Assembly: GCF_964204645.1 (NCBI RefSeq)
Contig: NC_134031.1
Coordinates: 6,634,001 to 6,698,000 of the forward strand
Length of the DNA stretch: 64,000 nt
Reading direction: 5' to 3'
DNA from: Tubulanus polymorphus
Taxonomy: Eukaryota > Animalia > Nemertea
Within the stretch, counting starts at the first letter, position 1, and each line of letters opens with the position of its first letter. The notes beneath the pieces were generated by a model. That model saw only the letters and a list, made by a program, of their open reading frames with translations. It did no database searches and was not told where the DNA came from. The translations under genes were made by a program, and so were the position numbers. This document shows positions 1 to 64,000 of the stretch, piece by piece.

Positions 1-647
1 AGTGGAACCCCTCTGTTTACTGTTATACTTGGTCCGTTTTCACCACATGGCTTAATGAAGATAAAGCGCCCCCTGGGAACATATTGGGGTATATACATCG
101 TAGCCGCGAAAAGATGTATGAAAATCAATATAGAATTGACGACTTTTCTTGACCAAAATATCCGGGATTTCAGCGGAAACATAACGATCATCAACCGTTC
201 AAAACTCAACAACATTACACACCAGTTACGAGTCAGAAGGAATATGTAATAGCCCCCGTTGGAAACCTTGATGAAAGCTTTTCCAAATGCCCAGTCGTCC
301 ATTCGAAAAAGAATGTTGCCTAAAAGCCGGTAAACATGGGCCGTTCTCGCAGGGTACATGATGAAAACAAACAGCGAGTAGAGCATATCGTTGATAGACA
401 CGGCTTTAATCAGGTAATATGAGCGGTTTCTCATTTTGTCCAAAATGATAATAGTGAAAGCATTTGAAACTATGCTTATGATTGCTGCCGGTGCATAGAA
501 ACAGATGTAAATGTAGACGCTGAACTGATATAACCATTGGATAGGTTTCAATCGCCATTTGTCACAGTCGGTAAGTTGGATCAGGCTCGTCGTCGTATTT
601 TGCATTTCTATTACGGCTTCGTGCGAGAGTGAACGCGGTGTCTGCAT
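1..647 (-). CDS. Rhodopsin-family (FMRFamide-receptor-like) GPCR, copy 1, 5' part; runs off the window
   Basis: Near-identical to 31741-32387 (offset 31740). ATG at 647 on the minus strand, and the frame is open to the window edge. Confidence 0.85.
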   Translation of the reverse strand, partial: MQTPRSLSHEAVIEMQNTTTSLIQLTDCDKWRLKPIQWLYQFSVYIYICFYAPAAIISIVSNAFTIIILDKMRNRSYYLIKAVSINDMLYSLFVFIMYPARTAHVYRLLGNILFRMDDWAFGKAFIKVSNGGYYIFLLTRNWCVMLLSFERLMIVMFPLKSRIFWSRKVVNSILIFIHLFAATMYIPQYVPRGRFIFIKPCGENGPSITVNRGVP

Positions 648-1129
648 TGAAAGATCTACTCGGTATATGGATGAAGGTGGCTGTCACCAGTGCGCGGTAC
701 GAACCAATCACTATTCTAAACTTAAACATCAATCACTCCGACTAGAGTAAATTGACATCATCGCTCATAGTTCATTCAGATCATCGAATAAATCTGCATC
801 TTTAATGATCCAAACCATTAAGCAAACTGCGAGAAGTAGGAACTTCCAATCGTAAACCATTTGACTGTTGCAAATTTCGGTTTATTTTATTTCGGTTTCT
901 CGATTACCATGGCAACCGTTCGTAGATATTTCAAAGAGAATTCAAAACATTTCTGGTTTTTCTCGCGCGGGAAAACCAAAATGTTTTGAATTCTCGCGCG
1001 AGAGAACCTAAAATGGGCCATTGCGAAAATTCCTCGTTGAGCCATACAGGAGATTCTCATGGCCCGAATCAGCCACCATACCTCAGGGGCTCCGTACATG
1101 GGTTATATACTTAATCACGTATCACCACA

Positions 1130-1564
1130 ATGGGTAAAGAATACAGGGGAAGTTTGGACCAAGCAAAATCTGGTAAAATGTGTCAGCCGTGGAATTCTCA
1201 ATCACCTCATCAACATGCCCACTACGATATGCTCCCCGACCGAGAAACAGCTTCGAATTACTGCAGGAATCCGGATGACGAACCTGAAGGGCCCTGGTGT
1301 TATACTATGGACCCCTATACACGTTGGGAATACTGCGATATAGGATTCTGTAAAGGAATGGCTCCTGAATGTGAAACTACCCAGAAAGGTCGTGAATATC
1401 AAGGCTTAGCGAATACAACTCGAAGCGGTTTGAAATGTCAGCGTTAGGACAGACAAACACCGCATAATCACACGAACTTCGAGTTGTTGGCCGATCGTTC
1501 TCACGCGGAGAATTACTTCAGGAACCCGGATAATGAACCGGAAGGACCCTGATGTTATACTGTG
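1130..1564 (+). pseudogene. Tandem kringle-domain fragment (plasminogen/apolipoprotein(a)-like kringles)
   Basis: Kringle motifs GKEYRG, CQPW, NYCRNPD..GPWCYT..RWEYC, then a second kringle with TAG (1445) and TGA (1550). Cut at 1564 by an AGTAAT element terminus. Confidence 0.85.
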
Positions 1565-1889
1565 AGTAATTGTATATATATATATTAAATTTAAAAAGTT
1601 AAATGAAATAACATTACATACGAAATATTTAATTACAAATATTGAAACAATTACTAATAGATATGGCAATGAATTAGTGATTTACTTAGAATATGAAGGG
1701 TTAAAAGGAAATAAACATAAATTCAGAACATATTTACCAGATAGATTTCATAGATTATCTAGTGAAGATATTGAAGAATTATGTTCTGGTGATTTCTATT
1801 TCATATACAAAGGTAAGAATGAAAAAGGATGTCATGATATAGATTTTGATTAATACAAAATCAATTTAAATAAAAAATTTGATATTAAA

Positions 1890-2637
1890 ATGGAAGCAAA
1901 TAAGAAGTACTACTGTCCAACATGTAAAATCAATATAGATAAATCTCAAAAAGCAAGACATAATAATACTAAATCTCACTTAGAGAATAAATTGAAATTA
2001 GAATATAAAAAATGATATATTAGAAACTAAATTAGAAGAATCAAAGAATGAAAAAGAAATATATAAATGTGATACATGTAATCAATCATTCAGTAACAAA
2101 AGATATTATAAAGAACATTTAAAATCTAAAACTCATATTAGAAATATTAACAATGATATTTTAGGGGAAGATTATTTTGATAAAGATATTAGAAAGAAAC
2201 AAAGCACGATTAAAAGAATAAAAAATAAATTAATCAATAAAAGACCAAACATGGAAGATGTTAGAAATTATATTAATTCATTAGATAATGTAAAGGCAAT
2301 AGAAATATCTGAAGCATTTAAAAGTGATATTGGACCAGCTGCTATTAGATTTAAATTTTATAAAGGCAAAACGTTAGAAAATATGAAAAATATTACAAAA
2401 ATAATAACTGACGTAGGATATTCCTAAAATTAGTATATCTGCTAAAGTTTAATTTATAAAATCTGAAGATAAACCAATATATGATATAAATTCTCATTCA
2501 CATAATATTATTTCAAAAGAACATATAGATGATAGATTAGATAAATGTTATAATGAAATAAAAGTAAAATAGAAGAGAGATATTTTGAAGGATCGGGTTT
2601 AATATTTGATGAAATAATATTTATGACTTTACATGTG
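1890..2637 (+). pseudogene. N-terminal zinc-finger region of a Polinton pPolB (truncated, frameshifted)
   Basis: MEANKKYYCPTC, CDTC..H, LGEDYFDK, MEDVRNYINSL, IGPAAI and RYFEGSGL align with 56165-56960. Confidence 0.75.
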
Positions 2638-3057
2638 AGTAATTGTATATATGTCGTTCTAGATCAAAGGTCGAACGGTCGAGCTCATAAAAAAAACAAA
2701 TATTAAAAGTAATTTAAAACTATAATATATTTTCATAGCCGTGTGTATTTTGTATTATAAATAAATATTTATTCTAAGATATTAATTATTTAAATTTTAA
2801 AAGCATATTGTGTTAAATCAATTGGTCACGTCACCTCGCTACGCTCCCAATTGATTTAGTTACAATACACAATAAAGAATATATTCATATAATCAAATAT
2901 ATTCTAATAATTATTGTTATTCTATTATTTAATCCATAATACACACGACCATGAAAAATATATTATAGTTTTAAATAACTTTTAATATTTGTTTTTTTTA
3001 ATGAGCCCAATCCCAATCTTTCAACCTTTGATCTAGAACGACATATATACGATTACT
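2638..3057. repeat. 420-bp imperfect palindrome (foldback element end), AGT...ACT
   Basis: AGTAATTGTATATATGTCGTTCTAGATCAAAGGT pairs with ACCTTTGATCTAGAACGACATATATACGATTACT, and the inner arms also pair. Confidence 0.9.
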
Positions 3058-3137
3058 ATAATATTTTTATATATGGATATTTTGAATATAAATAACATAT
3101 TAATGAAAACAATTTTGATAAAAAATTTGATATCAAA

Positions 3138-3478
3138 ATGGAGAGTAAACAAATACGCAGTGAATTCCTAGCTAGAATCAAAGATACTACAAACGTTAAA
3201 TCTGTTGATTATAAATTTAAAAAGTTAACAGAATTAACAATTTATATGAAATATTTAATTACAAATATTGGAACAATTACTAATAGGTACGGAGATAAAT
3301 TAGTTATCCACTTAGAATATGAAGGATAAAAAGGTTACAAATATACATTCAGAACATATTTACCAGATAGATTTCATAGAATATCTAGTGAGGATATTGA
3401 AGATTTATGTTCTGGTGTTTTTTATTTCATATATAAAGGTAAGAATGAAAAAGGGCACCATGATATAGATTCCGAATA
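3138..3478 (+). pseudogene. Element small ORF X (~113 aa, one in-frame stop), function unknown
   Basis: MESKQ...YEG*KGYKYTFRTYLPDRF...FYFIYKGKNEKG. Homologues at about 1590-1853, 22200-22560 (-) and 34073-34413. Confidence 0.6.
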
Positions 3479-3496
3479 AAAAAATACGTAAAATAA

Positions 3497-3913
3497 ATGG
3501 TAGAATTAAAAGAATATAGAATATTTGTTGATTATAGAAAACTTACAAATTATATATCAAATAATTTACTAGTACAATTAGGACTTACACCAAATAAAAC
3601 TTGTACAAATGTTGATTCTACACCAAATATTATGCCTTTTCACACAATTTTATATTTATTGCAATTTAATTGATCCTAGAAAAATATTTGAAGCAACTAA
3701 AGATAAAATTTGTAATTCTCGTTTATTGAATATTTTACCATTGAAGAATATTAAAGAATTTGGAATGCAAATCAATTATAATTTAACTGAATGTGATTTT
3801 AAACCTTGTATTCCACAATTTGATAATTTTAGATTAGAAGTCATAATGGTTACTTAATTGATTTAAATAATTTTCCCGTAATTTATGAATTAGTTATAAG
3901 ATGTAAAGAGTAA
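3497..3913 (+). pseudogene. Minor capsid protein remnant with an internal deletion
   Basis: Homologous to 62533-63291; lacks about 330 bp that are present at 34510-34840. Confidence 0.8.
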
Positions 3914-3930
3914 TTTTTTGATATATAGAT

Positions 3931-4284
3931 ATGAACATAACGGTAGGCCCGAGTATATGTTTTGGATTTGATTTTAAACGTGAGAAAGAAATGAAATTTA
4001 ACATTAATGATGTAATAATTCATATCAAAAATATTGCATTTTTTGATGAAACAACATTTGAATATGAAATAAATAAAGAAACTTATAATGTAAAAAAGAT
4101 TCCTGATTTGATTAGAAATTCTTTAAGATCTTATGAATTAGATGAAGATTTCATTATCGATGATATTAAAAGAATAATAACTGAAATATATAAAAATGAA
4201 ACAAATAATATTATAAATGTTGAAATGATTATAAATAAGATAACTAAATATTTTGAAGAAGGTGATTTTTTGATAAATAAATGA
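3931..4284 (+). CDS. Element hypothetical protein (homologue of 63308-63649)
   Basis: Shared N-terminus MNITVGPSICFGFDFK and C-terminal INVE.II.KITKYF. Confidence 0.65.
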   Translation: MNITVGPSICFGFDFKREKEMKFNINDVIIHIKNIAFFDETTFEYEINKETYNVKKIPDLIRNSLRSYELDEDFIIDDIKRIITEIYKNETNNIINVEMIINKITKYFEEGDFLINK

Positions 4285-4637
4285 GTGATAATAAGTGGAT
4301 AATAACTGGTTTATATAATGGAGCATTACTATCAGTTGGAATAGTTGTTTATACAATTTTATTGAAGAAAGCATTCAAAATGGGAAATATTAATGTTGAT
4401 AGATTTGATATAAATGATATTTTAAAATTAACATAAGCAGTAACCTTATCTAATTTAACTATTGATTATTTGGGAAATCAAAAATATATTCCTCCTATAA
4501 ACGCATAATTTTTGTTAAATGAATGGCATCTGCATTTATAACTATTATAGGATCGGCAATTGTTAACGCTTTAGCATTTACTGGCGGGGGATATTTATTT
4601 AAGCATATTGATAAGAATGGTTCACTATCAGAACAAA

Positions 4638-4880
4638 GACAGCTGCAAATCCTTCATATGAGAGGTGAACATCGTCCATAAATAAATGACGCTGTAGATA
4701 ACCCTTTCTTATAAGGTTGTCATTAACAAAGAACAGAATGTTGGCTTCACAGATATCAGCCAAATGTCTTCGAACGCTTATGTTAAAATCAATAATCTTA
4801 TCATCCATGATACGATCAAGACTAGGTATCAAACCAGAGATCATAATCCGAGCGCCGGAGTTTCGGGCCAAATCATACGC
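4638..4880 (-). mobile_element. Fragment of LINE-A ORF1 (SGNH esterase region)
   Basis: Reverse complement of about 16370-16612 (ARNSGARIMISGL...DDVHLSYEG). Confidence 0.85.
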
Positions 4881-4884
4881 TATA

Positions 4885-5503
4885 GCTCCATTCCTTTATT
4901 TCAGCTATATAAATACACACCTAACCTATTGCCTTTCCTTATGGGGACCACTTATATACAAAGAACATTTGAAAACAATTAATAAACTGCATAGGAAAGC
5001 TATCCGAACATTAGGTGCTATATTTAATACACCTACATCTCCCATTTTCCAGAAATATAAAAATACTAAAATGCGAAGATTTGATAACCTTAGAACTTCT
5101 CAAACTGGTTCACGGAGCAATTAACAATGCTCTTCCACAGCCGATAATGATTTTATTTGATAAAAATTCATTTAATCATCAATACAATATACTAGATCAA
5201 GGAATTTTCCCAGAATACAATTACATAAATTCCATATACTGAATTCATCTTTTCTTCGCAAAGCACCGTCATTGTGGCAAGCTCAATCGCACGTAATAAA
5301 ATCCGCCCATCAATTATTTCATTGAAAAGCAGGTTTAAAAAGCAAACATATAGTACATATTGATCATAACGAAATTCATTTCAGCATAAGCATTTTTTCG
5401 ATTCATCTATCTTCCATCTGCTCAATGGCAATGAAAGGCTTATTCCAGTAAATTATAATTATAATTACGGTTGTAATTATTATGATAATAATAATAATAA
5501 TTA

Positions 5504-5546
<43 letters not shown>

Positions 5547-5710
5547 TATATACGTTCTACGATCTTATCTGTAAATTTACTCAATCTATTGACTCAGCAG
5601 GTGCTTAAGATGAGTTCTTAATAGGACAGATCCGTGGTGATAATACAGGATCATGATGTTTGAATGCCAAAATAAATGCCTGGTCGAATAAATTCATATT
5701 TGTTGATTGT
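4885..5710 (+). mobile_element. CR1/L2-group LINE 3' fragment with ATT-rich microsatellite UTR
   Basis: YFSYINTHLTYCLSLWG..RKAIR post-RT motif; inverted copy of about 36145-36965. Confidence 0.75.
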
Positions 5711-5772
5711 AAGTCCGCGTATGTTCGGTTTCAAAGCTGAATCACATTTGACGTTTACACAGTGGTTGCATA

Positions 5773-6870
5773 TTAGGATTCATTACTGCTGCATGTTGTC
5801 AGTAACTCGAAGCTGCATGCAAACATATTTTTACTACAGCTGCATACAAACGAATTTGACCTTCGAACTCACTCGAAATTGCTAATCAAAGTCAATCAGT
5901 GATCCAGGCTCATGCGTCTAACACAGAACCCTCAACAGGTTATGGGCCCAGGCCCGAGCCTGGTCGATATGCAAGACTTTGTTTCAGTGGAGAAGAAAAA
6001 GATTTTGAACTCTGGGAGATTAGGATAATGGGTTATCTCGAGGTACAAAACTTGAAAGACGTCGTTGAAGGAAAAGTTGTGAACGATGATAAAAATGAAG
6101 AGAGACATTTGCCGAGATTATACAATACTTAGACGACAAGAGCTTATCGCTAGTAATCCGGGATGGTAAGGACAATGGCGAAAAGACTATGGATATTTTA
6201 CGTCAGCATTACAAAGGTAAGGAAAAACCGACAATTATTTCCCTTTACACGGAACTTACGTCTTTGTAAAAACGAATTCATAGTCAATAACTGACTATGT
6301 CGTTAGGGCTGAAAAAGCAGCTACAGCCCTGCGGGAAGCTGACGAGACTATTTCTGACAGTTTGCTTATAGCAATGGTATTAAAAGGGTTGCCGGTATCG
6401 TATAAGCCCTTTGTAGTTGTAATAACTCAAAACGAGAAGGCACAAGAATTCTCCGATTTCAAACAAGCTTTGAGAAGCTATGAAGAAACCGCGAAAGCCA
6501 CCCAGAATTCGCGTGAAGCTAAGACAGCGTTATGAAAATGCGCAATCCGGTGTTAGATAGAAACCGTGACCAGAGTTCCGTGTTTGCGTCAGGTGTCAGA
6601 ACACTAGCCATATTGCAAAATATTGTGGCCAGAAGAGTGACTCGAATAGTAGTGCGCGAAAATGGTGTAAATTATGTAGAAGCCCGACACACAAATTCCC
6701 AGATTGTCGGAAGAGAACTAAGGATAAAGTTAAAGCCGTCGAAGGTGGTACAGAATTCGTATTCTGCACATCGGAAAATAGTGTACCTTCAGCGGATAGA
6801 TTATTGTTGGTGGATTGAGTGGCTACAGAGCCCACATAGTTACGCAGAAACAGTGGTTTCATAGGGAGTT
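5773..6870 (+). mobile_element. Ty1/copia remnant: LTR (to 5937), PBS, degenerate gag
   Basis: ...CTCAACA followed by GGTTATGGGCCCAG (copia-type tRNAiMet PBS) at 5938. Gag motifs FSGEEKDFELWEIRIMGYL and LIAMVLKGLP..YKPF, plus Cys/His knuckle remnants. Confidence 0.85.
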
Positions 6871-6974
6871 TGATGATTCATTTAAATCTCCCGAAAATCA
6901 TTGTATCGAGTTAGCGGTTTCTTCAAAACGCAGAAATGCAGAAACGCAGAAATTGGTGTGTTGATTTTACGGGA

Positions 6975-7480
6975 CAAAGAATTGACAAAGATCTAGAAAA
7001 ACTAACTGAATTTTGTCATACTGGTGGGCTGGAGGTATTTCATGGCACTGTTTTACAGTATAGACCAAAACGACTTCATTACAAAATAGAGGGAATGGAG
7101 GCAAGGACTGCTCTAGCTGTAATGACCCATAATGCAAATACCAACAGAGGACATGCAACCGTTTTGGATTCAAAAAAATATTCCGGTGCGAAGGGAGAAT
7201 TGAGGTACAAAGTCGAGTACACCAAGCAAAACAAGAGTGGATCGCAAAACCAATTTTCGAGAGTGTCTATGACGACCATGTTTATGACATGCTGATTGAT
7301 GTCCTCAAACTGGAGGGAGGGTCATTACAGCTAGAGGAGTGCTTCCCACGTTCCCTTTCTAAAAACATTGCCAAAACTCCAAATCCGGGTAAGGCATTTG
7401 TTGTTAAAAATTTGACCACACCACCTGTACGTTCATTTGAAACGCCCCTCCATTCAACCAACGAATTGCATGATTATGCT
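6975..7480 (+). pseudogene. Putative DNA-transposon transposase C-terminal fragment
   Basis: CHTGGLEVFH..LQYRPKRLHY..GMEARTALAVMTHNAN resembles C-termini of invertebrate transposase-like proteins. Family assignment is uncertain. Confidence 0.4.
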
Positions 7481-7781
7481 TAAATTAAGGGACTTAGATT
7501 GAAAATTGCCGAGATCGCTCGGCGATGATATTAGGATTCTGTATCTAGGGTTTTCTGACTTTCGTCGAAAACCCTCTTGTAATTCTGTTGATTATTATTA
7601 TTATTTACATATTTTCCACTTTTTTTCATCACACAAAATTCATCTTCTCTTGGATTCGACAACTAACAGCTACTAAACGGAATGTTGAATTCTGATAGAA
7701 ATATAACAGACTTTCTCTCCGCGTAGATTCTATCAATGCACTCTCCATCCTATTCTAAACTTAAAATTATTTTCAGACAGC

Positions 7782-8700
7782 AGTGATAGGGTAAGTGTTT
7801 TTTTTCAGATCAAAGGTCGAAAGGTCGAGCCCACTCTCCCTTTCAACCTTTAATCTGAAAAAAAAACACTTACTCTATTACTCTAATAATTTTATATAAA
7901 TGAACATTATTTATATGAATTTCATAGATTTCGAATAAAAGTGTGAGTAAAGTGTGAGATTTATATGAATACCATATAAATGAACATTATTTATATAGAT
8001 TTCGAATTAGAAATATGTAAAATAAATGGACAATTAAAAAGTAACGAGTAATTAACGAGTTGAAGAAAATATCAATTTTAATAAAAAGATTACTAATAAA
8101 TATGAATGAACAGATACTACAATTCAAAGATATCGATTTACATGAATTAGAAAAATATTTTACAATTAAAAATTTTATTCCTATTCAAGATTTGATTAAA
8201 ACTGCACGTTTTCGTTTTCAAATGAATAATATTACGGAATTAATGTTTAAAAACTATTATCTAATGATAGAGTTATCAAATGAAAAAGATAAAATCTTAT
8301 TCAATACAATAGATTCCAAAATTCACAACATTTGATGAAATAGATCAACATTTAATAATTACAGATGAAATACAATCACTTTTCAATAATGAAAATTCAC
8401 ATAAAACATTATTTTTACACTTACGTTATTGCCCTTTCAGAGAATGCTATGTAATGTTTTCAGATTACAAGAAAAAAGATTTATCCTAGACATTCCATAT
8501 GAAAAATCATTCAAAGATGTAGGAATTCAATGTAATTTAGACAATAGAATCGAAACACCTAAATATGAACCTAATGAAAAAGCGTTATGTAATTGTGGAA
8601 AATATTATACTCGAAGCAATAAATCACACATCTTAAATCGAAATATCATAACTCAAAAATAATAATTCAACTCTAAATATTAAAAATAAGATATTTCAAA
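7782..8700 (+). mobile_element. Polinton-related remnant: 101-bp hairpin end (7782-7882) plus a frameshifted ORF with a C-terminal CxCG..H..H zinc finger
   Basis: AGTGATAGGGTAAGTGTTT...CAGATCAAAGG pairs with CCTTTAATCTG...AAACACTTACTCTATTACT. ORF 8060-8662 is homologous to 10496-11092. Confidence 0.75.
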
Positions 8701-8737
8701 TTAATTAATTAATAATAATAATAATTAATAATAATTG

Positions 8738-8769
<32 letters not shown>

Positions 8770-9180
8770 GATTAATTTCTCATATAGCGCGTAACTAAAA
8801 TAATAATCTATGCGCTGTACAAAGGGTTAATACATTTACATAAAATCAAGAACTTAAAAAGCATATGATAATACAGCAGGAGCAAAGACACAGTAAAATA
8901 GCTTAAAACATATAAGTCCTTTTAAAAAGGTGCGTTTTTAAATTTGACTTAAAACATTGCACTGATGGACTAAGCCTTACAGAGACAGGCAGGGCATTCC
9001 AAAGAGCTGGAGCAGCTAAACTAAAAGCTCTCTTACAGCTGGATTTATTGCTAAAAGGAATGTTCAAACGACTAGTATCTTGGCTGGAACGAAGTGACCT
9101 ACTCGGTACATGCAAGGATATAAGTGACTGCAAATATGGTGGTGCCAGATTATTTAGACATTTATAGACTAGCAATGTAA
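8700..9180 (-). mobile_element. L2-like LINE 3' end with (ATT/CAT)n tail
   Basis: LVYKCLNNLAPPYL...RSLRS...RAFSLAAPALWNALP...FKSNLKTHLF, with a trinucleotide tail at 8700-8772. Confidence 0.85.
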
Positions 9181-9544
9181 CTCATGTACGAGAACAAGAT
9201 CCTCTTTATGTATTTTTGCTCTTACGTATAAGACGTCTAATGTGTTGGGTCATCCAGGGCAGCTGGGGGCGGGTTCCCAGGGTTTTCATTGGGATAAACT
9301 TTGCCGATACCCTCCTGATTTCTGCTGCGAGGTCAGACCAATTACGTTCGACTACATTCAGAGAGAAAAGAAACAACAGAAAAGTATCTGGTGCTCGATG
9401 TTTTCTCCAGACAGCTTTTTGAAATGTGTATGCCTTTATTACATTATTGCATACAAGTTGGTCAATTCGTTTGCAAAGACCGCAGTAATCATTTAGTCTG
9501 AGATGAAAATAGTGATTGGGTGTAAGTTGAATTTGGTAAGACCT

Positions 9545-9677
9545 ACCTATACAGAGGGGTAAGTTACAGTACTCCCACCGTTTTGCAGGATCCACAGTAT
9601 AACATCAGGGTCCTTCCGGTTCATTATCCGGGTTCCTGCAGTAATTCTCCGCGTGAGAACGATCAGCCAACAACTCG
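9545..9677 (-). pseudogene. Kringle fragment (C-terminal half of the second kringle)
   Basis: [32 protein letters not shown]; overlaps the copies at 1480-1564 and 22793-22877. Confidence 0.8.
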
Positions 9678-9926
9678 CGAAACTCATAAAAAATGAAAAA
9701 TAATTCTCGCACGCTCGAATTTATTTTTCATTTTTTATGAGTTTCACTCCTAATTCAAGTAGAAATTATCATTATTTTAATATTTTTCATTTTTTTACTC
9801 ACTCGCCCTTTCAACCTTTAACCTGAACCCCTATTTCCCCTATTACTCTTAAAATATTCATATATATGAATAACATATAAATGAATAACTTCTTAAATCA
9901 ATTTAAAAAAAAAAATTAGTATTAAA

Positions 9927-10193
9927 ATGGAAGCAAATAAGTACTACTGTTCAACATGTAGAATCAATATAGAAAAATCTCAAAAAGCAAGACACAATAA
10001 AACTAAAACACATTTAGAGAATAAATTGAAATTAGAATATAAAGATGATATATTAGAAACTAAATTAGATGAATTAAAGAATGAAAAAGAAACATACAAA
10101 TGTGATACATGTAATCAATCATTCAGTGATAAAACATATTATAAAGAACATTTGAAATCTAAAAGTCATATTAGAAATAAGAATAATGAGTGA
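9927..10193 (+). CDS. Truncated pPolB N-terminal double zinc-finger ORF
   Basis: CSTC..H..H and CDTC..H..H; homologous to 56165-56527. Confidence 0.6.
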   Translation: MEANKYYCSTCRINIEKSQKARHNKTKTHLENKLKLEYKDDILETKLDELKNEKETYKCDTCNQSFSDKTYYKEHLKSKSHIRNKNNE

Positions 10194-10495
10194 AATAATA
10201 TAAAAAGAAACGAGTAATTAACGAGTGAGATAATTCATATTTAAAACAGTGAATATTTATATTTATGTGCGTTAAATTCTTATTTCTTAACATAAAAAGT
10301 AACGAGTAATTAACGAGTGAAATAATTCACGTTTTAAACATTGAATATTTATATTTGAATGAGTTTTAATAAAAATTTTGTTATAAAAAGTAACGAGTAA
10401 TTAACTAGTGAAATAATTCATATTTAAAACAGTGAATATTTATATTTATATGCGTTAAATTCTTATTTTATGTTTAAAAATAACGAGTAATTAAC

Positions 10496-11092
10496 GTGTT
10501 GATGAAAATATCAATTTTAATAAAAAAACTGCTTATAAATATGAATGAACAGATACTACATTTCAAAGATATCGATTTAAATGAATTAGAAAAATATTTT
10601 ACAATTAAAAATTTCATTCCTATTAAAGATTTGATTAAAACTGCACGTCTTCGTTTTCAAGTGAAAAATATTACTGAAGTAGTGTTTAAAAATCATTATC
10701 TGATAATAGAGTTATCGAATGCTAAAGATAAATTCTTATTCAATACAATAATTCCAAAATTCACAACATTTGATGGAATAGATAAACATTTAATAATTAC
10801 AGATGAAATGCAATCACTTTTTAATAATGAAAATTCACATTAAACATTATTCATACACTTACGTTACTGCCCTTTCAGAGAATGCTATGTAATGTTTTTC
10901 AGAGAAGAAAAAAGATTTATCCCTGACATTCCAAATGAAAAATCATATAAAGATATTGGAATTCAATGTAATTTAGATGATGAAATTGTTGCGCCTAAAT
11001 ATAATCCTAATGAAAGCGTTTTATGTAATTGTGGAAAATATTATACTCGAAGCAATAAATCACACCATCTTAAATCAAAATATCATAACTAA
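10496..11092 (+). pseudogene. Element hypothetical protein with C-terminal zinc finger (disrupted)
   Basis: Two ORF pieces, ending CNCGKYYTRSNKSHHLKSKYH; paralogue of 8060-8662. Confidence 0.55.
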
Positions 11093-11172
11093 AAAGTAAT
11101 AATTCAACTCTAAATATTCAAAATAAGATATTTCAGAGTACTTATCAATTTAATAATTTTTTTCTTAAATAA

Positions 11173-11391
11173 ATGGATGGTTTCATTCCAACTGGGAAAA
11201 GTGATTTGAAGCATTATCTTGTAGCAGGAGGATTAATTTTGGCTGCATTATATTTTTACTATGAAAATATTTCAAAAGATTTGATGAATGAAAATAATAA
11301 ATTGAGTAAAAAATTAAAGAAGTTAAATGGAAACAATCACAGAAATATAAAGAATAAAAAAGTTAATTTAGAAAATGATTTAGAGGATTAA
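11173..11391 (+). CDS. Small single-TM element protein
   Basis: TAAATG start, hydrophobic YLVAGGLILAALYFYY, then a charged tail. Confidence 0.45.
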   Translation: MDGFIPTGKSDLKHYLVAGGLILAALYFYYENISKDLMNENNKLSKKLKKLNGNNHRNIKNKKVNLENDLED

Positions 11392-12462
11392 AACAGCATC
11401 TTTTAATTTCATATATTGTGACTATAAAAATGAGTGAAAATATATTAAACTTATTACATCTAATATATAAAAATCAACAGAATATTAAATCAATTATTAT
11501 GCTTACAGGTTTATTTTCTTTTTCAATTTATAGTATAAAACAGTTGTTAGAATTTTATGATTCTTGTAAAATTAGATATACAGAATTGAAAGATAATATA
11601 GATTATATTTCAGATAGATTGAATAATATTAAGTGTTGTGAAATTTGTCATAAAAGATATAAAAATAAAAAGAGTTTGAGAAATCATTAATATATTCATG
11701 AATTAGATGATAAACTGTATAATTCAAATTAAGCAATAGACTGTTAAATTGGTTGAAATATATAAAAATAGACTATTTCTATACTGAGATTAATGATTTA
11801 TATTTATAATTTTTATAAAAACTAATTTATATATCTATGTACTAGACGTACGAGTAAGAAAGTAAGATTCTTGCCAAGAAAGTAAGAATCTTGGATTATT
11901 GGATTCTTACTCGTACGTCTAGTACATAGATATATAAATAGTTTTATCATATATATTTCTGTTTCAATATTTATTTATCTCACAGATTTATTATAAACAT
12001 TTGGAAAAGTATAAATCATATTCAATTATATATTTACATTTATCATTAATAAAAGAGTATTACAATGAATCCATAAGATTGTTAAACTGTTTAAGTATTA
12101 AATTGTGTACATTGTATACTCATAATAAATCACGAATAAGACTGTTAGATTAGCTGAAATGTATGAAATATGGTATGAAATATTAGTTAACCAAAAAAGG
12201 GGGTTGAGGTATCAATGTATTAAATACATATCAAATACGTATTAATGGTATTAAATACGTATTAATGTATTAAACACATATTATGCGCAAAGAAATTCAT
12301 TGAATTATGGGACAATGACCCAAATAATCAACAATACATTGAATCTTCATAAAGTGGTTGAGAAATTACATAAATCTGTGAAGATATATAATATTTCAAA
12401 TAAGACCCCCTTATGTCTTTATTGTCTTTAGTAGTTTTAGTACTTTTAGTACATAAAGAATA

Positions 12463-13735
12463 AATATTTATTTTATTAGTACTTAGATTTTTATTTTTCA
12501 ACTACTAATGATATAAAGATTTATTCTTATGTACTAAAAGTACTAAAGACATAAAGACACAGGGGTGTCTTATTTGAAATAAACCCTATATCTTCACAGA
12601 TTTATCATATTATATATTTTTAACTAATATAACTTATATTTTAACTCTGATAAAGGTATAAATTATATTCAAATATATATATTAATTTTATAGTAATTCT
12701 ATGAATCTATCAGGTGAATATTTTTATTCTTTACACAGCACTAAATTATGATAAAATTCTTTAGATTGATACTCACTGTTTTAAATATGAATTATTTCAC
12801 TCGTTAATTACTCGTTACTTTTTATAACAAAATTTTTATTAAAACTCATTCAAATATAAATATTCACTGTTTTAAATATGAATTATTTCACTCGTTAATT
12901 ACTCGTTACTTTTTATGTTAAAAAATAAGAATTTAACGCACATAAATATAAATATTCACTGTTTTAAATATGAATTATTTCACTCGTTAATTACTCGTTA
13001 CTTTTTATATTATTTCACTCATTATTCTTATTTCTAATATGACTTAATAATATCACTTTTAAATGCTTCGGTTATCTCAATATCTTTTTTATTATCTAAT
13101 ATTTATTTTATTAGTACTTAGATTTTTATTTTTCAACTACTAATGATATAAAGATTTATTCTTATGTACTAAAAGTACTAAAGACATAAAGACACAGGGG
13201 TGTCTTATTTGAAATAAACCCTATATCTTCACAGATTTATCATATTATATATTTTTAACTAATATAACTTATATTTTAACTCTGATAAAGGTATAAATTA
13301 TATTCAAATATATATATTAATTTTATAGTAATTCTATGAATCTATCAGGTGAATATTTTTATTCTTTACACAGCACTAAATTATGATAAAATTCTTTAGA
13401 TTGATACTCACTGTTTTAAATATGAATTATTTCACTCGTTAATTACTCGTTACTTTTTATAACAAAATTTTTATTAAAACTCATTCAAATATAAATATTC
13501 ACTGTTTTAAATATGAATTATTTCACTCGTTAATTACTCGTTACTTTTTATGTTAAAAAATAAGAATTTAACGCACATAAATATAAATATTCACTGTTTT
13601 AAATATGAATTATTTCACTCGTTAATTACTCGTTACTTTTTATATTATTTCACTCATTATTCTTATTTCTAATATGACTTAATAATATCACTTTTAAATG
13701 CTTCGGTTATCTCAATATCTTTTTTATTATCTAAT
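12463..13735. repeat. Near-perfect tandem duplication, period 635 bp
   Basis: ACTTAGATTTTTATT occurs at 12481 and 13116, and the sequences run in register to about 13735. Confidence 0.9.
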
Positions 13736-14200
13736 GAATTAATATATTTTCTTACATCTTCCATGTATGGTCTTTTATTGTTTAATTTATTTTTTATGCT
13801 TTTAATTGTCTTCTGTTTCTTATCATCATCTTTATCAAAATAATCTTCACCTAAAATATCATTATTCTTATTTCTAATATGACTTATAGATTTTAAATGT
13901 TCTTTATAATATCTTTTATCACTGAATGATTGATTACATGTATCACATTTGTATGTTTCTTTTTCATTCTTTCATTCATCTAATTTAGTTTCTAATATAT
14001 CATTTTTATATTCTAGTTTCAATTTATTCTCTAAATGTGTTTTAGTTTTATTGTGTCTTGCTTTTTGGGATTTATCTATATTGATATTACATGTTGGACA
14101 GTAGTACTTATTTGCTTCCATTCTAATACTAAATTTTTTATTAAAATTGATTTTAGAAGTTATTCATTTATATTTTATTCATATATATGATTATTTTAAG

Positions 14201-14603
14201 AGTAATAGGGGTAATGGGCTTTCGGGTTAAAGGTTGAATGGTCGAGTTCATTAAAAACATATATTAAAAGTAATTTAAAACTATAATATATTTTCATAAC
14301 CGTGTGTATTTCAGTTGAATAATAGAATAATTATTATTATTTGAATATATTTGATTATATGAATTTGTGTATTGTAAATAAATCAATTGGTCGCGGAGCG
14401 GAGCGGTAGCGAAGTGGAGCGACCAATTGATTTAATACAATATGCTTTTTAAATTATTGATATCTTAGAATAAATATTTAGTTATAATATAAAATACACA
14501 CGGTTATGAAAATATATTATAGTTTTTAATTACTTTTAATGTTTTGTTTTTAATGAACTCGACCGTTCGACCTTTGATCTGAAAGCCCATTACCCCTATT
14601 ACT
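14201..14603. repeat. 403-bp palindrome (foldback element end)
   Basis: AGTAATAGGGGTAATGGGCTTTC pairs with GAAAGCCCATTACCCCTATTACT; GC-rich central loop. Confidence 0.9.
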
Positions 14604-15525
14604 TGAGTCCCCCCTCGCATAGAGAGCATTGGATCATTGACTTAGAGTCCGGGTCGGGGCACGATAAGCAGCTTGACTTGGGAGACTTCGCGGGTCCATG
14701 CAACGGTAGGGGTGGCCCCGGCTTCTTCTTAAGTAGCTTTTCTAACATCTTAGGCAGATCTTCACTAAGCCAAAGGAGGTACGATGAGCCCTGCACATGT
14801 AATTTTGCAGATTTCTTAGCCGATCCCTTGTAAAGGGTTATGTGGATTGTGCCGAGGGCGTTATCATTAGAGTCGACATATGTCCCACTGAAATGGAGGC
14901 CGTGGTCACCACGGTCTATAGGGTTGCCATAATCGCTCCTTAGTTCGGATAGGAATGATTTGACACTGCTACTTGGGTCTTTGCTTGACAGGTCAATAAC
15001 TACTGACTGAGACTTTTCTGAGATATTAATCTGTTGGTTTAAAAGACCCAGTTCATTTTCTGTTGATGATTTTCGCCGTCTATCCGAGGTTGTGGTATGG
15101 CTTAAGTGTTCTCTGAGATGCACGTAAGCGCTGTTAAGTTTTTGAAATTGTGCAGTAGCATTTGGAATAACGCTGCGATCCGGGTGAGTTTCTCGTGCCA
15201 GGGAGAGGTACTTAACGCGGAGCTCGTCCAGTGTAGGCGGTTTAACGAATTGCAAAGTGTTCATGCTTACTTTTACCTCATTTCCGGGTCTTTGTATGGA
15301 CGGCGCCATTTTGAATTCCGACGATCGGTGTAGTTTCGTCACTATTTCGAGTCTACTCACGACTTAATAAGCTCTGGCGTTTCTATACTTGCATCTGTGT
15401 AAAATCGGAGTATTTAATTTAACCTCTAAGGGTTAATTTCAGTTACTTGACGGTAGTAATCGGTTAGTCTTGCACAAGATTTATAGAGCGACAAATTTCG
15501 CGGCCATGTCCTACTACAGCGCCAT
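14604..15525 (-). mobile_element. LINE-B 5' end (5'UTR plus J-domain ORF1), truncated within the PHD finger by the Polinton-type terminus
   Basis: Near-identical to 44830-45748. ORF 14599-15360 contains LARETHPDR and the start of the PHD (CLSC..MIQCSLC). Confidence 0.9.
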
Positions 15526-18500
15526 TGATTCCCATGACGGCCACTAATCAAATAGACAAAAACGAGGAGGTGTATAAAGACTTAGAAGAGTCAATCAATG
15601 ATTTAGTGCCTTCAATTCAGGAGATAGTGGGTAATACCACTACCCTTATGACCGAGTCCTCTGAACTGAGGAAATCTGTACAATCATTATTAAATGATGC
15701 GCAGTTAATTATCGCGTCATTGGAACTTTCACATACTAAAAACAGTCTGAAGCATCTTGATAATAAAATTGGTAGCCTCGGCATTGCCGCTTCAAGTTTC
15801 TCGGAGAACTGCAATACAATTTTGCAGTGCCTGAACAGTATTCAACAAGATGTCTCGAGCAACGACAAAGTTTATCGGGACTTTCTCAGTGAGACGCAGG
15901 AACTAGTACTAAAAACTCAAGATGAGGTCGTCTCACCTGGTTACTCTGTCTCCACGCGTATTGATGGCGTGGTGGATCAAATATCCAGTAAATTGGATCT
16001 TGTCTCAAGTCATGTGATTCACACCGAACGTAAATCGCATATGACGAAGCCTGATGAACCGAATCATGAAATCAACACTAATAGCGTTGATGATCGATCG
16101 GATAAATGCATTAAAGTACTGGTATGCTCTGATTCGATACTTAACAACTATGAAAGAACTATGAACTGTGAACTATGAAAGACTTACCCGTAATATCAAC
16201 GCTAGCGCGGAATCCGTGAAAACTATAGTTCGCTGGACGATCTACACCGTTTTGGTGTGAACTACAACGGAGGCCATGATATCGTAATCATTCATGTCGC
16301 CACAAATGACATTCGCCATTGTAAGAACTATGAAGAGGTGCGATATGAAGCCTGGAGGCTAGTAGCTCTAGCGTATGATTTGGCCCGAAACTCCGGCGCT
16401 CGGATTATGATCTCTGGTTTGGTACCTAGTCTTGATCGTATCATGGATGATAAGATTATTGATTTTAACATAAGTGTTCGAAGACATTTGGCTGATATCT
16501 GTGAAGCCAACATTCTGTTCTTTGTTAATGACAACCTTATAAGAAAGGGTTATCTACAGCGTCATTTATTTAGGGATGATGTTCACCTCTCATATGAAGG
16601 AACTGCAGCTGTGCTTTCTAGCAATATCATACGTGCACGTATTCATTCTAACACTGGCATTAATATCATAAGTAAACGCTAGTTCTTGTATATCTGTTTC
16701 ACTTGGGGGCTCCTGGTAGCTATTCATCTCGTGCCTCAGGTGTAGATATAAGTTCTTATTTAGACTTAATCCGAATAATGTTAAAAATCTGTAGTTGGAA
16801 TTTAAACGGGATCCTCACAGATAAATTTAGCGGTGTTCTACAGAGTAAGCTAGAATTAGTGAATATTAAATCAGAGGAAAATGATTTTATCTGTATTCAA
16901 GAAACCCACGCCCATGGATACTGTGATATTTCACTAGAAGGTTATTTTATTTTGAGGAGTGATCGAAAAAGTACAACCAAATCTAAATCTAACTCCGGGG
17001 GCATTTCTGTTTTAATAAAAAATAAGTTTAAACCTCAAATCAGATGTGTTAAAAAAACTGCTGACCATATAATTTGGGTTGAAATTGATAAAGTAGTAAC
17101 ATGTACTGATAAGAACATTTTCCTTGCTTGTATTTATATACCACCTGTAAACTCTCATGTTTACGAATCGAAAACTTTGGATATTTTCGAATTATTGTAC
17201 CAGGATATAGCCTCTTTCTCTTCTCAGAGTAGAATTCTTCTTTGCGGGGATTTCAATTCGAGAACTGGAAATTATATAGATTTTATTGATGATCAAGGTA
17301 GAGACAGTCATCTAAGTGATAATACTGGCTTTTCCATGTCGTCAGATTGCTGTAAATATAGGAGATCTCAAGATTTGATAGTAAATTCCTTTGGTCGTAA
17401 GCTTATTGACCTATGTAAGTCATGTAACCTACGAATCCTGAATGGCTGAATGCTAGGTAATCTTATAGGTAAACCAACTTGTTACAAATATAATGGATGT
17501 AGTGTGGTTGACTATTTTATTTGTGATGATGACTTAGTCAAACATGTTTTATGCACTAAAGTAGATAAACTCACTATGTTTTCTGACCACTGTAAACTTT
17601 CATTATCTATCAATACTAAGAGAAGTAATGATAAAAGTGACTTAAATAATTCTTCCACGCAAGCTTCCTCCTGTCCCCTTTTTGACAAACCCCCTAGATT
17701 CAAATGGGCAGAGGATAGCCTAAATAGTTATAAAGCTACTTTTGATGGAGAAGATGTCATCAATAAGATACAACATCTTAGTAATCTATCTGCCCAGGAC
17801 AATATCTCAAATTATCTATCCTCCTGTATAGATATTTATAACCTAGTTTCTGAATATTCTCTAAAATCAAGCCGCATTCCGATTAACAAGAACAAGAAAC
17901 ATATCATTAAACAAAAATGGTTTGATTCAGAGTGTCTGCAAGAAAGGAGAAAGATAAGATGAAAAGCACGTAAAGTTTCGTTGTCCTCTAATTCTAATAA
18001 TAACTTAATTTCGGACTTCTATTCCGCAAAGAAAAAATACAAAAAATTATTAGCGGGAAAAAAAGAGCTTTCACGGACAATTTAATAAATGACCTAAATT
18101 ATTCCAATTTGAACTCTAAGAAATTTTGGAAAAATATAAATGCTTTGCGTAATCCGCGCCAGTCGACACAATCAAATATCACCCTTAGGCAATGGGCTCA
18201 GCATTTTAAATCTTTGAGCACTCCAAATCCTATGTACCAAGACAAAATTAAATCTTTTAGTGAAACATTGATTGAACTTGAAAAAGGACAACCTATCTTT
18301 ACTCAGCTTGACTTCCAAATAACAGAAAAGGAAATTCTTGATGCTTGTAAAAACCTTAAATGTAATAAGGCATCGGGGCATGATGCAATTTTTAAAGAAA
18401 TTTTAAAGCATAGTATGCCCTCAATGTTGATACCACTCAAGAAATTGTTTAATGCTATTTTAAGCTCTGGGGAATATCCCGCTGAATGGTCAAAGGGAAT

Positions 18501-20572
18501 TATCACCCCAATTTTCACGAAAGGAAATAAAGATGATGCTAACTGTTATAGAGGTATAACCATCACTAGTTCTTTAGGAAAACTCTTCTGTCTAATTCTA
18601 AATAATCGTCTGGAATCATATATTGATACTAATAATGTTGTTTCGAAAAACCAAATTGGATTTAAGAAAATGCGCGTTGTTCTAATCATCTCTAACCATG
18701 AAGCATCTCGTAAATAAATATACCTCTAAACGGAAGCAAACATTTTATTGCGCGTTTATCGATTTCCAACGTGCTTTCGACAGTGTAATACATGATGCAT
18801 TATTTATCAAATTGATCAAAAGCGGTATTAATAGCTAGTTCTACAGAATTATTAAGAATATGTATAAAACTGCTCACTCGCAGGTTCAAAGTAACTCGTA
18901 TCTGTCAGAGTCGTTCCCTGTAAAAATAGGGGTACACCAAGGAAACATCCTGAGCCCCATGCTCTTTAATATTTTCATCAATGATATAAACTCCATTTTT
19001 ACAGGTAATGACCTTCCCACATTATGGGACATTACTGTCTCCTGTCTTATGTATGCCGATGACCTAATCCTTTTCTTCTGATCTGAAAATGGCTTGCAAA
19101 ATTCATTAAAAAATACTTTTAAAATAAATAATAATAAATTCATTGAAAAATACTGTTCTCAGAGGGGTATTAGTGTTAATGTAAATAAATCTTGTATTAT
19201 AGAGTTTAATAAATCAGGGAAGGTTAATGATGTAAATAGATATGTCTTTAAAAATGAAGTTATACCAATCCGTAAACAGTGCAACTACCTTGGTTTTACT
19301 ATCTATTATAATGGTAACTTCAAATTATCACAAGAAGTCCTTGCAAATAAGGGCTTTAGAGCTCTATTTAACCTAATCAAAATGCCTGGCTTCTACAGTT
19401 TTAGCATATCTCAACAGTTACATCTTTTTAATTCTCTTATTAAACCTATTATTACGTATGGCTCTGAAGTCTGGGGCTTCTCACCTATTATGACATACTT
19501 AAAAAACAGCTCAGAATTTAACGACATAGGTACGCAATACAATAAATATATTGCCCAAAACGTACTCTCCAGATTTTGTAGAATCATTCTAGGCCTACAC
19601 GCGAAGGCACCCAATTTACCTGTTCTTGGAGATTCGGTGTTTTTCCATTAATAATCGACATCCTCACATCATCAGTGAAATTTTGGATGGCAAATATAAC
19701 TGGTGATCGCACATCTGTTATATATAAATGTTTTCTTTAAATGTATAATGATAATCTTTTGAGGAAAAGTGAGTTTAATTATATCTCATGTATTAAAAAG
19801 TTACTGATAAATTTCAATTTAGAAGACCTGTTCGATAACTTAGGAGGGTCCAACAGTCCTGCTTCTGTCTTGCGACGTTTCAAAAATATCCTTAGGGAAA
19901 ATTTTCTTCTTGGTTGGAGTGCAGAGATTTTTAACCCCTCTCATAGAAGATATCTTTTTTATAGTAAAGTTGAAATCTCATATCAACTGGAACCATATTT
20001 GCTATTTATAAAAGACTTCAGTACAAGAAGCGCATTAGCGAAGTTACGCACCTCTTCACATAACCTACTTATAGAGAAAGGTAGACATCTAGGTATTGAT
20101 AGAGAATCCCGTTTGTGCAATATATGTCAATGTCTAGATGACGAAACACATTTCATTACAAACTGCAGCATTCACAACTTAAACAGGATCAAATTCAACT
20201 TACAGCATATGGATATATATGGTATTTCAAATATTTTTAATTGTATAGATGAAAACTCCAGCATAAGGCTTCTGTTAAACCTGGCTACTTTTACGAGATT
20301 TGGATTTAAACACATTGCATGTAAATAGTATTGTAAATAGTATTTTAAAGTACGTATAGATGTCGCCTTAAGCTCTCAGTTGCATCATCCGTCTCAACCT
20401 TGTGCTCTATTGTCATAGTTATGTTCCTATTGTATCATTTTTTGCATTTTTACTTTTCGTTTCTTTTTTTTTAAATTCCGTCTGCTTTCTTTTTTCCTTG
20501 TTTATGTTCATTGACAATCTTTGTATGTACAGATTATATGATGAATAAACTGAATTGAAATTGAAGTGAATT
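15526..20572 (+). mobile_element. LINE-A (RTEX-like) 3' portion: ORF1 coiled coil + SGNH esterase; ORF2 APE-RT-CCHC (16778-20328, disrupted); (TGAAT)n tail
   Basis: HVATND and DDVHL (SGNH); SWNLNG, IQETH, GDFNSRTG, SDH (APE); GVHQG..LSP.LF and YADD (RT); IEKGRH..CNIC..DETHF..C. AATAAA plus TGAATTGAAATTGAA tail. Confidence 0.92.
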
Positions 20573-22020
20573 CATCACACGTAACCTTTGGATCAAAATT
20601 AATATGATTGGACTGAGCGATATGTTCTGACCGTGTTGCCGGCCCATATACGCAGCGTCTCAGAATGGTTCTTGTAGGGGGACAGGCCCATTGCGCAGTT
20701 TTTCAGAATGGTTCCATACCACAGATAGGTTACTGGCAGATAGGGAGGCCCAAATGCCGCCTCTCGGAATGGCTCTGGGGGCTGCCGATGCGTGCGTTCG
20801 CGGTAAATTTTATAAGAGAGCTTACAAATAGTACCATACGAATATTGGGGAAGAGTCAAATGTAAAACTTCCTACGGGGAGTGAGTCAAAGCAAAATGTA
20901 CGTACTATTAGCTCTCTATAAGTATGTCTGTATGAGAGATATCTAAAAAATAATGTCAAACAGTAATACAAAATACAGAATCCTAATATCATCGCCGAGT
21001 GACTTTCTCGGCAATTGTCAATTAATAGTCCCTCAATTTAAGCTTAATAATGCAATTCGTTGGTTGAATGACGAGGGGCCTAATGAAACGGCTGGGGCAG
21101 AATTTACGGTTAGTTATGATAGGGTTTGTACCACTGACAGGTCAGACGGGGTAGGGGAGGTGTGGGGTTGGTTCCAAGAACTCTAAACATGTGAAGTATT
21201 TAGATTTATTTCCCGGCCAATTAATGAATCATTTTCGGTAGCAAAATAAATAACAGGATTCTGCATTTATGCGCCGTCCATTGGACGGGTATTCAGCTAG
21301 TCTAGATATAAATGTGCACTACGTAAATCTTATATAGTTTGCTATAGTTGCTGGATGGTATTTCGCGAAAGAATGATTTATTAGTCTAGGTGCCACGAAT
21401 CGTACAGCTCTATCAGATATCGGTTTGTTCAAAACGCAGAAATGCAGAAACGCAGAAATTGGTGTCTTGATTCCAGGGACAATAAAGTTAAATTTAATTT
21501 TACTTTATCCAGCTCAATTTCAGTAATTTCCGTAATACCGTCTGTTGAAATTATGCAGACAGCCAAATTCACAATCGTTATGAGCCACGATGAATGAATC
21601 AAAAACGATAAGTGCCGACACGGTTTTGAAAAAATGTGTAGATTACATACCGTACTCATGAAAATCCAATCATATACTGAGAAAGTTGGAAGGGGTCCCA
21701 GAGTTTTATCCATAACCTGCAAATGTAATACTCAGCGTCTCAGGAAATCATTTACAGATGAAAAAGGAAACTCATCATATCGAAGATGTAACACTTGCTG
21801 TGGTTTTTGAAAGATTCTTTCTCTCAATTTGACACTCAAATCAATTTGCGAGCGTTCCAGCTACAGATTAACAGATATACCACGAAACTCGTGGTAATAA
21901 ATAGCCCGCTGATGAGACAAAAGCAAGCAGAGTGAGTGAGTTCGTTTGTATGCAGCTGTAGTAAAACTATGTTTGAATGCAGCTTAGGTTACTGACTACA
22001 TGCAGCTCTAATGAATCCTT

Positions 22021-22792
22021 AATTCTTCTAATTTAGTTTCTAATATATCATTATTATATTCTAATTTCAATCTATTCTCTAAGTGAGATGTAGTATTATT
22101 ATGTCTTGCTTATTGAGATGTATCTATATTGATTTTACATGTTGGACAGTAGTACTTCTTATTTGCTTCCATTTTAATATCAAATTTTTTATTAAAATTG
22201 ATTTTGTATTATTCAAAATCTATATCATGACATCCCTTTTCATTCTTACCTTTGTATATGAAATAGAAATCACCAGAACATAATTCTTCAATATCTTCAC
22301 TAGATAATCTATGAAATCTATCTGGTAGATATGTTCTGAATTTATGTTTATTTCCTTTTAACCCTTCATATTCTAAGTGAATCACTACTTTATTGCCATA
22401 TCTATTAGTAATTGTTTCAATATTTGTAATTAAATATTTCTTATGTAATGTTAATTCATTTAACTTTTTAAATTTATAATCTACAGATTTGACATTTGTA
22501 GTATCTTTTATTCTATTTAAGAATGATTTGTTGTTCTCACTGTGTACTTGTTTACTCTCAATTTAATAACAAATTTTTTATTAAAATTGATTTCATTTAT
22601 ATATTATTCATTTATATAATGTTCATTTATATATGTTATTCATTTATATATTATAGGGGTTCAGATCAGAGGTCGAGGGGGCGAGTGAGTAAAAAATGAA
22701 AAATAAATTTGAGCGTGCGAGAATTTATTTTTCATTTTTTTATGAGCTCGACCTCTCGACCTCTGGTCTGAACCCCTATATATACAATTACT
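22021..22792 (-). mobile_element. Polinton-related remnant: terminus at 22792, ~140-bp palindrome, ATAAATGAA repeats, ORF X, start of the zinc-finger ORF
   Basis: Inverted homologue of 1565-2040 that retains the palindrome (22652-22792) lost from the copy at 1565. Confidence 0.8.
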
Positions 22793-23227
22793 CACAGTAT
22801 AACATCAGGGTCCTTTCGGTTCATTATCCGGGTTCCTGCAGTAATTCTCCGCGTGAGAACGATCAGCCAACAACTCGAGGTTCGTGTGACTATGCGGTGT
22901 TTGTCTGTCCAAGCGCTGACATTTCAAACCGCTTCGAGTTGTATTCGTTAAGCCTTGATATTCACGACCTTTCTTGGTAGTTTCACATTCAGGAGCCATT
23001 CCTTTACAGAATCCTATATCGCAGTATTCCCAACGTGTATAGGGGTCCATAGTATAACACCAGGGCCCTTCAGGTTCGTCATCCGGATTCCTGCAGTAAT
23101 TCGAAGCTGTTGCCAGGTCGGGGAGCATATCGCAGTGGGCATGTTGATGAGGTGATTGAGAATTCCACGGCTGACACATTTTACCAGTTTTTGCTTGGTC
23201 CAAACTTCCCCTGTATTCTTTACCCAT
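22793..23227 (-). pseudogene. Tandem kringle fragment, inverted copy
   Basis: ORF 22805-23227 with two kringles, ending at a Trp-to-TGA stop; same insertion junction as 1564/1565. Confidence 0.85.
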
Positions 23228-23687
23228 TGTGGTGATACGTGATTAAGTTTGTAACCCAAGTACGGAGCCCCTGAGGTATGGTGGCTGATTCGGGCCATGA
23301 AAATCTCCTGTATGGCTCAACGAGGAATTTTCGCAGTGGCCCATTTTTGGTTCTCTCGCATGAGAATTCAAAACATTTTGGAAAAAGTTTTGAATTCTCT
23401 TTGAAATATCTACGAACGGTTGCCATGGTAATCGAGAAACCGAAATAAAATAAACCGAAATTTGCAACAGTCAAATGGTTTACGATTGGAAGTTCCTGCT
23501 TCTCGCAGTTTGCTTAATGTTTTGGATCTTTAAACATGTAGATTTATTCGATGATCTGAATGAACTATGAGCGAGGATGTCAATTTGCTCTAGTCGGAGT
23601 GATTGATGTTTAAGTTTAGAATAGTGATTGGTTCGTATCGCGCACTGGTGACAGCCTCCTTCAACCATATACCGAGTAGATCTTCCA

Positions 23688-24423
23688 ATGCAGACACCGC
23701 GTTCACTCTCGCTCGAAGCCATGATAGAAATGCAAAATACGACGCCGAGCCTGATCCAACTTACCGACTGTGACAAATGGCGATTGAAACCTATCCAATG
23801 GTTATATCAGTTCAGCGTCTACATTTACATCTATTTCTTTGCACCGGCAGCAATCATAAGCATAGTTTCAAATGCTTTTACTATTATCATTTTGGACAAA
23901 ATGAGAAACCGATCATATTATCTGATTAAAGCCGTGTCTATCAATGATATGCTCTACTCGCTGTTTGTGTTCATCATGTACCCTGCGAGAACGGCCCATA
24001 TTTACCGGCTTTTAGGCGACATTGTTTTTCGAATGGACGACTGGGCATTTGGAAAAGCTTTCATCAAGGTTTCCAACGGGGGCTATTACATATTCCTTCT
24101 GACTCGTAACTGGTGTGTAATGTTGTTGAGTTTTGAACGGTTGATGATCGTTATGTTTCCGCTGAAATCCCGGATATTTTGGTCAAGAAAAGTCGTCAAT
24201 TCTATATTGATTTTCATACATCTTTTCGCGTTAACGATGTATATACCCCAATATGTTCCCAGGGGGCGCTTTATCTTCATTAAGCCATGTGGTGAAAACG
24301 GACCAAGTATTTCAGTAAACAGAGGGGTTCCACTCATTATGAATCTGAAGGTCCGCCGCTTCCTATTCAATTGGAGTCAGAAAATCTTTAAGTGGACTGA
24401 ATACATTATAGCTGTTATGGTTC
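23688..24423 (+). pseudogene. GPCR copy 2, truncated in TM5 by an LTR element
   Basis: Matches the 367-aa GPCR up to IIAVMV, then switches to LTR sequence at 24424. Confidence 0.9.
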
Positions 24424-27400
24424 TATTGGGGTGATAAATTAGTAGTTTGCATAGAGGAAGGGAAGCCAGAGTTCAGGGCAGTGGCTGAAGTTAGTAAACA
24501 ACCTACGTAGATGCTTACGTCGCACATAAGACACTGAATAGAAGATAGGTGAAAGTGACGTATCTGCGTAGGGTTGCTGGTTATAGCGGCAGCCTTGAGC
24601 TCTGGTATGGCTAGGAAGTAAACAAGTAATAAACTCGTGACGTATAACATATGTAGAAGTATACGTCACGAGTAACATGAAATAAGATAAAAAGGGAGGG
24701 TCAGCACAGTAAGGGGGGGAGAGATGCTAGAGTGGCGGAGAAGCCTAAAAATACGAGCTGTAGGAAGGAATAAGAATTGTGCGGGAAAATAAAGAAAGAA
24801 CGTAGACCCACGAGAAGAGTTGTTATTATTCCGGAGTCAGAGGGATATCACTTATCGGATTAATCGGAACCAACAACGACAACACGAGGGGAGAACGCAA
24901 CGTGGCCCCCATAACATTGTTGGAGAACCGAAAGCAAACCCACAACATTGGTGGAGAACAGTGGTGTAGCCTGCACCTCTCGCTGCCAAGCGATCGTGTA
25001 TATTTGGTGAGTGAACAGGGGTGAAGTAAAAGTGTAAGATGAACGTTACATTCCGTAACCGTTATAATTACATGAAATACGGGCCGCTACCGCGGGTTAA
25101 GTTGAAATATTGCGGATAACTCGATCTGTGTATAAAAATCATTCCCGTCTGGAATTAATAGCTGTTTGTTTGTCTTATTCGAGAAATATGTAATCTTCAT
25201 ATCGTCAGATTCAGTTGAAATGAATTATAGAGCTTCCAGTGCGGAAAGTAGTTTTTTCTTTCCATATTTAAATTAATTGAATTATCCGATTTGGTATGGC
25301 GTTTTCGTAAGATCGTGTTTTGGACACTACGTTTTACATGGCAGCAAATTGGATTTACGACTCCGAATTTAGATTCGTGTGAATTAACGGACATAATGGC
25401 GTTCGGAATCGAAGTGATTCTGCGATCATAGCGCGATAAATGAAAAACAGTGGAGTATTAGAGGCATTATACAAACGCATTTCATCATCGGACAGTTCAT
25501 AGATCTGCTACGGGAAATCGACCTTGGAGACGTTCAACGGACTACGATTGCGGCTTATAGTAATTGTAATTAGTATGATATGTATTGCTGCATGTTTTGA
25601 TTGCTTTTATAGAATAATGCTCAGCGTTTTTTGCTTGTGTGCTGGGTTATTGTATCTACGTGGATATAAATATGCACTACGTAAATCTTTTATTGTTTGC
25701 TAAATTTGCTGGATGGTATTTCGCGAAAGAATGATTTATTAGTCTAGGTAAGCCACTTGGTTATCAGTGTAACGATTGAAAGCGCTCACTGCCTGTATAT
25801 ACCTAACAAATAACTGTGGTGTTTATGTGGTTTTAAGAAATATAATGAGTATCGCGAGTTAGTATAGAATATGTTTATTGTGCAAAGGTTAGATTGGGCG
25901 CTCAGTGGTGAATCTTACCGGAGGGGGTTTGAATAGAGTAGTTTATATGATATGAATTAAGGTGGACCAGGGACCTGGATGAAGAGTAAGGGATGCCCTA
26001 GGGGTGGTCCGGAGTAATACGGGGGATTAGAGCCCGAAGGATTAATTCTGAAGATCCTTTGAGACAGTATAATGTTTAGTGGCTAGCCTCTGGGAAAGAT
26101 TGGATATATATGTTGGACATTATTAGGGTCGAATATCAAGAAATACCAAATGGGTGATTCGTCGGCCGGTTCCCTATTTATCCATAGATTTTATTTACTC
26201 CGGTAAGGCGTGACATGGGGGATGATACGGAGATGAGAAATGTCACGATACAGCTAATTGTTAGGTATGCTGAAATGGCCATTCAGGGGATTGGGTTTTT
26301 AGAAGTAAAGGGTTGCTCATTGCGTAATACAATAAGTATGATAAGTATTATTCGGTAGATTGGGTATCTTAACTGAATGGTCGTAGATTGCAGGGATGTG
26401 TGAGCGCTATGTTTTTTTCGGAACTTTCAGTCCGTCTTGACCGGTTTATATACAGGATGATGCGTCGGCCGTTTTACATGTGGGATTATATCCCCTGATT
26501 TGCGGGAAGGAATTAGAACAATTCGAATATCAGATGTGGGTGGTTTGGAAGACCATAGGCCCAGGAGTTAAAGTTGATTTTTGAGAATCGGCTGTTTGAA
26601 TGGCACTGAATGAGTAGTGTCCAGAGGAATTTTCCCTAACTTTTGGGTGATGCATCTTAATGAGTTTTGTGGTCACTTTATGACATCCTTCCATAAATAT
26701 ATGGCGGCCTGCCTGTCTATTTCAACGGTTCCAAGCCGCAAAAAGCAGTTCATGTTATCCCTGCCTAGACTACGGATAAATGTGCTTTCTGAGGCAATGG
26801 GTGGGGACTAGCAGCTGACATCTCAATAATGCGAATGTACGCATGCGGTATATTCATTTTTGGTATGTTTTGGCTTACCTTTATGTTACGTACACATAGA
26901 AAAATTATTATGAAATTGTTTGTGAATTCATTGTTGAGCATGTCTGTTGCCAACGTGTGCTGGGCACATAATAATCAACTAAATGATGTATCTGGCATCT
27001 GTATTAATTTACGTCGTTGATTGGGGTCGGGACAGGTTTGACAAATCATCTGATATCGGATAAGGTAACGGCTGATAGTTTGGACAGTGGGAAATTGACG
27101 TGTTTGCAATGGTAATTTTAAAGACAAATTAGGCTGCACACACTGATTTTTTTTTTGGTAAAGACAACGAGAACGAGGAGAGTCAGAAAGTTGAAGTGGT
27201 TGGTCATATATTGTTAAATTATTAGACTACATGAATGTGGATATAGAGAAATGGGTGATTGTCTATGAAAGCTATTTGGGAAGTTGTGTTTGATATGTTT
27301 TTTTTTGCATGACTACAATTGTATAGGCTTGTTCTCATTAAATGTAAGATCAATATACAGATGTACATGCCCCATAATTGTTATATATTACTGATGAAAA

Positions 27401-28036
27401 GAGTCTCATATTTGATATTTGTAGATGATTGCTTTCCCTTAGATAAAGTTCGTGTGTTAAGTTTATAAGTATTTAGAAATTTTTTTGGCTTACCGTAAAA
27501 TTCTATGGGGTCCATGTAGGTCTCGTTGATGAATAAGATGAACTGATGATGAGTGGGGTGTGTTGCTTAGTTTAGGTAGAAGTTATGTAGGATTGGATAA
27601 TAGGGGAAAGGGTCAGAAATTGTGATTTATGGCTACTTTACAGGTGTTGTTTTTTGGGAAACTACAATAGGGTCTTGTGAATTTTTGGCGATTGGGGACC
27701 AATCGTCTGGGGAGGAGGATAGTATTGGGGTGATAAATTAGTAATTTGCATAGAGGGAGGGAAGCCAGAGTTCAGGGCAGTGGCTGAAGTTAGTAAACAA
27801 CCTACGTACATGCTTACGTCGCACATAAGACACTGAATAGAAGATAGGTGAAAGTGACGTGAGTATCTGCGTAGGGTTGCTGGTTATAGTGGCAGCCTTG
27901 AGCTCTGGTATGGCTAGGAAGTAAACAAGTAATAAACTCGTGACGTATAACATATGTAGAAGTATACGTCACGAGTAACATGAAATAAGATAAAAAGGGA
28001 GGGTCAGCACAGTAAGGGGGAGAGAGATGCTAGAGA
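24424..28036 (+). mobile_element. Degenerate non-coding LTR retroelement (5' LTR about 24424-24947, truncated 3' LTR 27723-28036)
   Basis: ~310-bp direct repeat starting TATTGGGGTGATAAATTAG. ...CAACA followed by TTGGTGGAGAA (tRNA-Ala-type PBS) at about 24948. Polypurine tract GGGGAGGAGGATAG just before 27723. No gag/pol ORF recognised. Confidence 0.8.
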
Positions 28037-29219
28037 TGCTTATACCAACGTCAAGGTCAATCAAAATACCTGAGCAATTGCCCAGTAATGGTTTCACCCT
28101 GCATATATTTTACTAGCCAATCGAGTGATTATACATCATCATTTTGGCAAATTGTTTTGGGATGAAACAATAAGTAAACAAAATACTGTGGACATATAGA
28201 GCTGAATTTGCCACGGAACGAGTGCGAGGTAAGTTTATCTGTATCACGAGAATTTGAAGCTCTATTTCAAACATGTAGATAGTTCGGATCAAAACTTAAA
28301 CGACGTAGTTTCGGTGTCTACATTATTACAATATATAAATCCAGGAAGAAAGACACTCTAAATATTTGGATGGATATATGAAAGCTGTGGGTACTGGAGT
28401 GTGTAATGGGTAGCGTAGTGTGATTTGTGTGCATTTTTGGCCAGCACACAGATCAAATTGTTCAATGGGGTTTGGTCCAGGACTCGCGAGATTTTCAACA
28501 ACACGGAAGTAACGTGTAATAAATGATGACTTGAATTGCATGACTACCTACCACCCCTCATTTTTGTTGGAAAACTAAACGTTCGGCACTGACTAGTAAA
28601 TAAATTAGTAATAACATTTTAGAAATGGCCAGAATTTTAACTTTGGTTCTATCTCATTATTATTTTACAATTGCGATTGGTATAATTCTTTTTTAAACGG
28701 CCGTTAAGGCTTCATGTTTCGTCTGCAATTCACTGCAAATAGTTACGCAACTACGCACATTTCAGTGTTTTTGGCAGCTGTACACTCAATCGGCACCGTT
28801 TGTGACTAGCTTCACTGCGGAATTATCATTAATTAACACCGCCATATCACATCATAAACTTATATTGTGCCTTAACAGCCGAAATAATTGAAATGCACAC
28901 ACGATTTCTATCATTGAAAATTGAGAGAGTGGCCATGTTTGTGTTTGCTGCTTCGCGTAAATCCCGCGCGGTGGCGCAACCGCGCGGAGTGGGGCCGATA
29001 CGTCTAGTTGCGTAAAATGAAGCTTCCCGAAAGCGCTTACCTAAGTTACTTTGAAGAATCTACCTACGGCAAAAAAATCCTGAAATCAAACTATACGGAA
29101 GGTAACGAATATGTAAAAACATTAAGATTGTCCCGTAAAATCAACACACCAATTTCTGCGTTTCTGCATTTCTGCGTTTTGAAGAAACCGCTAACTCGAT
29201 ACAATGATTTTCGGGAGAT

Positions 29220-30331
29220 TTAAATGAATCATCAAACCCCCTATGAAACCACTATTCTGCGTAACTATGTGGGCTCTGTAGCCACACAACCCACCAACAA
29301 TAATCTATCCGTTGAAGGTACACTATTTTCCGATGTGCGGATTACGAATTCTGTACCATCTTCGACGGCTTTAACTTTATCTTTAGTTCTCTTCCGACAA
29401 TCTGAGAATTTGTGTGTCGGGCTTCAACACAATTTACACCATTTTCGCGCACTACTGTTCGAGTCACTCTTCTGGCCACAATATTTTGCAATATGGCTAG
29501 TGTTCTGACACCTGAAGCAAACACGGAACTCTGGTCACGGTTTCTATTAAACACCGGATTGCGCATTTTCATAACGCTGTCAGCTTCACGCGAATTCTGG
29601 GTGGCTTTCTCGGTTTCTTCATAGCTTCTCAAAGTTTGTTTGAAATCGGAGAATTCTTGTGCCTTCTCGTTTTGAGATAATACAACTACAAAGGGCTTAT
29701 ACGATACCGGCAACCCTTTTAATACCATTGCTATTAGCAAACTGTCCGAAATATTCTCATCAGCTTCCCTCAGGGCTGTAGCTGCTTTCTCAGCCCTAAC
29801 GACATAGTCAGTTGTTGACTCTGAATTCGTTTTTACAAAGACGTAAGTTCCGTGTAAAGGGAAATAATTCTCGGTTTTCCCTTACCTTTGTAATGCTGAC
29901 GTAAAATATCCATAGTCTTTTCACCATTGTCCTTACCATCCCGGATTACTAGCGATAAGCTCTTGTCGTCTAAGTATTGTATAATCTCGGCAAATGTCTC
30001 TCTTCATTTTTATCATCGTTCACAACTTTTCCTTCAACGACGTCTTTCAAGTTTGTAACTTGAGATAACCCATTATCCTAATCTCCCAGGATTCAAAATC
30101 TTTTCCTTCTCCACTGAAACAAAGTCTTGCATATCGACCAGGCTCGCGCCTGGGCCCATAACCTGTTGAGGGTTCTGTGTTAGACGCATGAGCCTGGATC
30201 ACTGATTGACTTTGATTAGCCATTTCGAGTGAGTTCGAAGGTCAAATTCGTTTGTATGCAGCTGTAGTAAAAATATGTTTGCATGCAGCTTCGGGTTACT
30301 GACAACATGCAGCTCTAATGAATCCTTAACA
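29220..30331 (-). mobile_element. Copia remnant copy 2 (168-bp LTR 30164-30331, TG...CA; PBS; gag)
   Basis: Inverted copy of 5773-6900; LTR reads TGTTAAGG...CTCAACA. Confidence 0.85.
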
Positions 30332-31283
30332 TTGTCCGTCAAATTAACGCACCAATTTCTGCGTTTCTGCATTTCTGTATTTCTGCGTTTTGAAGAAACC
30401 GACCAGATATCGTTTTCCGCAGGTGCAATTGGGAGATAATTCTAAGCGACGCTTGAAAGTTTTACATGTATGTTCTATTCTGATCTACAATCTTTTCAAA
30501 TACGTGCTCTGTAATAATCCGAAACATCACTGCACCACTAAAATGTATTATCATACATACCCACTACTGATATCTGCAAAACTACCCGTACAGATTGCAT
30601 TCCTGGTAAAACAGAATCAAGACCTTCGTCGATATCGTGAAGGTCCTTCGTTCTATATATGGGATTGAATAGATATATTTCAAATATGTAGATAGATACC
30701 CATCTCTAGAAAAAGTAAAGTATTGTCGATGCTTTGGTTTCAACTTCCATTCTTTATTTGCTAAAATCATTTTCCCTTGCACCAAGAACTGGTAACGTTT
30801 ATGAACGCAATGGTGGAGCTTTGCGCATTCAGCGCTTGTTGGTATCGAAACTAATGATAATAATTCGTTTTCTTACTTGACACTTTACAAATTGAATTTA
30901 ATCTCGGCGCTTTACAAAGTGTAAAGATAAAAATCATAAGATACAATGAAACATTGGGTTATTAAGTAGATATAAAAATATAATCACATTTCAAATGTTC
31001 CTCTAAAAATTACTAGCATCACTTAAGAGCAGATATTAGATTAGCCGCATCTCACTCCAATTATAAGTCTATCTGGTCAAAGAGATCGATGAGTTTTTTT
31101 TAATTTGAATATCTATGTGTATTGGGGACAAAATGTGAAGAAAGTTCTTTAACTGACCATAATATCACTTTTCAAATATGCCTTTTGTTAATATGTTTTG
31201 AGCTTTTATGGAGCGGAAAATAGCCACAGCTACGTCCGGTGGGTGTAGATGAAATACGTGCTATGATATCATTCTCCTGTAAT

Positions 31284-32387
31284 CTATTTCTCGAAACGGG
31301 GCCGAAATAGTTGCATACCAGCTTGTCGGAAATGCGGATTCGTAACGCTATAAATAAAGAAATTAGCGCACGAATCCACCACGGTCATAAGAATGCCGAT
31401 TTTTCGATAAACCATATTAAACCTGTAATTGTTAATATCTATTCCTTGCCCTAAAAGTCGATCAATAAGAAAAATGGATTCGCAGACGATAAAAACGGAC
31501 ACGACTGCGATAACCATTCGCATTACGCGCTGTTCTTTCGTGCCCGATTCTCTCCGGTTGTTCAACTTTGATGACATTTTACTGCGTTTCCTCCTCTTGA
31601 TGAGTAAACTAATAATCAATGCCGCATTTGTTATACATAATGATGTGACTGGAACCATAACAGCTATAATGTATTCAGTCCACTTAAAGATTTTCTGACT
31701 CCAATTGAATAGGAAGCGGCGGACCTTCAGACTTTTGATGAGTGGAACCCCTCTGTTAACTGAAATACTTGGTCCGTATTCACCACATGGCTTAATGAAG
31801 ATAAAGCGCCCCCTGGGGACATATTGGGGTATATACATCGTAACCGCGAAAAGATGTATGAAAATCAATATAGAATTGACGACTTTTCTTGACCAAAATA
31901 TCCGAGATTTCAGCGGAAACATAACGATCATCAGCCGTTCAAAACTCAACAACATTACACACCAGTTACGAGTCAGAAGGAATATGTAATAGCCCCCGTT
32001 GGAAACCTTGATGAAAGCTTTTCCAAATGCCCAGTCGTCCATTCGAAAAAGAATGTCGCCTAACAGCCGGTAAACATGGGCCGTTCTCACAGGGTACATG
32101 ATGAAAACAAACAGCGAGTAGAGCATATCATTGATAGACACGGCTTTAATCAGATAATATGAGCGGTTTCTCATTTTGTCCAAAATGATAATAGTAAAAG
32201 CATTTGAAACTATGCTTATGATTGCTGCCGGTGCATAGAAATAGATGTAAATGTAGACGCTGAACTGATATAACCATTGGATAGTTTTCAATCGCCATTT
32301 GTCACAGTCGGTAAGTTGGATCAGGCTCGTCGTCGTATTTTGCATTTCTATTACGGCTTCGTGCGAGAGTGAACGCGGTGTCTGCAT
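31284..32387 (-). CDS. Intronless rhodopsin-family peptide-receptor-like GPCR (FMRFamide-receptor-like), 367 aa
   Basis: Seven hydrophobic segments. TM1 SN, TM2 ND, TM3 LSFERL..V.FPL (DRY variant), TM6 VFIVCE, TM7 DSCANFFIY, helix 8 FR. Confidence 0.92.
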   Translation of the reverse strand: MQTPRSLSHEAVIEMQNTTTSLIQLTDCDKWRLKTIQWLYQFSVYIYIYFYAPAAIISIVSNAFTIIILDKMRNRSYYLIKAVSINDMLYSLFVFIMYPVRTAHVYRLLGDILFRMDDWAFGKAFIKVSNGGYYIFLLTRNWCVMLLSFERLMIVMFPLKSRIFWSRKVVNSILIFIHLFAVTMYIPQYVPRGRFIFIKPCGEYGPSISVNRGVPLIKSLKVRRFLFNWSQKIFKWTEYIIAVMVPVTSLCITNAALIISLLIKRRKRSKMSSKLNNRRESGTKEQRVMRMVIAVVSVFIVCESIFLIDRLLGQGIDINNYRFNMVYRKIGILMTVVDSCANFFIYSVTNPHFRQAGMQLFRPRFEK

Positions 32388-32738
32388 TGAAAGATCTACT
32401 CGGTATATGGATGAAGGTGGCTGTCACCAGTGCGCGGTACGAACCAATCACTATTCTAAACTTAAACATCAATCACTCCGACTAGAGTAAATTGACATCA
32501 TCGCTCATAGTTCATTCAGATCATCGAATAAATCTGCATCTTTAATGATCCAAACCATTAAGCAAACTGCGAGAAGTAGGAACTTCCAATCGTAAACCAT
32601 TTGACTGTTGCAAATTTCGGTTTATTTTATTTCGGTTTCTCGATTACCATGGCAACCGTTCGTAGATATTTCAAAGAGAATTCAAAACATTTCTGGTTTT
32701 TCTCGCGCGGGAAAACCAAAATGTTTTGAATTCTCACT

Positions 32739-35700
32739 AAGGTAAGAATGAAAAAGGATGTCATGATATAGATTTTGATTAATACAAATTTATCAAAATC
32801 AATTTAAATAAAAAATTTGATATTAAAATGGAAGCAAATAAGAAGTACTACTGTCCAACATGTAAAATCAATATAGATAAATCTCAAAAAGCAAGACATA
32901 ATAATACTAAATCTCACTTAGAGAATAAATTGAAATTAGAATATAAAAAATGATATATTAGAAACTAAATTAGAAGAATCAAAGAATGAAAAAGAAATAT
33001 ATAAATGTGATACATGTAATCAATCATTCAGTAAAAAAAGATATTATAAAGAACATTTAAAATCTAAAACTCATATTAGAAATATAAACAATGATATTTT
33101 AGGGGAAGACTATTTTGATAAAGATATTAGTAAGAAACAAAGCACGATTAAAAGAATAAAAAATAAATTAATCAATAAAAGACCAAACATGGAAGATGTT
33201 AGAAATTATATTAATTCATTAGATAATGTAAAGGCAATAGAAATATCTGAAGCATTTAAAAGTGATATTGGACCAGCTGCTATTAGATTTAAATTTTATA
33301 AAGGCAAAACGTTAGAAAATATGAAAAATATTACAAAAATAATAACTGACGTAGGATATTCCTAAAATTAGTATATCTGCTAAAGTTTAATTTATAAAAT
33401 CTGAAGATAAATCAATATATGATATAAATTCTCATTCACATAATATTATTTTAAAAGAACATATAGATGATAGATTAGATAAATGTTATAATGAAATAAA
33501 AAGTAAAATAGAGAGATATTTTGAAGGATCGGGTTTAATATTTGATGAAATAATATTTATGACTTTACATGTGAGTAATTGTATATATGTCGTTCTAGAT
33601 CAAAGGTCGAACGGTCGAGCTCATAAAAAAAACAAATATTAAAAGTAATTTAAAACTATAATATATTTTCATAGCCGTGTGTATTTTGTATTATAAATAA
33701 ATATTTATTCTAAGATATTAATTATTTAAATTTTAAAAGCATATTGTGTTAAATCAATTGGTCACGTCACTTCGCTCCGCTCCCAATTGATTTAATTACA
33801 ATACACAATAAAGAATATATTCATATAATCAAATATATTCTAATAATTATTATTATTCTATTATTTAATCTATAATACACACGACCATGAAAAAATGTAT
33901 TATAGTTTTAAATTACTTTTGATATTTGTTTTTTTAATGAGCCCAATCCCAATCTTTCAACCTTTGATCTAGAACGACATATATACAATTACTATAATAT
34001 TTTATATATGGATATTTTAAATATAAATAACATATTAATGAAAACAATTTTGATAAAAAAATTGATATCAAAATGGAGAGTAAACAAATACGCAATGAAT
34101 TCCTAGCTAGAATCAAAGATACTACAAACGTTAATTCTGTTGATTATAAATTTAAAAACTTAACAGAATTAACAATTTATATGAAATATTTAATTACAAA
34201 TATTGAAACAATTACTAATAGGTATGGAGATAAATTAGTTATCCACTTAGAATATGAAGGATAAAAAGGTTACAAATATACATTCAGAACATATTTACCA
34301 GATAGATTTCATAGAATATCTAGTGAGGATATTGAAGATTTATGTTCTGGTGTTTTTTATTTCATATATAAAGGTAAGAATGAAAAAGGGCACAATGATA
34401 TAGATTTCGAATAAAAAATACGTAAAATAAATGGTAGAATTAAAAGAATATAGAATATTTGTTGATTATAGAAAACTGACAAATTATAAATCACATAATT
34501 TACTAGTACAATTAGATAGAGAATTTAAAAATTGTGTAGATTTAAAATTAGTTGATATTAGTTTATGTAATTGTTTTTATAATATATCAGATGAAAGTCT
34601 TGAACATAGACTGTTTATGATTTATGATAGAAATAAAAATCAATGATATCATATGTTTTTAAAACTAGGATTATATAATTAAGAAACATAAGCGCAAGAA
34701 ATTAATAGAAGAGCTACTTTATTATCTGCTGGATTTAAAATCAGATTTTTAAAAAGTGATACTAATAATAAAGTAAGAATAAAGTTAGCTAATATCGAAC
34801 AACACAAATTTATGGTAAGAAAACCATTAGCTAAACTGCCAGGACTTACACCAAATAAAACTTGTACAAATGTTGATTCTACACCAAATATTATGCCTTT
34901 CACACACTTTTATAGTTATTGAAATTTAATTGATCCTAGAAAAATATTAGCAACTAAAGATACAATTTGTAATTCTTGTTTATTGAATATTTTACCATTG
35001 AAGAATTTTAAAGAATTTGGAATGCAAATAAATTATAATTTAACTGAATGTGATTTTAAACCTTGTATTCCACAATTTGATAATTTTAGATTAGAAGTAA
35101 GAAATCATAATAGTTACTTAATTGATTTAGATAATTTTCCCGTAATTTATGAATTAGTTATAAGATGTAAAGAGTAATTTTTTGATATATAGATATGAAC
35201 ATAACGGTAGGCCCGAGTATATGTTTTGGATTTGATTTTAAACGTGAGAAAAAAATGAAATTTAACATTAATGATGTAATAATTCATATCAAAAATATTG
35301 CATTTTTTGATGAAACAACATTTTAATATGAAATAAATAAAAGAAACTTATATTGCAGAAAAAATTCCTGATTTGATTAGAAATTCTTTAAGATCTTATG
35401 AATTAGATGAAGATTTTATTATCGATGATATTAAAAGAATAATAACTGAAATATATAAAAATGAAACAAATAATATTATAAATGTTGAAATGATTATAAA
35501 TAAGATAACTAAATATTTTGAAGAAGGTGATTTTTTGATAAATAAATGAGTGATAATAAGTGGATAATAACTGGTTTATATAATGGAGCATTACTATCAG
35601 TTGGAACAGTTGTTTATACAATGTTATTGAAGAAAGTATTCAAAATGGGAAATATTAATGTTGATAGATTTGATATAAATGATATTTTAAAATTAACATT

Positions 35701-35985
35701 AGCAGTAACCTTATCTAATTTAACTATTGATTATTTGGGATAACAAAAATATATTCCTCCTATAAACGCATAATTTTTGTTAAATAAATGGCATCTGCAT
35801 TTATAACTATTATAGGATCGGCAATTGTTAACGCTTTAGCATTTACTGGCGGGGGATATTTATTTAAGCATATTGATAAAAATGGTTCATTATCAGAACA
35901 AAAAAGACATAACTTAGCATTAGAGAAATATAATAAAACTGCAGATGAATATAGAGAAAAGAGAAATATAGCTGCAAAGCAGCGA
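32739..35985 (+). mobile_element. Degenerate Polinton-related remnant, duplicate of 1810-4635 with a more complete minor capsid gene
   Basis: Colinear with 1810-4635; palindrome 33574-33993; mCP pseudogene 34431-35177; small ORFs 35546-35743 and 35788-35988. Confidence 0.85.
33574..33993. repeat. 420-bp palindrome, copy of 2638-3057
   Basis: AGTAATTGTATATATGTCG...CGACATATATACAATTACT. Confidence 0.9.
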
Positions 35986-36144
35986 TGACGGGTTTTCTGC
36001 GAAGCCATTCACTAGGATGATGGGAATTGTTGTAAATTGAAATACTGATACATAGAATAAAATGCATTGACAGATTCGAACCTAATATGCAACCACTGTG
36101 TAAACGTCAAATGTGATTCAGCTTTGAAACCGAACATACGTGGA

Positions 36145-38000
36145 CTACAATCAACAAATATGAATTTATTCGACCAGGCATTTATTTTGGCATTCAAACA
36201 TCATGATCCTGTTTTAACACCACGCTAAAAATGGATCTGTCCTATTAAGAACTCATCTTAAGCACCTGCTGAGTCAATAGATTGAGTAAATTTACAGATA
36301 AGAACGTAGAACGTATAAAATAGTAATAATAGTAATGATAATAATAATAATGATAATTATTATTATTATTATCATAATAATTACAACCGTAATTATAATT
36401 ATAATTTACTGGAATAAGCCTTTCATTGCCATTGAGCAGATGGAAGATAGATGAATCGAAAAAATGCTTATGCTGGAATGAATTTCGTTATGATCAATAT
36501 GTACTATATGTTTGCTTCTTAAACCTGCTTTTCAATGAAATAATTGATGGGGCGGATTTTATAACGTGCGATTGAGCCTGCTACAATGACGGTGCTTTGC
36601 GAAGAAAAGATGAATTCAGTATATGGGATTTATGTAGTTGTATTCTGGGAAAATTCCGTGATCTAGTATTGTATTGATGATTAAATGAATTTTGATCAAA
36701 TAAATTAATTAGCGGCTGTGGAAGAGCATTGTTAATTACTCCGTGGACCAGTTTGAGATGTTCTAAGGTGATCAAATCTTCGCATTTTAGTATTTTTATA
36801 TTTCTGGAAAATGGGAGATGTAGGTGTATTAAATATGGCACCATCTAATGTTCGGATAGCTTTCCTTTGCAGATAATTAATTGTTTTCAAATGTTTTTTG
36901 TATATAAGTGGTCCCCATAAGGAAAGGCAATAGGTTAGGTGTGTATTTATATAGCTGAAATAAAGAAGACGTTTACACCAATACGGCAATAAATTTTTAA
37001 CACTTCTCAGTAAAATATATTCTTATTCAGTTTAGAGCATAATGCTTTGATGTATTCGTCAAATGTGTATAAATTATCAACAATGAGACCTAAAAATTTA
37101 TGTGAGCGAAAAAAAGCAATGTTGGTGTTACCAAAAGTTAGTAAGGGATCGTCTTCATTTGTACCTTTGGGTGTAAAAAAAAGTCCGGACGTTTTTGAAA
37201 TATTTAAGGTCAATTTACTCGCCTTGAACCAATCGGTGACTATTATGGAGTCATTCTTCATAAGAGTTGAGATAGTATTCAATTTTTTCCGTTCATACTA
37301 AGTGTTGTGTCGTCGGCAAAAAGTATTCCCTTACAAAATTTTAGATTTTGACAAATAACATTTGAATATATCGAAAACAAAAGTGGTCCTAGGACGGAAC
37401 CTTGAGGAACTCCATATTCTATGGAATCGATTTCAGAACAAGTATTGTTATAAATGACAAAGATTTTACGATTTTCAAATAAGATTTGAACCAGTCAAAA
37501 GCGACCCCACGAATCCCGTAATAATGGAACTACTTTGGCTACTTTCATCTGGTCTGGAAAGTGACCTTCAATTATGGATTTATTGAATACAATAGTTAGG
37601 GGTTGGCTAATTTCCATAGAAATACGTTTAGCGAGTTATTACTTATCTCTCATCGAGACCCGCACTATATTTATTTGAAAGTGAATTGATATGTTCAAGT
37701 ACCTCGTCAGTTTTTGTTGGAGTTAAAAAATTTAATTTTTATTACGAGTCCCTAGATATGATTCAAAAGATTTATTTGGCGATATTTTGTCTGCATAATT
37801 TTTACCCACTGTATTAAAGAAATTATTAAATGAATTAGCTATATGAGCGTTGTCAGTAGCTGTTTTCCCCTGAAGTCACTAATTATTGAACTTTTATCAT
37901 TGAATTTGCCCATTGATGATTTTAGGATATACCAAAGTTTCCTGCTGTCACATTTAAATGACTCAATTTGTTTTACATAGTAGGATTTAGCAGCACGTTA
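36145..38000 (-). mobile_element. CR1/L2-group LINE, degenerate RT and 3' UTR
   Basis: The minus strand gives GVPQGSVLGPLLF (about 37375-37415), LFADDT (about 37305-37325) and WFKASKLTLNISKT; TAA/TAT microsatellite in the 3' UTR. Confidence 0.85.
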
Positions 38001-38729
38001 ATAGCTGTTTGCTTGACTTATTCGAGAAATGTGTAATCTTCATATCATCAGATTCAGTTGAAATGAATTATAGAGCCTCTAGTGCGGAAAGTGATATTTA
38101 AATTAATTGAATTAACCGATTTGCTGTGGCGTTTTCTTAAGATCGTGTTTTGGACGCTACGTTTTACATGGCAGCAAATGTGATTTACTCGAATTTGGAT
38201 ACTTGTGTATTAACGAAATTAATGGCGTTCGGAAACGAAGCGATTCTGCGACCATAACGCGTTAAATGAAAAACAGTGGAGTATTAGAGGCATTATCCAA
38301 ACGCATTTCATCATCGGACAGTTCACAGATCTGCTACGGGAAATCGACCTTGGAGACGTTCTTAAAGTTAATAGTATAATATGTATTTCTAAATGTTTTG
38401 ATTGTTTTTATAGAATAAGCGTTTCTAAGTTGCGTGTGCTTGGTTATTTATCCATACTATAAAGCAGAACGGACGGTATTTACCGCGACAGATTATAGGG
38501 AAATTAATGCATGTATTGAAACGTCATTTTACTGAGGCTTAATACCAGTTTTTCCCGTCATCAAGTTACATGGTTCAAACAGATTGGTGTTCCGAGGGAG
38601 TCATAATATTCATTCTAAGCCCGGGCTAAAATTTAGTTAAAAAAGATGCGTTCGCCAACTAACAGTGAAGTACCGTATTATGCTTCTGTAGTAGTACTAT
38701 AGAAATTTACTGACCTGACCGACTTAAGA

Positions 38730-39731
38730 TCAGAACAGCACATGACGCAGTTCTCTCGACACTGATTTGTGCCTCAGCTGTTTTAAACATTGGTTAATTG
38801 GTACTTCCGGTGTTGTTGATTTGTGGGCGGACCATATATCTTCTGACTGCGAGAGTGATTCGAGTTTGCTCAGTACTAGCACAGCGAATGTGCAGTCTCT
38901 CAACCATCTTCTACTATCAACATCATTCGTACAACAGAGCCGAAGCTGAAGGCTGATAATAGTGTCAGTGGCAGTGTTCGTGGTACACCTTCCGATATTG
39001 TTTGTGATGTTACGGCTACCAATACGATACCTGTGGCTGTGGTGCCGGTGGACCCCGATCAAACCGATAAAACAGAAAAACTGGCTGGGTTTCTCGATGC
39101 TAAATCTTATGAAACACCTATAAACGGAAAGTGTGATGATTTGGTCAACTTGAAGTTGCTGTACGAGTCTGCAATTCCAGCTAAGCCTGAGAAGTCTAAT
39201 GTTAAATCGGAGAATGCTGATTTTGAATCAATTAACCATGGATTATACGATCCTAATGCCAAGATGTTAGCGTTCAAGACATCGCCCGATAGAATGCTTT
39301 ATTGGGTTCAAGCAATAGCTTACAGGTACTACTCTGGCTTCGAAACGAATGATGTATTTATGGTTAACTGGACTGATAATAAGGAGAAGAAGGGAGATAA
39401 ACTAAGTGACATTTTGGTGCAGATATCGAGCACTAACTGTGATAATCCTGAAAATATATACACTATACGTATTTTTCCGACCACAGCTACTATCACCGTT
39501 CAGGGGAACTATCTGGACATGTGGAGCACGCGTGAATTTGTTGCGTTACTAGAAAATGTACAACAATTGTACGATGCGTTTCCGGATAAATGTGCCGTTA
39601 AGAAGAAACGTTCTACCAGTAAAGTAGTAGCTACGAAACTCAAGAAGGGTAGTCGTTTAATTAGTAAACCAAAAGTTATTGCCTCGGCGGGTGTCGCCTC
39701 AAAACCTAGCGCGTGTCCGAATTGTGGTTAT
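38730..39731 (+). mobile_element. LINE-A 5' portion (5'UTR and N-terminal part of ORF1)
   Basis: ORF 39033+ contains YTIRIFPTTATITVQGNYLDMW..EF..L, similar to a LINE-B ORF1 segment, and is cut at CPNCGY by the LINE-B tail. The 5' boundary is approximate. Confidence 0.65.
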
Positions 39732-39871
39732 AATTCAATTCAATTCAATAAACTCTTTATTGTACTGCTTACACCCTTTCGGGTCGAGATGCACAGAGTG
39801 ATATTTACAAATAGTATTTACAAAACATAAACATTTTACATTAATATAACAAGAATAAAAGCAGTTTCGTG

Positions 39872-42800
39872 TTAATTATTATCAGAGTCTAGGATTTCAA
39901 AGCCTTTAGAGATGTATTCCCCAATAGGACCATGTAGTTTCTTATCTGTGAGAAGTTTTTTGAATTTGGTCTGGTCCTCCCAATTTGGGGCATCTGGGTA
40001 TATACAGCTCACTGCTCTGTTTAGGTTATATCTTATTTCATTTAGTCGAGAGCATTCTATTATAAAATGAAACTCATCTTCAATGGCATTACAGTGTTGG
40101 CACATTCTATTCTCTCTTGGTAAATTGGTATATCTTCCTCGCTCTATCAGAAGACGATGATTACTTATCCTAAATTTACAAATGTTGGTTCTAATCAGTT
40201 TTGGTAGTATAGGATCCATTAAGAATGGCGTCATGGTAAATTCAGGATTTAGATTTTTGTAGCAGTCTAGTTTTGGGGAATTTTATATCCATTTGTGCCA
40301 AAAAATTTTATATCTCTCTTGTAGTGTATGTTTAGCTCGGGTAAAAGATTTAGAATTAGATGGATTCTCTATCAGTTCTGAATGGTTAAGGATGCCAGCA
40401 AGTTTTGCGAGGAAGTTATACCAAGTAGAGTTCAACAAGATTGACTCTTGCATGGCGTGGTACACCAATCTGTCCTGATTCTGGTGCACAGCATGCCAGA
40501 ATTTCAGGAGTCTCATACAAGCAGCTATATAGAGTTGGTATTTACCGAGTTCACCAATTACAGCCATGTTTGTTGCTCGACGTGTTACATTAAGTACATA
40601 TTTACAAAACGAGATAAATAGTTTATGTAGGTGGTCATCTTTTTCAAATGCTAATTCAATGTTAAAGACATCAGTTTTTGAGATTTTCCTTAGGAGTTGT
40701 TTTGAGGGGACCCAAATTTCACAGCTGTACAATAAAATTGGTGCCACCAAATTATCGAAAAGTTTTATACATACTTCTGGGGTGCAGTTACCCGCACCAA
40801 TAAGTTTTTGGATTGAGAACATGGCTCTTCTAGCATTATTTACCAGGTGGACCTTTGCTTTGTTAAAAACACCGTCTGATGAAAAAATTATACCGAGGTA
40901 CTTGTATTCTTTCACTATGTCTAATGCTAGATTGCCGTACTTAAAGTCTAGGGACACTGGAATGTTACCCTTACGACTAAATACTATGACCTTACTTTTT
41001 TAATGTTAACTTCAAGTTTCCACCTCTGAAAATAGGTATATAACTTATCCAGACAACGTTGGAGCCCTCTTTGGGACTCTGATATCAAAACGATATCGTC
41101 AGCGTATAATAAGCAATTTATGAGATAGTTATGTAATTGAACAGGATCACACAATTCATCAAATATATCGATCACATCATTTATGAAAATATTAAACAGG
41201 ATAGAGCTAAGTATGTCACCTTGCTTTACTCCCACGTTTGAGGGATACATTTCAGACGTTATATTGGTACCGATTTTCAGGCACCAGGTTGTTTTAGAGT
41301 ACATGCTAGATATTATGTTTTGAAAGTGTTGCCCAAGATTAAGATCGTTTAGCTTATGCATAAGTCCCTCGTGCCAGACGGAATCAAATGCTCGTTTTAA
41401 ATCAATAAAACATGTGTATAGCTTTTGTGATTTCAGCAATTTTTTGTCAATGATGGTCTTTAGCGTAAATATATGATCAGAGGTGTTGCCTTTTGGCATG
41501 AATCCTATCTGGTTTTTATTGATAATTTTATTATAACATAGATATTTAATAAGTCTGTTATTGATTATGGAGGAGAATAGCTTTCCTAGACAACTGTTCA
41601 GCGTTATACCTCTATAGTTATCCGGGTTATTGGGCGCGCCACCTTTATGGATGGGTGTTATTATTCCTTGGGCCCAAGAACTCGGGAAGATACCATTACT
41701 GTAGACGTGGTTAAAGATTTGTAGTAAGCTTTTTGAGATTGCCTCTTGTCCGAATTTTAGTAATTCGTTGGTGACGCTATCTAACCCCGGGGATTTGTTG
41801 TTCTTAAGCTTATTGATTGCTTCAAGTATTTCGCGTTCAGTTATTCTGTAATCAAGTTCATGGAATATTTGAGTATTAGGGTTGATTGGGTTATTGCCTG
41901 TATTGGTATCTATTTGATTTTCAGTATGATTTTCCCCTTTACTGATATTAATAAAATGCTGTAGTAGATCTTCCGCATTTGGGCCTTCATAAGTTTTATT
42001 CTTATCACCACCAGGTGCAAGATTAGTGACCGCGTTCCAGAATGTCCTGGGTGGTAGATTTGGCTGGTTAAGTTTATCAAGTTGAGCCTGTTTGAATTTT
42101 AGTTTTTTTGATTTGATAAGCTTTTTGTAAGCCTTTTTGGCTTTAAAGTATTCAGCTCTGGTATCATCTGATGGGAATTCACTAATAAGTCTGCCTAATT
42201 TACGGATTCGGTGCTTTTTTGGTGGCATTGATCATCAAACCATTTCTTATAGGATTTGCGTGCTTTGGTTACCCTTGGCTTTCGGCAATCATTCTTCAAA
42301 ATATTAACAAAATCCTCTACTATCCGGTCAACTGACTCTTGAGTTGGGCTGTCTGATGTCCATCTGTTACCTGTTGTTAAGATCCTGCAATTTTTGTATA
42401 GTTTCTGGGTTTGACAGCAGGTTTTGAATATCGGACGGTGACTTGTAATTTTTGAAATGCTTGTTTTCAAGACATTTCTTTTTAAAGCTAGAATGATTTT
42501 TAGTTGGTTCCTGGTTTTCAAAGTTTAAGCCTACACCAATTGGACAATGATCAGACAGCTCACTTAGGTCATGGACATGGAAATATCTGACATTATGAAA
42601 CAGGTCTTGGTTTACTATACAAAGGTCGGGAGTGCTACTACCATTATACTGATGACAAGTGTACTTGCCCAAAAAGTCACCGGGGCTTCTGCCGTTTAAA
42701 ATACATAAATTGGCAGTATCACACATTTCAAGCATATTTCTCCCCATTTTGTTAATGGTTTTATCCTTGCTTCTCCTGTTGGGCATATAACCGTTTTTGG

Positions 42801-43362
42801 AGACAAGCTCCTGGATATTTGGTAGAAAAGCGAAGTCATCCTCATCTGTTTTATGTATAACATTAGCTGTTGCGGTCCGGGCATTAAGGTCACCTATAAT
42901 CATTACATCACCGCGTTTACGGTATTCAGAGCAGCTGCTCTCTAGGAGTTGAAAAGTTTCATCGGAGTGTTTTGCTCCGTAAGTGGAATTTAAGGGGCTA
43001 ATATAGGCAATGGCTAGATATAATGAACTAGAATTTTTGGTGCCGGAATTTGGAGTTATTTTGAGCCAAACTATTTCCGATGAATTGTTTTCAACCACTT
43101 TGACAAAGTTTCTAAGATAGTCTTTAACATATATTATAATGCCCCCATAATTTCTACGGGCATTTGGCAGATTAGCTCTACACGATTGCAGCTTCTTGAA
43201 CCCAGAAATTTCGTTTGAGATTTCATCGTTTTGGCAAGTAAATGTCTCTGTTAGGCATATAACATCATAACAGTTGGTAAGTTTCTTAAAGTACTCGTCC
43301 TCAGTCTTACATATAAATCCATTTTTCACACCCTGGATATTCCAATGACATATATTGAGCAT
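39872..43362 (-). pseudogene. LINE-B ORF2: AP endonuclease, reverse transcriptase, CCHC
   Basis: HWNIQG, LTET, GDLNART, SDH; NYRGITL, FIDLKRAFDSV, GVKQG, YADD, YKYLG; IERGRY..CQHC..EDEFHF..C. Split by about two frameshifts and a stop. Confidence 0.92.
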
Positions 43363-43478
43363 GATACGGGTAGTGACAGTTATAGTATTTTAAGACAAAT
43401 ACACAGCAGTTGTTTAATACAAGCAAGCGACAGGATAATACCTGTAACAATAGAATTTATATATATAGATAAGAGTAT

Positions 43479-45530
43479 CTAGTGATATCTGGAGTGCCTG
43501 GTGAACAGTTGTAAAGCTCTGCGGACACCAGTCGCTAAGTTGTTGGCGAATCTCCTGATTCCGTCTCTCTTGTTGAGATGGATCGAGTCCTTGTAGAAAC
43601 GTTGTTGATCATCAAGGTTGTCATTGTTCACTACGGTGGTGTTTCTGTCGTGCGCGGCTAATGATACGATATAAGAGTTAAATGATCTCGACTGGATGTC
43701 GAAGGTTCGCGTATCGAATCTTGGCGGAATTAATGAGACAACGAGTTTCACACCTGGAAAGTAGTCCTTGATTTTATTAACTAGGTTGATGTATTAGTCT
43801 ACACAAGCACTACCGCTATTGAGGTTTCTTATATCGTTGGTGCCAACATGCAGTATGATGCAGGACACACGCTCATGCTGGATTTTGTCTACGACATCCG
43901 ATGCTTGCCTGATGGTGAAAGCGCGCTTAGAGAATACTTTGCAAGCATCTTTGACGAAACGTTTCGGATCTATATATCTGGTATTCGAATCGCCGATAAT
44001 GTAAACGCTCCGATAATTCCGACTTTGACTTAGTGAGGCCTCACGAGGTGTCGGGCTGCAGGTGTTGATATGTCGGTCGTTGCTGATTGTGTCATTATCG
44101 GAGTCGACAATCAGATTCCTGTGGCCATCAGTATCACTAGAAGCGAGGAGACTATTTTCGTGTAAAGACTCCTCCCTTGCTACCGGTGAATTGTTCGCAG
44201 CCGTAGATTTCAAATCATTGAGCAGCTCTAGGGCTGACATGACTTGAGCGTTCGTATTGCACGTTTTCTCCAGGATATCTTTGACGCGATTATCATTTCT
44301 GTCTACTAATTTCTTTAGTTGTTCGGACGATTTCTGCATGATCGGTACAGCGGTAGATAAATCCGAGACATGATCTACACGCTTAACTAGGTCATCTAGA
44401 CGGTCATGTATTGAGTTCATGTGTGACAATTTGGCACACTGGCCAGCTTGTTGCGAGACGTTAACCAGCTGTGATTCAATCGATCTAAATAGGTCAAGAA
44501 TATCCGAACTGTCCAACACTGACTGGATGGTTTGGCACCCGATGGAGACGCGATTGGACTCCGCGATGTCTACTTGACACCCAATGGTGGTGAACTTCTT
44601 ACTGATCGAATGCATTATGTCATGCGTTAAGTGATCGGGCTCCACATTGGATGAAGCGTTCACTTGACACCCTGCGGTGGTGTTTCCATTGAGGGCGGTA
44701 ACTGGAGCGCAACTTATCAGCGGTTGGTTTGGCTCCCCAGCATTACTGCATGGGGGGCAGATGTAAATTTCATCCATATTTGACGTAGCTTTAGAGAGGT
44801 CGTCCTCTGATAGCCTGGAGCATTTGTTGTGAGTCCACCCCTCGCATAGAGAGCATTGGATCATTGACTTAGAGTCCGGGTCGGGGCACGATAAGCAGCT
44901 TGACTTGGGAGACTTCGCGGGTCCATGCAACGGTAGGGGTGGCCCTGGCTTCTTCTTAAGTAGCTTTTCTAACATCTTAGGCAGATCTTCACTAAGCCAA
45001 AGGAGGTACGATGAGCCCTGCACATGTAATTTTGCAGATTTCTTAGCCGATCACTTGTAAAGGGTTATGTGGATTGTGCCGAGGGCGTTATCATCAACAT
45101 ATGTCCCACTGAAATGGAGGCCGTGATCACCACGGTCTATAGGGTTGCCATAATCGTTCCTTAGTTCGGATAGGAATGATTTGACACTGCTATTTGGGTC
45201 TTTGCTTGACAGGTCAATAACTACTGACTGAGACTTTTCTGAGATATTAATCTGTTGGTTTAAAAGACCCAGTTTATTTTCTGTTGATGATTTTCGCCGT
45301 CTATCCGAGGTTGTGGTATGGCTTAAGTGTTCTCTGAGATGCACGTAAGCGCTGTTAAGTTTTTGAAATTGTGCAGTAGCATTTGGAATAACGCTGCGAT
45401 CCGGGTGAGTTTCTCGTGCCAGGGAGAGGTACTTAACGCGGAGCTCGTCCAGTGTAGGCAGTTTAACGAATTGCAAAGTGTTCATGCTTACTTTCACCTC
45501 ATTTCCGGGTCTTTGTATGGACGGCGCCAT
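43479..45530 (-). pseudogene. LINE-B ORF1: J domain, unknown alpha/beta domain, PHD finger, coiled coil, SGNH esterase (two in-frame stops)
   Basis: YLSLARETHPDR..AQFQKLNSAY; CLSC..CSLCEGWTHNKC..CPPC; IGDS, HVGTND, DSIHL. The three ORF pieces share one frame, and the stop at 45051 is Gly in the 14.8-kb copy. Confidence 0.88.
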
Positions 45531-45748
45531 TTTGAATTCCGACGATCGGTGTAGTTTCGTCACTATTTCGAGTCTACTCACGACTTAATAAGCTCTGGCG
45601 TTTCTATACTTGCATCTGTGCAACATCGGAGTATTTAATTTAACCTCTAAGGGTTAATTTCAGTTACTTGACGGTAGTAATCGGTTAGTTTTGCACAAGA
45701 TTTATAGAGCGACAAATTTCGCGGCCATGTCCTACTACAGCGCCACTG

Positions 45749-48700
45749 ATTCCCATGACGGCCACTAATCAAATAGACAAAAACGAGGAGGTGTATAAAG
45801 ACTTAGAAGAGTCAATCAATGATTTAGTGCCTTCAATTCAGGAGATAGTGGATAATACCACTACCCTTATGACCGAGTCCTCTGAACTGAGGAAATCTGT
45901 ACAATCATTATTAAATGATGCGCAGTTAATTATCGCTTCATTGGAACTTTCACATACTAAAAACAGTCTGAAGCATCTTGATAATAAAATTGGTAGCCTC
46001 GGCATTGCCGCTTCAAGTTTCTCGGAGAACTGCAATACAATTTTGCAGTGCCTGAACAGTATTCAACAAGATGTCTCGAGCAACGACAAAGTTTATCGGG
46101 ACTTGCTCAGTGAGACGCAGGAACTAGTACTCAAAACTCAAGATGAGGTCGTCTCACCTGGTTACTCTGTCTCCACGCGTATTGATGGCGTGGTGGATCA
46201 AATATCCAGTAAATTGGATCTTGTCTCAAGTCATGTGATTCACACCGAACGTAAATCGCATATGACGAAGCCTGATGAACCGAATCATGAAATCAACACT
46301 AATAGCGTTGATGATCGATCGGATAAATGCATTAAAGTACTGGTATGCTCTGATTCGATACTTAACAACTATGAAAGAACTATGAACTGTGAACTATGAA
46401 AGACTTACCCGTAATATCAACGCTAGCGCGGAATCCGTGAAAACTATAGTTCGCTGGACGATCTACACCGTTTTGGTGTGAACTACAACGGAGGCCATGA
46501 TATCGTAATCATTCACGTCGCCACAAATGACATTCGCCATTGTAAGAACTATGAAGAGGTGCGATATGAAGCCTGGAGGCTAGTAGCTCTAGCGTATGAT
46601 TTGGCCCGAAACTCCGGCGCTCGGATTATGATCTCTGGTTTGGTACTTAGTCTTGATCGTATCGTGGATGATAAGATTATTGATTTTAACATAAGTGTTC
46701 GAAGACATTTGGCTGATATCTGTGAAGCCAACATTCTGTTCTTTGTTAATGACAACCTTATAAGAAAGGGTTATCTATAGCGTCATTTATTTAGGGATGA
46801 ATTCACCTCTCATATGAAGGAACTGCAGCTGTGCTTTCTAGCAATATCATATCGAAAAAGTACAACCAAATCTAAATCTAATTCCGGGGCATTTCTGTTT
46901 TAATAAAAAATAAGTTTAAACCTCATATCAGATGTGTTTAAAAAAACTGCTGACCATATAATTTGGGTTGAAATTGATAAAGTAGTAACATGTACTGATA
47001 AGAACATTTTCCTTGCTTGTATTTATATACCACCTGTAAACTCTCATGTTTACAAATCGAAAACTTTGGATATTTTCGAATTATTGTACCAGGATATAGC
47101 CTCTTTCTCTTCTCAGGGTAGAATTCTTCTTTGCGGGGATTTCAATTCGAGAACTGGAAATTATATATATTTTATTGATGATCAAGGTAGAGACAGTCAT
47201 CTAAGTGATGATACTGGCTTTTCCATGTCGTCAGATTGCTGTAAATATAGGAGATCTCAAGATTTGATAGTAAATTCCTTTGGTCGTAAGCTTATTGACC
47301 TAAGTCATGTAACCTACGAATCCTGAATGGCAGAATGCTAGGTATTCTTATAGGTAAACCAACTTGCTACAAATATAATGGATGTAGTGTGGTTGACTAT
47401 TTTATTTGTGATGATGACTTAGTCAAACATATTTTATGCACTAAAGTAGATAAACTCACTATGTTTTCTGACCACTGTAAACTTTCATTATTCATCAATA
47501 CTAAGAGAAGTGATGATAAAAGTGACGTAAATAATTCTTCCACGCAAGCTTCCTCCTGTCCCCTTTTTGACAAACCCCATAGATTCAAATGGGCAGAGGA
47601 TAGCCTAAATAGTTTTAAAGCTACTTTTGATGGAGAAGATGTCATCAATAAGATACAACATCTTAGTAATCTATCTGCCCAGGACAATATCTCAAATTAT
47701 CTATCCTCCTGTATAGATATTTATAACCTAGTTTCTGAAGATTCTCTAAAATCAAGCCGCATTCTGATTAACAAGAACAAGAAAGATATCGTTGAACGAA
47801 AATGGTTTGATTCAGAGTGTCTGCAAGAAAGGAGAAAGATAAGAAGAAAAGTACGTAAAGTTTCGTTGTCCTCTAATTCTAATAATAGCTTAATTTCGGA
47901 CTACTATTCCGCAAAGAAAAAATACAAAAAATTATTAGCGGGAAAAAAAGAGCTTTCACGGACAATTGAATAAATGACCTAAATTATTCCAATTCAAACT
48001 CTAAGAAATTTTGAAAAAATATAAATGCTTTGCGTAATCCGCGCCAGTCGACACAATCAAATATCACCCTTAGCCAGTGGGCTCAGCATTTTAAATGTTT
48101 GAGCACTCCAAATCCTATGTACCAAGACAAAATTAAATCTTTTAGTGAAACATTGATTGAACTTGAAAAAGGACAACCTATCTTTACTCAGCTTGACTTC
48201 CAAATAACAGAAAAGGAAATTCTTGATGCTTGTAAAAACCTTAAATGTAATAAGGCATCGGGGCATGATGCAATTTTAAATGAAATTTTAAAGCATAGTA
48301 TGCCCTCAATGTTGATACCACTCAAGAAATTGTTTAATGCTATTTTAAGCTCTGGGGAATATCCCGCTGAATGGTCAAAGGGAATTATCACCCCAATTTT
48401 CAAGAAAGGCAATAAAGATGATGCTAACTGTTATAGAGGTATAACCATCACTAGTTCTTCTGTCTAATTCTAAATAATCGTCTGGAATCATATATTGATA
48501 CTAATAATGTAGTTTCGAAAAACCAAATTGGATTTAAGAAAAATGCGCGTTGTTCTAATCATCTTCTAACCATGAAGCATCTCGTGAATAAATATACCTC
48601 TAAACGGAAGCAAAAATTTTATTGCGCGTTTATCGATTTCCAACGTGCTTTCGACAGTGTAATACATGATGCATTATTTATCAAATTGATCAAAAGCGGT

Positions 48701-50420
48701 ATTAATAGCTAGTTCTACAGAATTATTAAGAATATGTATAAAAATGCTCACTCGCAGGTTCAAAGTAACTCGTATCTGTCAGAGTCGTTCCCTGTAAAAA
48801 TAGGGGTACACCAAGGAAACATCCTGAGCCCCATACTCTTTAATATTTTCATCAATGATATAAACTCCATTTTTACAGGTAATGACCTACCCACATTATG
48901 GGACATTACTGTATCCTGTCTTATGTATGCCGATGACCTAATCCTTTTCTCCCGATCTGAAAATGGCTTACAAAATTCATTAAAAAAACTTGAAAAATAC
49001 TGTTCTCAGTGGGGTATTAGTGTTAATGTAAATAAATCTTGTATTATAGAGTTTAATAAATCAGGGAAGGTTAATGATGTAAATAGATATGTCTTTAAAA
49101 ATGAAGCTATACCAATTCGTAAACAGTGCAACTACCTTGGTTTTACTATCTATTGTAATGGTAACTTCAAATTATCACAAGAAGTCCTTGCAAATAAGGG
49201 CTTTAGAGCTCTATTTAACCTAATCAAAATGCCTGGCTTCTACAGTCTTAGCATATCTCAACAGTTACATCTTTTTAATTCTCTTATTAAACCTATTATT
49301 ACGTGTGGCTCTGAAGTCTGGGGCTTCTCACCTATTATGACATACTTAAAAAACAGCTCAGAATTTAACGACATAGGTATGCAATACAATAAATATATTT
49401 CCCAAAAAGTACTCTCCAGATTTTGTAGAATCATTCTAGGCCTACACGCGAAGGCACCCATTTTACCTGCTCTTGGAGATCTTGGTGTTTTTCCATTAAT
49501 TATCGACATCCTCACATCATCAGTGAAATTTTGGATGGCAAATATAACTGGTGATCGCACATCTGTTATATATAAATGTTTTCTTTAAATGTATAATGAT
49601 AATCTTTTGAGGAAAAGTGAGTTTAATTATATCTCATGTATTAAAAAATTACTGATAAATTTCAATTTAAAAGACCTGTTCGATAACGTAGGAGGGTCCA
49701 ACAGTCCTGCTTCAGTCTTGCGACGTTTCAAAAATATCCTTAGGGAAAATTTTCTTCTTGGTTGGAGTGCAGAGATTTTTAACCCCTCTCATAGAAGATA
49801 TCTTTTTTATAGTAAAGTTAAAATCTCATATCAACTGGAACCATATTTGCTATTTATAAAAGACTTCAGTACAAGAAGCGCATTAGCGAAGTTACGCACC
49901 TCTTCACATAACCTACTTATAGAGAAAGGTAGACATCTAGGTATTGATAGAAAATCCCGTTTGTGCAATATATGTCGATGTCTAGATGACGAAACACATT
50001 TTATTACAAACTGTAGCATTCACAACTTAAACAGGATCAAATTCAACTTACAGCATATGGATATAAATGGTATTTCAAATATTTTTAATTGTATAGATGA
50101 AAACTCCAGCATAAGGTTTCTGTTAAACCTAGCTACTTTTACGAAATTTGGATTTAAACACATTGCATGTAAATAGTATTGTAAATAGTATTTTAAAGTA
50201 TGTATAGATGTCGCCTTAAGCTCTCAGTTGCATCATCCGTCTCAACTTTGTGCTCTATTGTCATAGTTATGTTCCTATTGTATCATTTTTTGCATTTTTA
50301 CTTTTCGTTTCTTTTTTTATAAATTCCGTCTGCTTTCTTTTTTCCTTGTTTATGTTCATTGACAATCTTTGTATGTACAGATTATATGATGAATAAACTG
50401 AATTGAAATTGAATTGAATT
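45749..50420 (+). mobile_element. LINE-A 3' portion (ORF1 remainder, disrupted ORF2, TGAAT tail)
   Basis: Near-identical to 15526-20572, with a ~330-bp deletion near 46850 that removes the ORF1/ORF2 junction. Confidence 0.92.
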
Positions 50421-52709
50421 CATCACACGTTATCTTTGGATCAAAATTAATATGATTGGACTTAGCGATATGTTCTGACCGTGTTGCCGGCCCATATACG
50501 CAGCGTCTCAGAATGGTTCTTGAAGGGGGACCGGCCCATTGCGCAGTTTTTCAGAATGGTTCCATACCACAGATAGGGAGGCCCAAACGCCGCCTCTCGG
50601 AATGGCTCTGGGGGCTGCCGATGCGTGCGTTCGCGGTAAATTTTATAAGAGAGCTTACAAATAGTACCATACGAATTTTGGGGAAGAGTCAAATGTAAAA
50701 CTTCGTACGGGGAGTGAGTCAAAGCAAAATGTACGTACTATTAGCTCTCTATAAGTATGTCTGTATGAGAGATATCTAAAAAATAATGTCAAACGGCAAT
50801 TGTCAATTAATAGTCCCTCAATTTAAGCTTAATCATGCAATTCGTTGGTTGAATGGAGGGGCTTTTCAAATGAACGTACTGGTGGTGTGGTCAATATAGA
50901 AAGGACAAAGATCGAACGAGGAGGGGCCTAATGAAACGGCTGGGGCAGAATTTACGGTTAGTTATTTGAATGATAGGGTTTGTACCACTGACAGGTCAGA
51001 CGGGGTATGGGGGGTGTGGAGTTGGTTCCAAGAACTCTAAACATGTGAAGCATTTAGATTTATTTCCCGGCCAATTAATGAATCATTTTCGGTAGCAAAA
51101 TAAATAACAGGATTCTGCATTAATGCACCGTCCATTGGACGGGTATTCAGCTAGTCTAGATATAAATATGCACTACGTAAATCTTTTATAGTTTGCTATA
51201 GTTGCTGGACGTATCGGCCCCACTCCGCGCGGTTGCACCACCGCGCGGGATTTACGCGAAGCAGCAAACACAAACATGCCCACTCTCTCAACTTTCAATG
51301 ATAGAAATCGTGTGTGCATTTCAATTATTTCGGCTGTTAGGGTTTTAAGGCACAATATAAGTTGATGATGTGATATGGCGATGTTAATTAATGATAATTC
51401 CGCAGTGAAGCTAGTCACGAACGGTGCCGATTGAGTGTACAGCTGCCAAAAACACTGAAATGTGCGTAGTTGCGTAACTATTTGCAGTGAATTGCAGACG
51501 AAACATGAAGCCTTAACGGCCGTTTAAAAAAAATTATACCAATCGCAATTGTAAAATAAAATTTAGAAAGTTAAAATTCTGGCCATTTCTAAAATGTTAT
51601 TACTAATTTTTAGTCAGTGCCGAACGTTTAGTTTTTCAACAAAAATGAGGGGTGGTAGGTAGTCATGCAATTCAAGTCATCATTTATTGCACGTTACTTC
51701 CGTGTTGTTGAAAATCTCGCGAGTCCTGGACCAAACCCCATTGAACAATGTGATCTGTGTGCTGGCCACAAATGCACACAGATCACACTACACTACCCAT
51801 TACACACTCCAGTACCAATATTTAGAGTGTCTTTCTTCCTGGATGGTATTTCGCGAAAGAATGATTTATTAGTCTAGGTGCCACGAATCGTACAACTTTA
51901 TCAGATATCGGTTTGTTCAAAACGCAGAAATGCAGAAACGCAGAAATTGGTGTCTTGATTTCAGGGACAATAAAGCTAAATTTAATTTTACTTTATCCAG
52001 CTCAATTTCAGTAATTTCCGTAATACCGTCTGTTGAAATTATGCAGACGACATAGCCAAATTCACAATCGTTATGAGCCACGATGAATGAATCAAAAACG
52101 ATAATCAAAAACGATAAATGCCGACACGGTTTTGAAAAATGTGTAGATATTACATACCGCGTACTCATGAAAAATCCAATCATATCATGAGAAAGTTGGA
52201 AGGGGGTCCCAGAGTCTTATGCATAACCTGCAAATGTAATACTCAGCGTCTCAGGAAATCATTTACAGATGAAAAAGGAAACTCATCATATCGAAGATGT
52301 AACACTTGCTGTAGTATTTGAAAGATTCTTTGAATAATCGAAAGATTCTTTCTCTCTGCAATTAGACACTCAAATCAATTTGCGAGCGTTCCAGCTACAG
52401 ATTAACAGATAAACCACGAAACTCGTGGTAATATAGCCCGCTGATGAGACAAAAAAATTTTATTTTCTCAGCAACCGTAACTAGACTGAAAATCGTAAAC
52501 GAGCAAGCAGAGTGAATGATTTCGAAGGTCAAATTCGTTTGTATGCAGCTGTAGTAATTAACTATGTTTGAATGCAGCTTAGGTTACTGACTACATGCAG
52601 CTCTAATGAATCCTTAACATTGTCCCGTAAAATGAACACACCAATTTCTGCGTTTCTACATTTCTGCGTTTTGAAGAAACCGCTAACTCGATACGATGAT
52701 TTTCGGGTG

Positions 52710-53784
52710 ATTTAAATGAATCATCAAACCCCCTATGAAACCACTGTTTCTGCGTAACTATGTGGGCTCTGTAGCCACACAACCTCCACCAACAATAATC
52801 TATGGCACACTATTTTCCGATGTACAGAATACGAATTGTGTACTCTTCGATGGCTTTAACTTTATCTTTAGTTCTCTTCGTGTGTCGGGCTTCAACACAA
52901 TTTACACCATTTTCGCGCGCTACTATTCGAGTCACTCTTCTGGCCACAATTAATATGGCTAGTGTTCTGACACCTGAAGCAAACACGGAACCCTGGTCAC
53001 GGTTTCTATTAAACACCGGATTGCGCATTTTCATAACGCTGTCATAGCTTCACGCGAATTCTGGCTTTCTCGGTTTCTTCATAGCTTCTCAAAGCTTGTT
53101 TGAAATCGGAGAATTCTTGTGCCTTCTCGTTTTGAGTTATTACAACCACAAAGGGCTTATACGATACCGGCAACCCTTTTAATGCTGAATTGCTATTAGC
53201 AAACTGTCCGAAATATTCTCATCAGCTTCCCTCAGGGCTGTAGCTGCTTTTTCAGCCCTAACGACATAGTCAGTTATTGACTCTGAATTCGTTTTTACAA
53301 AGACGTAAGTTCCGTGTAAAGGGAAATAATTCTCGGTTTTCCCTTACCTTTGTAATGCTGACGCAAAATATCCATAGTCTTTTCGCCATTGACCTTTCCA
53401 TCCCGCCGTTTCCATTGTCGTATAAGTATTGTATAATCTCGGCAAATGCCTTTCTTCATTTTTATCATCGTTCACAACTTTTCTTTCAACGACGTCTTTC
53501 AACTTTTGTTTTTTGAGATAACCCATTATCCTAATCTCCCAGTGTTCAAAATCGTTTTCTTCTCCACTGAAACAAAGTCTTGCATATCGACCAGGCTCGG
53601 GCCTGGGCCCATAACCTGTTGAGGGTTCTGTGTTAGACGAATGAGCCTGGATCACTGATTGACTTTGATTAGCCATTTTGAGTGAGTTCGAAGGTCAAAT
53701 TCGTTTGGATGCGGCTGTAGTAAAAATATGTTTGCATGCAGCTTCGGGTTACTGACAACATGCAGCTCTAATGAATCCTTACCA
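52710..53784 (-). mobile_element. Copia remnant copy 3
   Basis: Homologous to 29220-30331; PBS complement CTGGGCCCATAACC at about 53603. Confidence 0.85.
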
Positions 53785-54745
53785 TTGTCCGTAAAATTAA
53801 CACACCAATTTCTGCGTTTCTGCATTTCTGCATTTCTGCATTTCTGCGTTTTGAAGAAACCGACCAGATATCGTTTTCCGCAGGTGCAATTGGGAGATAA
53901 TTCTAAGCGACGCTTGAAAATGTTGTACATGGTATGTTCTATTCTGATCTATAATCATTTCAAATACTTGCTCTGTAATAAGCCGAAACAGCACTGCACT
54001 ACTAAAATGTATTATCATACATGCCTATTACTGATATCTGCAAAACTATCCGTACAGATTGCATTCCTGGTAAAACAGAATCAAGTCCTTCATCGATATC
54101 GTGAAGGTCCTTCATTCTATATATGTGATTGAATAGATATATTTCAAATATGTAGATAGATACCCATCTCTAGAAAAAGTTAAGTATTATCAATGCTTTG
54201 GTTTCAACTTTCATTCTTTATTTGCTAAAGTCATTTTCCCTTGCACCAAGAACTGATAACGTTTATGAACGCAATCTGGTGGAGCTTTGCGCATTCAGCG
54301 CTTGCTGGTATCGAAACTAATGATAATAATTCGTTTTCTTACTTGACACTTTACAAATTGAATTTAATCTCGGCGCTTTACAAAGTGTAAAGATAAAAAT
54401 CATAAGATACAATGAAACATTGGGTTATTAAGAAGATATAAAAATATAATCACATTTCAAATGTTCCTCTAAAAATTACTAGCATCACTTAAGAGCAGAT
54501 ATTAGATTAGCCGCATCTCACTCCAATTATAAGTCTATCTGGTCAAAGAGATCGATGAGTTTTTTTAATTTGAACATCTATGTGTATTGGGGACAAAATG
54601 TGAAGAAAGTTCTTTAACTGACCATAATATCACTTTTCAAATATTCCTTTTTTTAGTATGTTTTGAGCTTTTTTGGAGCGGAAAATAGCCACAGCTACGT
54701 CCGGTGGGTGTAGATGAAATACGTGCTATGATATCATTCTGTAAT

Positions 54746-55852
54746 CTATTTCTCGAAACGGGGCCGAAATAGTTGCATACCAGCTTGTCGGAAATGCCGA
54801 TTCGTAACGCTATAAATAAAGAAATTAGCGCACGAATCCACCACGGTCATAAGAATGCCGATTTTTCGGAAAACCATATTAAACCTGTAATTGCTAATGT
54901 TAAATCCTTTCCCTAAAAGTCGATCAATAAGAAAAATCGATTCGCAGACGATAAAAACGGATACGACTGCGATAACCATCCGCATCACTCGCTGTTCTTT
55001 CGTGCCCGATTCTCTCCGGTTGTTCAACATTGATGATATTTTACTGCGGTTCCTCCTCTTGAATAGTAAACTGATAATCAATGCCGCATTTGTTATACAT
55101 AATGATGTGAGTGGAACCATGACAGCTATAATGTATTCAGTCCATTTAAAGATTTTCTTACTCCAATCTAATAGGAAGCGGCGGACCTTCAGACTCTTGA
55201 TAAGTGGAACCCCTCTGTTAACTGAAATACTTGGTCCGTATTCTCCACATGGCTTAATGAACACAAAGCGCCCCCTGGGAACAAGTTGGGGTATATACAT
55301 CGTTACCGCGAAAAGATGTATGAAAATCAATATAGAATTGACGATTTTTCTTGACCAAAATATCCGGGATTTCAGCGGAAACATTACGATCATCAACCGT
55401 TCAAAACTTAACAACATTACACACCAGTTACGAGTCAGAAGGAATATGTAATAGCCCCCGTGGGAAACCTTGATGAAAGCTTTTCCAAATGCCCAGTCGT
55501 CTATTCGAAAAACAATATCACCTAAAAGCCGATAAACATGGGCCGTTCTCGCAGGGTACATGATGAACACAAACAGCGAGTAGAGCATATCATTGATAGA
55601 CACGGCTTTAATCAGATAATATGAGCGGTTTCTCATTTTGTCCAAAATGATAATAGTAAAAGCATTTGAAACTATGCTTATGATTGCTGCCGGTGCATAG
55701 AAACAGATGTAAATGTAGACGCTGAACTGATATAACCATTGGATAGGTTTCAATCGCCATTTGTCACAGTCGGTAAGTTGGATAAGGCTCGTCGTCGTTG
55801 TATTTTGCATTTCTGTCACCGCTTCGTTCGCGAGTGAACGCGGTGTCTGCAT
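54746..55852 (-). CDS. Intronless FMRFamide-receptor-like GPCR, diverged paralogue, 368 aa
   Basis: Intact ORF with the same 7TM motifs as 31284-32387. Confidence 0.92.
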   Translation of the reverse strand: MQTPRSLANEAVTEMQNTTTTSLIQLTDCDKWRLKPIQWLYQFSVYIYICFYAPAAIISIVSNAFTIIILDKMRNRSYYLIKAVSINDMLYSLFVFIMYPARTAHVYRLLGDIVFRIDDWAFGKAFIKVSHGGYYIFLLTRNWCVMLLSFERLMIVMFPLKSRIFWSRKIVNSILIFIHLFAVTMYIPQLVPRGRFVFIKPCGEYGPSISVNRGVPLIKSLKVRRFLLDWSKKIFKWTEYIIAVMVPLTSLCITNAALIISLLFKRRNRSKISSMLNNRRESGTKEQRVMRMVIAVVSVFIVCESIFLIDRLLGKGFNISNYRFNMVFRKIGILMTVVDSCANFFIYSVTNRHFRQAGMQLFRPRFEK

Positions 55853-56164
55853 TGAAAGATCTACTCGGTATATGGATGAAGAAGGCTGTCACCAGTGCGC
55901 GATACGAACCAATCACAATCCTACTCAAATGACAATCACTCCGACTAGCAAATCGACATCATCGCTCGTAGTTCACTCAGATCATCGAATAAATCAAAAT
56001 GTCCCGTATAAATCTTTAAGCAAACCGCGAGAAGCAGGAATGTCCAATCGCAAACCATTTAGCTGTTGCAAATTTCGGTGCATATTAGTAATTGTAATAT
56101 GTGGGTTTTCAGATCAGAGGGCGAGACACCACTCGTCACCACAAGAAATTTTTTTCCCTTATAA

Positions 56165-59100
56165 ATGGGGGAGAATGAACACCAACCAGAAAACAATAAT
56201 GTCAATAAAAATCAATATTATTGTCAATATTGTAAAAAATACATCGATACATCTCATAAAACACGACATGAAAAAACTGCAAATCATATAAAAAATGTAA
56301 TAGATTTTGAAACTCCAGAAAATTCTAATGAAAGAAAAGAAAGATTAGAAAATATGAATGTGGATGAAATAAAATGCGAAGTTTGTAATGAATTTATAGT
56401 AAAAAGGAATTATAATAGACATCTCGAATCACAAAAACACCACCAAAATTTGAGTAATAATGTTTTAGGAAAAGATTATTTTGATGATAAACCTCAAAAA
56501 GTAAAAAAAACCAACTTCAAAAGCTAAATCCATTTCAAATAAACCTTACATGGAAAATGTTAGAAATTATATTGATTCACTAGAAATAAAAGATACAATT
56601 GAAATCTTAGAAACATTACATAGTAAAATTGGTCCTGCAGCTATTATATTTAGATTTTTTAAAGGTACAACAATAGAAGATTATAGTAAATTTAATGAAA
56701 TAATAGAAAAAATACTAGATTTGATAACAGATGTTGAATATCCAAAAATTAGTATCTCTGGGAAAGTAAGTTTTATAAAGTCAGAAGAAAAAATGGATTA
56801 TAATACTCAAACACTCTCTGAAGAAATAATTTCAAAAACACAAATAAAAGAGAAGTTAGAAAAAATATTTAATGAATTTAAACGTCATATTGAAGAAAGA
56901 TATTTTGAAGGTTCTGGCTTAACATTGAATGAAATTATATATTTAGATTTAAATGTTTATAATACAAAAAGAAATAAAACATCAAAAAGTAATAAAATGT
57001 TTAAAAATGATTCAAACTTTACAACAGAAAAGGATATTAAAGCATCATCTTATATTAAATTACCATTTACAACAAAAGCAGTAATAAATATTCAAAATGA
57101 AGATAATAAATGTTTTCTATGGTCAATTATTAGTTGCTTACATCCAACACAGGAAAATGTTTGTAGAATAACAGATTATCGTAAATATGAAACATTATAT
57201 AAAATTGATCAATATCCAGTAACTATAAAAATGATTCCTAAAATAGAAAAAGTTAATAATTTAAAAATAAATGTATTCGAATTAATGCAATTACCAAAGA
57301 CAAAAGGTGAAAATATTAAAGATTATACATTGGAAGCTTTATATTTAACAGAATATTATGATGATGAAAATGCTATAGATTTGTTATATTATAAAAAAGA
57401 TGAAAATGAACATTATATGTGTTTAAAACAAATTGATTTATTCTTTAGAACAGAAAGTGATCATCATCGTAAAATTTATCTATGTAGAAAATGTTTATCT
57501 AAATTCTGACTGAGAATACATTATTAAAACATAAAGAATTATGTGATAATAAAGATTTTTGTAAATTAATAATGCCAACAGAAAAAGATTATAAATTGAA
57601 ATTTACTAATCATAAATTTAAAAATATTGTTCCATTTGTAATTTATGGGGATTTTGAATCGTTGAATAAAGAATAATTGAATTAAATGAAAACACAATAC
57701 AAGACCCACCAATTATAAATACAATTAAAAAAGTTCATCAAAGAGCTGCTGCTTATGGAATTTATATAAAATCAAATTATTCCGAATTATATGAAAGTCA
57801 ATATATTTCTTTTAGAGGTGAAAATGTAGTTAATGATTTTTGTGATAAAATGATTGAATTAGAAAGTGATTTTGCAAAATTATTAAACAAAAATAAAAGA
57901 ATAGTTATGACAAAAGAAGATGAAATTGATTTTAATTATGCAACTCATTGTTGTTACTGTGAAAAACGTTTTTATTCATTTGATAAAAAAGTTAGAGATC
58001 ATGATCATTTAAATTCAAAATATCGTGGAGCTGCTCATGAAGATTGCAATTTACAAGCTAAAAAGGTAAATTTCGTACCAATATTATTTCATAATTTATC
58101 AGGATATGATACCCATCTATTTATTAAACAATTATCGGGAAAATTGCGCGCAATTAATCAAGAAATAGAAGAATATAATGCTATGAATGAAGCAAATGTA
58201 AGAAAATATGATTTTAAACTATTAGCTAAAACATCTGAAAATTATATTTCATTTCAATTTGGTTGCATTAGATTTTTAGATTCTTATAGATTTCTAGCAA
58301 GTTCATTAGATAATTTATCGTAAAGTTTAGTTGATAATGATTTTGTTATAACTCGATATTATTATCCAAATGAACAAGATTTTAAATTATTGAGATATAA
58401 AGGCGCAATTCCTTATTCATTTTATAAAACACATGATGATCTTAATGTAACAGAATTATTAAAAGATCAATTTTATGATCAATTAAAAAATGATTACGTG
58501 AAAGATGAAGTGTTTAATAGAACATTAAATATTTGGAACCATTTTAAGATGAAAAATCATGGTGAATTAGTTGATTTATATTTAAAATCAGATGTTATGA
58601 TATTGGCTGACATATTTGAAAAATTTAGAGAAGTTAATTTGAATCATTTTAATGTTGATCCTTGTTATTGCTACTCTAGTCCTGGTTTAACCTGGCAATG
58701 TGGTTTAAAATATACAAATGTAGAATTAGATTTATTAAAAGAACCAGATATGGTTTTATTATTTGAAAAATCAATTAGAGGTGGAATTAGTGGTGTTATG
58801 GGAGATAGGTATTTTAAAGCAAATGATGAATATAAATTATTATATATTGACGCCAATAATTTATATGGTTGGGCAATGATGCAACCTCAACCACATAAAA
58901 ATTTTATATTAACAGAAGTTGAAAATGGTGAAAAAACTGATTGGGAAAACGCAATTGCGAGTTTAAAAGATGAAGCACCAATTGGTTATTTCTTTGTAGT
59001 TGATTTAGAATATCCTGAAAATATAAAGTTTAAAACAAGAAACTTACCTTATTGCCCAGAACATTTAACTGTAGATGATAGTTATTTAAGTGAATACCAA

Positions 59101-61163
59101 AAGAAAATAAAACCGAAAGATCATGTTTTTACAGAAAAATTAATACTTACTCAAAATAATAAATACAATTATATTGTTCATTATAGAATGTTAAAATTTT
59201 ATCTAAAACAAGGAATGAAATTAAAGAAAGTACATAGATATATTGAATTTAATCAATCGAAGTGGTTAGAAAAATATATAGATTTCAATACTCAACAGAG
59301 AACCATTTCAAAAACAGATTTTGAAAAAGATTTTTTCAAATTGATGAACAATAGTTTTTATGGAAAAACATGTGAAAATATTAGAAATAGAAATGATATT
59401 GAATTAGTAAATAATTCTGAAAGATTAAGACATTTACAATCAAGTCCTAGACATTTAGGAAATAAGAGATTTGAAGATTATTTAACCGCAGTAAAATTAA
59501 AAAGAACTTCAATGAAATTTAATAAACCTATATTCATTGGTTCAACTGTTTTAGAAATATCAAAATTATTAATGTATGATTTTTATTATAATGTTTTACA
59601 ACCACTTTTTGGGGAAAAGCATATTGAAATATTATATTTTGATTCTGTAACAGCTGATACACCAATATTATTAAAATACAATAACCAAATATTAATAAGA
59701 AGAATTTCAGAAATAATTCCAAAACAAAATGAACTTTATATTTCATATGGTGAAAAAGAATTAATACAAATAAATGGTTTAATAGATGTTTGGACAAGAA
59801 ATGGATGGAAAAAATTAAAGAATATTATTAGACATAAAACAAATAAGAAAATCTATAGAGTTAGAACTAAATTAGGATTTGTAGATGTTACAGAAGATCA
59901 TAGTTTAATTAAACGAAATGGTGATGAAATAAAACCAACTGATATAAAAATTGGAGATGAATTATTACATAAAAGATTTTTCCAAAGAATGAATCATATG
60001 TCATTTGATGAAATAATTGATAATATTTATAATATAGAACCCGAAACATTAGAAGAAAAAGAATAATTTATCAAAGGATTTTTCATGGGCGATGGTTCAG
60101 CAGGTGTGTATAATTATGTTTGGGGTGATAAATATTGTTGGTATTTATGCAATCAAGACTTAAAATTATTAGAAAGAATTAAGAAATTCTGTGAAGAAGT
60201 TTATCCAAATAAAACATTTAGAATCATGGATGTTATGAAATCAACAGCAGTTTATAGAATACTTGTAAATAATCCTAAAGATTTTGCTATAAAATATAAT
60301 GATGAATTCTATATTCATGCAATAGTGAAAAGTAATACTTCAACTAAAGAAAAAATAGTACCAGATTATGTATTAAATACAAAAAATAATTTAAGAAAGT
60401 GGTTCTTCATTGGATTCTATGCAGCAGATGGTTCAAAAAGTTTCCAAAACCGCAAAACAATATCCTTTGCTCAAAAAGGAAAAGTTGCTATATCAGGATT
60501 GAATATATTATGTAGTTCATTAGGATTTAATATGAATATAGAATTAATTAAATCTAAACCAAATTGTTTTAATTTAAGGCATGTAGAAAATGAGTTAACA
60601 GAAGAAGTTAAAGATTTATTTGAAATATATAACCCAACTGACTATGTTTATGATTTATCAACAGATGATGGAACATTCAATTCTGGGTTCCCATTAATCC
60701 AAAAAATACCGATAGTTACATACTAAAAATCAAGACAAATGATATAACAAAAGACTTAAAAACATTAAAACATTATTTTGATTTTAGCAATTATCCCAAA
60801 GATCATGAACTATTTAGCAATGATAATAAAAAGATTCCTGGTAAATTTAAAGATGAATTAGGAGGTGATGAAATGATTGAATTTGTTGGGATAAGAAGTA
60901 AAATGTATAGTTACAGAACAAAAGATCATGAAGCTAAAAAGTTAAAAGGAATAACAAAACATGTGGTTGATAAACATATAGAATTTCAAGATTATATAAA
61001 GTGTTTATATAACTCAATTGTAATGAAACATAAAATGAATTGTTTAAGATCAGAAGATCATGAGATGTACATTAATGAAGTTGAAAAAACTAGTTTGAAT
61101 CCATTTGATGATAAAAGGCATATTTCAGATGATGGTATAAAAACATTACCTTATGGCTATTAA
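56165..61163 (+). pseudogene. polB: Protein-primed family B DNA polymerase with intein (about 6 stops/frameshifts)
   Basis: Two N-terminal zinc fingers; NIQNEDNKCFLW (OTU-like region); DFES (ExoI); RDHDHL..YRGAAH..CN (HNH/EndoVII-like); FHNLSGYD; RFLDS; DANNLYGWAM; KLMNNSFYGK; YFD|TDS; GKFKDE; SKMYSY; DDKR. Confidence 0.95.
59644..60707 (+). mobile_element. Intein with LAGLIDADG homing endonuclease, in PolB motif C
   Basis: YFD|SVTADTPILL (block A), VTEDHSL (block B), GFFMGDGS and GFYAADGS (blocks C/E), YVYDLST (block F), then Q-K-N|TDS once one A is restored in the A6 run at 60701-60706. Confidence 0.93.
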
Positions 61164-62464
61164 AACATAAAATCAATATCATCAAACTCGAAATCACTAT
61201 TGTCTTCTTCATTTTCATTTAATTGTTTAGGTTCTTCTTCTTCCATTCCATTTTTTTCATTTAAATAAAGTTCTATCTTTTTCCACATTTCATCTCGCTC
61301 TCTTTGTTTCTTTTTGTTTGTTAATTCATCAAATGGAATTATAATATCTAGGTTTAAATAATTTACAATCTTATTTAAAAAGAATTCATAATTTATTGAA
61401 TCTGTTATTCTATTTTCTAAATGATACATTAATATTTGTTTGAATATTTTTTTTATATTTTCTATATCTTCTTCTGTTAATTTAGGTCTTTCATAATAAT
61501 CGTTAAATAATAAATATAAATACATTTTCTTTTCTTTTGTGTTAAATGTTGACGGAATAATTGTATTTATAATATCTTTTTTAGTTATTTCACCATTTTC
61601 ATTTTCTGTTATTTTCATTTCTTCAAGCCATTGCATATATTCTAATGTATGATCTTCCATAGAAAATATCTTAAAAATTTCATCAAGATAATTTAATTTT
61701 GGTTCTATGAGAAAATCTCTAGTTTTTTCTTCACCCCATAAATTCCTTTGCCATCCACATTCATTACAAAATATAACAGGACCTTCTTGTCTTAAATACT
61801 CATAAATACATTGTGGGCATTTTTGTTTATAAATTATTGGTAATAGATCTTCATTAAGCTCTTGGTATTTTCTTACGTTTTCTTTATGTTTTATTGTTCT
61901 ATTATGTAGATTTGAATTACTTGTTGTAATAATCAATTTACAATATTTACAATAATATGTTTTTCTTGTTAATTCATTATATTGTTTTTCTAACTTTTCA
62001 ACTGTTTCTTCATTATCTGGTAACGTTTTCCCATATTTTATTTTTTCTAATAAATTATTTTTTCTTTCATTGAATTCAGTTTCAAATTTATTAGAAATTT
62101 TATCTATATGTACTTTACGAAATTGATGATTCTCCCAATCTTCTATATTTTCGGGGTTATATTTTATTCGACAAGGCTCACAGAAATGATCTTTTATATT
62201 ATCCTTATCATAGAATAAGAAAGGTCTTTTCCAAATAATTTCAGGTTCAACTTCAACAGAATTACTATCAACATTAGCCGTTGCACCATTAATTCTACAC
62301 TTCTCTGAATGTTTTTTAACATAATTTCTTGAGAATAATTTATTACATTTTAGACAGTTTAGTTTAGGGGGTTTATAATTTTCTTCATGTTTTTTCATAT
62401 GTCGAGCCATATTACTTTTACTTTGAAGTTCACCACAAATTTCGCATGCTATCTTCACTTCCAT
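61160..62464 (-). CDS. Multi-zinc-finger protein with C-terminal poxvirus VLTF3-like (late transcription factor) region, 434 aa
   Basis: Several CxxC..H fingers; CPQC-x13-CNECG ribbon; C-terminal IFKQI..SINYEFFLNKI..L..KKKQRERDEMWKKI resembles the VLTF3 C-terminus. Confidence 0.65.
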   Translation of the reverse strand: MEVKIACEICGELQSKSNMARHMKKHEENYKPPKLNCLKCNKLFSRNYVKKHSEKCRINGATANVDSNSVEVEPEIIWKRPFLFYDKDNIKDHFCEPCRIKYNPENIEDWENHQFRKVHIDKISNKFETEFNERKNNLLEKIKYGKTLPDNEETVEKLEKQYNELTRKTYYCKYCKLIITTSNSNLHNRTIKHKENVRKYQELNEDLLPIIYKQKCPQCIYEYLRQEGPVIFCNECGWQRNLWGEEKTRDFLIEPKLNYLDEIFKIFSMEDHTLEYMQWLEEMKITENENGEITKKDIINTIIPSTFNTKEKKMYLYLLFNDYYERPKLTEEDIENIKKIFKQILMYHLENRITDSINYEFFLNKIVNYLNLDIIIPFDELTNKKKQRERDEMWKKIELYLNEKNGMEEEEPKQLNENEEDNSDFEFDDIDFMF

Positions 62465-62532
62465 TTATTAAGGAAAAATTTTATTAAAATTAATTTTTAG
62501 TGATGAGCGGTAATTTTTTTATGTTATAAATA

Positions 62533-63291
62533 ATGGTAGAATTAAAAGAATACAGAATATTTGTTGATTCTAGAAAACTTACAAATTATAAATCTCATAA
62601 TTTACTAGTACAATTAGATAGAGAATTTAAGAATTGTGTTGATTTAAAATTAGTAAATGTAAGTTTATGTAATTCTTTTTATAATATATCGGATAAAACT
62701 ATTGAACATAGAGCCTTTTTAATTTTTGATAAAAATAAAGATGAATGGTCCTATATATATTTAAAACCGGGGTTATATAATTTAGATACATTAGTACAAG
62801 AAATTAATAGAAAAGCCTGGCACAAATTAGGTAGTAGTTCTGGGTTTGGTATTAGATTTTTAAAAAGTGAAAGTTCTGTTAGAATAAAGATAAGGTTGTC
62901 TAATAGTGAAAAACATAAATTTATGGTAAAAAAACCTATAGCTAAACTGTTAGGAATTCTTCCAGATAGATCTTTTACAAATATTGATGCTACACCAAAC
63001 TTAATACCTTACACACATTTCTATATTTATTGCAATTTAATCGATCCTACAAAAACATTCGAAGCAACTAAAGATATAACTTGTAATTCTGGTTTATTAA
63101 ACATTTTACCATTGAAGAATGTTAAAGAATTTGGAATGCAAATAAATTATAATTTAACAGAATGTGATTTCAAACCATGCATTCCTCGTTTTAATAATTT
63201 TAGATTAGAAATTAGAAATCATAATGGATACTTAATTGATTTAAATAATTTCCCTGTAATTTATGAATTAGTTATAAGATGTAAAGAGTAA
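62533..63291 (+). CDS. Minor capsid (penton-like single jelly-roll) protein, 252 aa
   Basis: Polinton/PLV mCP pattern: IFVDSR, NSFYNI, PGLYN, FYIYCNLI, LLNILP, FRLEIRNHNGYLIDLNN..VIYEL. Confidence 0.8.
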   Translation: MVELKEYRIFVDSRKLTNYKSHNLLVQLDREFKNCVDLKLVNVSLCNSFYNISDKTIEHRAFLIFDKNKDEWSYIYLKPGLYNLDTLVQEINRKAWHKLGSSSGFGIRFLKSESSVRIKIRLSNSEKHKFMVKKPIAKLLGILPDRSFTNIDATPNLIPYTHFYIYCNLIDPTKTFEATKDITCNSGLLNILPLKNVKEFGMQINYNLTECDFKPCIPRFNNFRLEIRNHNGYLIDLNNFPVIYELVIRCKE

Positions 63292-63307
63292 TTTTTTCAC
63301 TATATAA

Positions 63308-63649
63308 ATGAATATAACTGTTGGACCGAGTATATGTTTTGGGTTTGATTTTAAACATGGTAAAGAAATGAGAATTAAACTAAATGATGTAATTACTGAT
63401 ATAAAAAGTAAATCATTTAACAATGCATCAATGATTGATAAAGAAAATTATAATATAGAAAAAGTAATTGATTTAATTAAATCACCTTTAGAATATTATG
63501 AATTAAATGAAGATGGAATTATTGATGATATCAAAAACATATTATCCAAAATATATGATAATCATAAAACTAGTAATGAAATAAATGTTGAAATAATCAT
63601 CACTAAGATAACAAAATATTTTGATGATAGTAATTTTTTTGATAAATAA
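63308..63649 (+). CDS. Element hypothetical protein, 113 aa
   Basis: TAAATG start; conserved in remnants at 3931 and about 35195. Confidence 0.7.
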   Translation: MNITVGPSICFGFDFKHGKEMRIKLNDVITDIKSKSFNNASMIDKENYNIEKVIDLIKSPLEYYELNEDGIIDDIKNILSKIYDNHKTSNEINVEIIITKITKYFDDSNFFDK

Positions 63650-63871
63650 ATGAGTGATAATAAGTGGATAATAACTGGATTATATAATGGCGCATTATTA
63701 TCAGTTGGAACTGTTGGTTATTCAATGGTATTAAAAAAAGTATTTAAAATGGGAAGTGTTAATGTTGATAGATTTGATATAAATGATATTTTAAAGTTAA
63801 CATTAGCAGTTACTTTATCTAATTTAACTATTGATTATTTGGAAAAACAGAAATATATTCCTCCCATATAA
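63650..63871 (+). CDS. Small hydrophobic conserved Polinton/adintovirus protein, 73 aa
   Basis: Two hydrophobic segments, ending DYLEKQKYIP; abuts the previous ORF by TAA-ATG; copies at 4281 and 35546. Confidence 0.7.
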   Translation: MSDNKWIITGLYNGALLSVGTVGYSMVLKKVFKMGSVNVDRFDINDILKLTLAVTLSNLTIDYLEKQKYIPPI

Positions 63872-63896
63872 ATGCATAATTTTTTTTGCTAAATAA

Positions 63897-64000
63897 ATGG
63901 CTTCTGCAATTATAACTATTATAGGATCGGCAATTGTTAACGCTTTAGCATTTACTGGTGGTGGTTATTTATTTAAACATATTGAAAAAAAATAGTTCAT
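63897..64000 (+). CDS. Small conserved Polinton/adintovirus protein (N-terminus)
   Basis: MASAIITIIGSAIVNALAFTGGGYLF; longer copy at 35788-35988. Confidence 0.65.

What the first reader, a model, noticed from the sequence alone, without database searches (positions are those of the whole stretch)
43479..45530. LINE ORF1 with an N-terminal J domain (HPD) in front of PHD, coiled coil and esterase
Seen: PTLDELRVKYLSLARETHPDRSVIPNATAQFQKLNSAYVHL is a clear DnaJ helix II-HPD-helix III signature, intact in both copies (about 15.2 and 45.4 kb). It lies in the same frame as the PHD and SGNH domains. Established: LINE ORF1s typically carry RRM, CCHC, PHD or esterase domains, and J domains recruit Hsp70 (polyomavirus T antigens use one). 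Inference: this retrotransposon may recruit Hsp70 for RNP assembly or remodelling. I do not know of this architecture being described.
Basis: partly seen in the sequence, partly recalled or inferred. Interest (0 to 1): 0.8.

Follow-up and report, generated by a model that had tools for sequence, protein, structure and literature searches.

The report
LINE retrotransposon ORF1 with J domain
A jumping gene (LINE) in this animal genome starts its first protein with a genuine, conserved J domain, the module that switches on Hsp70 chaperones. The same layout turns up in many related elements from other marine eukaryotes, and I found no published description of it.

Summary
Window 43479-45530 (- strand) is the ORF1 of a 6,023-bp APE/RT LINE (39732-45754). 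Its first ~80 residues score above Pfam's DnaJ cut-off, with HPD at 45399-45407. An unassigned ~105-aa alpha+beta domain, a PHD finger, a helical region and an SGNH esterase follow in the same frame.

Corrections: this copy has two in-frame stops. The "second copy" at 15 kb is the same insertion carried by a ~30-kb segmental duplication.

The J domain is not a one-off capture:
- An independent copy lies on another contig.
- At least five diverged subfamilies in this genome keep HPD and are followed by APE-RT.
- A search of 1.84 billion proteins found dozens of J + mid domain + PHD + esterase ORF1s in other assemblies and marine metagenomes. 52 of 54 aligned sequences have HPD, all 54 match Pfam DnaJ, and several sit upstream of APE-RT ORF2s.

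AlphaFold gives a J-domain fold. Non-synonymous divergence in the J domain is as low as in the PHD and esterase domains.

Hsp70 recruitment is inferred; a predicted complex with the host Hsp70 gave only weak support. No held paper describes the architecture. Verdict: a real new variant of esterase-type LINE ORF1.

The parts
39732..45754 (-). Whole LINE insertion (6,023 bp), nested in the 5' region of another, + strand LINE
   Evidence: Homology to the independent copy L021 runs from 45744 to 39762, plus the tail. An uninterrupted paralogue of the host LINE (L036) joins window 39731 directly to 45757. Contigs of runs X2 and X3 join 39731|45755.
45531..45754 (-). 5' untranslated region of the element
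   Evidence: Shared with L021 from 45744. The ATG is at 45530.
43479..45530 (-). ORF1: 683 codons in one frame, interrupted by two in-frame stops (45051-45053 and 43794-43796)
   Evidence: Translation. Intact relatives of 712 and 689 aa exist in the same genome.
45300..45509 (-). J domain (helices I-III); HPD at 45399-45407
   Evidence: Pfam DnaJ 29.8 bits against a cut-off of 27.8. AlphaFold model has pLDDT above 90 here, with helices 8-18, 27-41 and 51-77. Foldseek matches solved J domains at probability 1.0.
44952..45257 (-). Conserved 'mid' domain (beta-beta-alpha-beta-beta-beta-alpha) that always accompanies the J domain; no family assigned
   Evidence: Most conserved stretch of the family. 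Model pLDDT 89.9. Fold matches are all below Z 8. There are only weak Pfam hints to DUF3378 and RnlA.
44748..44897 (-). PHD finger (C4HC3)
   Evidence: Pfam PHD 23.3 bits here, just under the cut-off of 24, and 26-27 bits in intact relatives. The Cys/His pattern is visible.
44199..44516 (-). Helical, probably coiled-coil region
   Evidence: It is in the same position as the coiled coil of esterase-type ORF1 proteins (PMC3905857). Many weak coiled-coil-type Pfam hits fall in relatives. No coiled-coil predictor was run.
43482..44009 (-). SGNH/GDSL esterase domain with the GDS, GTND and DxxH motifs
   Evidence: Lipase_GDSL_2 scores 28-35 bits in intact relatives. PDB 4c1b (ZfL2-1 ORF1p esterase) matches at E 6.3e-5. 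The motifs are visible.
39872..43362 (-). ORF2, broken into several pieces: APE endonuclease (42367-43362), reverse transcriptase (40984-42228) and a C-terminal Cys/His motif
   Evidence: Exo_endo_phos_2 at E 2.5e-9 and RVT_1 at E 5.3e-37.
39732..39871 (-). 3' untranslated region ending in a short (TTGAA)n tail
   Evidence: Sequence. The same end is present in L021 beyond an unrelated ~960-bp insertion.
14604..15533 (-). Duplicated 5' fragment of the same insertion (5' UTR, J domain at 15079-15288, mid domain, first half of the PHD)
   Evidence: Collinear duplication 14604-21922 with 44830-52454. ORF at 14599-15360. Pfam DnaJ 29.0 bits. The upper limit 15533 is approximate.

Best explanation
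This is a full-length but now inactive copy of an APE/RT LINE of the esterase-ORF1 (CR1/L2-like) kind. Its ORF1 protein has acquired a two-domain N-terminal module: a bona fide J domain followed by a conserved alpha+beta domain. The usual PHD finger, coiled coil and SGNH esterase come after it. The module is ancestral to a whole group of such LINEs in this genome and in other, mostly marine, eukaryotes, and it is kept by selection.

Shown here: the domain identities, the fold, the conservation, the LINE context and the distribution.

Inferred: the HPD loop docks on the host's cytosolic Hsp70 and triggers its ATPase. ORF1p multimers sitting on the element's RNA would then load Hsp70 onto nearby clients (ORF1p itself, nascent ORF2p, or the RNP). 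That could drive folding, assembly or later remodelling and disassembly of the retrotransposition particle, much as viral and class-III cellular J proteins bring Hsp70 to one dedicated job. The mid domain probably supplies the client, nucleic-acid or membrane contact.

My odds: a real, selected J domain in a LINE ORF1 family, about 0.95; that it acts through Hsp70, about 0.65.
For: - Pfam DnaJ is above its curated cut-off in the window copies and in four diverged subfamilies with E 7.7e-7 to 5.9e-11. It also matches all 54 aligned N-termini, best E 5.8e-24.
- HPD is exact in 52 of 54 sequences. The helix II basic residues and the helix III F and AY positions are conserved.
- The AlphaFold model of residues 1-208 has mean pLDDT 87.3, with a helix II-HPD-helix III hairpin. 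Foldseek's top domain-sized matches are solved J domains at probability 1.0, with TM-scores by target of 0.5-0.69.
- Context: every subfamily checked has APE + RT downstream. The same holds on metagenome or assembly contigs L023 and L024 and at the ERZ26052378 contigs; L025/L026 carry a large downstream ORF that was not scanned.
- Selection: between subfamilies dS is saturated. dN of the J domain (0.37-0.57) matches PHD (0.37-0.71), mid (0.24-0.51) and SGNH (0.35-0.79), and is below the J-mid linker (0.62-2.2). In one close pair (L019/L007), omega is 0.29 for J, 0.27 for mid and 1.64 for the linker.
- An independent insertion exists on contig C4 with different flanks.
- The host has an intronless cytosolic Hsp70 ending in EEVD.
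- The predicted complex of the window's J domain with that Hsp70 plus ATP gave weak support. Score 0.58, best of 3 controls 0.00. The mark was reached by 51 of 78 solved complexes and 2 of 108 mismatched pairs. At 0.60 or under, it was reached by only 5 of those 78 solved complexes and by all 4 mismatches that passed (of 180). The runs agree in at least 85% of contacts and the partner's pLDDT is at least 73. J-Hsp70 complexes have been solved, so this may show likeness only.
Against: - No biochemical or expression evidence: no listed run holding the element is on record as RNA.
- In this genome's subfamilies helix I has drifted from the usual Y-x-x-L-G motif, and the Pfam scores of the window copies are only 1-2 bits over the cut-off.
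- Some relatives keep the domain but have lost HPD: Branchiostoma lanceolatum CAH1250389.1 has EET and P0023 has HLD. So Hsp70 stimulation is not indispensable everywhere.
- The complex prediction is only weak support.
- The window copy itself is dead, with two stops in ORF1 and a fragmented ORF2.
Confidence: 0.75

Rival explanations
1. The domain keeps the J fold but works without Hsp70. It could act as a structural cap, an oligomerisation surface or a docking surface for ORF1p (a pseudo-J domain), and HPD is conserved for another reason.
For: - HPD-less members retain the domain and the rest of the architecture.
- Helix I is degenerate and Pfam scores are marginal in this genome's family.
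- The complex prediction gave only weak support.
Against: - HPD is exact in 52 of 54 sequences that are otherwise only about 26% identical per column. That pattern is what selection on the Hsp70 contact would produce.
- The helix II basic face and the conserved helix III F are kept as well.
- From established knowledge, pseudo-J domains typically lose HPD.
Confidence: 0.17
2. The J domain is a one-off capture of a host exon by this copy, or an assembly or annotation chimera. It would not be a feature of a retrotransposon family.
Against: - An independent copy lies on C4.
- Five or more subfamilies at 40-57% identity all carry J + mid + PHD + esterase in one ORF upstream of APE-RT.
- Dozens of equivalents occur in other assemblies and metagenomes.
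- Public runs hold the same junctions.
Confidence: 0.02
3. The J + PHD + esterase proteins are domesticated host genes that merely descend from LINE ORF1s. The window copy would be a pseudogene of such a gene.
For: Some database members are annotated as ordinary genes. One example is the Branchiostoma protein named as an esterase. Some lie on megabase contigs.
Against: - In this genome and on several foreign contigs the ORF is followed at LINE spacing by APE-RT.
- It is multi-copy with near-identical insertions.
- It has defined LINE ends with a microsatellite tail.
Confidence: 0.04

Closest known systems
Esterase-type and PHD-type ORF1 proteins of CR1/L2 LINEs (Kapitonov & Jurka 2003; types III/IV of Khazina & Weichenrieder; ZfL2-1 ORF1p, PDB 4c1a/4c1b)
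   Same: PHD finger, coiled-coil region, basic linker and C-terminal SGNH esterase with the catalytic motifs. The ORF lies upstream of an APE-RT ORF2, and the element ends in a short tandem-repeat tail. There is a direct sequence match to 4c1b.
   Different: There are about 195 extra N-terminal residues made of a J domain plus a conserved alpha+beta domain. These are not mentioned in the surveys I could read (PMC3905857 and its supplement, PMC4120745, PMC13343379). PMC3905857 states that esterase ORF1 proteins in Repbase lack any structural RNA-binding domain.
J domains of polyomavirus large and small T antigens
   Same: A selfish genetic element encodes its own N-terminal J domain with HPD and so commandeers host Hsc70 (established knowledge).
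   Different: There is no sequence relationship beyond the J family. T antigens use the domain for Rb/E2F remodelling and replication in a DNA virus. Here it sits on the RNP-forming protein of a retrotransposon, and its function is untested.
Class III (DNAJC-type) cellular J-domain proteins such as auxilin
   Same: A J domain is fused to unrelated specialised domains, without the G/F region or the DnaJ zinc-finger and C-terminal domains. This is the layout that targets Hsp70 to one client.
   Different: It is encoded by a mobile element. The partner domains (mid, PHD, esterase) are not those of any cellular J protein I know of.
TBP-like/KA1-type alpha+beta domains: RNase HIII N-terminal domain (DUF3378), RnlA N-domains, KA1 domains, METTL16 VCR
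   Same: The mid domain's predicted topology and the best structural matches fall in this fold class. Aquifex RNase H3 residues 2-70 match at Z 6.9, rmsd 2.4 A, 69 residues aligned. KA1 domains match at Z 6.9 and METTL16 VCR at Z 6.5. A few members give weak Pfam hits to DUF3378 and RnlA_toxin.
   Different: No match reaches a level that separates homology from a common fold: all Z are below 8 and Foldseek E is about 0.02. No Pfam or PDB sequence hit is significant. Membership is not established.

Membership tests
J domain (Pfam PF00226, DnaJ) | Profile score above the curated gathering cut-off (27.8 bits) | tested here: met
   29.8 and 29.0 bits in the window copies. 29.6, 34.7 and 42.8 bits in other subfamilies. 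54 of 54 aligned N-termini match, best E 5.8e-24.
J domain (Pfam PF00226, DnaJ) | His-Pro-Asp tripeptide in the loop between helices II and III | tested here: met
   HPD at 45399-45407 and 15178-15186. Exact in 52 of 54 relatives.
J domain (Pfam PF00226, DnaJ) | Compact helical fold with an antiparallel helix II/III hairpin | tested here: met
   AlphaFold gives helices 8-18, 27-41 and 51-77 with pLDDT above 90. Foldseek matches solved J domains at probability 1.0.
J domain (Pfam PF00226, DnaJ) | HPD-dependent stimulation of Hsp70 ATPase, or binding to Hsp70 | tested here: inconclusive
   Only an in-silico complex with the host Hsp70 was possible, and it gave weak support. Score 0.58 against a best control of 0.00, and possibly recalled from solved J-Hsp70 complexes. 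The biochemistry cannot be tested with these tools.
APE-type non-LTR retrotransposon (LINE) | ORF2 with apurinic-type endonuclease followed by reverse transcriptase, downstream of ORF1 on the same strand | tested here: met
   Exo_endo_phos_2 and RVT_1 in the window and in L019-L022. Also in the L023 ORF2.
APE-type non-LTR retrotransposon (LINE) | Dispersed copies with common 5' and 3' ends | tested here: met
   The C4 copy shares 45744-39762 and the tail, with different flanks. 18 matches to the ORF1 N-terminus were found genome-wide.
APE-type non-LTR retrotransposon (LINE) | Target-site duplication | tested here: inconclusive
   The junctions at 39731/39732 and 45754/45755 show at most 1 nt of shared sequence.
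CR1-group (CR1/L2) LINEs with esterase-type ORF1 | SGNH esterase with Ser, Gly, Asn and Asp-x-x-His blocks at the ORF1 C-terminus | tested here: met
   GDS, GTND and D-x-x-H motifs. Lipase_GDSL_2 hits. Match to the ZfL2-1 ORF1p esterase 4c1b at E 6.3e-5.
CR1-group (CR1/L2) LINEs with esterase-type ORF1 | 3' end of short tandem repeats rather than poly(A) | tested here: met
   (TTGAA)n at 39732-39750. That such tails typify this group is from PMC13343379 (poly-A only in Zenon) and from my own knowledge.
CR1-group (CR1/L2) LINEs with esterase-type ORF1 | RT groups with reference CR1/L2 reverse transcriptases in a phylogeny | not tested
   No reference LINE library (Repbase/Dfam) is available here. 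My tree of 9 ORF2s only shows that this genome's J subfamilies form one clade with 98/99 support.
PHD finger (PF00628) | C4HC3 zinc-ligand pattern and a profile score over the cut-off (24 bits) | tested here: met
   The pattern is present. The window copy scores 23.3 bits, just under the cut-off; intact relatives score 26.2-27.2 bits.
RNase HIII N-terminal domain (DUF3378, PF11858) / TBP-like fold, for the mid domain | Significant profile match or a clearly separated structural match | tested here: not met
   4 of 54 members hit at best E 0.012, and the six-frame search of the genome found none. 3vn5_A at Z 6.9 is tied with unrelated folds. I therefore treat the likeness as a lead only.

The most novel reading that the evidence does not exclude
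The J + mid pair is a cis-encoded chaperone-recruiting and nucleic-acid (possibly RNA:DNA hybrid) binding module. It would give esterase-type ORF1 proteins the RNA-handling function they otherwise seem to lack. The slot in front of the PHD finger is an exchangeable cassette: sister ORF1s carry an RNase H1 hybrid-binding domain or a whole RNase H there instead. That would imply these ORF1 proteins act at the reverse-transcription intermediate, with Hsp70 used to assemble or strip the complex.
Probability: 0.2. Interest if true: 0.8.

Novelty: new variant of a known kind. Interest (0 to 1): 0.62.

Why it matters
How LINE particles are assembled, moved and taken apart is poorly understood. For esterase-type ORF1 proteins, even the way they hold RNA is an open question (PMC3905857).

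A retrotransposon lineage that has hard-wired an Hsp70-activating domain into its particle protein would be direct evolutionary evidence that Hsp70 cycling is rate-limiting for LINE propagation. It would parallel what DNA tumour viruses do with T-antigen J domains.

It also gives a clean experimental handle: HPD mutants, plus a small well-folded N-terminal module.

It adds a new domain type, and a new unassigned domain, to the ORF1 classification. The N-terminal position appears to be modular, holding J + mid, an RNase H1 hybrid-binding domain or RNase H.

Practically, such ORF1s are present in public databases under misleading names such as esterase or CbpA.

Tried and rejected
- The word-indexed protein search with the intact 712-aa ORF1, whole and restricted to residues 20-215, found nothing. 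The exhaustive profile search then found many relatives, so those blanks reflect the index and not rarity.
- The ESM Atlas feature search gave no usable hit. The Atlas fold search of the mid domain gave only an unnamed, mostly cnidarian cluster and bacterial lookalikes.
- The profile of the mid domain against PDB sequences gave nothing below E 0.29.
- Pfam DUF3378 found nothing in a six-frame search of the genome. I could not obtain RNase HIII sequences for a profile-profile test.
- dN/dS between subfamilies could not be computed because dS is saturated. I used relative dN and one close pair instead.
- The ORF2 tree does not resolve whether J-type elements are monophyletic relative to RNase H-type and J-less elements. 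The deep forks are unsupported and L024 sits on a very long branch.
- I first read the 39731|45755 joint in public contigs as an empty allele. A 79-84% identical uninterrupted paralogue of the host LINE exists and the joint contigs have only ~30-nt sides. I therefore cannot say whether the insertion is polymorphic.
- The organism's name is coded, and most foreign hits carry no taxon.
The broken window ORF1 was searched in its natural pieces, and only natural intact relatives were used as queries.
Full report
**The sequence.** On the minus strand the window holds a LINE. An ORF1 frame runs from the ATG at 45530 to the stop at 43479. It is followed by pieces encoding an APE endonuclease (43362-42367; Exo_endo_phos_2, E 2.5e-9), a reverse transcriptase (42228-40984; RVT_1, E 5.3e-37) and a Cys/His tail. 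Read straight through, ORF1 is 683 codons in one frame. It has two in-frame stops, at 45051-45053 and 43794-43796. Pfam's DnaJ model scores 29.8 bits (E 6.4e-7; cut-off 27.8) over residues 40-83 of the first ORF piece. HPD is at 45399-45407.

**The two copies are one event.** Window 14604-21922 is collinear with 44830-52454 at 96-98.5% identity, and 1-4637 with 31741-35902. The J-bearing fragment at about 15 kb is therefore the same insertion, copied with its neighbours by a ~30-kb segmental duplication. It stops inside the PHD finger. The element is nested. Window 39240-39731 and 45757 onwards are contiguous in a 79-84% identical paralogue (L036) of the + strand LINE that faces it. Contigs in two public runs join 39731 to 45755. 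That fixes the insertion at 39732-45754, 6,023 bp. It has a 224-nt 5' UTR and a 3' end of (TTGAA)n. No clear target-site duplication is visible.

**Independent copies and subfamilies.** A six-frame search of the 268-Mb assembly with the N-terminal 253 aa gave 18 places.
- One, on contig C4, is 98-99% identical over the whole element and has different flanks. It is a genuine second insertion.
- The others are 41-58% identical and define at least five further subfamilies.
- Two have uninterrupted ORF1s of 712 and 689 aa.
- All keep HPD. The four I extended have APE and RT downstream, and their ORF1s hit DnaJ (29.6-42.8 bits) and PHD (26.2-27.2 bits) above their cut-offs, plus GDSL (25.8-35.5 bits, over its 32.9 cut-off in one of them).
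- Their ORF2s form one clade with 98/99 support.

**Selection.** Synonymous sites are saturated between subfamilies. Non-synonymous divergence in the J region (0.37-0.57) equals that of the PHD (0.37-0.71), mid (0.24-0.51) and esterase (0.35-0.79) domains. It is below that of the J-mid linker (0.62-2.2). In a close pair of one subfamily (L019/L007), omega is 0.29 for J, 0.27 for mid and 1.64 for the linker, on few changes.

**Beyond this genome.** The two word-indexed searches were blank. A profile of the family run against 1.84 billion representative proteins gave 6,249 hits at E 0.001 or better, 22 of them at 1e-30 or better. Dozens aligned from the very N-terminus.
- The best hits read J domain with a textbook Y-x-x-L-G...HPDK motif, then the same mid domain, PHD, a long coiled coil and an SGNH domain.
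- I aligned 54 N-termini, 6 from this genome and 48 foreign. All 54 match Pfam DnaJ, best E 5.8e-24. 52 have exact HPD.
- The exceptions are P0023 (HLD) and P0005 (EET), the Branchiostoma lanceolatum protein CAH1250389.1, which UniRef names as an esterase.
- Where contigs could be read, the J-ORF1 sits upstream of an APE-RT ORF2. Examples are a Tara Oceans scaffold (L023: ORF1 1,137 aa with DnaJ, PHD and NADAR; ORF2 1,197 aa with APE + RT), another marine metagenome contig (L024) and two megabase contigs of ERZ26052378. On L025/L026 a large downstream ORF follows but was not scanned.

**Structure.** AlphaFold2 on the 54-sequence alignment, with the window's own N-terminus as target, gave mean pLDDT 87.3. 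It shows helices 8-18, 27-41 and 51-77 around HPD 42-44, then a second domain of beta-beta-alpha-beta-beta-beta-alpha. Foldseek against the PDB returned solved J domains at probability 1.0, with TM by target of 0.5-0.69. Sequence search of the PDB also gave DnaJ J domains (E 0.004) and, for the C-terminus, the ZfL2-1 ORF1p esterase 4c1b at E 6.3e-5.

**The mid domain.** It always accompanies the J domain and is the most conserved part of the protein.
- Modelled alone it reaches pLDDT 89.9.
- Its best structural matches are Med18/20 (Z 7.4), the N-terminal substrate-binding domain of Aquifex RNase H3 (Z 6.9, rmsd 2.4 A, 69 residues), KA1 domains (Z 6.9) and the RNA-binding VCR of METTL16 (Z 6.5). 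Foldseek lists BamC N-domains at E about 0.02.
- All are below the level at which a common arrangement can be told from kinship.
- A few members give weak Pfam hits to RnlA_toxin (5 of 54, best E 0.0032) and DUF3378, the RNase HIII N-domain (4 of 54, best E 0.012).
- I leave it unassigned. Nucleic-acid binding (TBP-like) and acidic-lipid binding (KA1-like) are the two leads.

**A modular N-terminus.** Among 48 long relatives whose best match began further along the profile, beyond the N-terminal module, 17 carry the RNase H1 N-terminal hybrid-binding domain (Cauli_VI), 5 carry a full RNase H, 4 more carry DnaJ and 2 carry NADAR. In the individually scanned cases these domains sit in front of the PHD finger. 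One RNase H-type ORF1 is followed by a 912-aa ORF2. So the slot before the PHD finger is exchangeable. This fits the modular ORF1 evolution described by Metcalfe and Casane (PMC4120745). It also lends circumstantial weight to a nucleic-acid role for the J + mid module.

**Mechanism.**
- Shown: a selected, canonical-looking J domain at the N-terminus of the particle-forming protein of a LINE family.
- Inferred from what J domains do: the HPD loop docks at the nucleotide-binding domain and linker of ATP-bound Hsp70 and triggers hydrolysis. This locks Hsp70 onto a client close to ORF1p.
- The host has an intronless cytosolic Hsp70 ending in EEVD.
- A predicted complex of the window's residues 1-85 with that Hsp70 (1-610) and ATP gave "weak support". 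Score 0.58, best of 3 controls 0.00. The mark was reached by 51 of 78 solved complexes and 2 of 108 mismatched pairs. At 0.60 or under, it was reached by only 5 of those 78 and by all 4 passing mismatches of 180. The runs agree in at least 85% of contacts and the partner's pLDDT is at least 73. Since J-Hsp70 complexes are solved, this may only restate the likeness.
- Which client is served (ORF1p multimers, ORF2p or the RNP) is unknown.

**Novelty.** I found no paper that describes a J domain in a LINE ORF1.
- Full-text searches combining ORF1, non-LTR or LINE with DnaJ, J domain or HPD returned nothing relevant.
- The ORF1 surveys I could read do not mention it: PMC4120745, PMC3905857 with its supplement, and the 2026 vertebrate CR1-group survey PMC13343379, which scanned Pfam.
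- Kapitonov and Jurka 2003 is not held, and Repbase/Dfam cannot be searched here. Prior notice in a database entry is therefore possible.
- I rate it a new variant of a known kind: an esterase/PHD-type LINE ORF1 with a new N-terminal module.

**Limits.**
- The organism is coded, and most foreign hits have no taxon.
- No RNA evidence was found.
- The LINE clade was not named by RT phylogeny.
- The window copy is inactive.

Noticed in passing
window 1-4637 with 31741-35902, and 14604-21922 with 44830-52454: A roughly 30-kb segmental (tandem-like) duplication spans the window at 96-98.5% identity, rearranged between the collinear blocks. Any feature seen 'twice' about 30 kb apart here is not independent.
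   Followed up: partly
window 39240-39731 plus 45755-50176 (+ strand); copy at 15525-20328; paralogue L036: The host of the insertion is another LINE, whose ORF1 has a coiled coil and an SGNH esterase but no J, mid or PHD domain. The J-LINE sits between its 5' region and its ORF1 start, head to head.
   Followed up: partly
P0020, P0075, P0083 (RNase_H); P0028, P0033, P0050 and 14 others (Cauli_VI); L033: Sister ORF1 proteins with PHD + coiled coil + esterase carry a full RNase H or the RNase H1 hybrid-binding domain at the N-terminus instead of J + mid. I know of no description of RNase H-type modules in LINE ORF1.
   Followed up: partly
L023:191-3604 (P0009) and one more hit: A J-type ORF1 on a Tara Oceans scaffold has a NADAR domain (E 2e-20) after the esterase position. 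This is a further accessory module in this ORF1 family.
   Followed up: no
window 39731|45755, runs X2 and X3: Public contigs join the two flanks of the insertion, skipping 6,023 bp. This could be an empty allele (a polymorphic, recent insertion) or a closer paralogue of the host LINE. The sides are only about 30 nt, so it is undecided.
   Followed up: partly
P0005 (CAH1250389.1, Branchiostoma lanceolatum); P0035 (JGI/IMG): Database names are misleading. The amphioxus member is named 1-alkyl-2-acetylglycerophosphocholine esterase. A metagenome member is called curved DNA-binding protein CbpA, so eukaryotic LINE ORF1s sit in metagenome gene sets under bacterial names.
   Followed up: no
L021:6092-7049: The independent C4 copy has an unrelated ~960-bp insertion just before its 3' tail.
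   Followed up: no
window 59644-64000: Other first-stage notes place a Polinton-like element (pPolB with an intein, a VLTF3-like factor) at the window's end. I did not examine it.
   Followed up: no

Follow-up and report, generated by a model that had tools for sequence, protein, structure and literature searches.

A decayed LAGLIDADG intein at the catalytic motif C of a protein-primed Polinton-type polymerase from an animal genome

A window of 64,000 nucleotides of Tubulanus polymorphus DNA (the whole stretch that was analysed, in whose numbering all positions are given) carries a broken protein-primed DNA polymerase (pPolB) gene of Polinton type, the catalytic motif C of which is interrupted by an intein. 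It is considered, at a probability of roughly three in four, that this is a dead homing intein resident in an animal genome, likely derived from a single entry out of a PolB of giant-virus type and likely kept by homing between copies. A wider reading, that of a living homing-intein family in animal germlines which came from giant viruses, jumped between the two main Polinton polymerase classes, is spreading still and drives DCDS and DTDA escape, is put forward tentatively, its chances falling a little short of even.

Anatomy of the insert and state of the gene

The first-pass annotation of this DNA had described motif C as split into YFD and TDS by an insert with Ser1, TEDH, two LAGLIDADG-like motifs and VYDL, and all of these were located between 59644 and 60707 (Table 1). 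In the reading frame covering 58324-60066 the polymerase continues via ...ILYFD into SVTADTP at 59644. At the other end K-N/T-D-S (the slash marks the insertion boundary here and below) is read directly at 60702-60716 in the downstream frame, to which the ATG at 60873 belongs, and the earlier placement of the downstream extein TDSYILK in that frame is thus confirmed. The proposal that the insert ends in K-N once one A is restored holds as regards the break near 60690-60710 and the K-N/TDS reading behind it; the in-frame stop at 60064-60066 had been missed. The ends of the intein are set by host reads which skip it exactly and by the intein-free relatives P0311, P0312 and P0314, which are intact, share 71-73% identity with the N-extein piece and read IMYFDTDSYILK at the insertion site.

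Table 1. Features of the intein, its polymerase gene and the surrounding DNA
Feature	Position	Strand	Remarks
Host intronless rhodopsin-family GPCR adjoining element	54746..55852	-	likeness to three paralogues stops at 56087
Polinton-type AT-rich segment	56088..64000	.	~24% GC; extends past right window edge
Protein-primed DNA polymerase gene, broken	56165..61163	+	pieces colinear with intact P0311 at 44-78% identity
Polymerase frame changes	near 56500-56525, 57500-57520, 57660-57680, 60690-60710	+
Polymerase in-frame stops	58321-58323 and 60064-60066	+
N-extein piece ending ...ILYFD	58324..59643	+	PF03175, 57.6 bits
Intein, pol-c type (PolB motif C)	59644..60707	+	1064 bp, ~350 residues; Hint halves flank two-motif LAGLIDADG endonuclease
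Block A, Ser1 nucleophile, SVTADTP	59644..59664	+	directly after ...ILYFD
Block B TxxH, TEDH	59890..59901	+	aligned with relatives; T83 and H86 near-invariant (44-sequence alignment)
In-frame stop within intein	60064..60066	+	directly 5' of LAGLIDADG helix 1
LAGLIDADG-type helix 1, FIKGFFMGDG	60067..60096	+	acidic residue present
LAGLIDADG-type helix 2, FFIGFYAADG	60403..60432	+	acidic residue present
Block F, VYDL	60646..60657	+	aligned with relatives
Intein 3' end with frame break	60690..60710	+	K-N, then +1 Thr (60708-60710), in downstream frame
C-extein starting TDSYILK	60708..61163	+	75-80% to P0311, P0312, P0314
Viral-type ORF, candidate minor capsid (penton) protein	62533..63291	+	resembles unnamed viral clusters 0.98, recognition below threshold

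Both domain types claimed for the insert were recognised over cut-off by profile searches, in which the intein was translated with X at its internal stop: TIGR01445 (intein_Nterm) gave 35.3 bits against a cut-off of 24.5, and PF14528 (LAGLIDADG_3) gave 30.8 bits against 22.5. PF14890 reached E 5e-7 and 30 bits, under its cut-off of 35.8. Together with the protein search given below, these scores lie far outside what chance would yield. The fold obtained from the single sequence had a pLDDT of 38.6, and an alignment-based AlphaFold2 model was used instead (44 sequences as input; mean pLDDT 90.5, pTM 0.91). Among solved structures the top Foldseek matches of this model were PI-PkoII (E 9e-15), TliVMA, PhoVMA, PI-PfuI, PI-SceI, mini-inteins and I-DmoI, and its best viral structure matches were polymerase entries of a phycodnavirus, a pandoravirus and a marseillevirus. 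In a PDB profile search made with alignment A1 the extein columns outweighed the rest, and its result was left out of the evidence. Class 1 inteins end in Asn before a Ser, Thr or Cys; in the window copy the terminal Asn is followed by Thr, and all seven intact pPolB relatives end in N/TDS. By its anatomy, as read from the sequence and the predicted fold, the insert is a LAGLIDADG intein of the pol-c class.

The penultimate residue of the window intein is Lys and not His, the latter being typical without being universal. The earlier view that Lys-Asn constitutes a non-canonical end is rejected, because among 213 motif C inteins of other PolBs (near-duplicates included) Lys is penultimate in 86 and His in 94, and two of the seven intact pPolB relatives have Lys as well. 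It can be said that penultimate Lys is a common state of the pol-c allele and is not disqualifying.

Six breaks were counted in the polymerase gene, two of them within the intein; the annotation had rightly noted the last frame break, and four more lie outside the intein. At the internal stop 254 of the 259 covering host reads differ from the window, and host reads differ in length at three of the polymerase frame breaks. Some of the breaks stand in homopolymer runs and may be assembly errors. The window copy of the intein-bearing polymerase is a pseudogene, and open intein-bearing copies are present among its relatives. The GC content of the intein (24.8%) equals that of its exteins (23.9 and 25.2%), so that a recent arrival in this lineage is rejected and an old one is indicated.

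The element in host DNA and its occupied and empty copies

At the edge of the element GC content falls from ~38% to 24%, likeness to the three paralogous GPCR regions ends, and read depth at ~56085 goes from 22 to ~830 in X6, a whole-genome shotgun run of the same species from a separate study, of which ~12% was read. The clusters nearest to the flanking GPCR are all eukaryotic (commonest Chordata, Mollusca, Nemertea, Cnidaria or Platyhelminthes), and the window contains kringle exons, LINE-type reverse transcriptases and, in four copies, an intronless rhodopsin-family GPCR, all of which points to an animal host. Five further decayed fragments of the element family lie among these host genes, and the family is multi-copy in host DNA. 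No terminal repeat was seen at the left edge of the element (56088), and the start of the polymerase, 77 bp away from the junction with host DNA, gives this end a truncated look. Pfam scanning of the element ORFs within the window brought no match to an integrase, a packaging ATPase or a cysteine protease, and neither a major capsid gene nor terminal repeats were identified within the window, past the right edge of which the element extends. The candidate penton ORF gave a weak DUF5901 match, and no solved structure came up as its relative.

Several observations concern the surroundings of the element. Four paralogous GPCR regions (1-889, 23446-24423, 30537-32629 and 54001-56087) are 92-94% identical to the last of them and lose their likeness at the same point, and internally deleted Polinton fragments (~1890-4624 and 32828-35890) lie close behind two of these regions, which suggests that a unit of GPCR and element was copied by segmental duplication. 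Duplicated DnaJ-domain ORFs (14599-15360 and 45051-45581, both on the minus strand) adjoin LINE-type elements with endonuclease, reverse transcriptase, PHD and GDSL-like domains. Directly 5' of five element ORFs stands the motif AATTTTTT-N(2-9)-TAAAT (56147-56166, 62512-62531, 63290-63309, 63632-63651 and 63878-63898), which has 9 matches in the window against 1.12 expected, a number reached in none of 100 shuffles; a similar string lies upstream of the minus-strand ORF at 62464. We take this motif to resemble the TAAAT initiators of poxvirus type, and it may hint that the element is transcribed with the help of a large virus. In run X1 the summed contig depth over 56085-64000 is ~100 times that of the host flank and far above X2, X4 and X6, summed depth not being copy number; the excess may reflect expression, amplification or an artefact.

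In X6 the depth of the intein is 131-268 per bin versus 19-56 on the host flanks, which are themselves duplicated, and this places the intein in several to a few tens of copies. Identity of at least 99% was found in 191 of 4832 aligned reads, as in an aged repeat family. Exactly 1064 bases are skipped by 66 reads of the same run, with ~43 start points, which join 59641 to 60706; the junction has four letters of ambiguity, and its range includes the exact cut 59643/60708, that is, YFD/TDS. Depth just outside the intein amounts to 605 and 570, and by comparison with the depth inside it some 1/4 to 1/2 of the copies aligning at 80% are occupied. A marine run (X5, 0.05 share) yielded 12 short pieces and was left out. 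Copies with and without the intein, which the annotation had proposed to look for, were thus both found, the empty ones as these 66 host reads and the three intein-free relatives, the intact occupied ones as seven pPolB relatives.

It might be supposed that a free virus or a symbiont is the source of the polymerase with the intein and that mis-assembly joined it to host DNA, a reading which is given a very small probability. No record among the listed reads and contigs spans the 56087 junction, several frame breaks lie in homopolymer runs, where assembly errors are frequent, and sampled window words reached a share of half or more in only two runs of one study; against this, in the same-species run from the other study the depth of the intein is several times that of the flanks and identity varies widely, the five decayed fragments of the family sit among host genes, and the stop codons in the copy would be untenable for a replicating virus.

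Relatives of the intein and its lateral movement

Among 3809 candidates the intein search gave 282 longer proteins at E<=1e-10. Eight of the 120 listed matches (of 282) are pPolBs, including the five best, at 63-46% identity, and seven of these eight hold complete inteins of 337-354 aa, all at xxD/TDS. Of the shorter matches, 21 of 34 are nearest to pPolB inteins. Insertion was precise, as gaps of intein size, exactly 346 and 339 aa, were found in two clusters. Pattern scans added one further pPolB with an intein (L026, broken inside it), which was the only pPolB among 11 metagenome loci, while none of 15 viral-contig loci was a pPolB; the P0002 scan of viral contigs and the P0003 scan of metagenomes returned nothing.

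The eight pPolB inteins form one group in every intein tree, with a support of 100 in a 204-row FastTree from which near-identical cluster members had been removed beforehand, SH-aLRT 99 in 66 rows, and 100/100 in both 62 and 18 rows; all of these trees are unrooted. The C-terminal signature FxxG[FST]PL occurs in all eight and in 15 of 196 others. At E<=1e-30 the polymerase region of P0002 has 5321 relatives; a dragonfly is the source of one among the 120 listed, and the site is occupied in 4 of these 120, empty in 106 and unassigned in 10. In a 53-row polymerase tree, the rows of which were picked to include intein carriers (4 rows without a site match being skipped), the 10 intein rows need 10 changes, 8 of them forced by starred branches. 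The weak PF03175 score suggests that the window polymerase is of the Beta class, and P0005 appears to be of the Alpha class. As far as protein comparison goes, the invasion is that of a clade common to several distant pPolB lineages and not a one-off in this genome.

Two side observations may be added on the relatives. P0313 is a close relative among the pPolBs which UniRef assigns to Sulfurimonas sp., and it is probably a Polinton-type sequence binned into a bacterial genome. Related inteins also stand at D/T-D sites in type II topoisomerase-like proteins and in a protein bearing PF03747 (P0007, P0109, P0043, L012 and L013), from which it follows that the lineage has moved between unrelated genes.

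The window intein is 50% identical over 339 aa to that of P0005, a pPolB of another class, with an N-extein score of 43, which is the noise level. It is also 42-46% identical to the inteins of three PF00136 polymerases whose N-extein scores are again at noise level (41-50), and each of these polymerases, or a member of its cluster, matches giant-virus MAG contigs at 99.9-100% identity. The closest inteins outside the pPolBs thus include some in PolBs on such contigs. Inteins so alike in polymerases so unlike require lateral movement. The first-pass annotation had proposed that an intein of RNA-primed PolBs invaded a protein-primed polymerase by way of a giant virus; the likeness of the inteins across barely alignable exteins upholds the exchange itself. 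Its direction, from giant virus to Polinton, is likely, as judged from the diversity and the nesting in unrooted trees that offer no strongly supported donor clade.

Separate trees of intein and extein had been suggested as well. Those obtained place the pPolB inteins in one clade; the intein tree otherwise runs broadly parallel to the polymerase tree, P0005 excepted, and the AU test does not reject a tree that puts P0005 outside the remaining pPolB inteins (p-AU 0.42). The pattern is therefore due in part to long vertical descent. Given this p-AU, tree topology does not establish that the intein jumped from one pPolB class to another, a claim which rests on the identity of the inteins set against that of the exteins. 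A giant-virus clade is sister to the pPolB inteins weakly, at 81/78 in the 18-row tree, and is not so grouped in the other three. Between the DNA of the window site and that of giant-virus sites 9-15 of 18 bases match, mostly in shared codons, which points to no donor.

A source other than a giant virus, such as a protist polymerase delta or a protist Polinton-like virus, or a transfer from Polintons to some giant viruses, is held to be quite improbable. Room for it is left by unrooted trees with an unsettled sister group and by a related intein in a nuclear polymerase delta of the green alga Chloropicon primus (P0116), although P0116 lies far from the pPolB clade in three trees (204, 66 and 62 rows). 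It is further opposed by the scarcity of the C-terminal signature outside the pPolB inteins, by the DNA pattern for this signature, which matched 15 viral contigs, 13 of them named giant-virus MAGs, and by the far greater diversity of the 196 non-pPolB inteins than of the eight pPolB ones. The algal protein (UPQ97335.1) carries a motif C intein of 342 aa which groups with PolB inteins of viral contigs.

Probable homing between copies and significance of the intein family

Class 1 inteins splice by an acyl shift at Ser1 aided by block B, by transfer to the +1 Thr and by cyclisation of the terminal Asn. In intact copies of the present intein Ser1, the block B His, the terminal Asn and the +1 Thr would splice the precursor and restore the active site of the polymerase, and since the +1 Thr also supplies the T of the catalytic DTD, exact splicing is predicted to be needed for an active enzyme. 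The LAGLIDADG domain would cut empty alleles at the DNA for D/TDS, repair from an occupied copy would carry over the intein together with its flanks, and empty alleles with an altered site would survive. The first jump may have occurred when a Polinton and a giant virus were replicating in one cell, eased perhaps by D-T-D-S, the one stretch common to both polymerase classes.

A putative footprint of homing was found in the P0003 cluster, which has 136 members; the 15 listed lie on contigs of 57 kb to 1 Mb, and this suggests a repeat family in a eukaryotic assembly. Of these 15, 7 are occupied and 6 empty, and 2 are fragments that do not reach the site. The empty alleles are mostly ~99% identical to the occupied ones. 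Compared with P0003, the six remaining occupied alleles show 1-3 differences in 84 flanking residues and the six empty ones 12-19 in 84; distally, five of the empty alleles differ at 2-7 of ~700 residues and one at 33. Their sites read YTD/CDS, YFD/TDA or YGD/TDA, as against YMD/TDS in the occupied alleles. At the protein level, and in 13 of 136 members of one cluster, which may stem from a single assembly, such a patch of divergence round the empty sites fits flanks converted along with the intein, sites that survived through resistance, or the two together. Against homing stands that P0142 is empty with the amino acids of the site unchanged, and YMD/TDS is kept in 11 of the 40 empties examined.

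A change of motif C from DTDS to DCDS was observed in 20 of the 106 empty polymerases, and DTDA in several others (P0003 clade). It is possible that these changes are an escape from the endonuclease, or that they mark older sub-lineages.

The intein may, on the other hand, be real and yet a passenger which entered once long ago, descended vertically and lost its homing, the empty alleles arising by ordinary recombination with intein-free elements. This is thought unlikely, in spite of the broad agreement of the intein and polymerase trees outside P0005, the base composition that speaks against a recent arrival and the persistence of empty sites with unchanged amino acids, for both LAGLIDADG acidic residues are intact in 8 of 8 pPolB inteins, the same intein clade occurs in P0005, whose polymerase is barely alignable with that of the window, and the empty alleles diverge only round the site. 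Maintenance by homing between copies is accordingly preferred as the likely course.

The occurrence of motif C inteins in giant viruses and archaea, stated by the first-pass annotation, agrees with the available part of PMC549080, where an intein of 351 aa is reported in the Mimivirus PolB at YGD/TDS, the archaeal pol-c position. Compared with the position III inteins of giant-virus and archaeal PolBs, as far as they are set out there, the window intein has the same site before TDS, Ser1, the block B Thr and His, two LAGLIDADG motifs, the terminal Asn, the +1 Thr and a similar length. Unlike them it resides in a protein-primed polymerase (PF03175), theirs being PF00136; the residue before Asp varies in the pPolB set (YFD, YMD, YLD, ASD, YSD, YGD), the pPolB inteins form their own clade, and the present one is found in an animal nuclear genome, in a multi-copy element with occupied and empty alleles.

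Insertions of HNH and VSR nucleases in Polinton pPolBs of nematodes, oomycetes and molluscs are described in the accessible text of PMC10748475, and in that of PMC11071308, which cites it, endonuclease insertions in Polinton pPolBs are suggested to be intein invasions. Those insertions are likewise nuclease domains within a Polinton pPolB, as far as that text goes, whereas here the catalytic motif holds a complete Hint and LAGLIDADG intein, which empty alleles lack precisely; PMC10748475 has in its main text no match for intein, LAGLIDADG, homing or Hint. Polintons/Mavericks and adintoviruses, in the portion of PMC8502044 at hand, are similar in having a pPolB with an OTU-like region, an AT-rich gene-dense segment and multiple copies in an animal genome, and the same portion of its main text gives no match for intein, homing or endonuclease. 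In the literature covered, to which subscription journals, Repbase entries and supplementary files did not belong, no account of a Hint and LAGLIDADG intein in a Polinton polymerase was found.

The annotation had called inteins essentially unknown in metazoan nuclear genes, and in the available parts of PMC5784728 and PMC8529194 they are said to be absent from metazoan genomes; PMC12220804 and PMC5718144, to the same extent, mention inteins only in general. Nuclear and animal-virus residence is already known, according to the accessible text of PMC5784728 and PMC549080, from Prp8, VMA1 and RNA polymerases of fungi and protists and from iridovirus inteins. In contrast to the nuclear inteins of fungi and protists, the window intein resides in an animal genome and is carried by a virus-like element instead of a host gene. 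The novelty lies in the setting, namely a clade of pol-c inteins that occupies protein-primed polymerases and is both resident and polymorphic in the genome of an animal.

An intein family in an animal genome qualifies the statement that metazoans have no inteins, as it is worded in the available parts of PMC5784728 and PMC8529194, though its carrier is a virus-like element, and it directly supports the intein invasion of Polinton polymerases suggested in the accessible text of PMC11071308. One intein allele is found across RNA-primed and protein-primed PolBs which have little beyond D-T-D-S in common at the site. With occupied and empty alleles both present in many copies of a single genome's element family, it becomes possible to measure homing, co-conversion and target escape directly, and the pPolB intein clade offers new inteins and LAGLIDADG nucleases that come from animal cells. 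Homing requires the two DNAs to share a cell, and these inteins therefore bear independently on whether animal Polintons meet giant viruses, and the family, if the proposed history is true, would be a molecular record of animal Polintons replicating alongside giant viruses.
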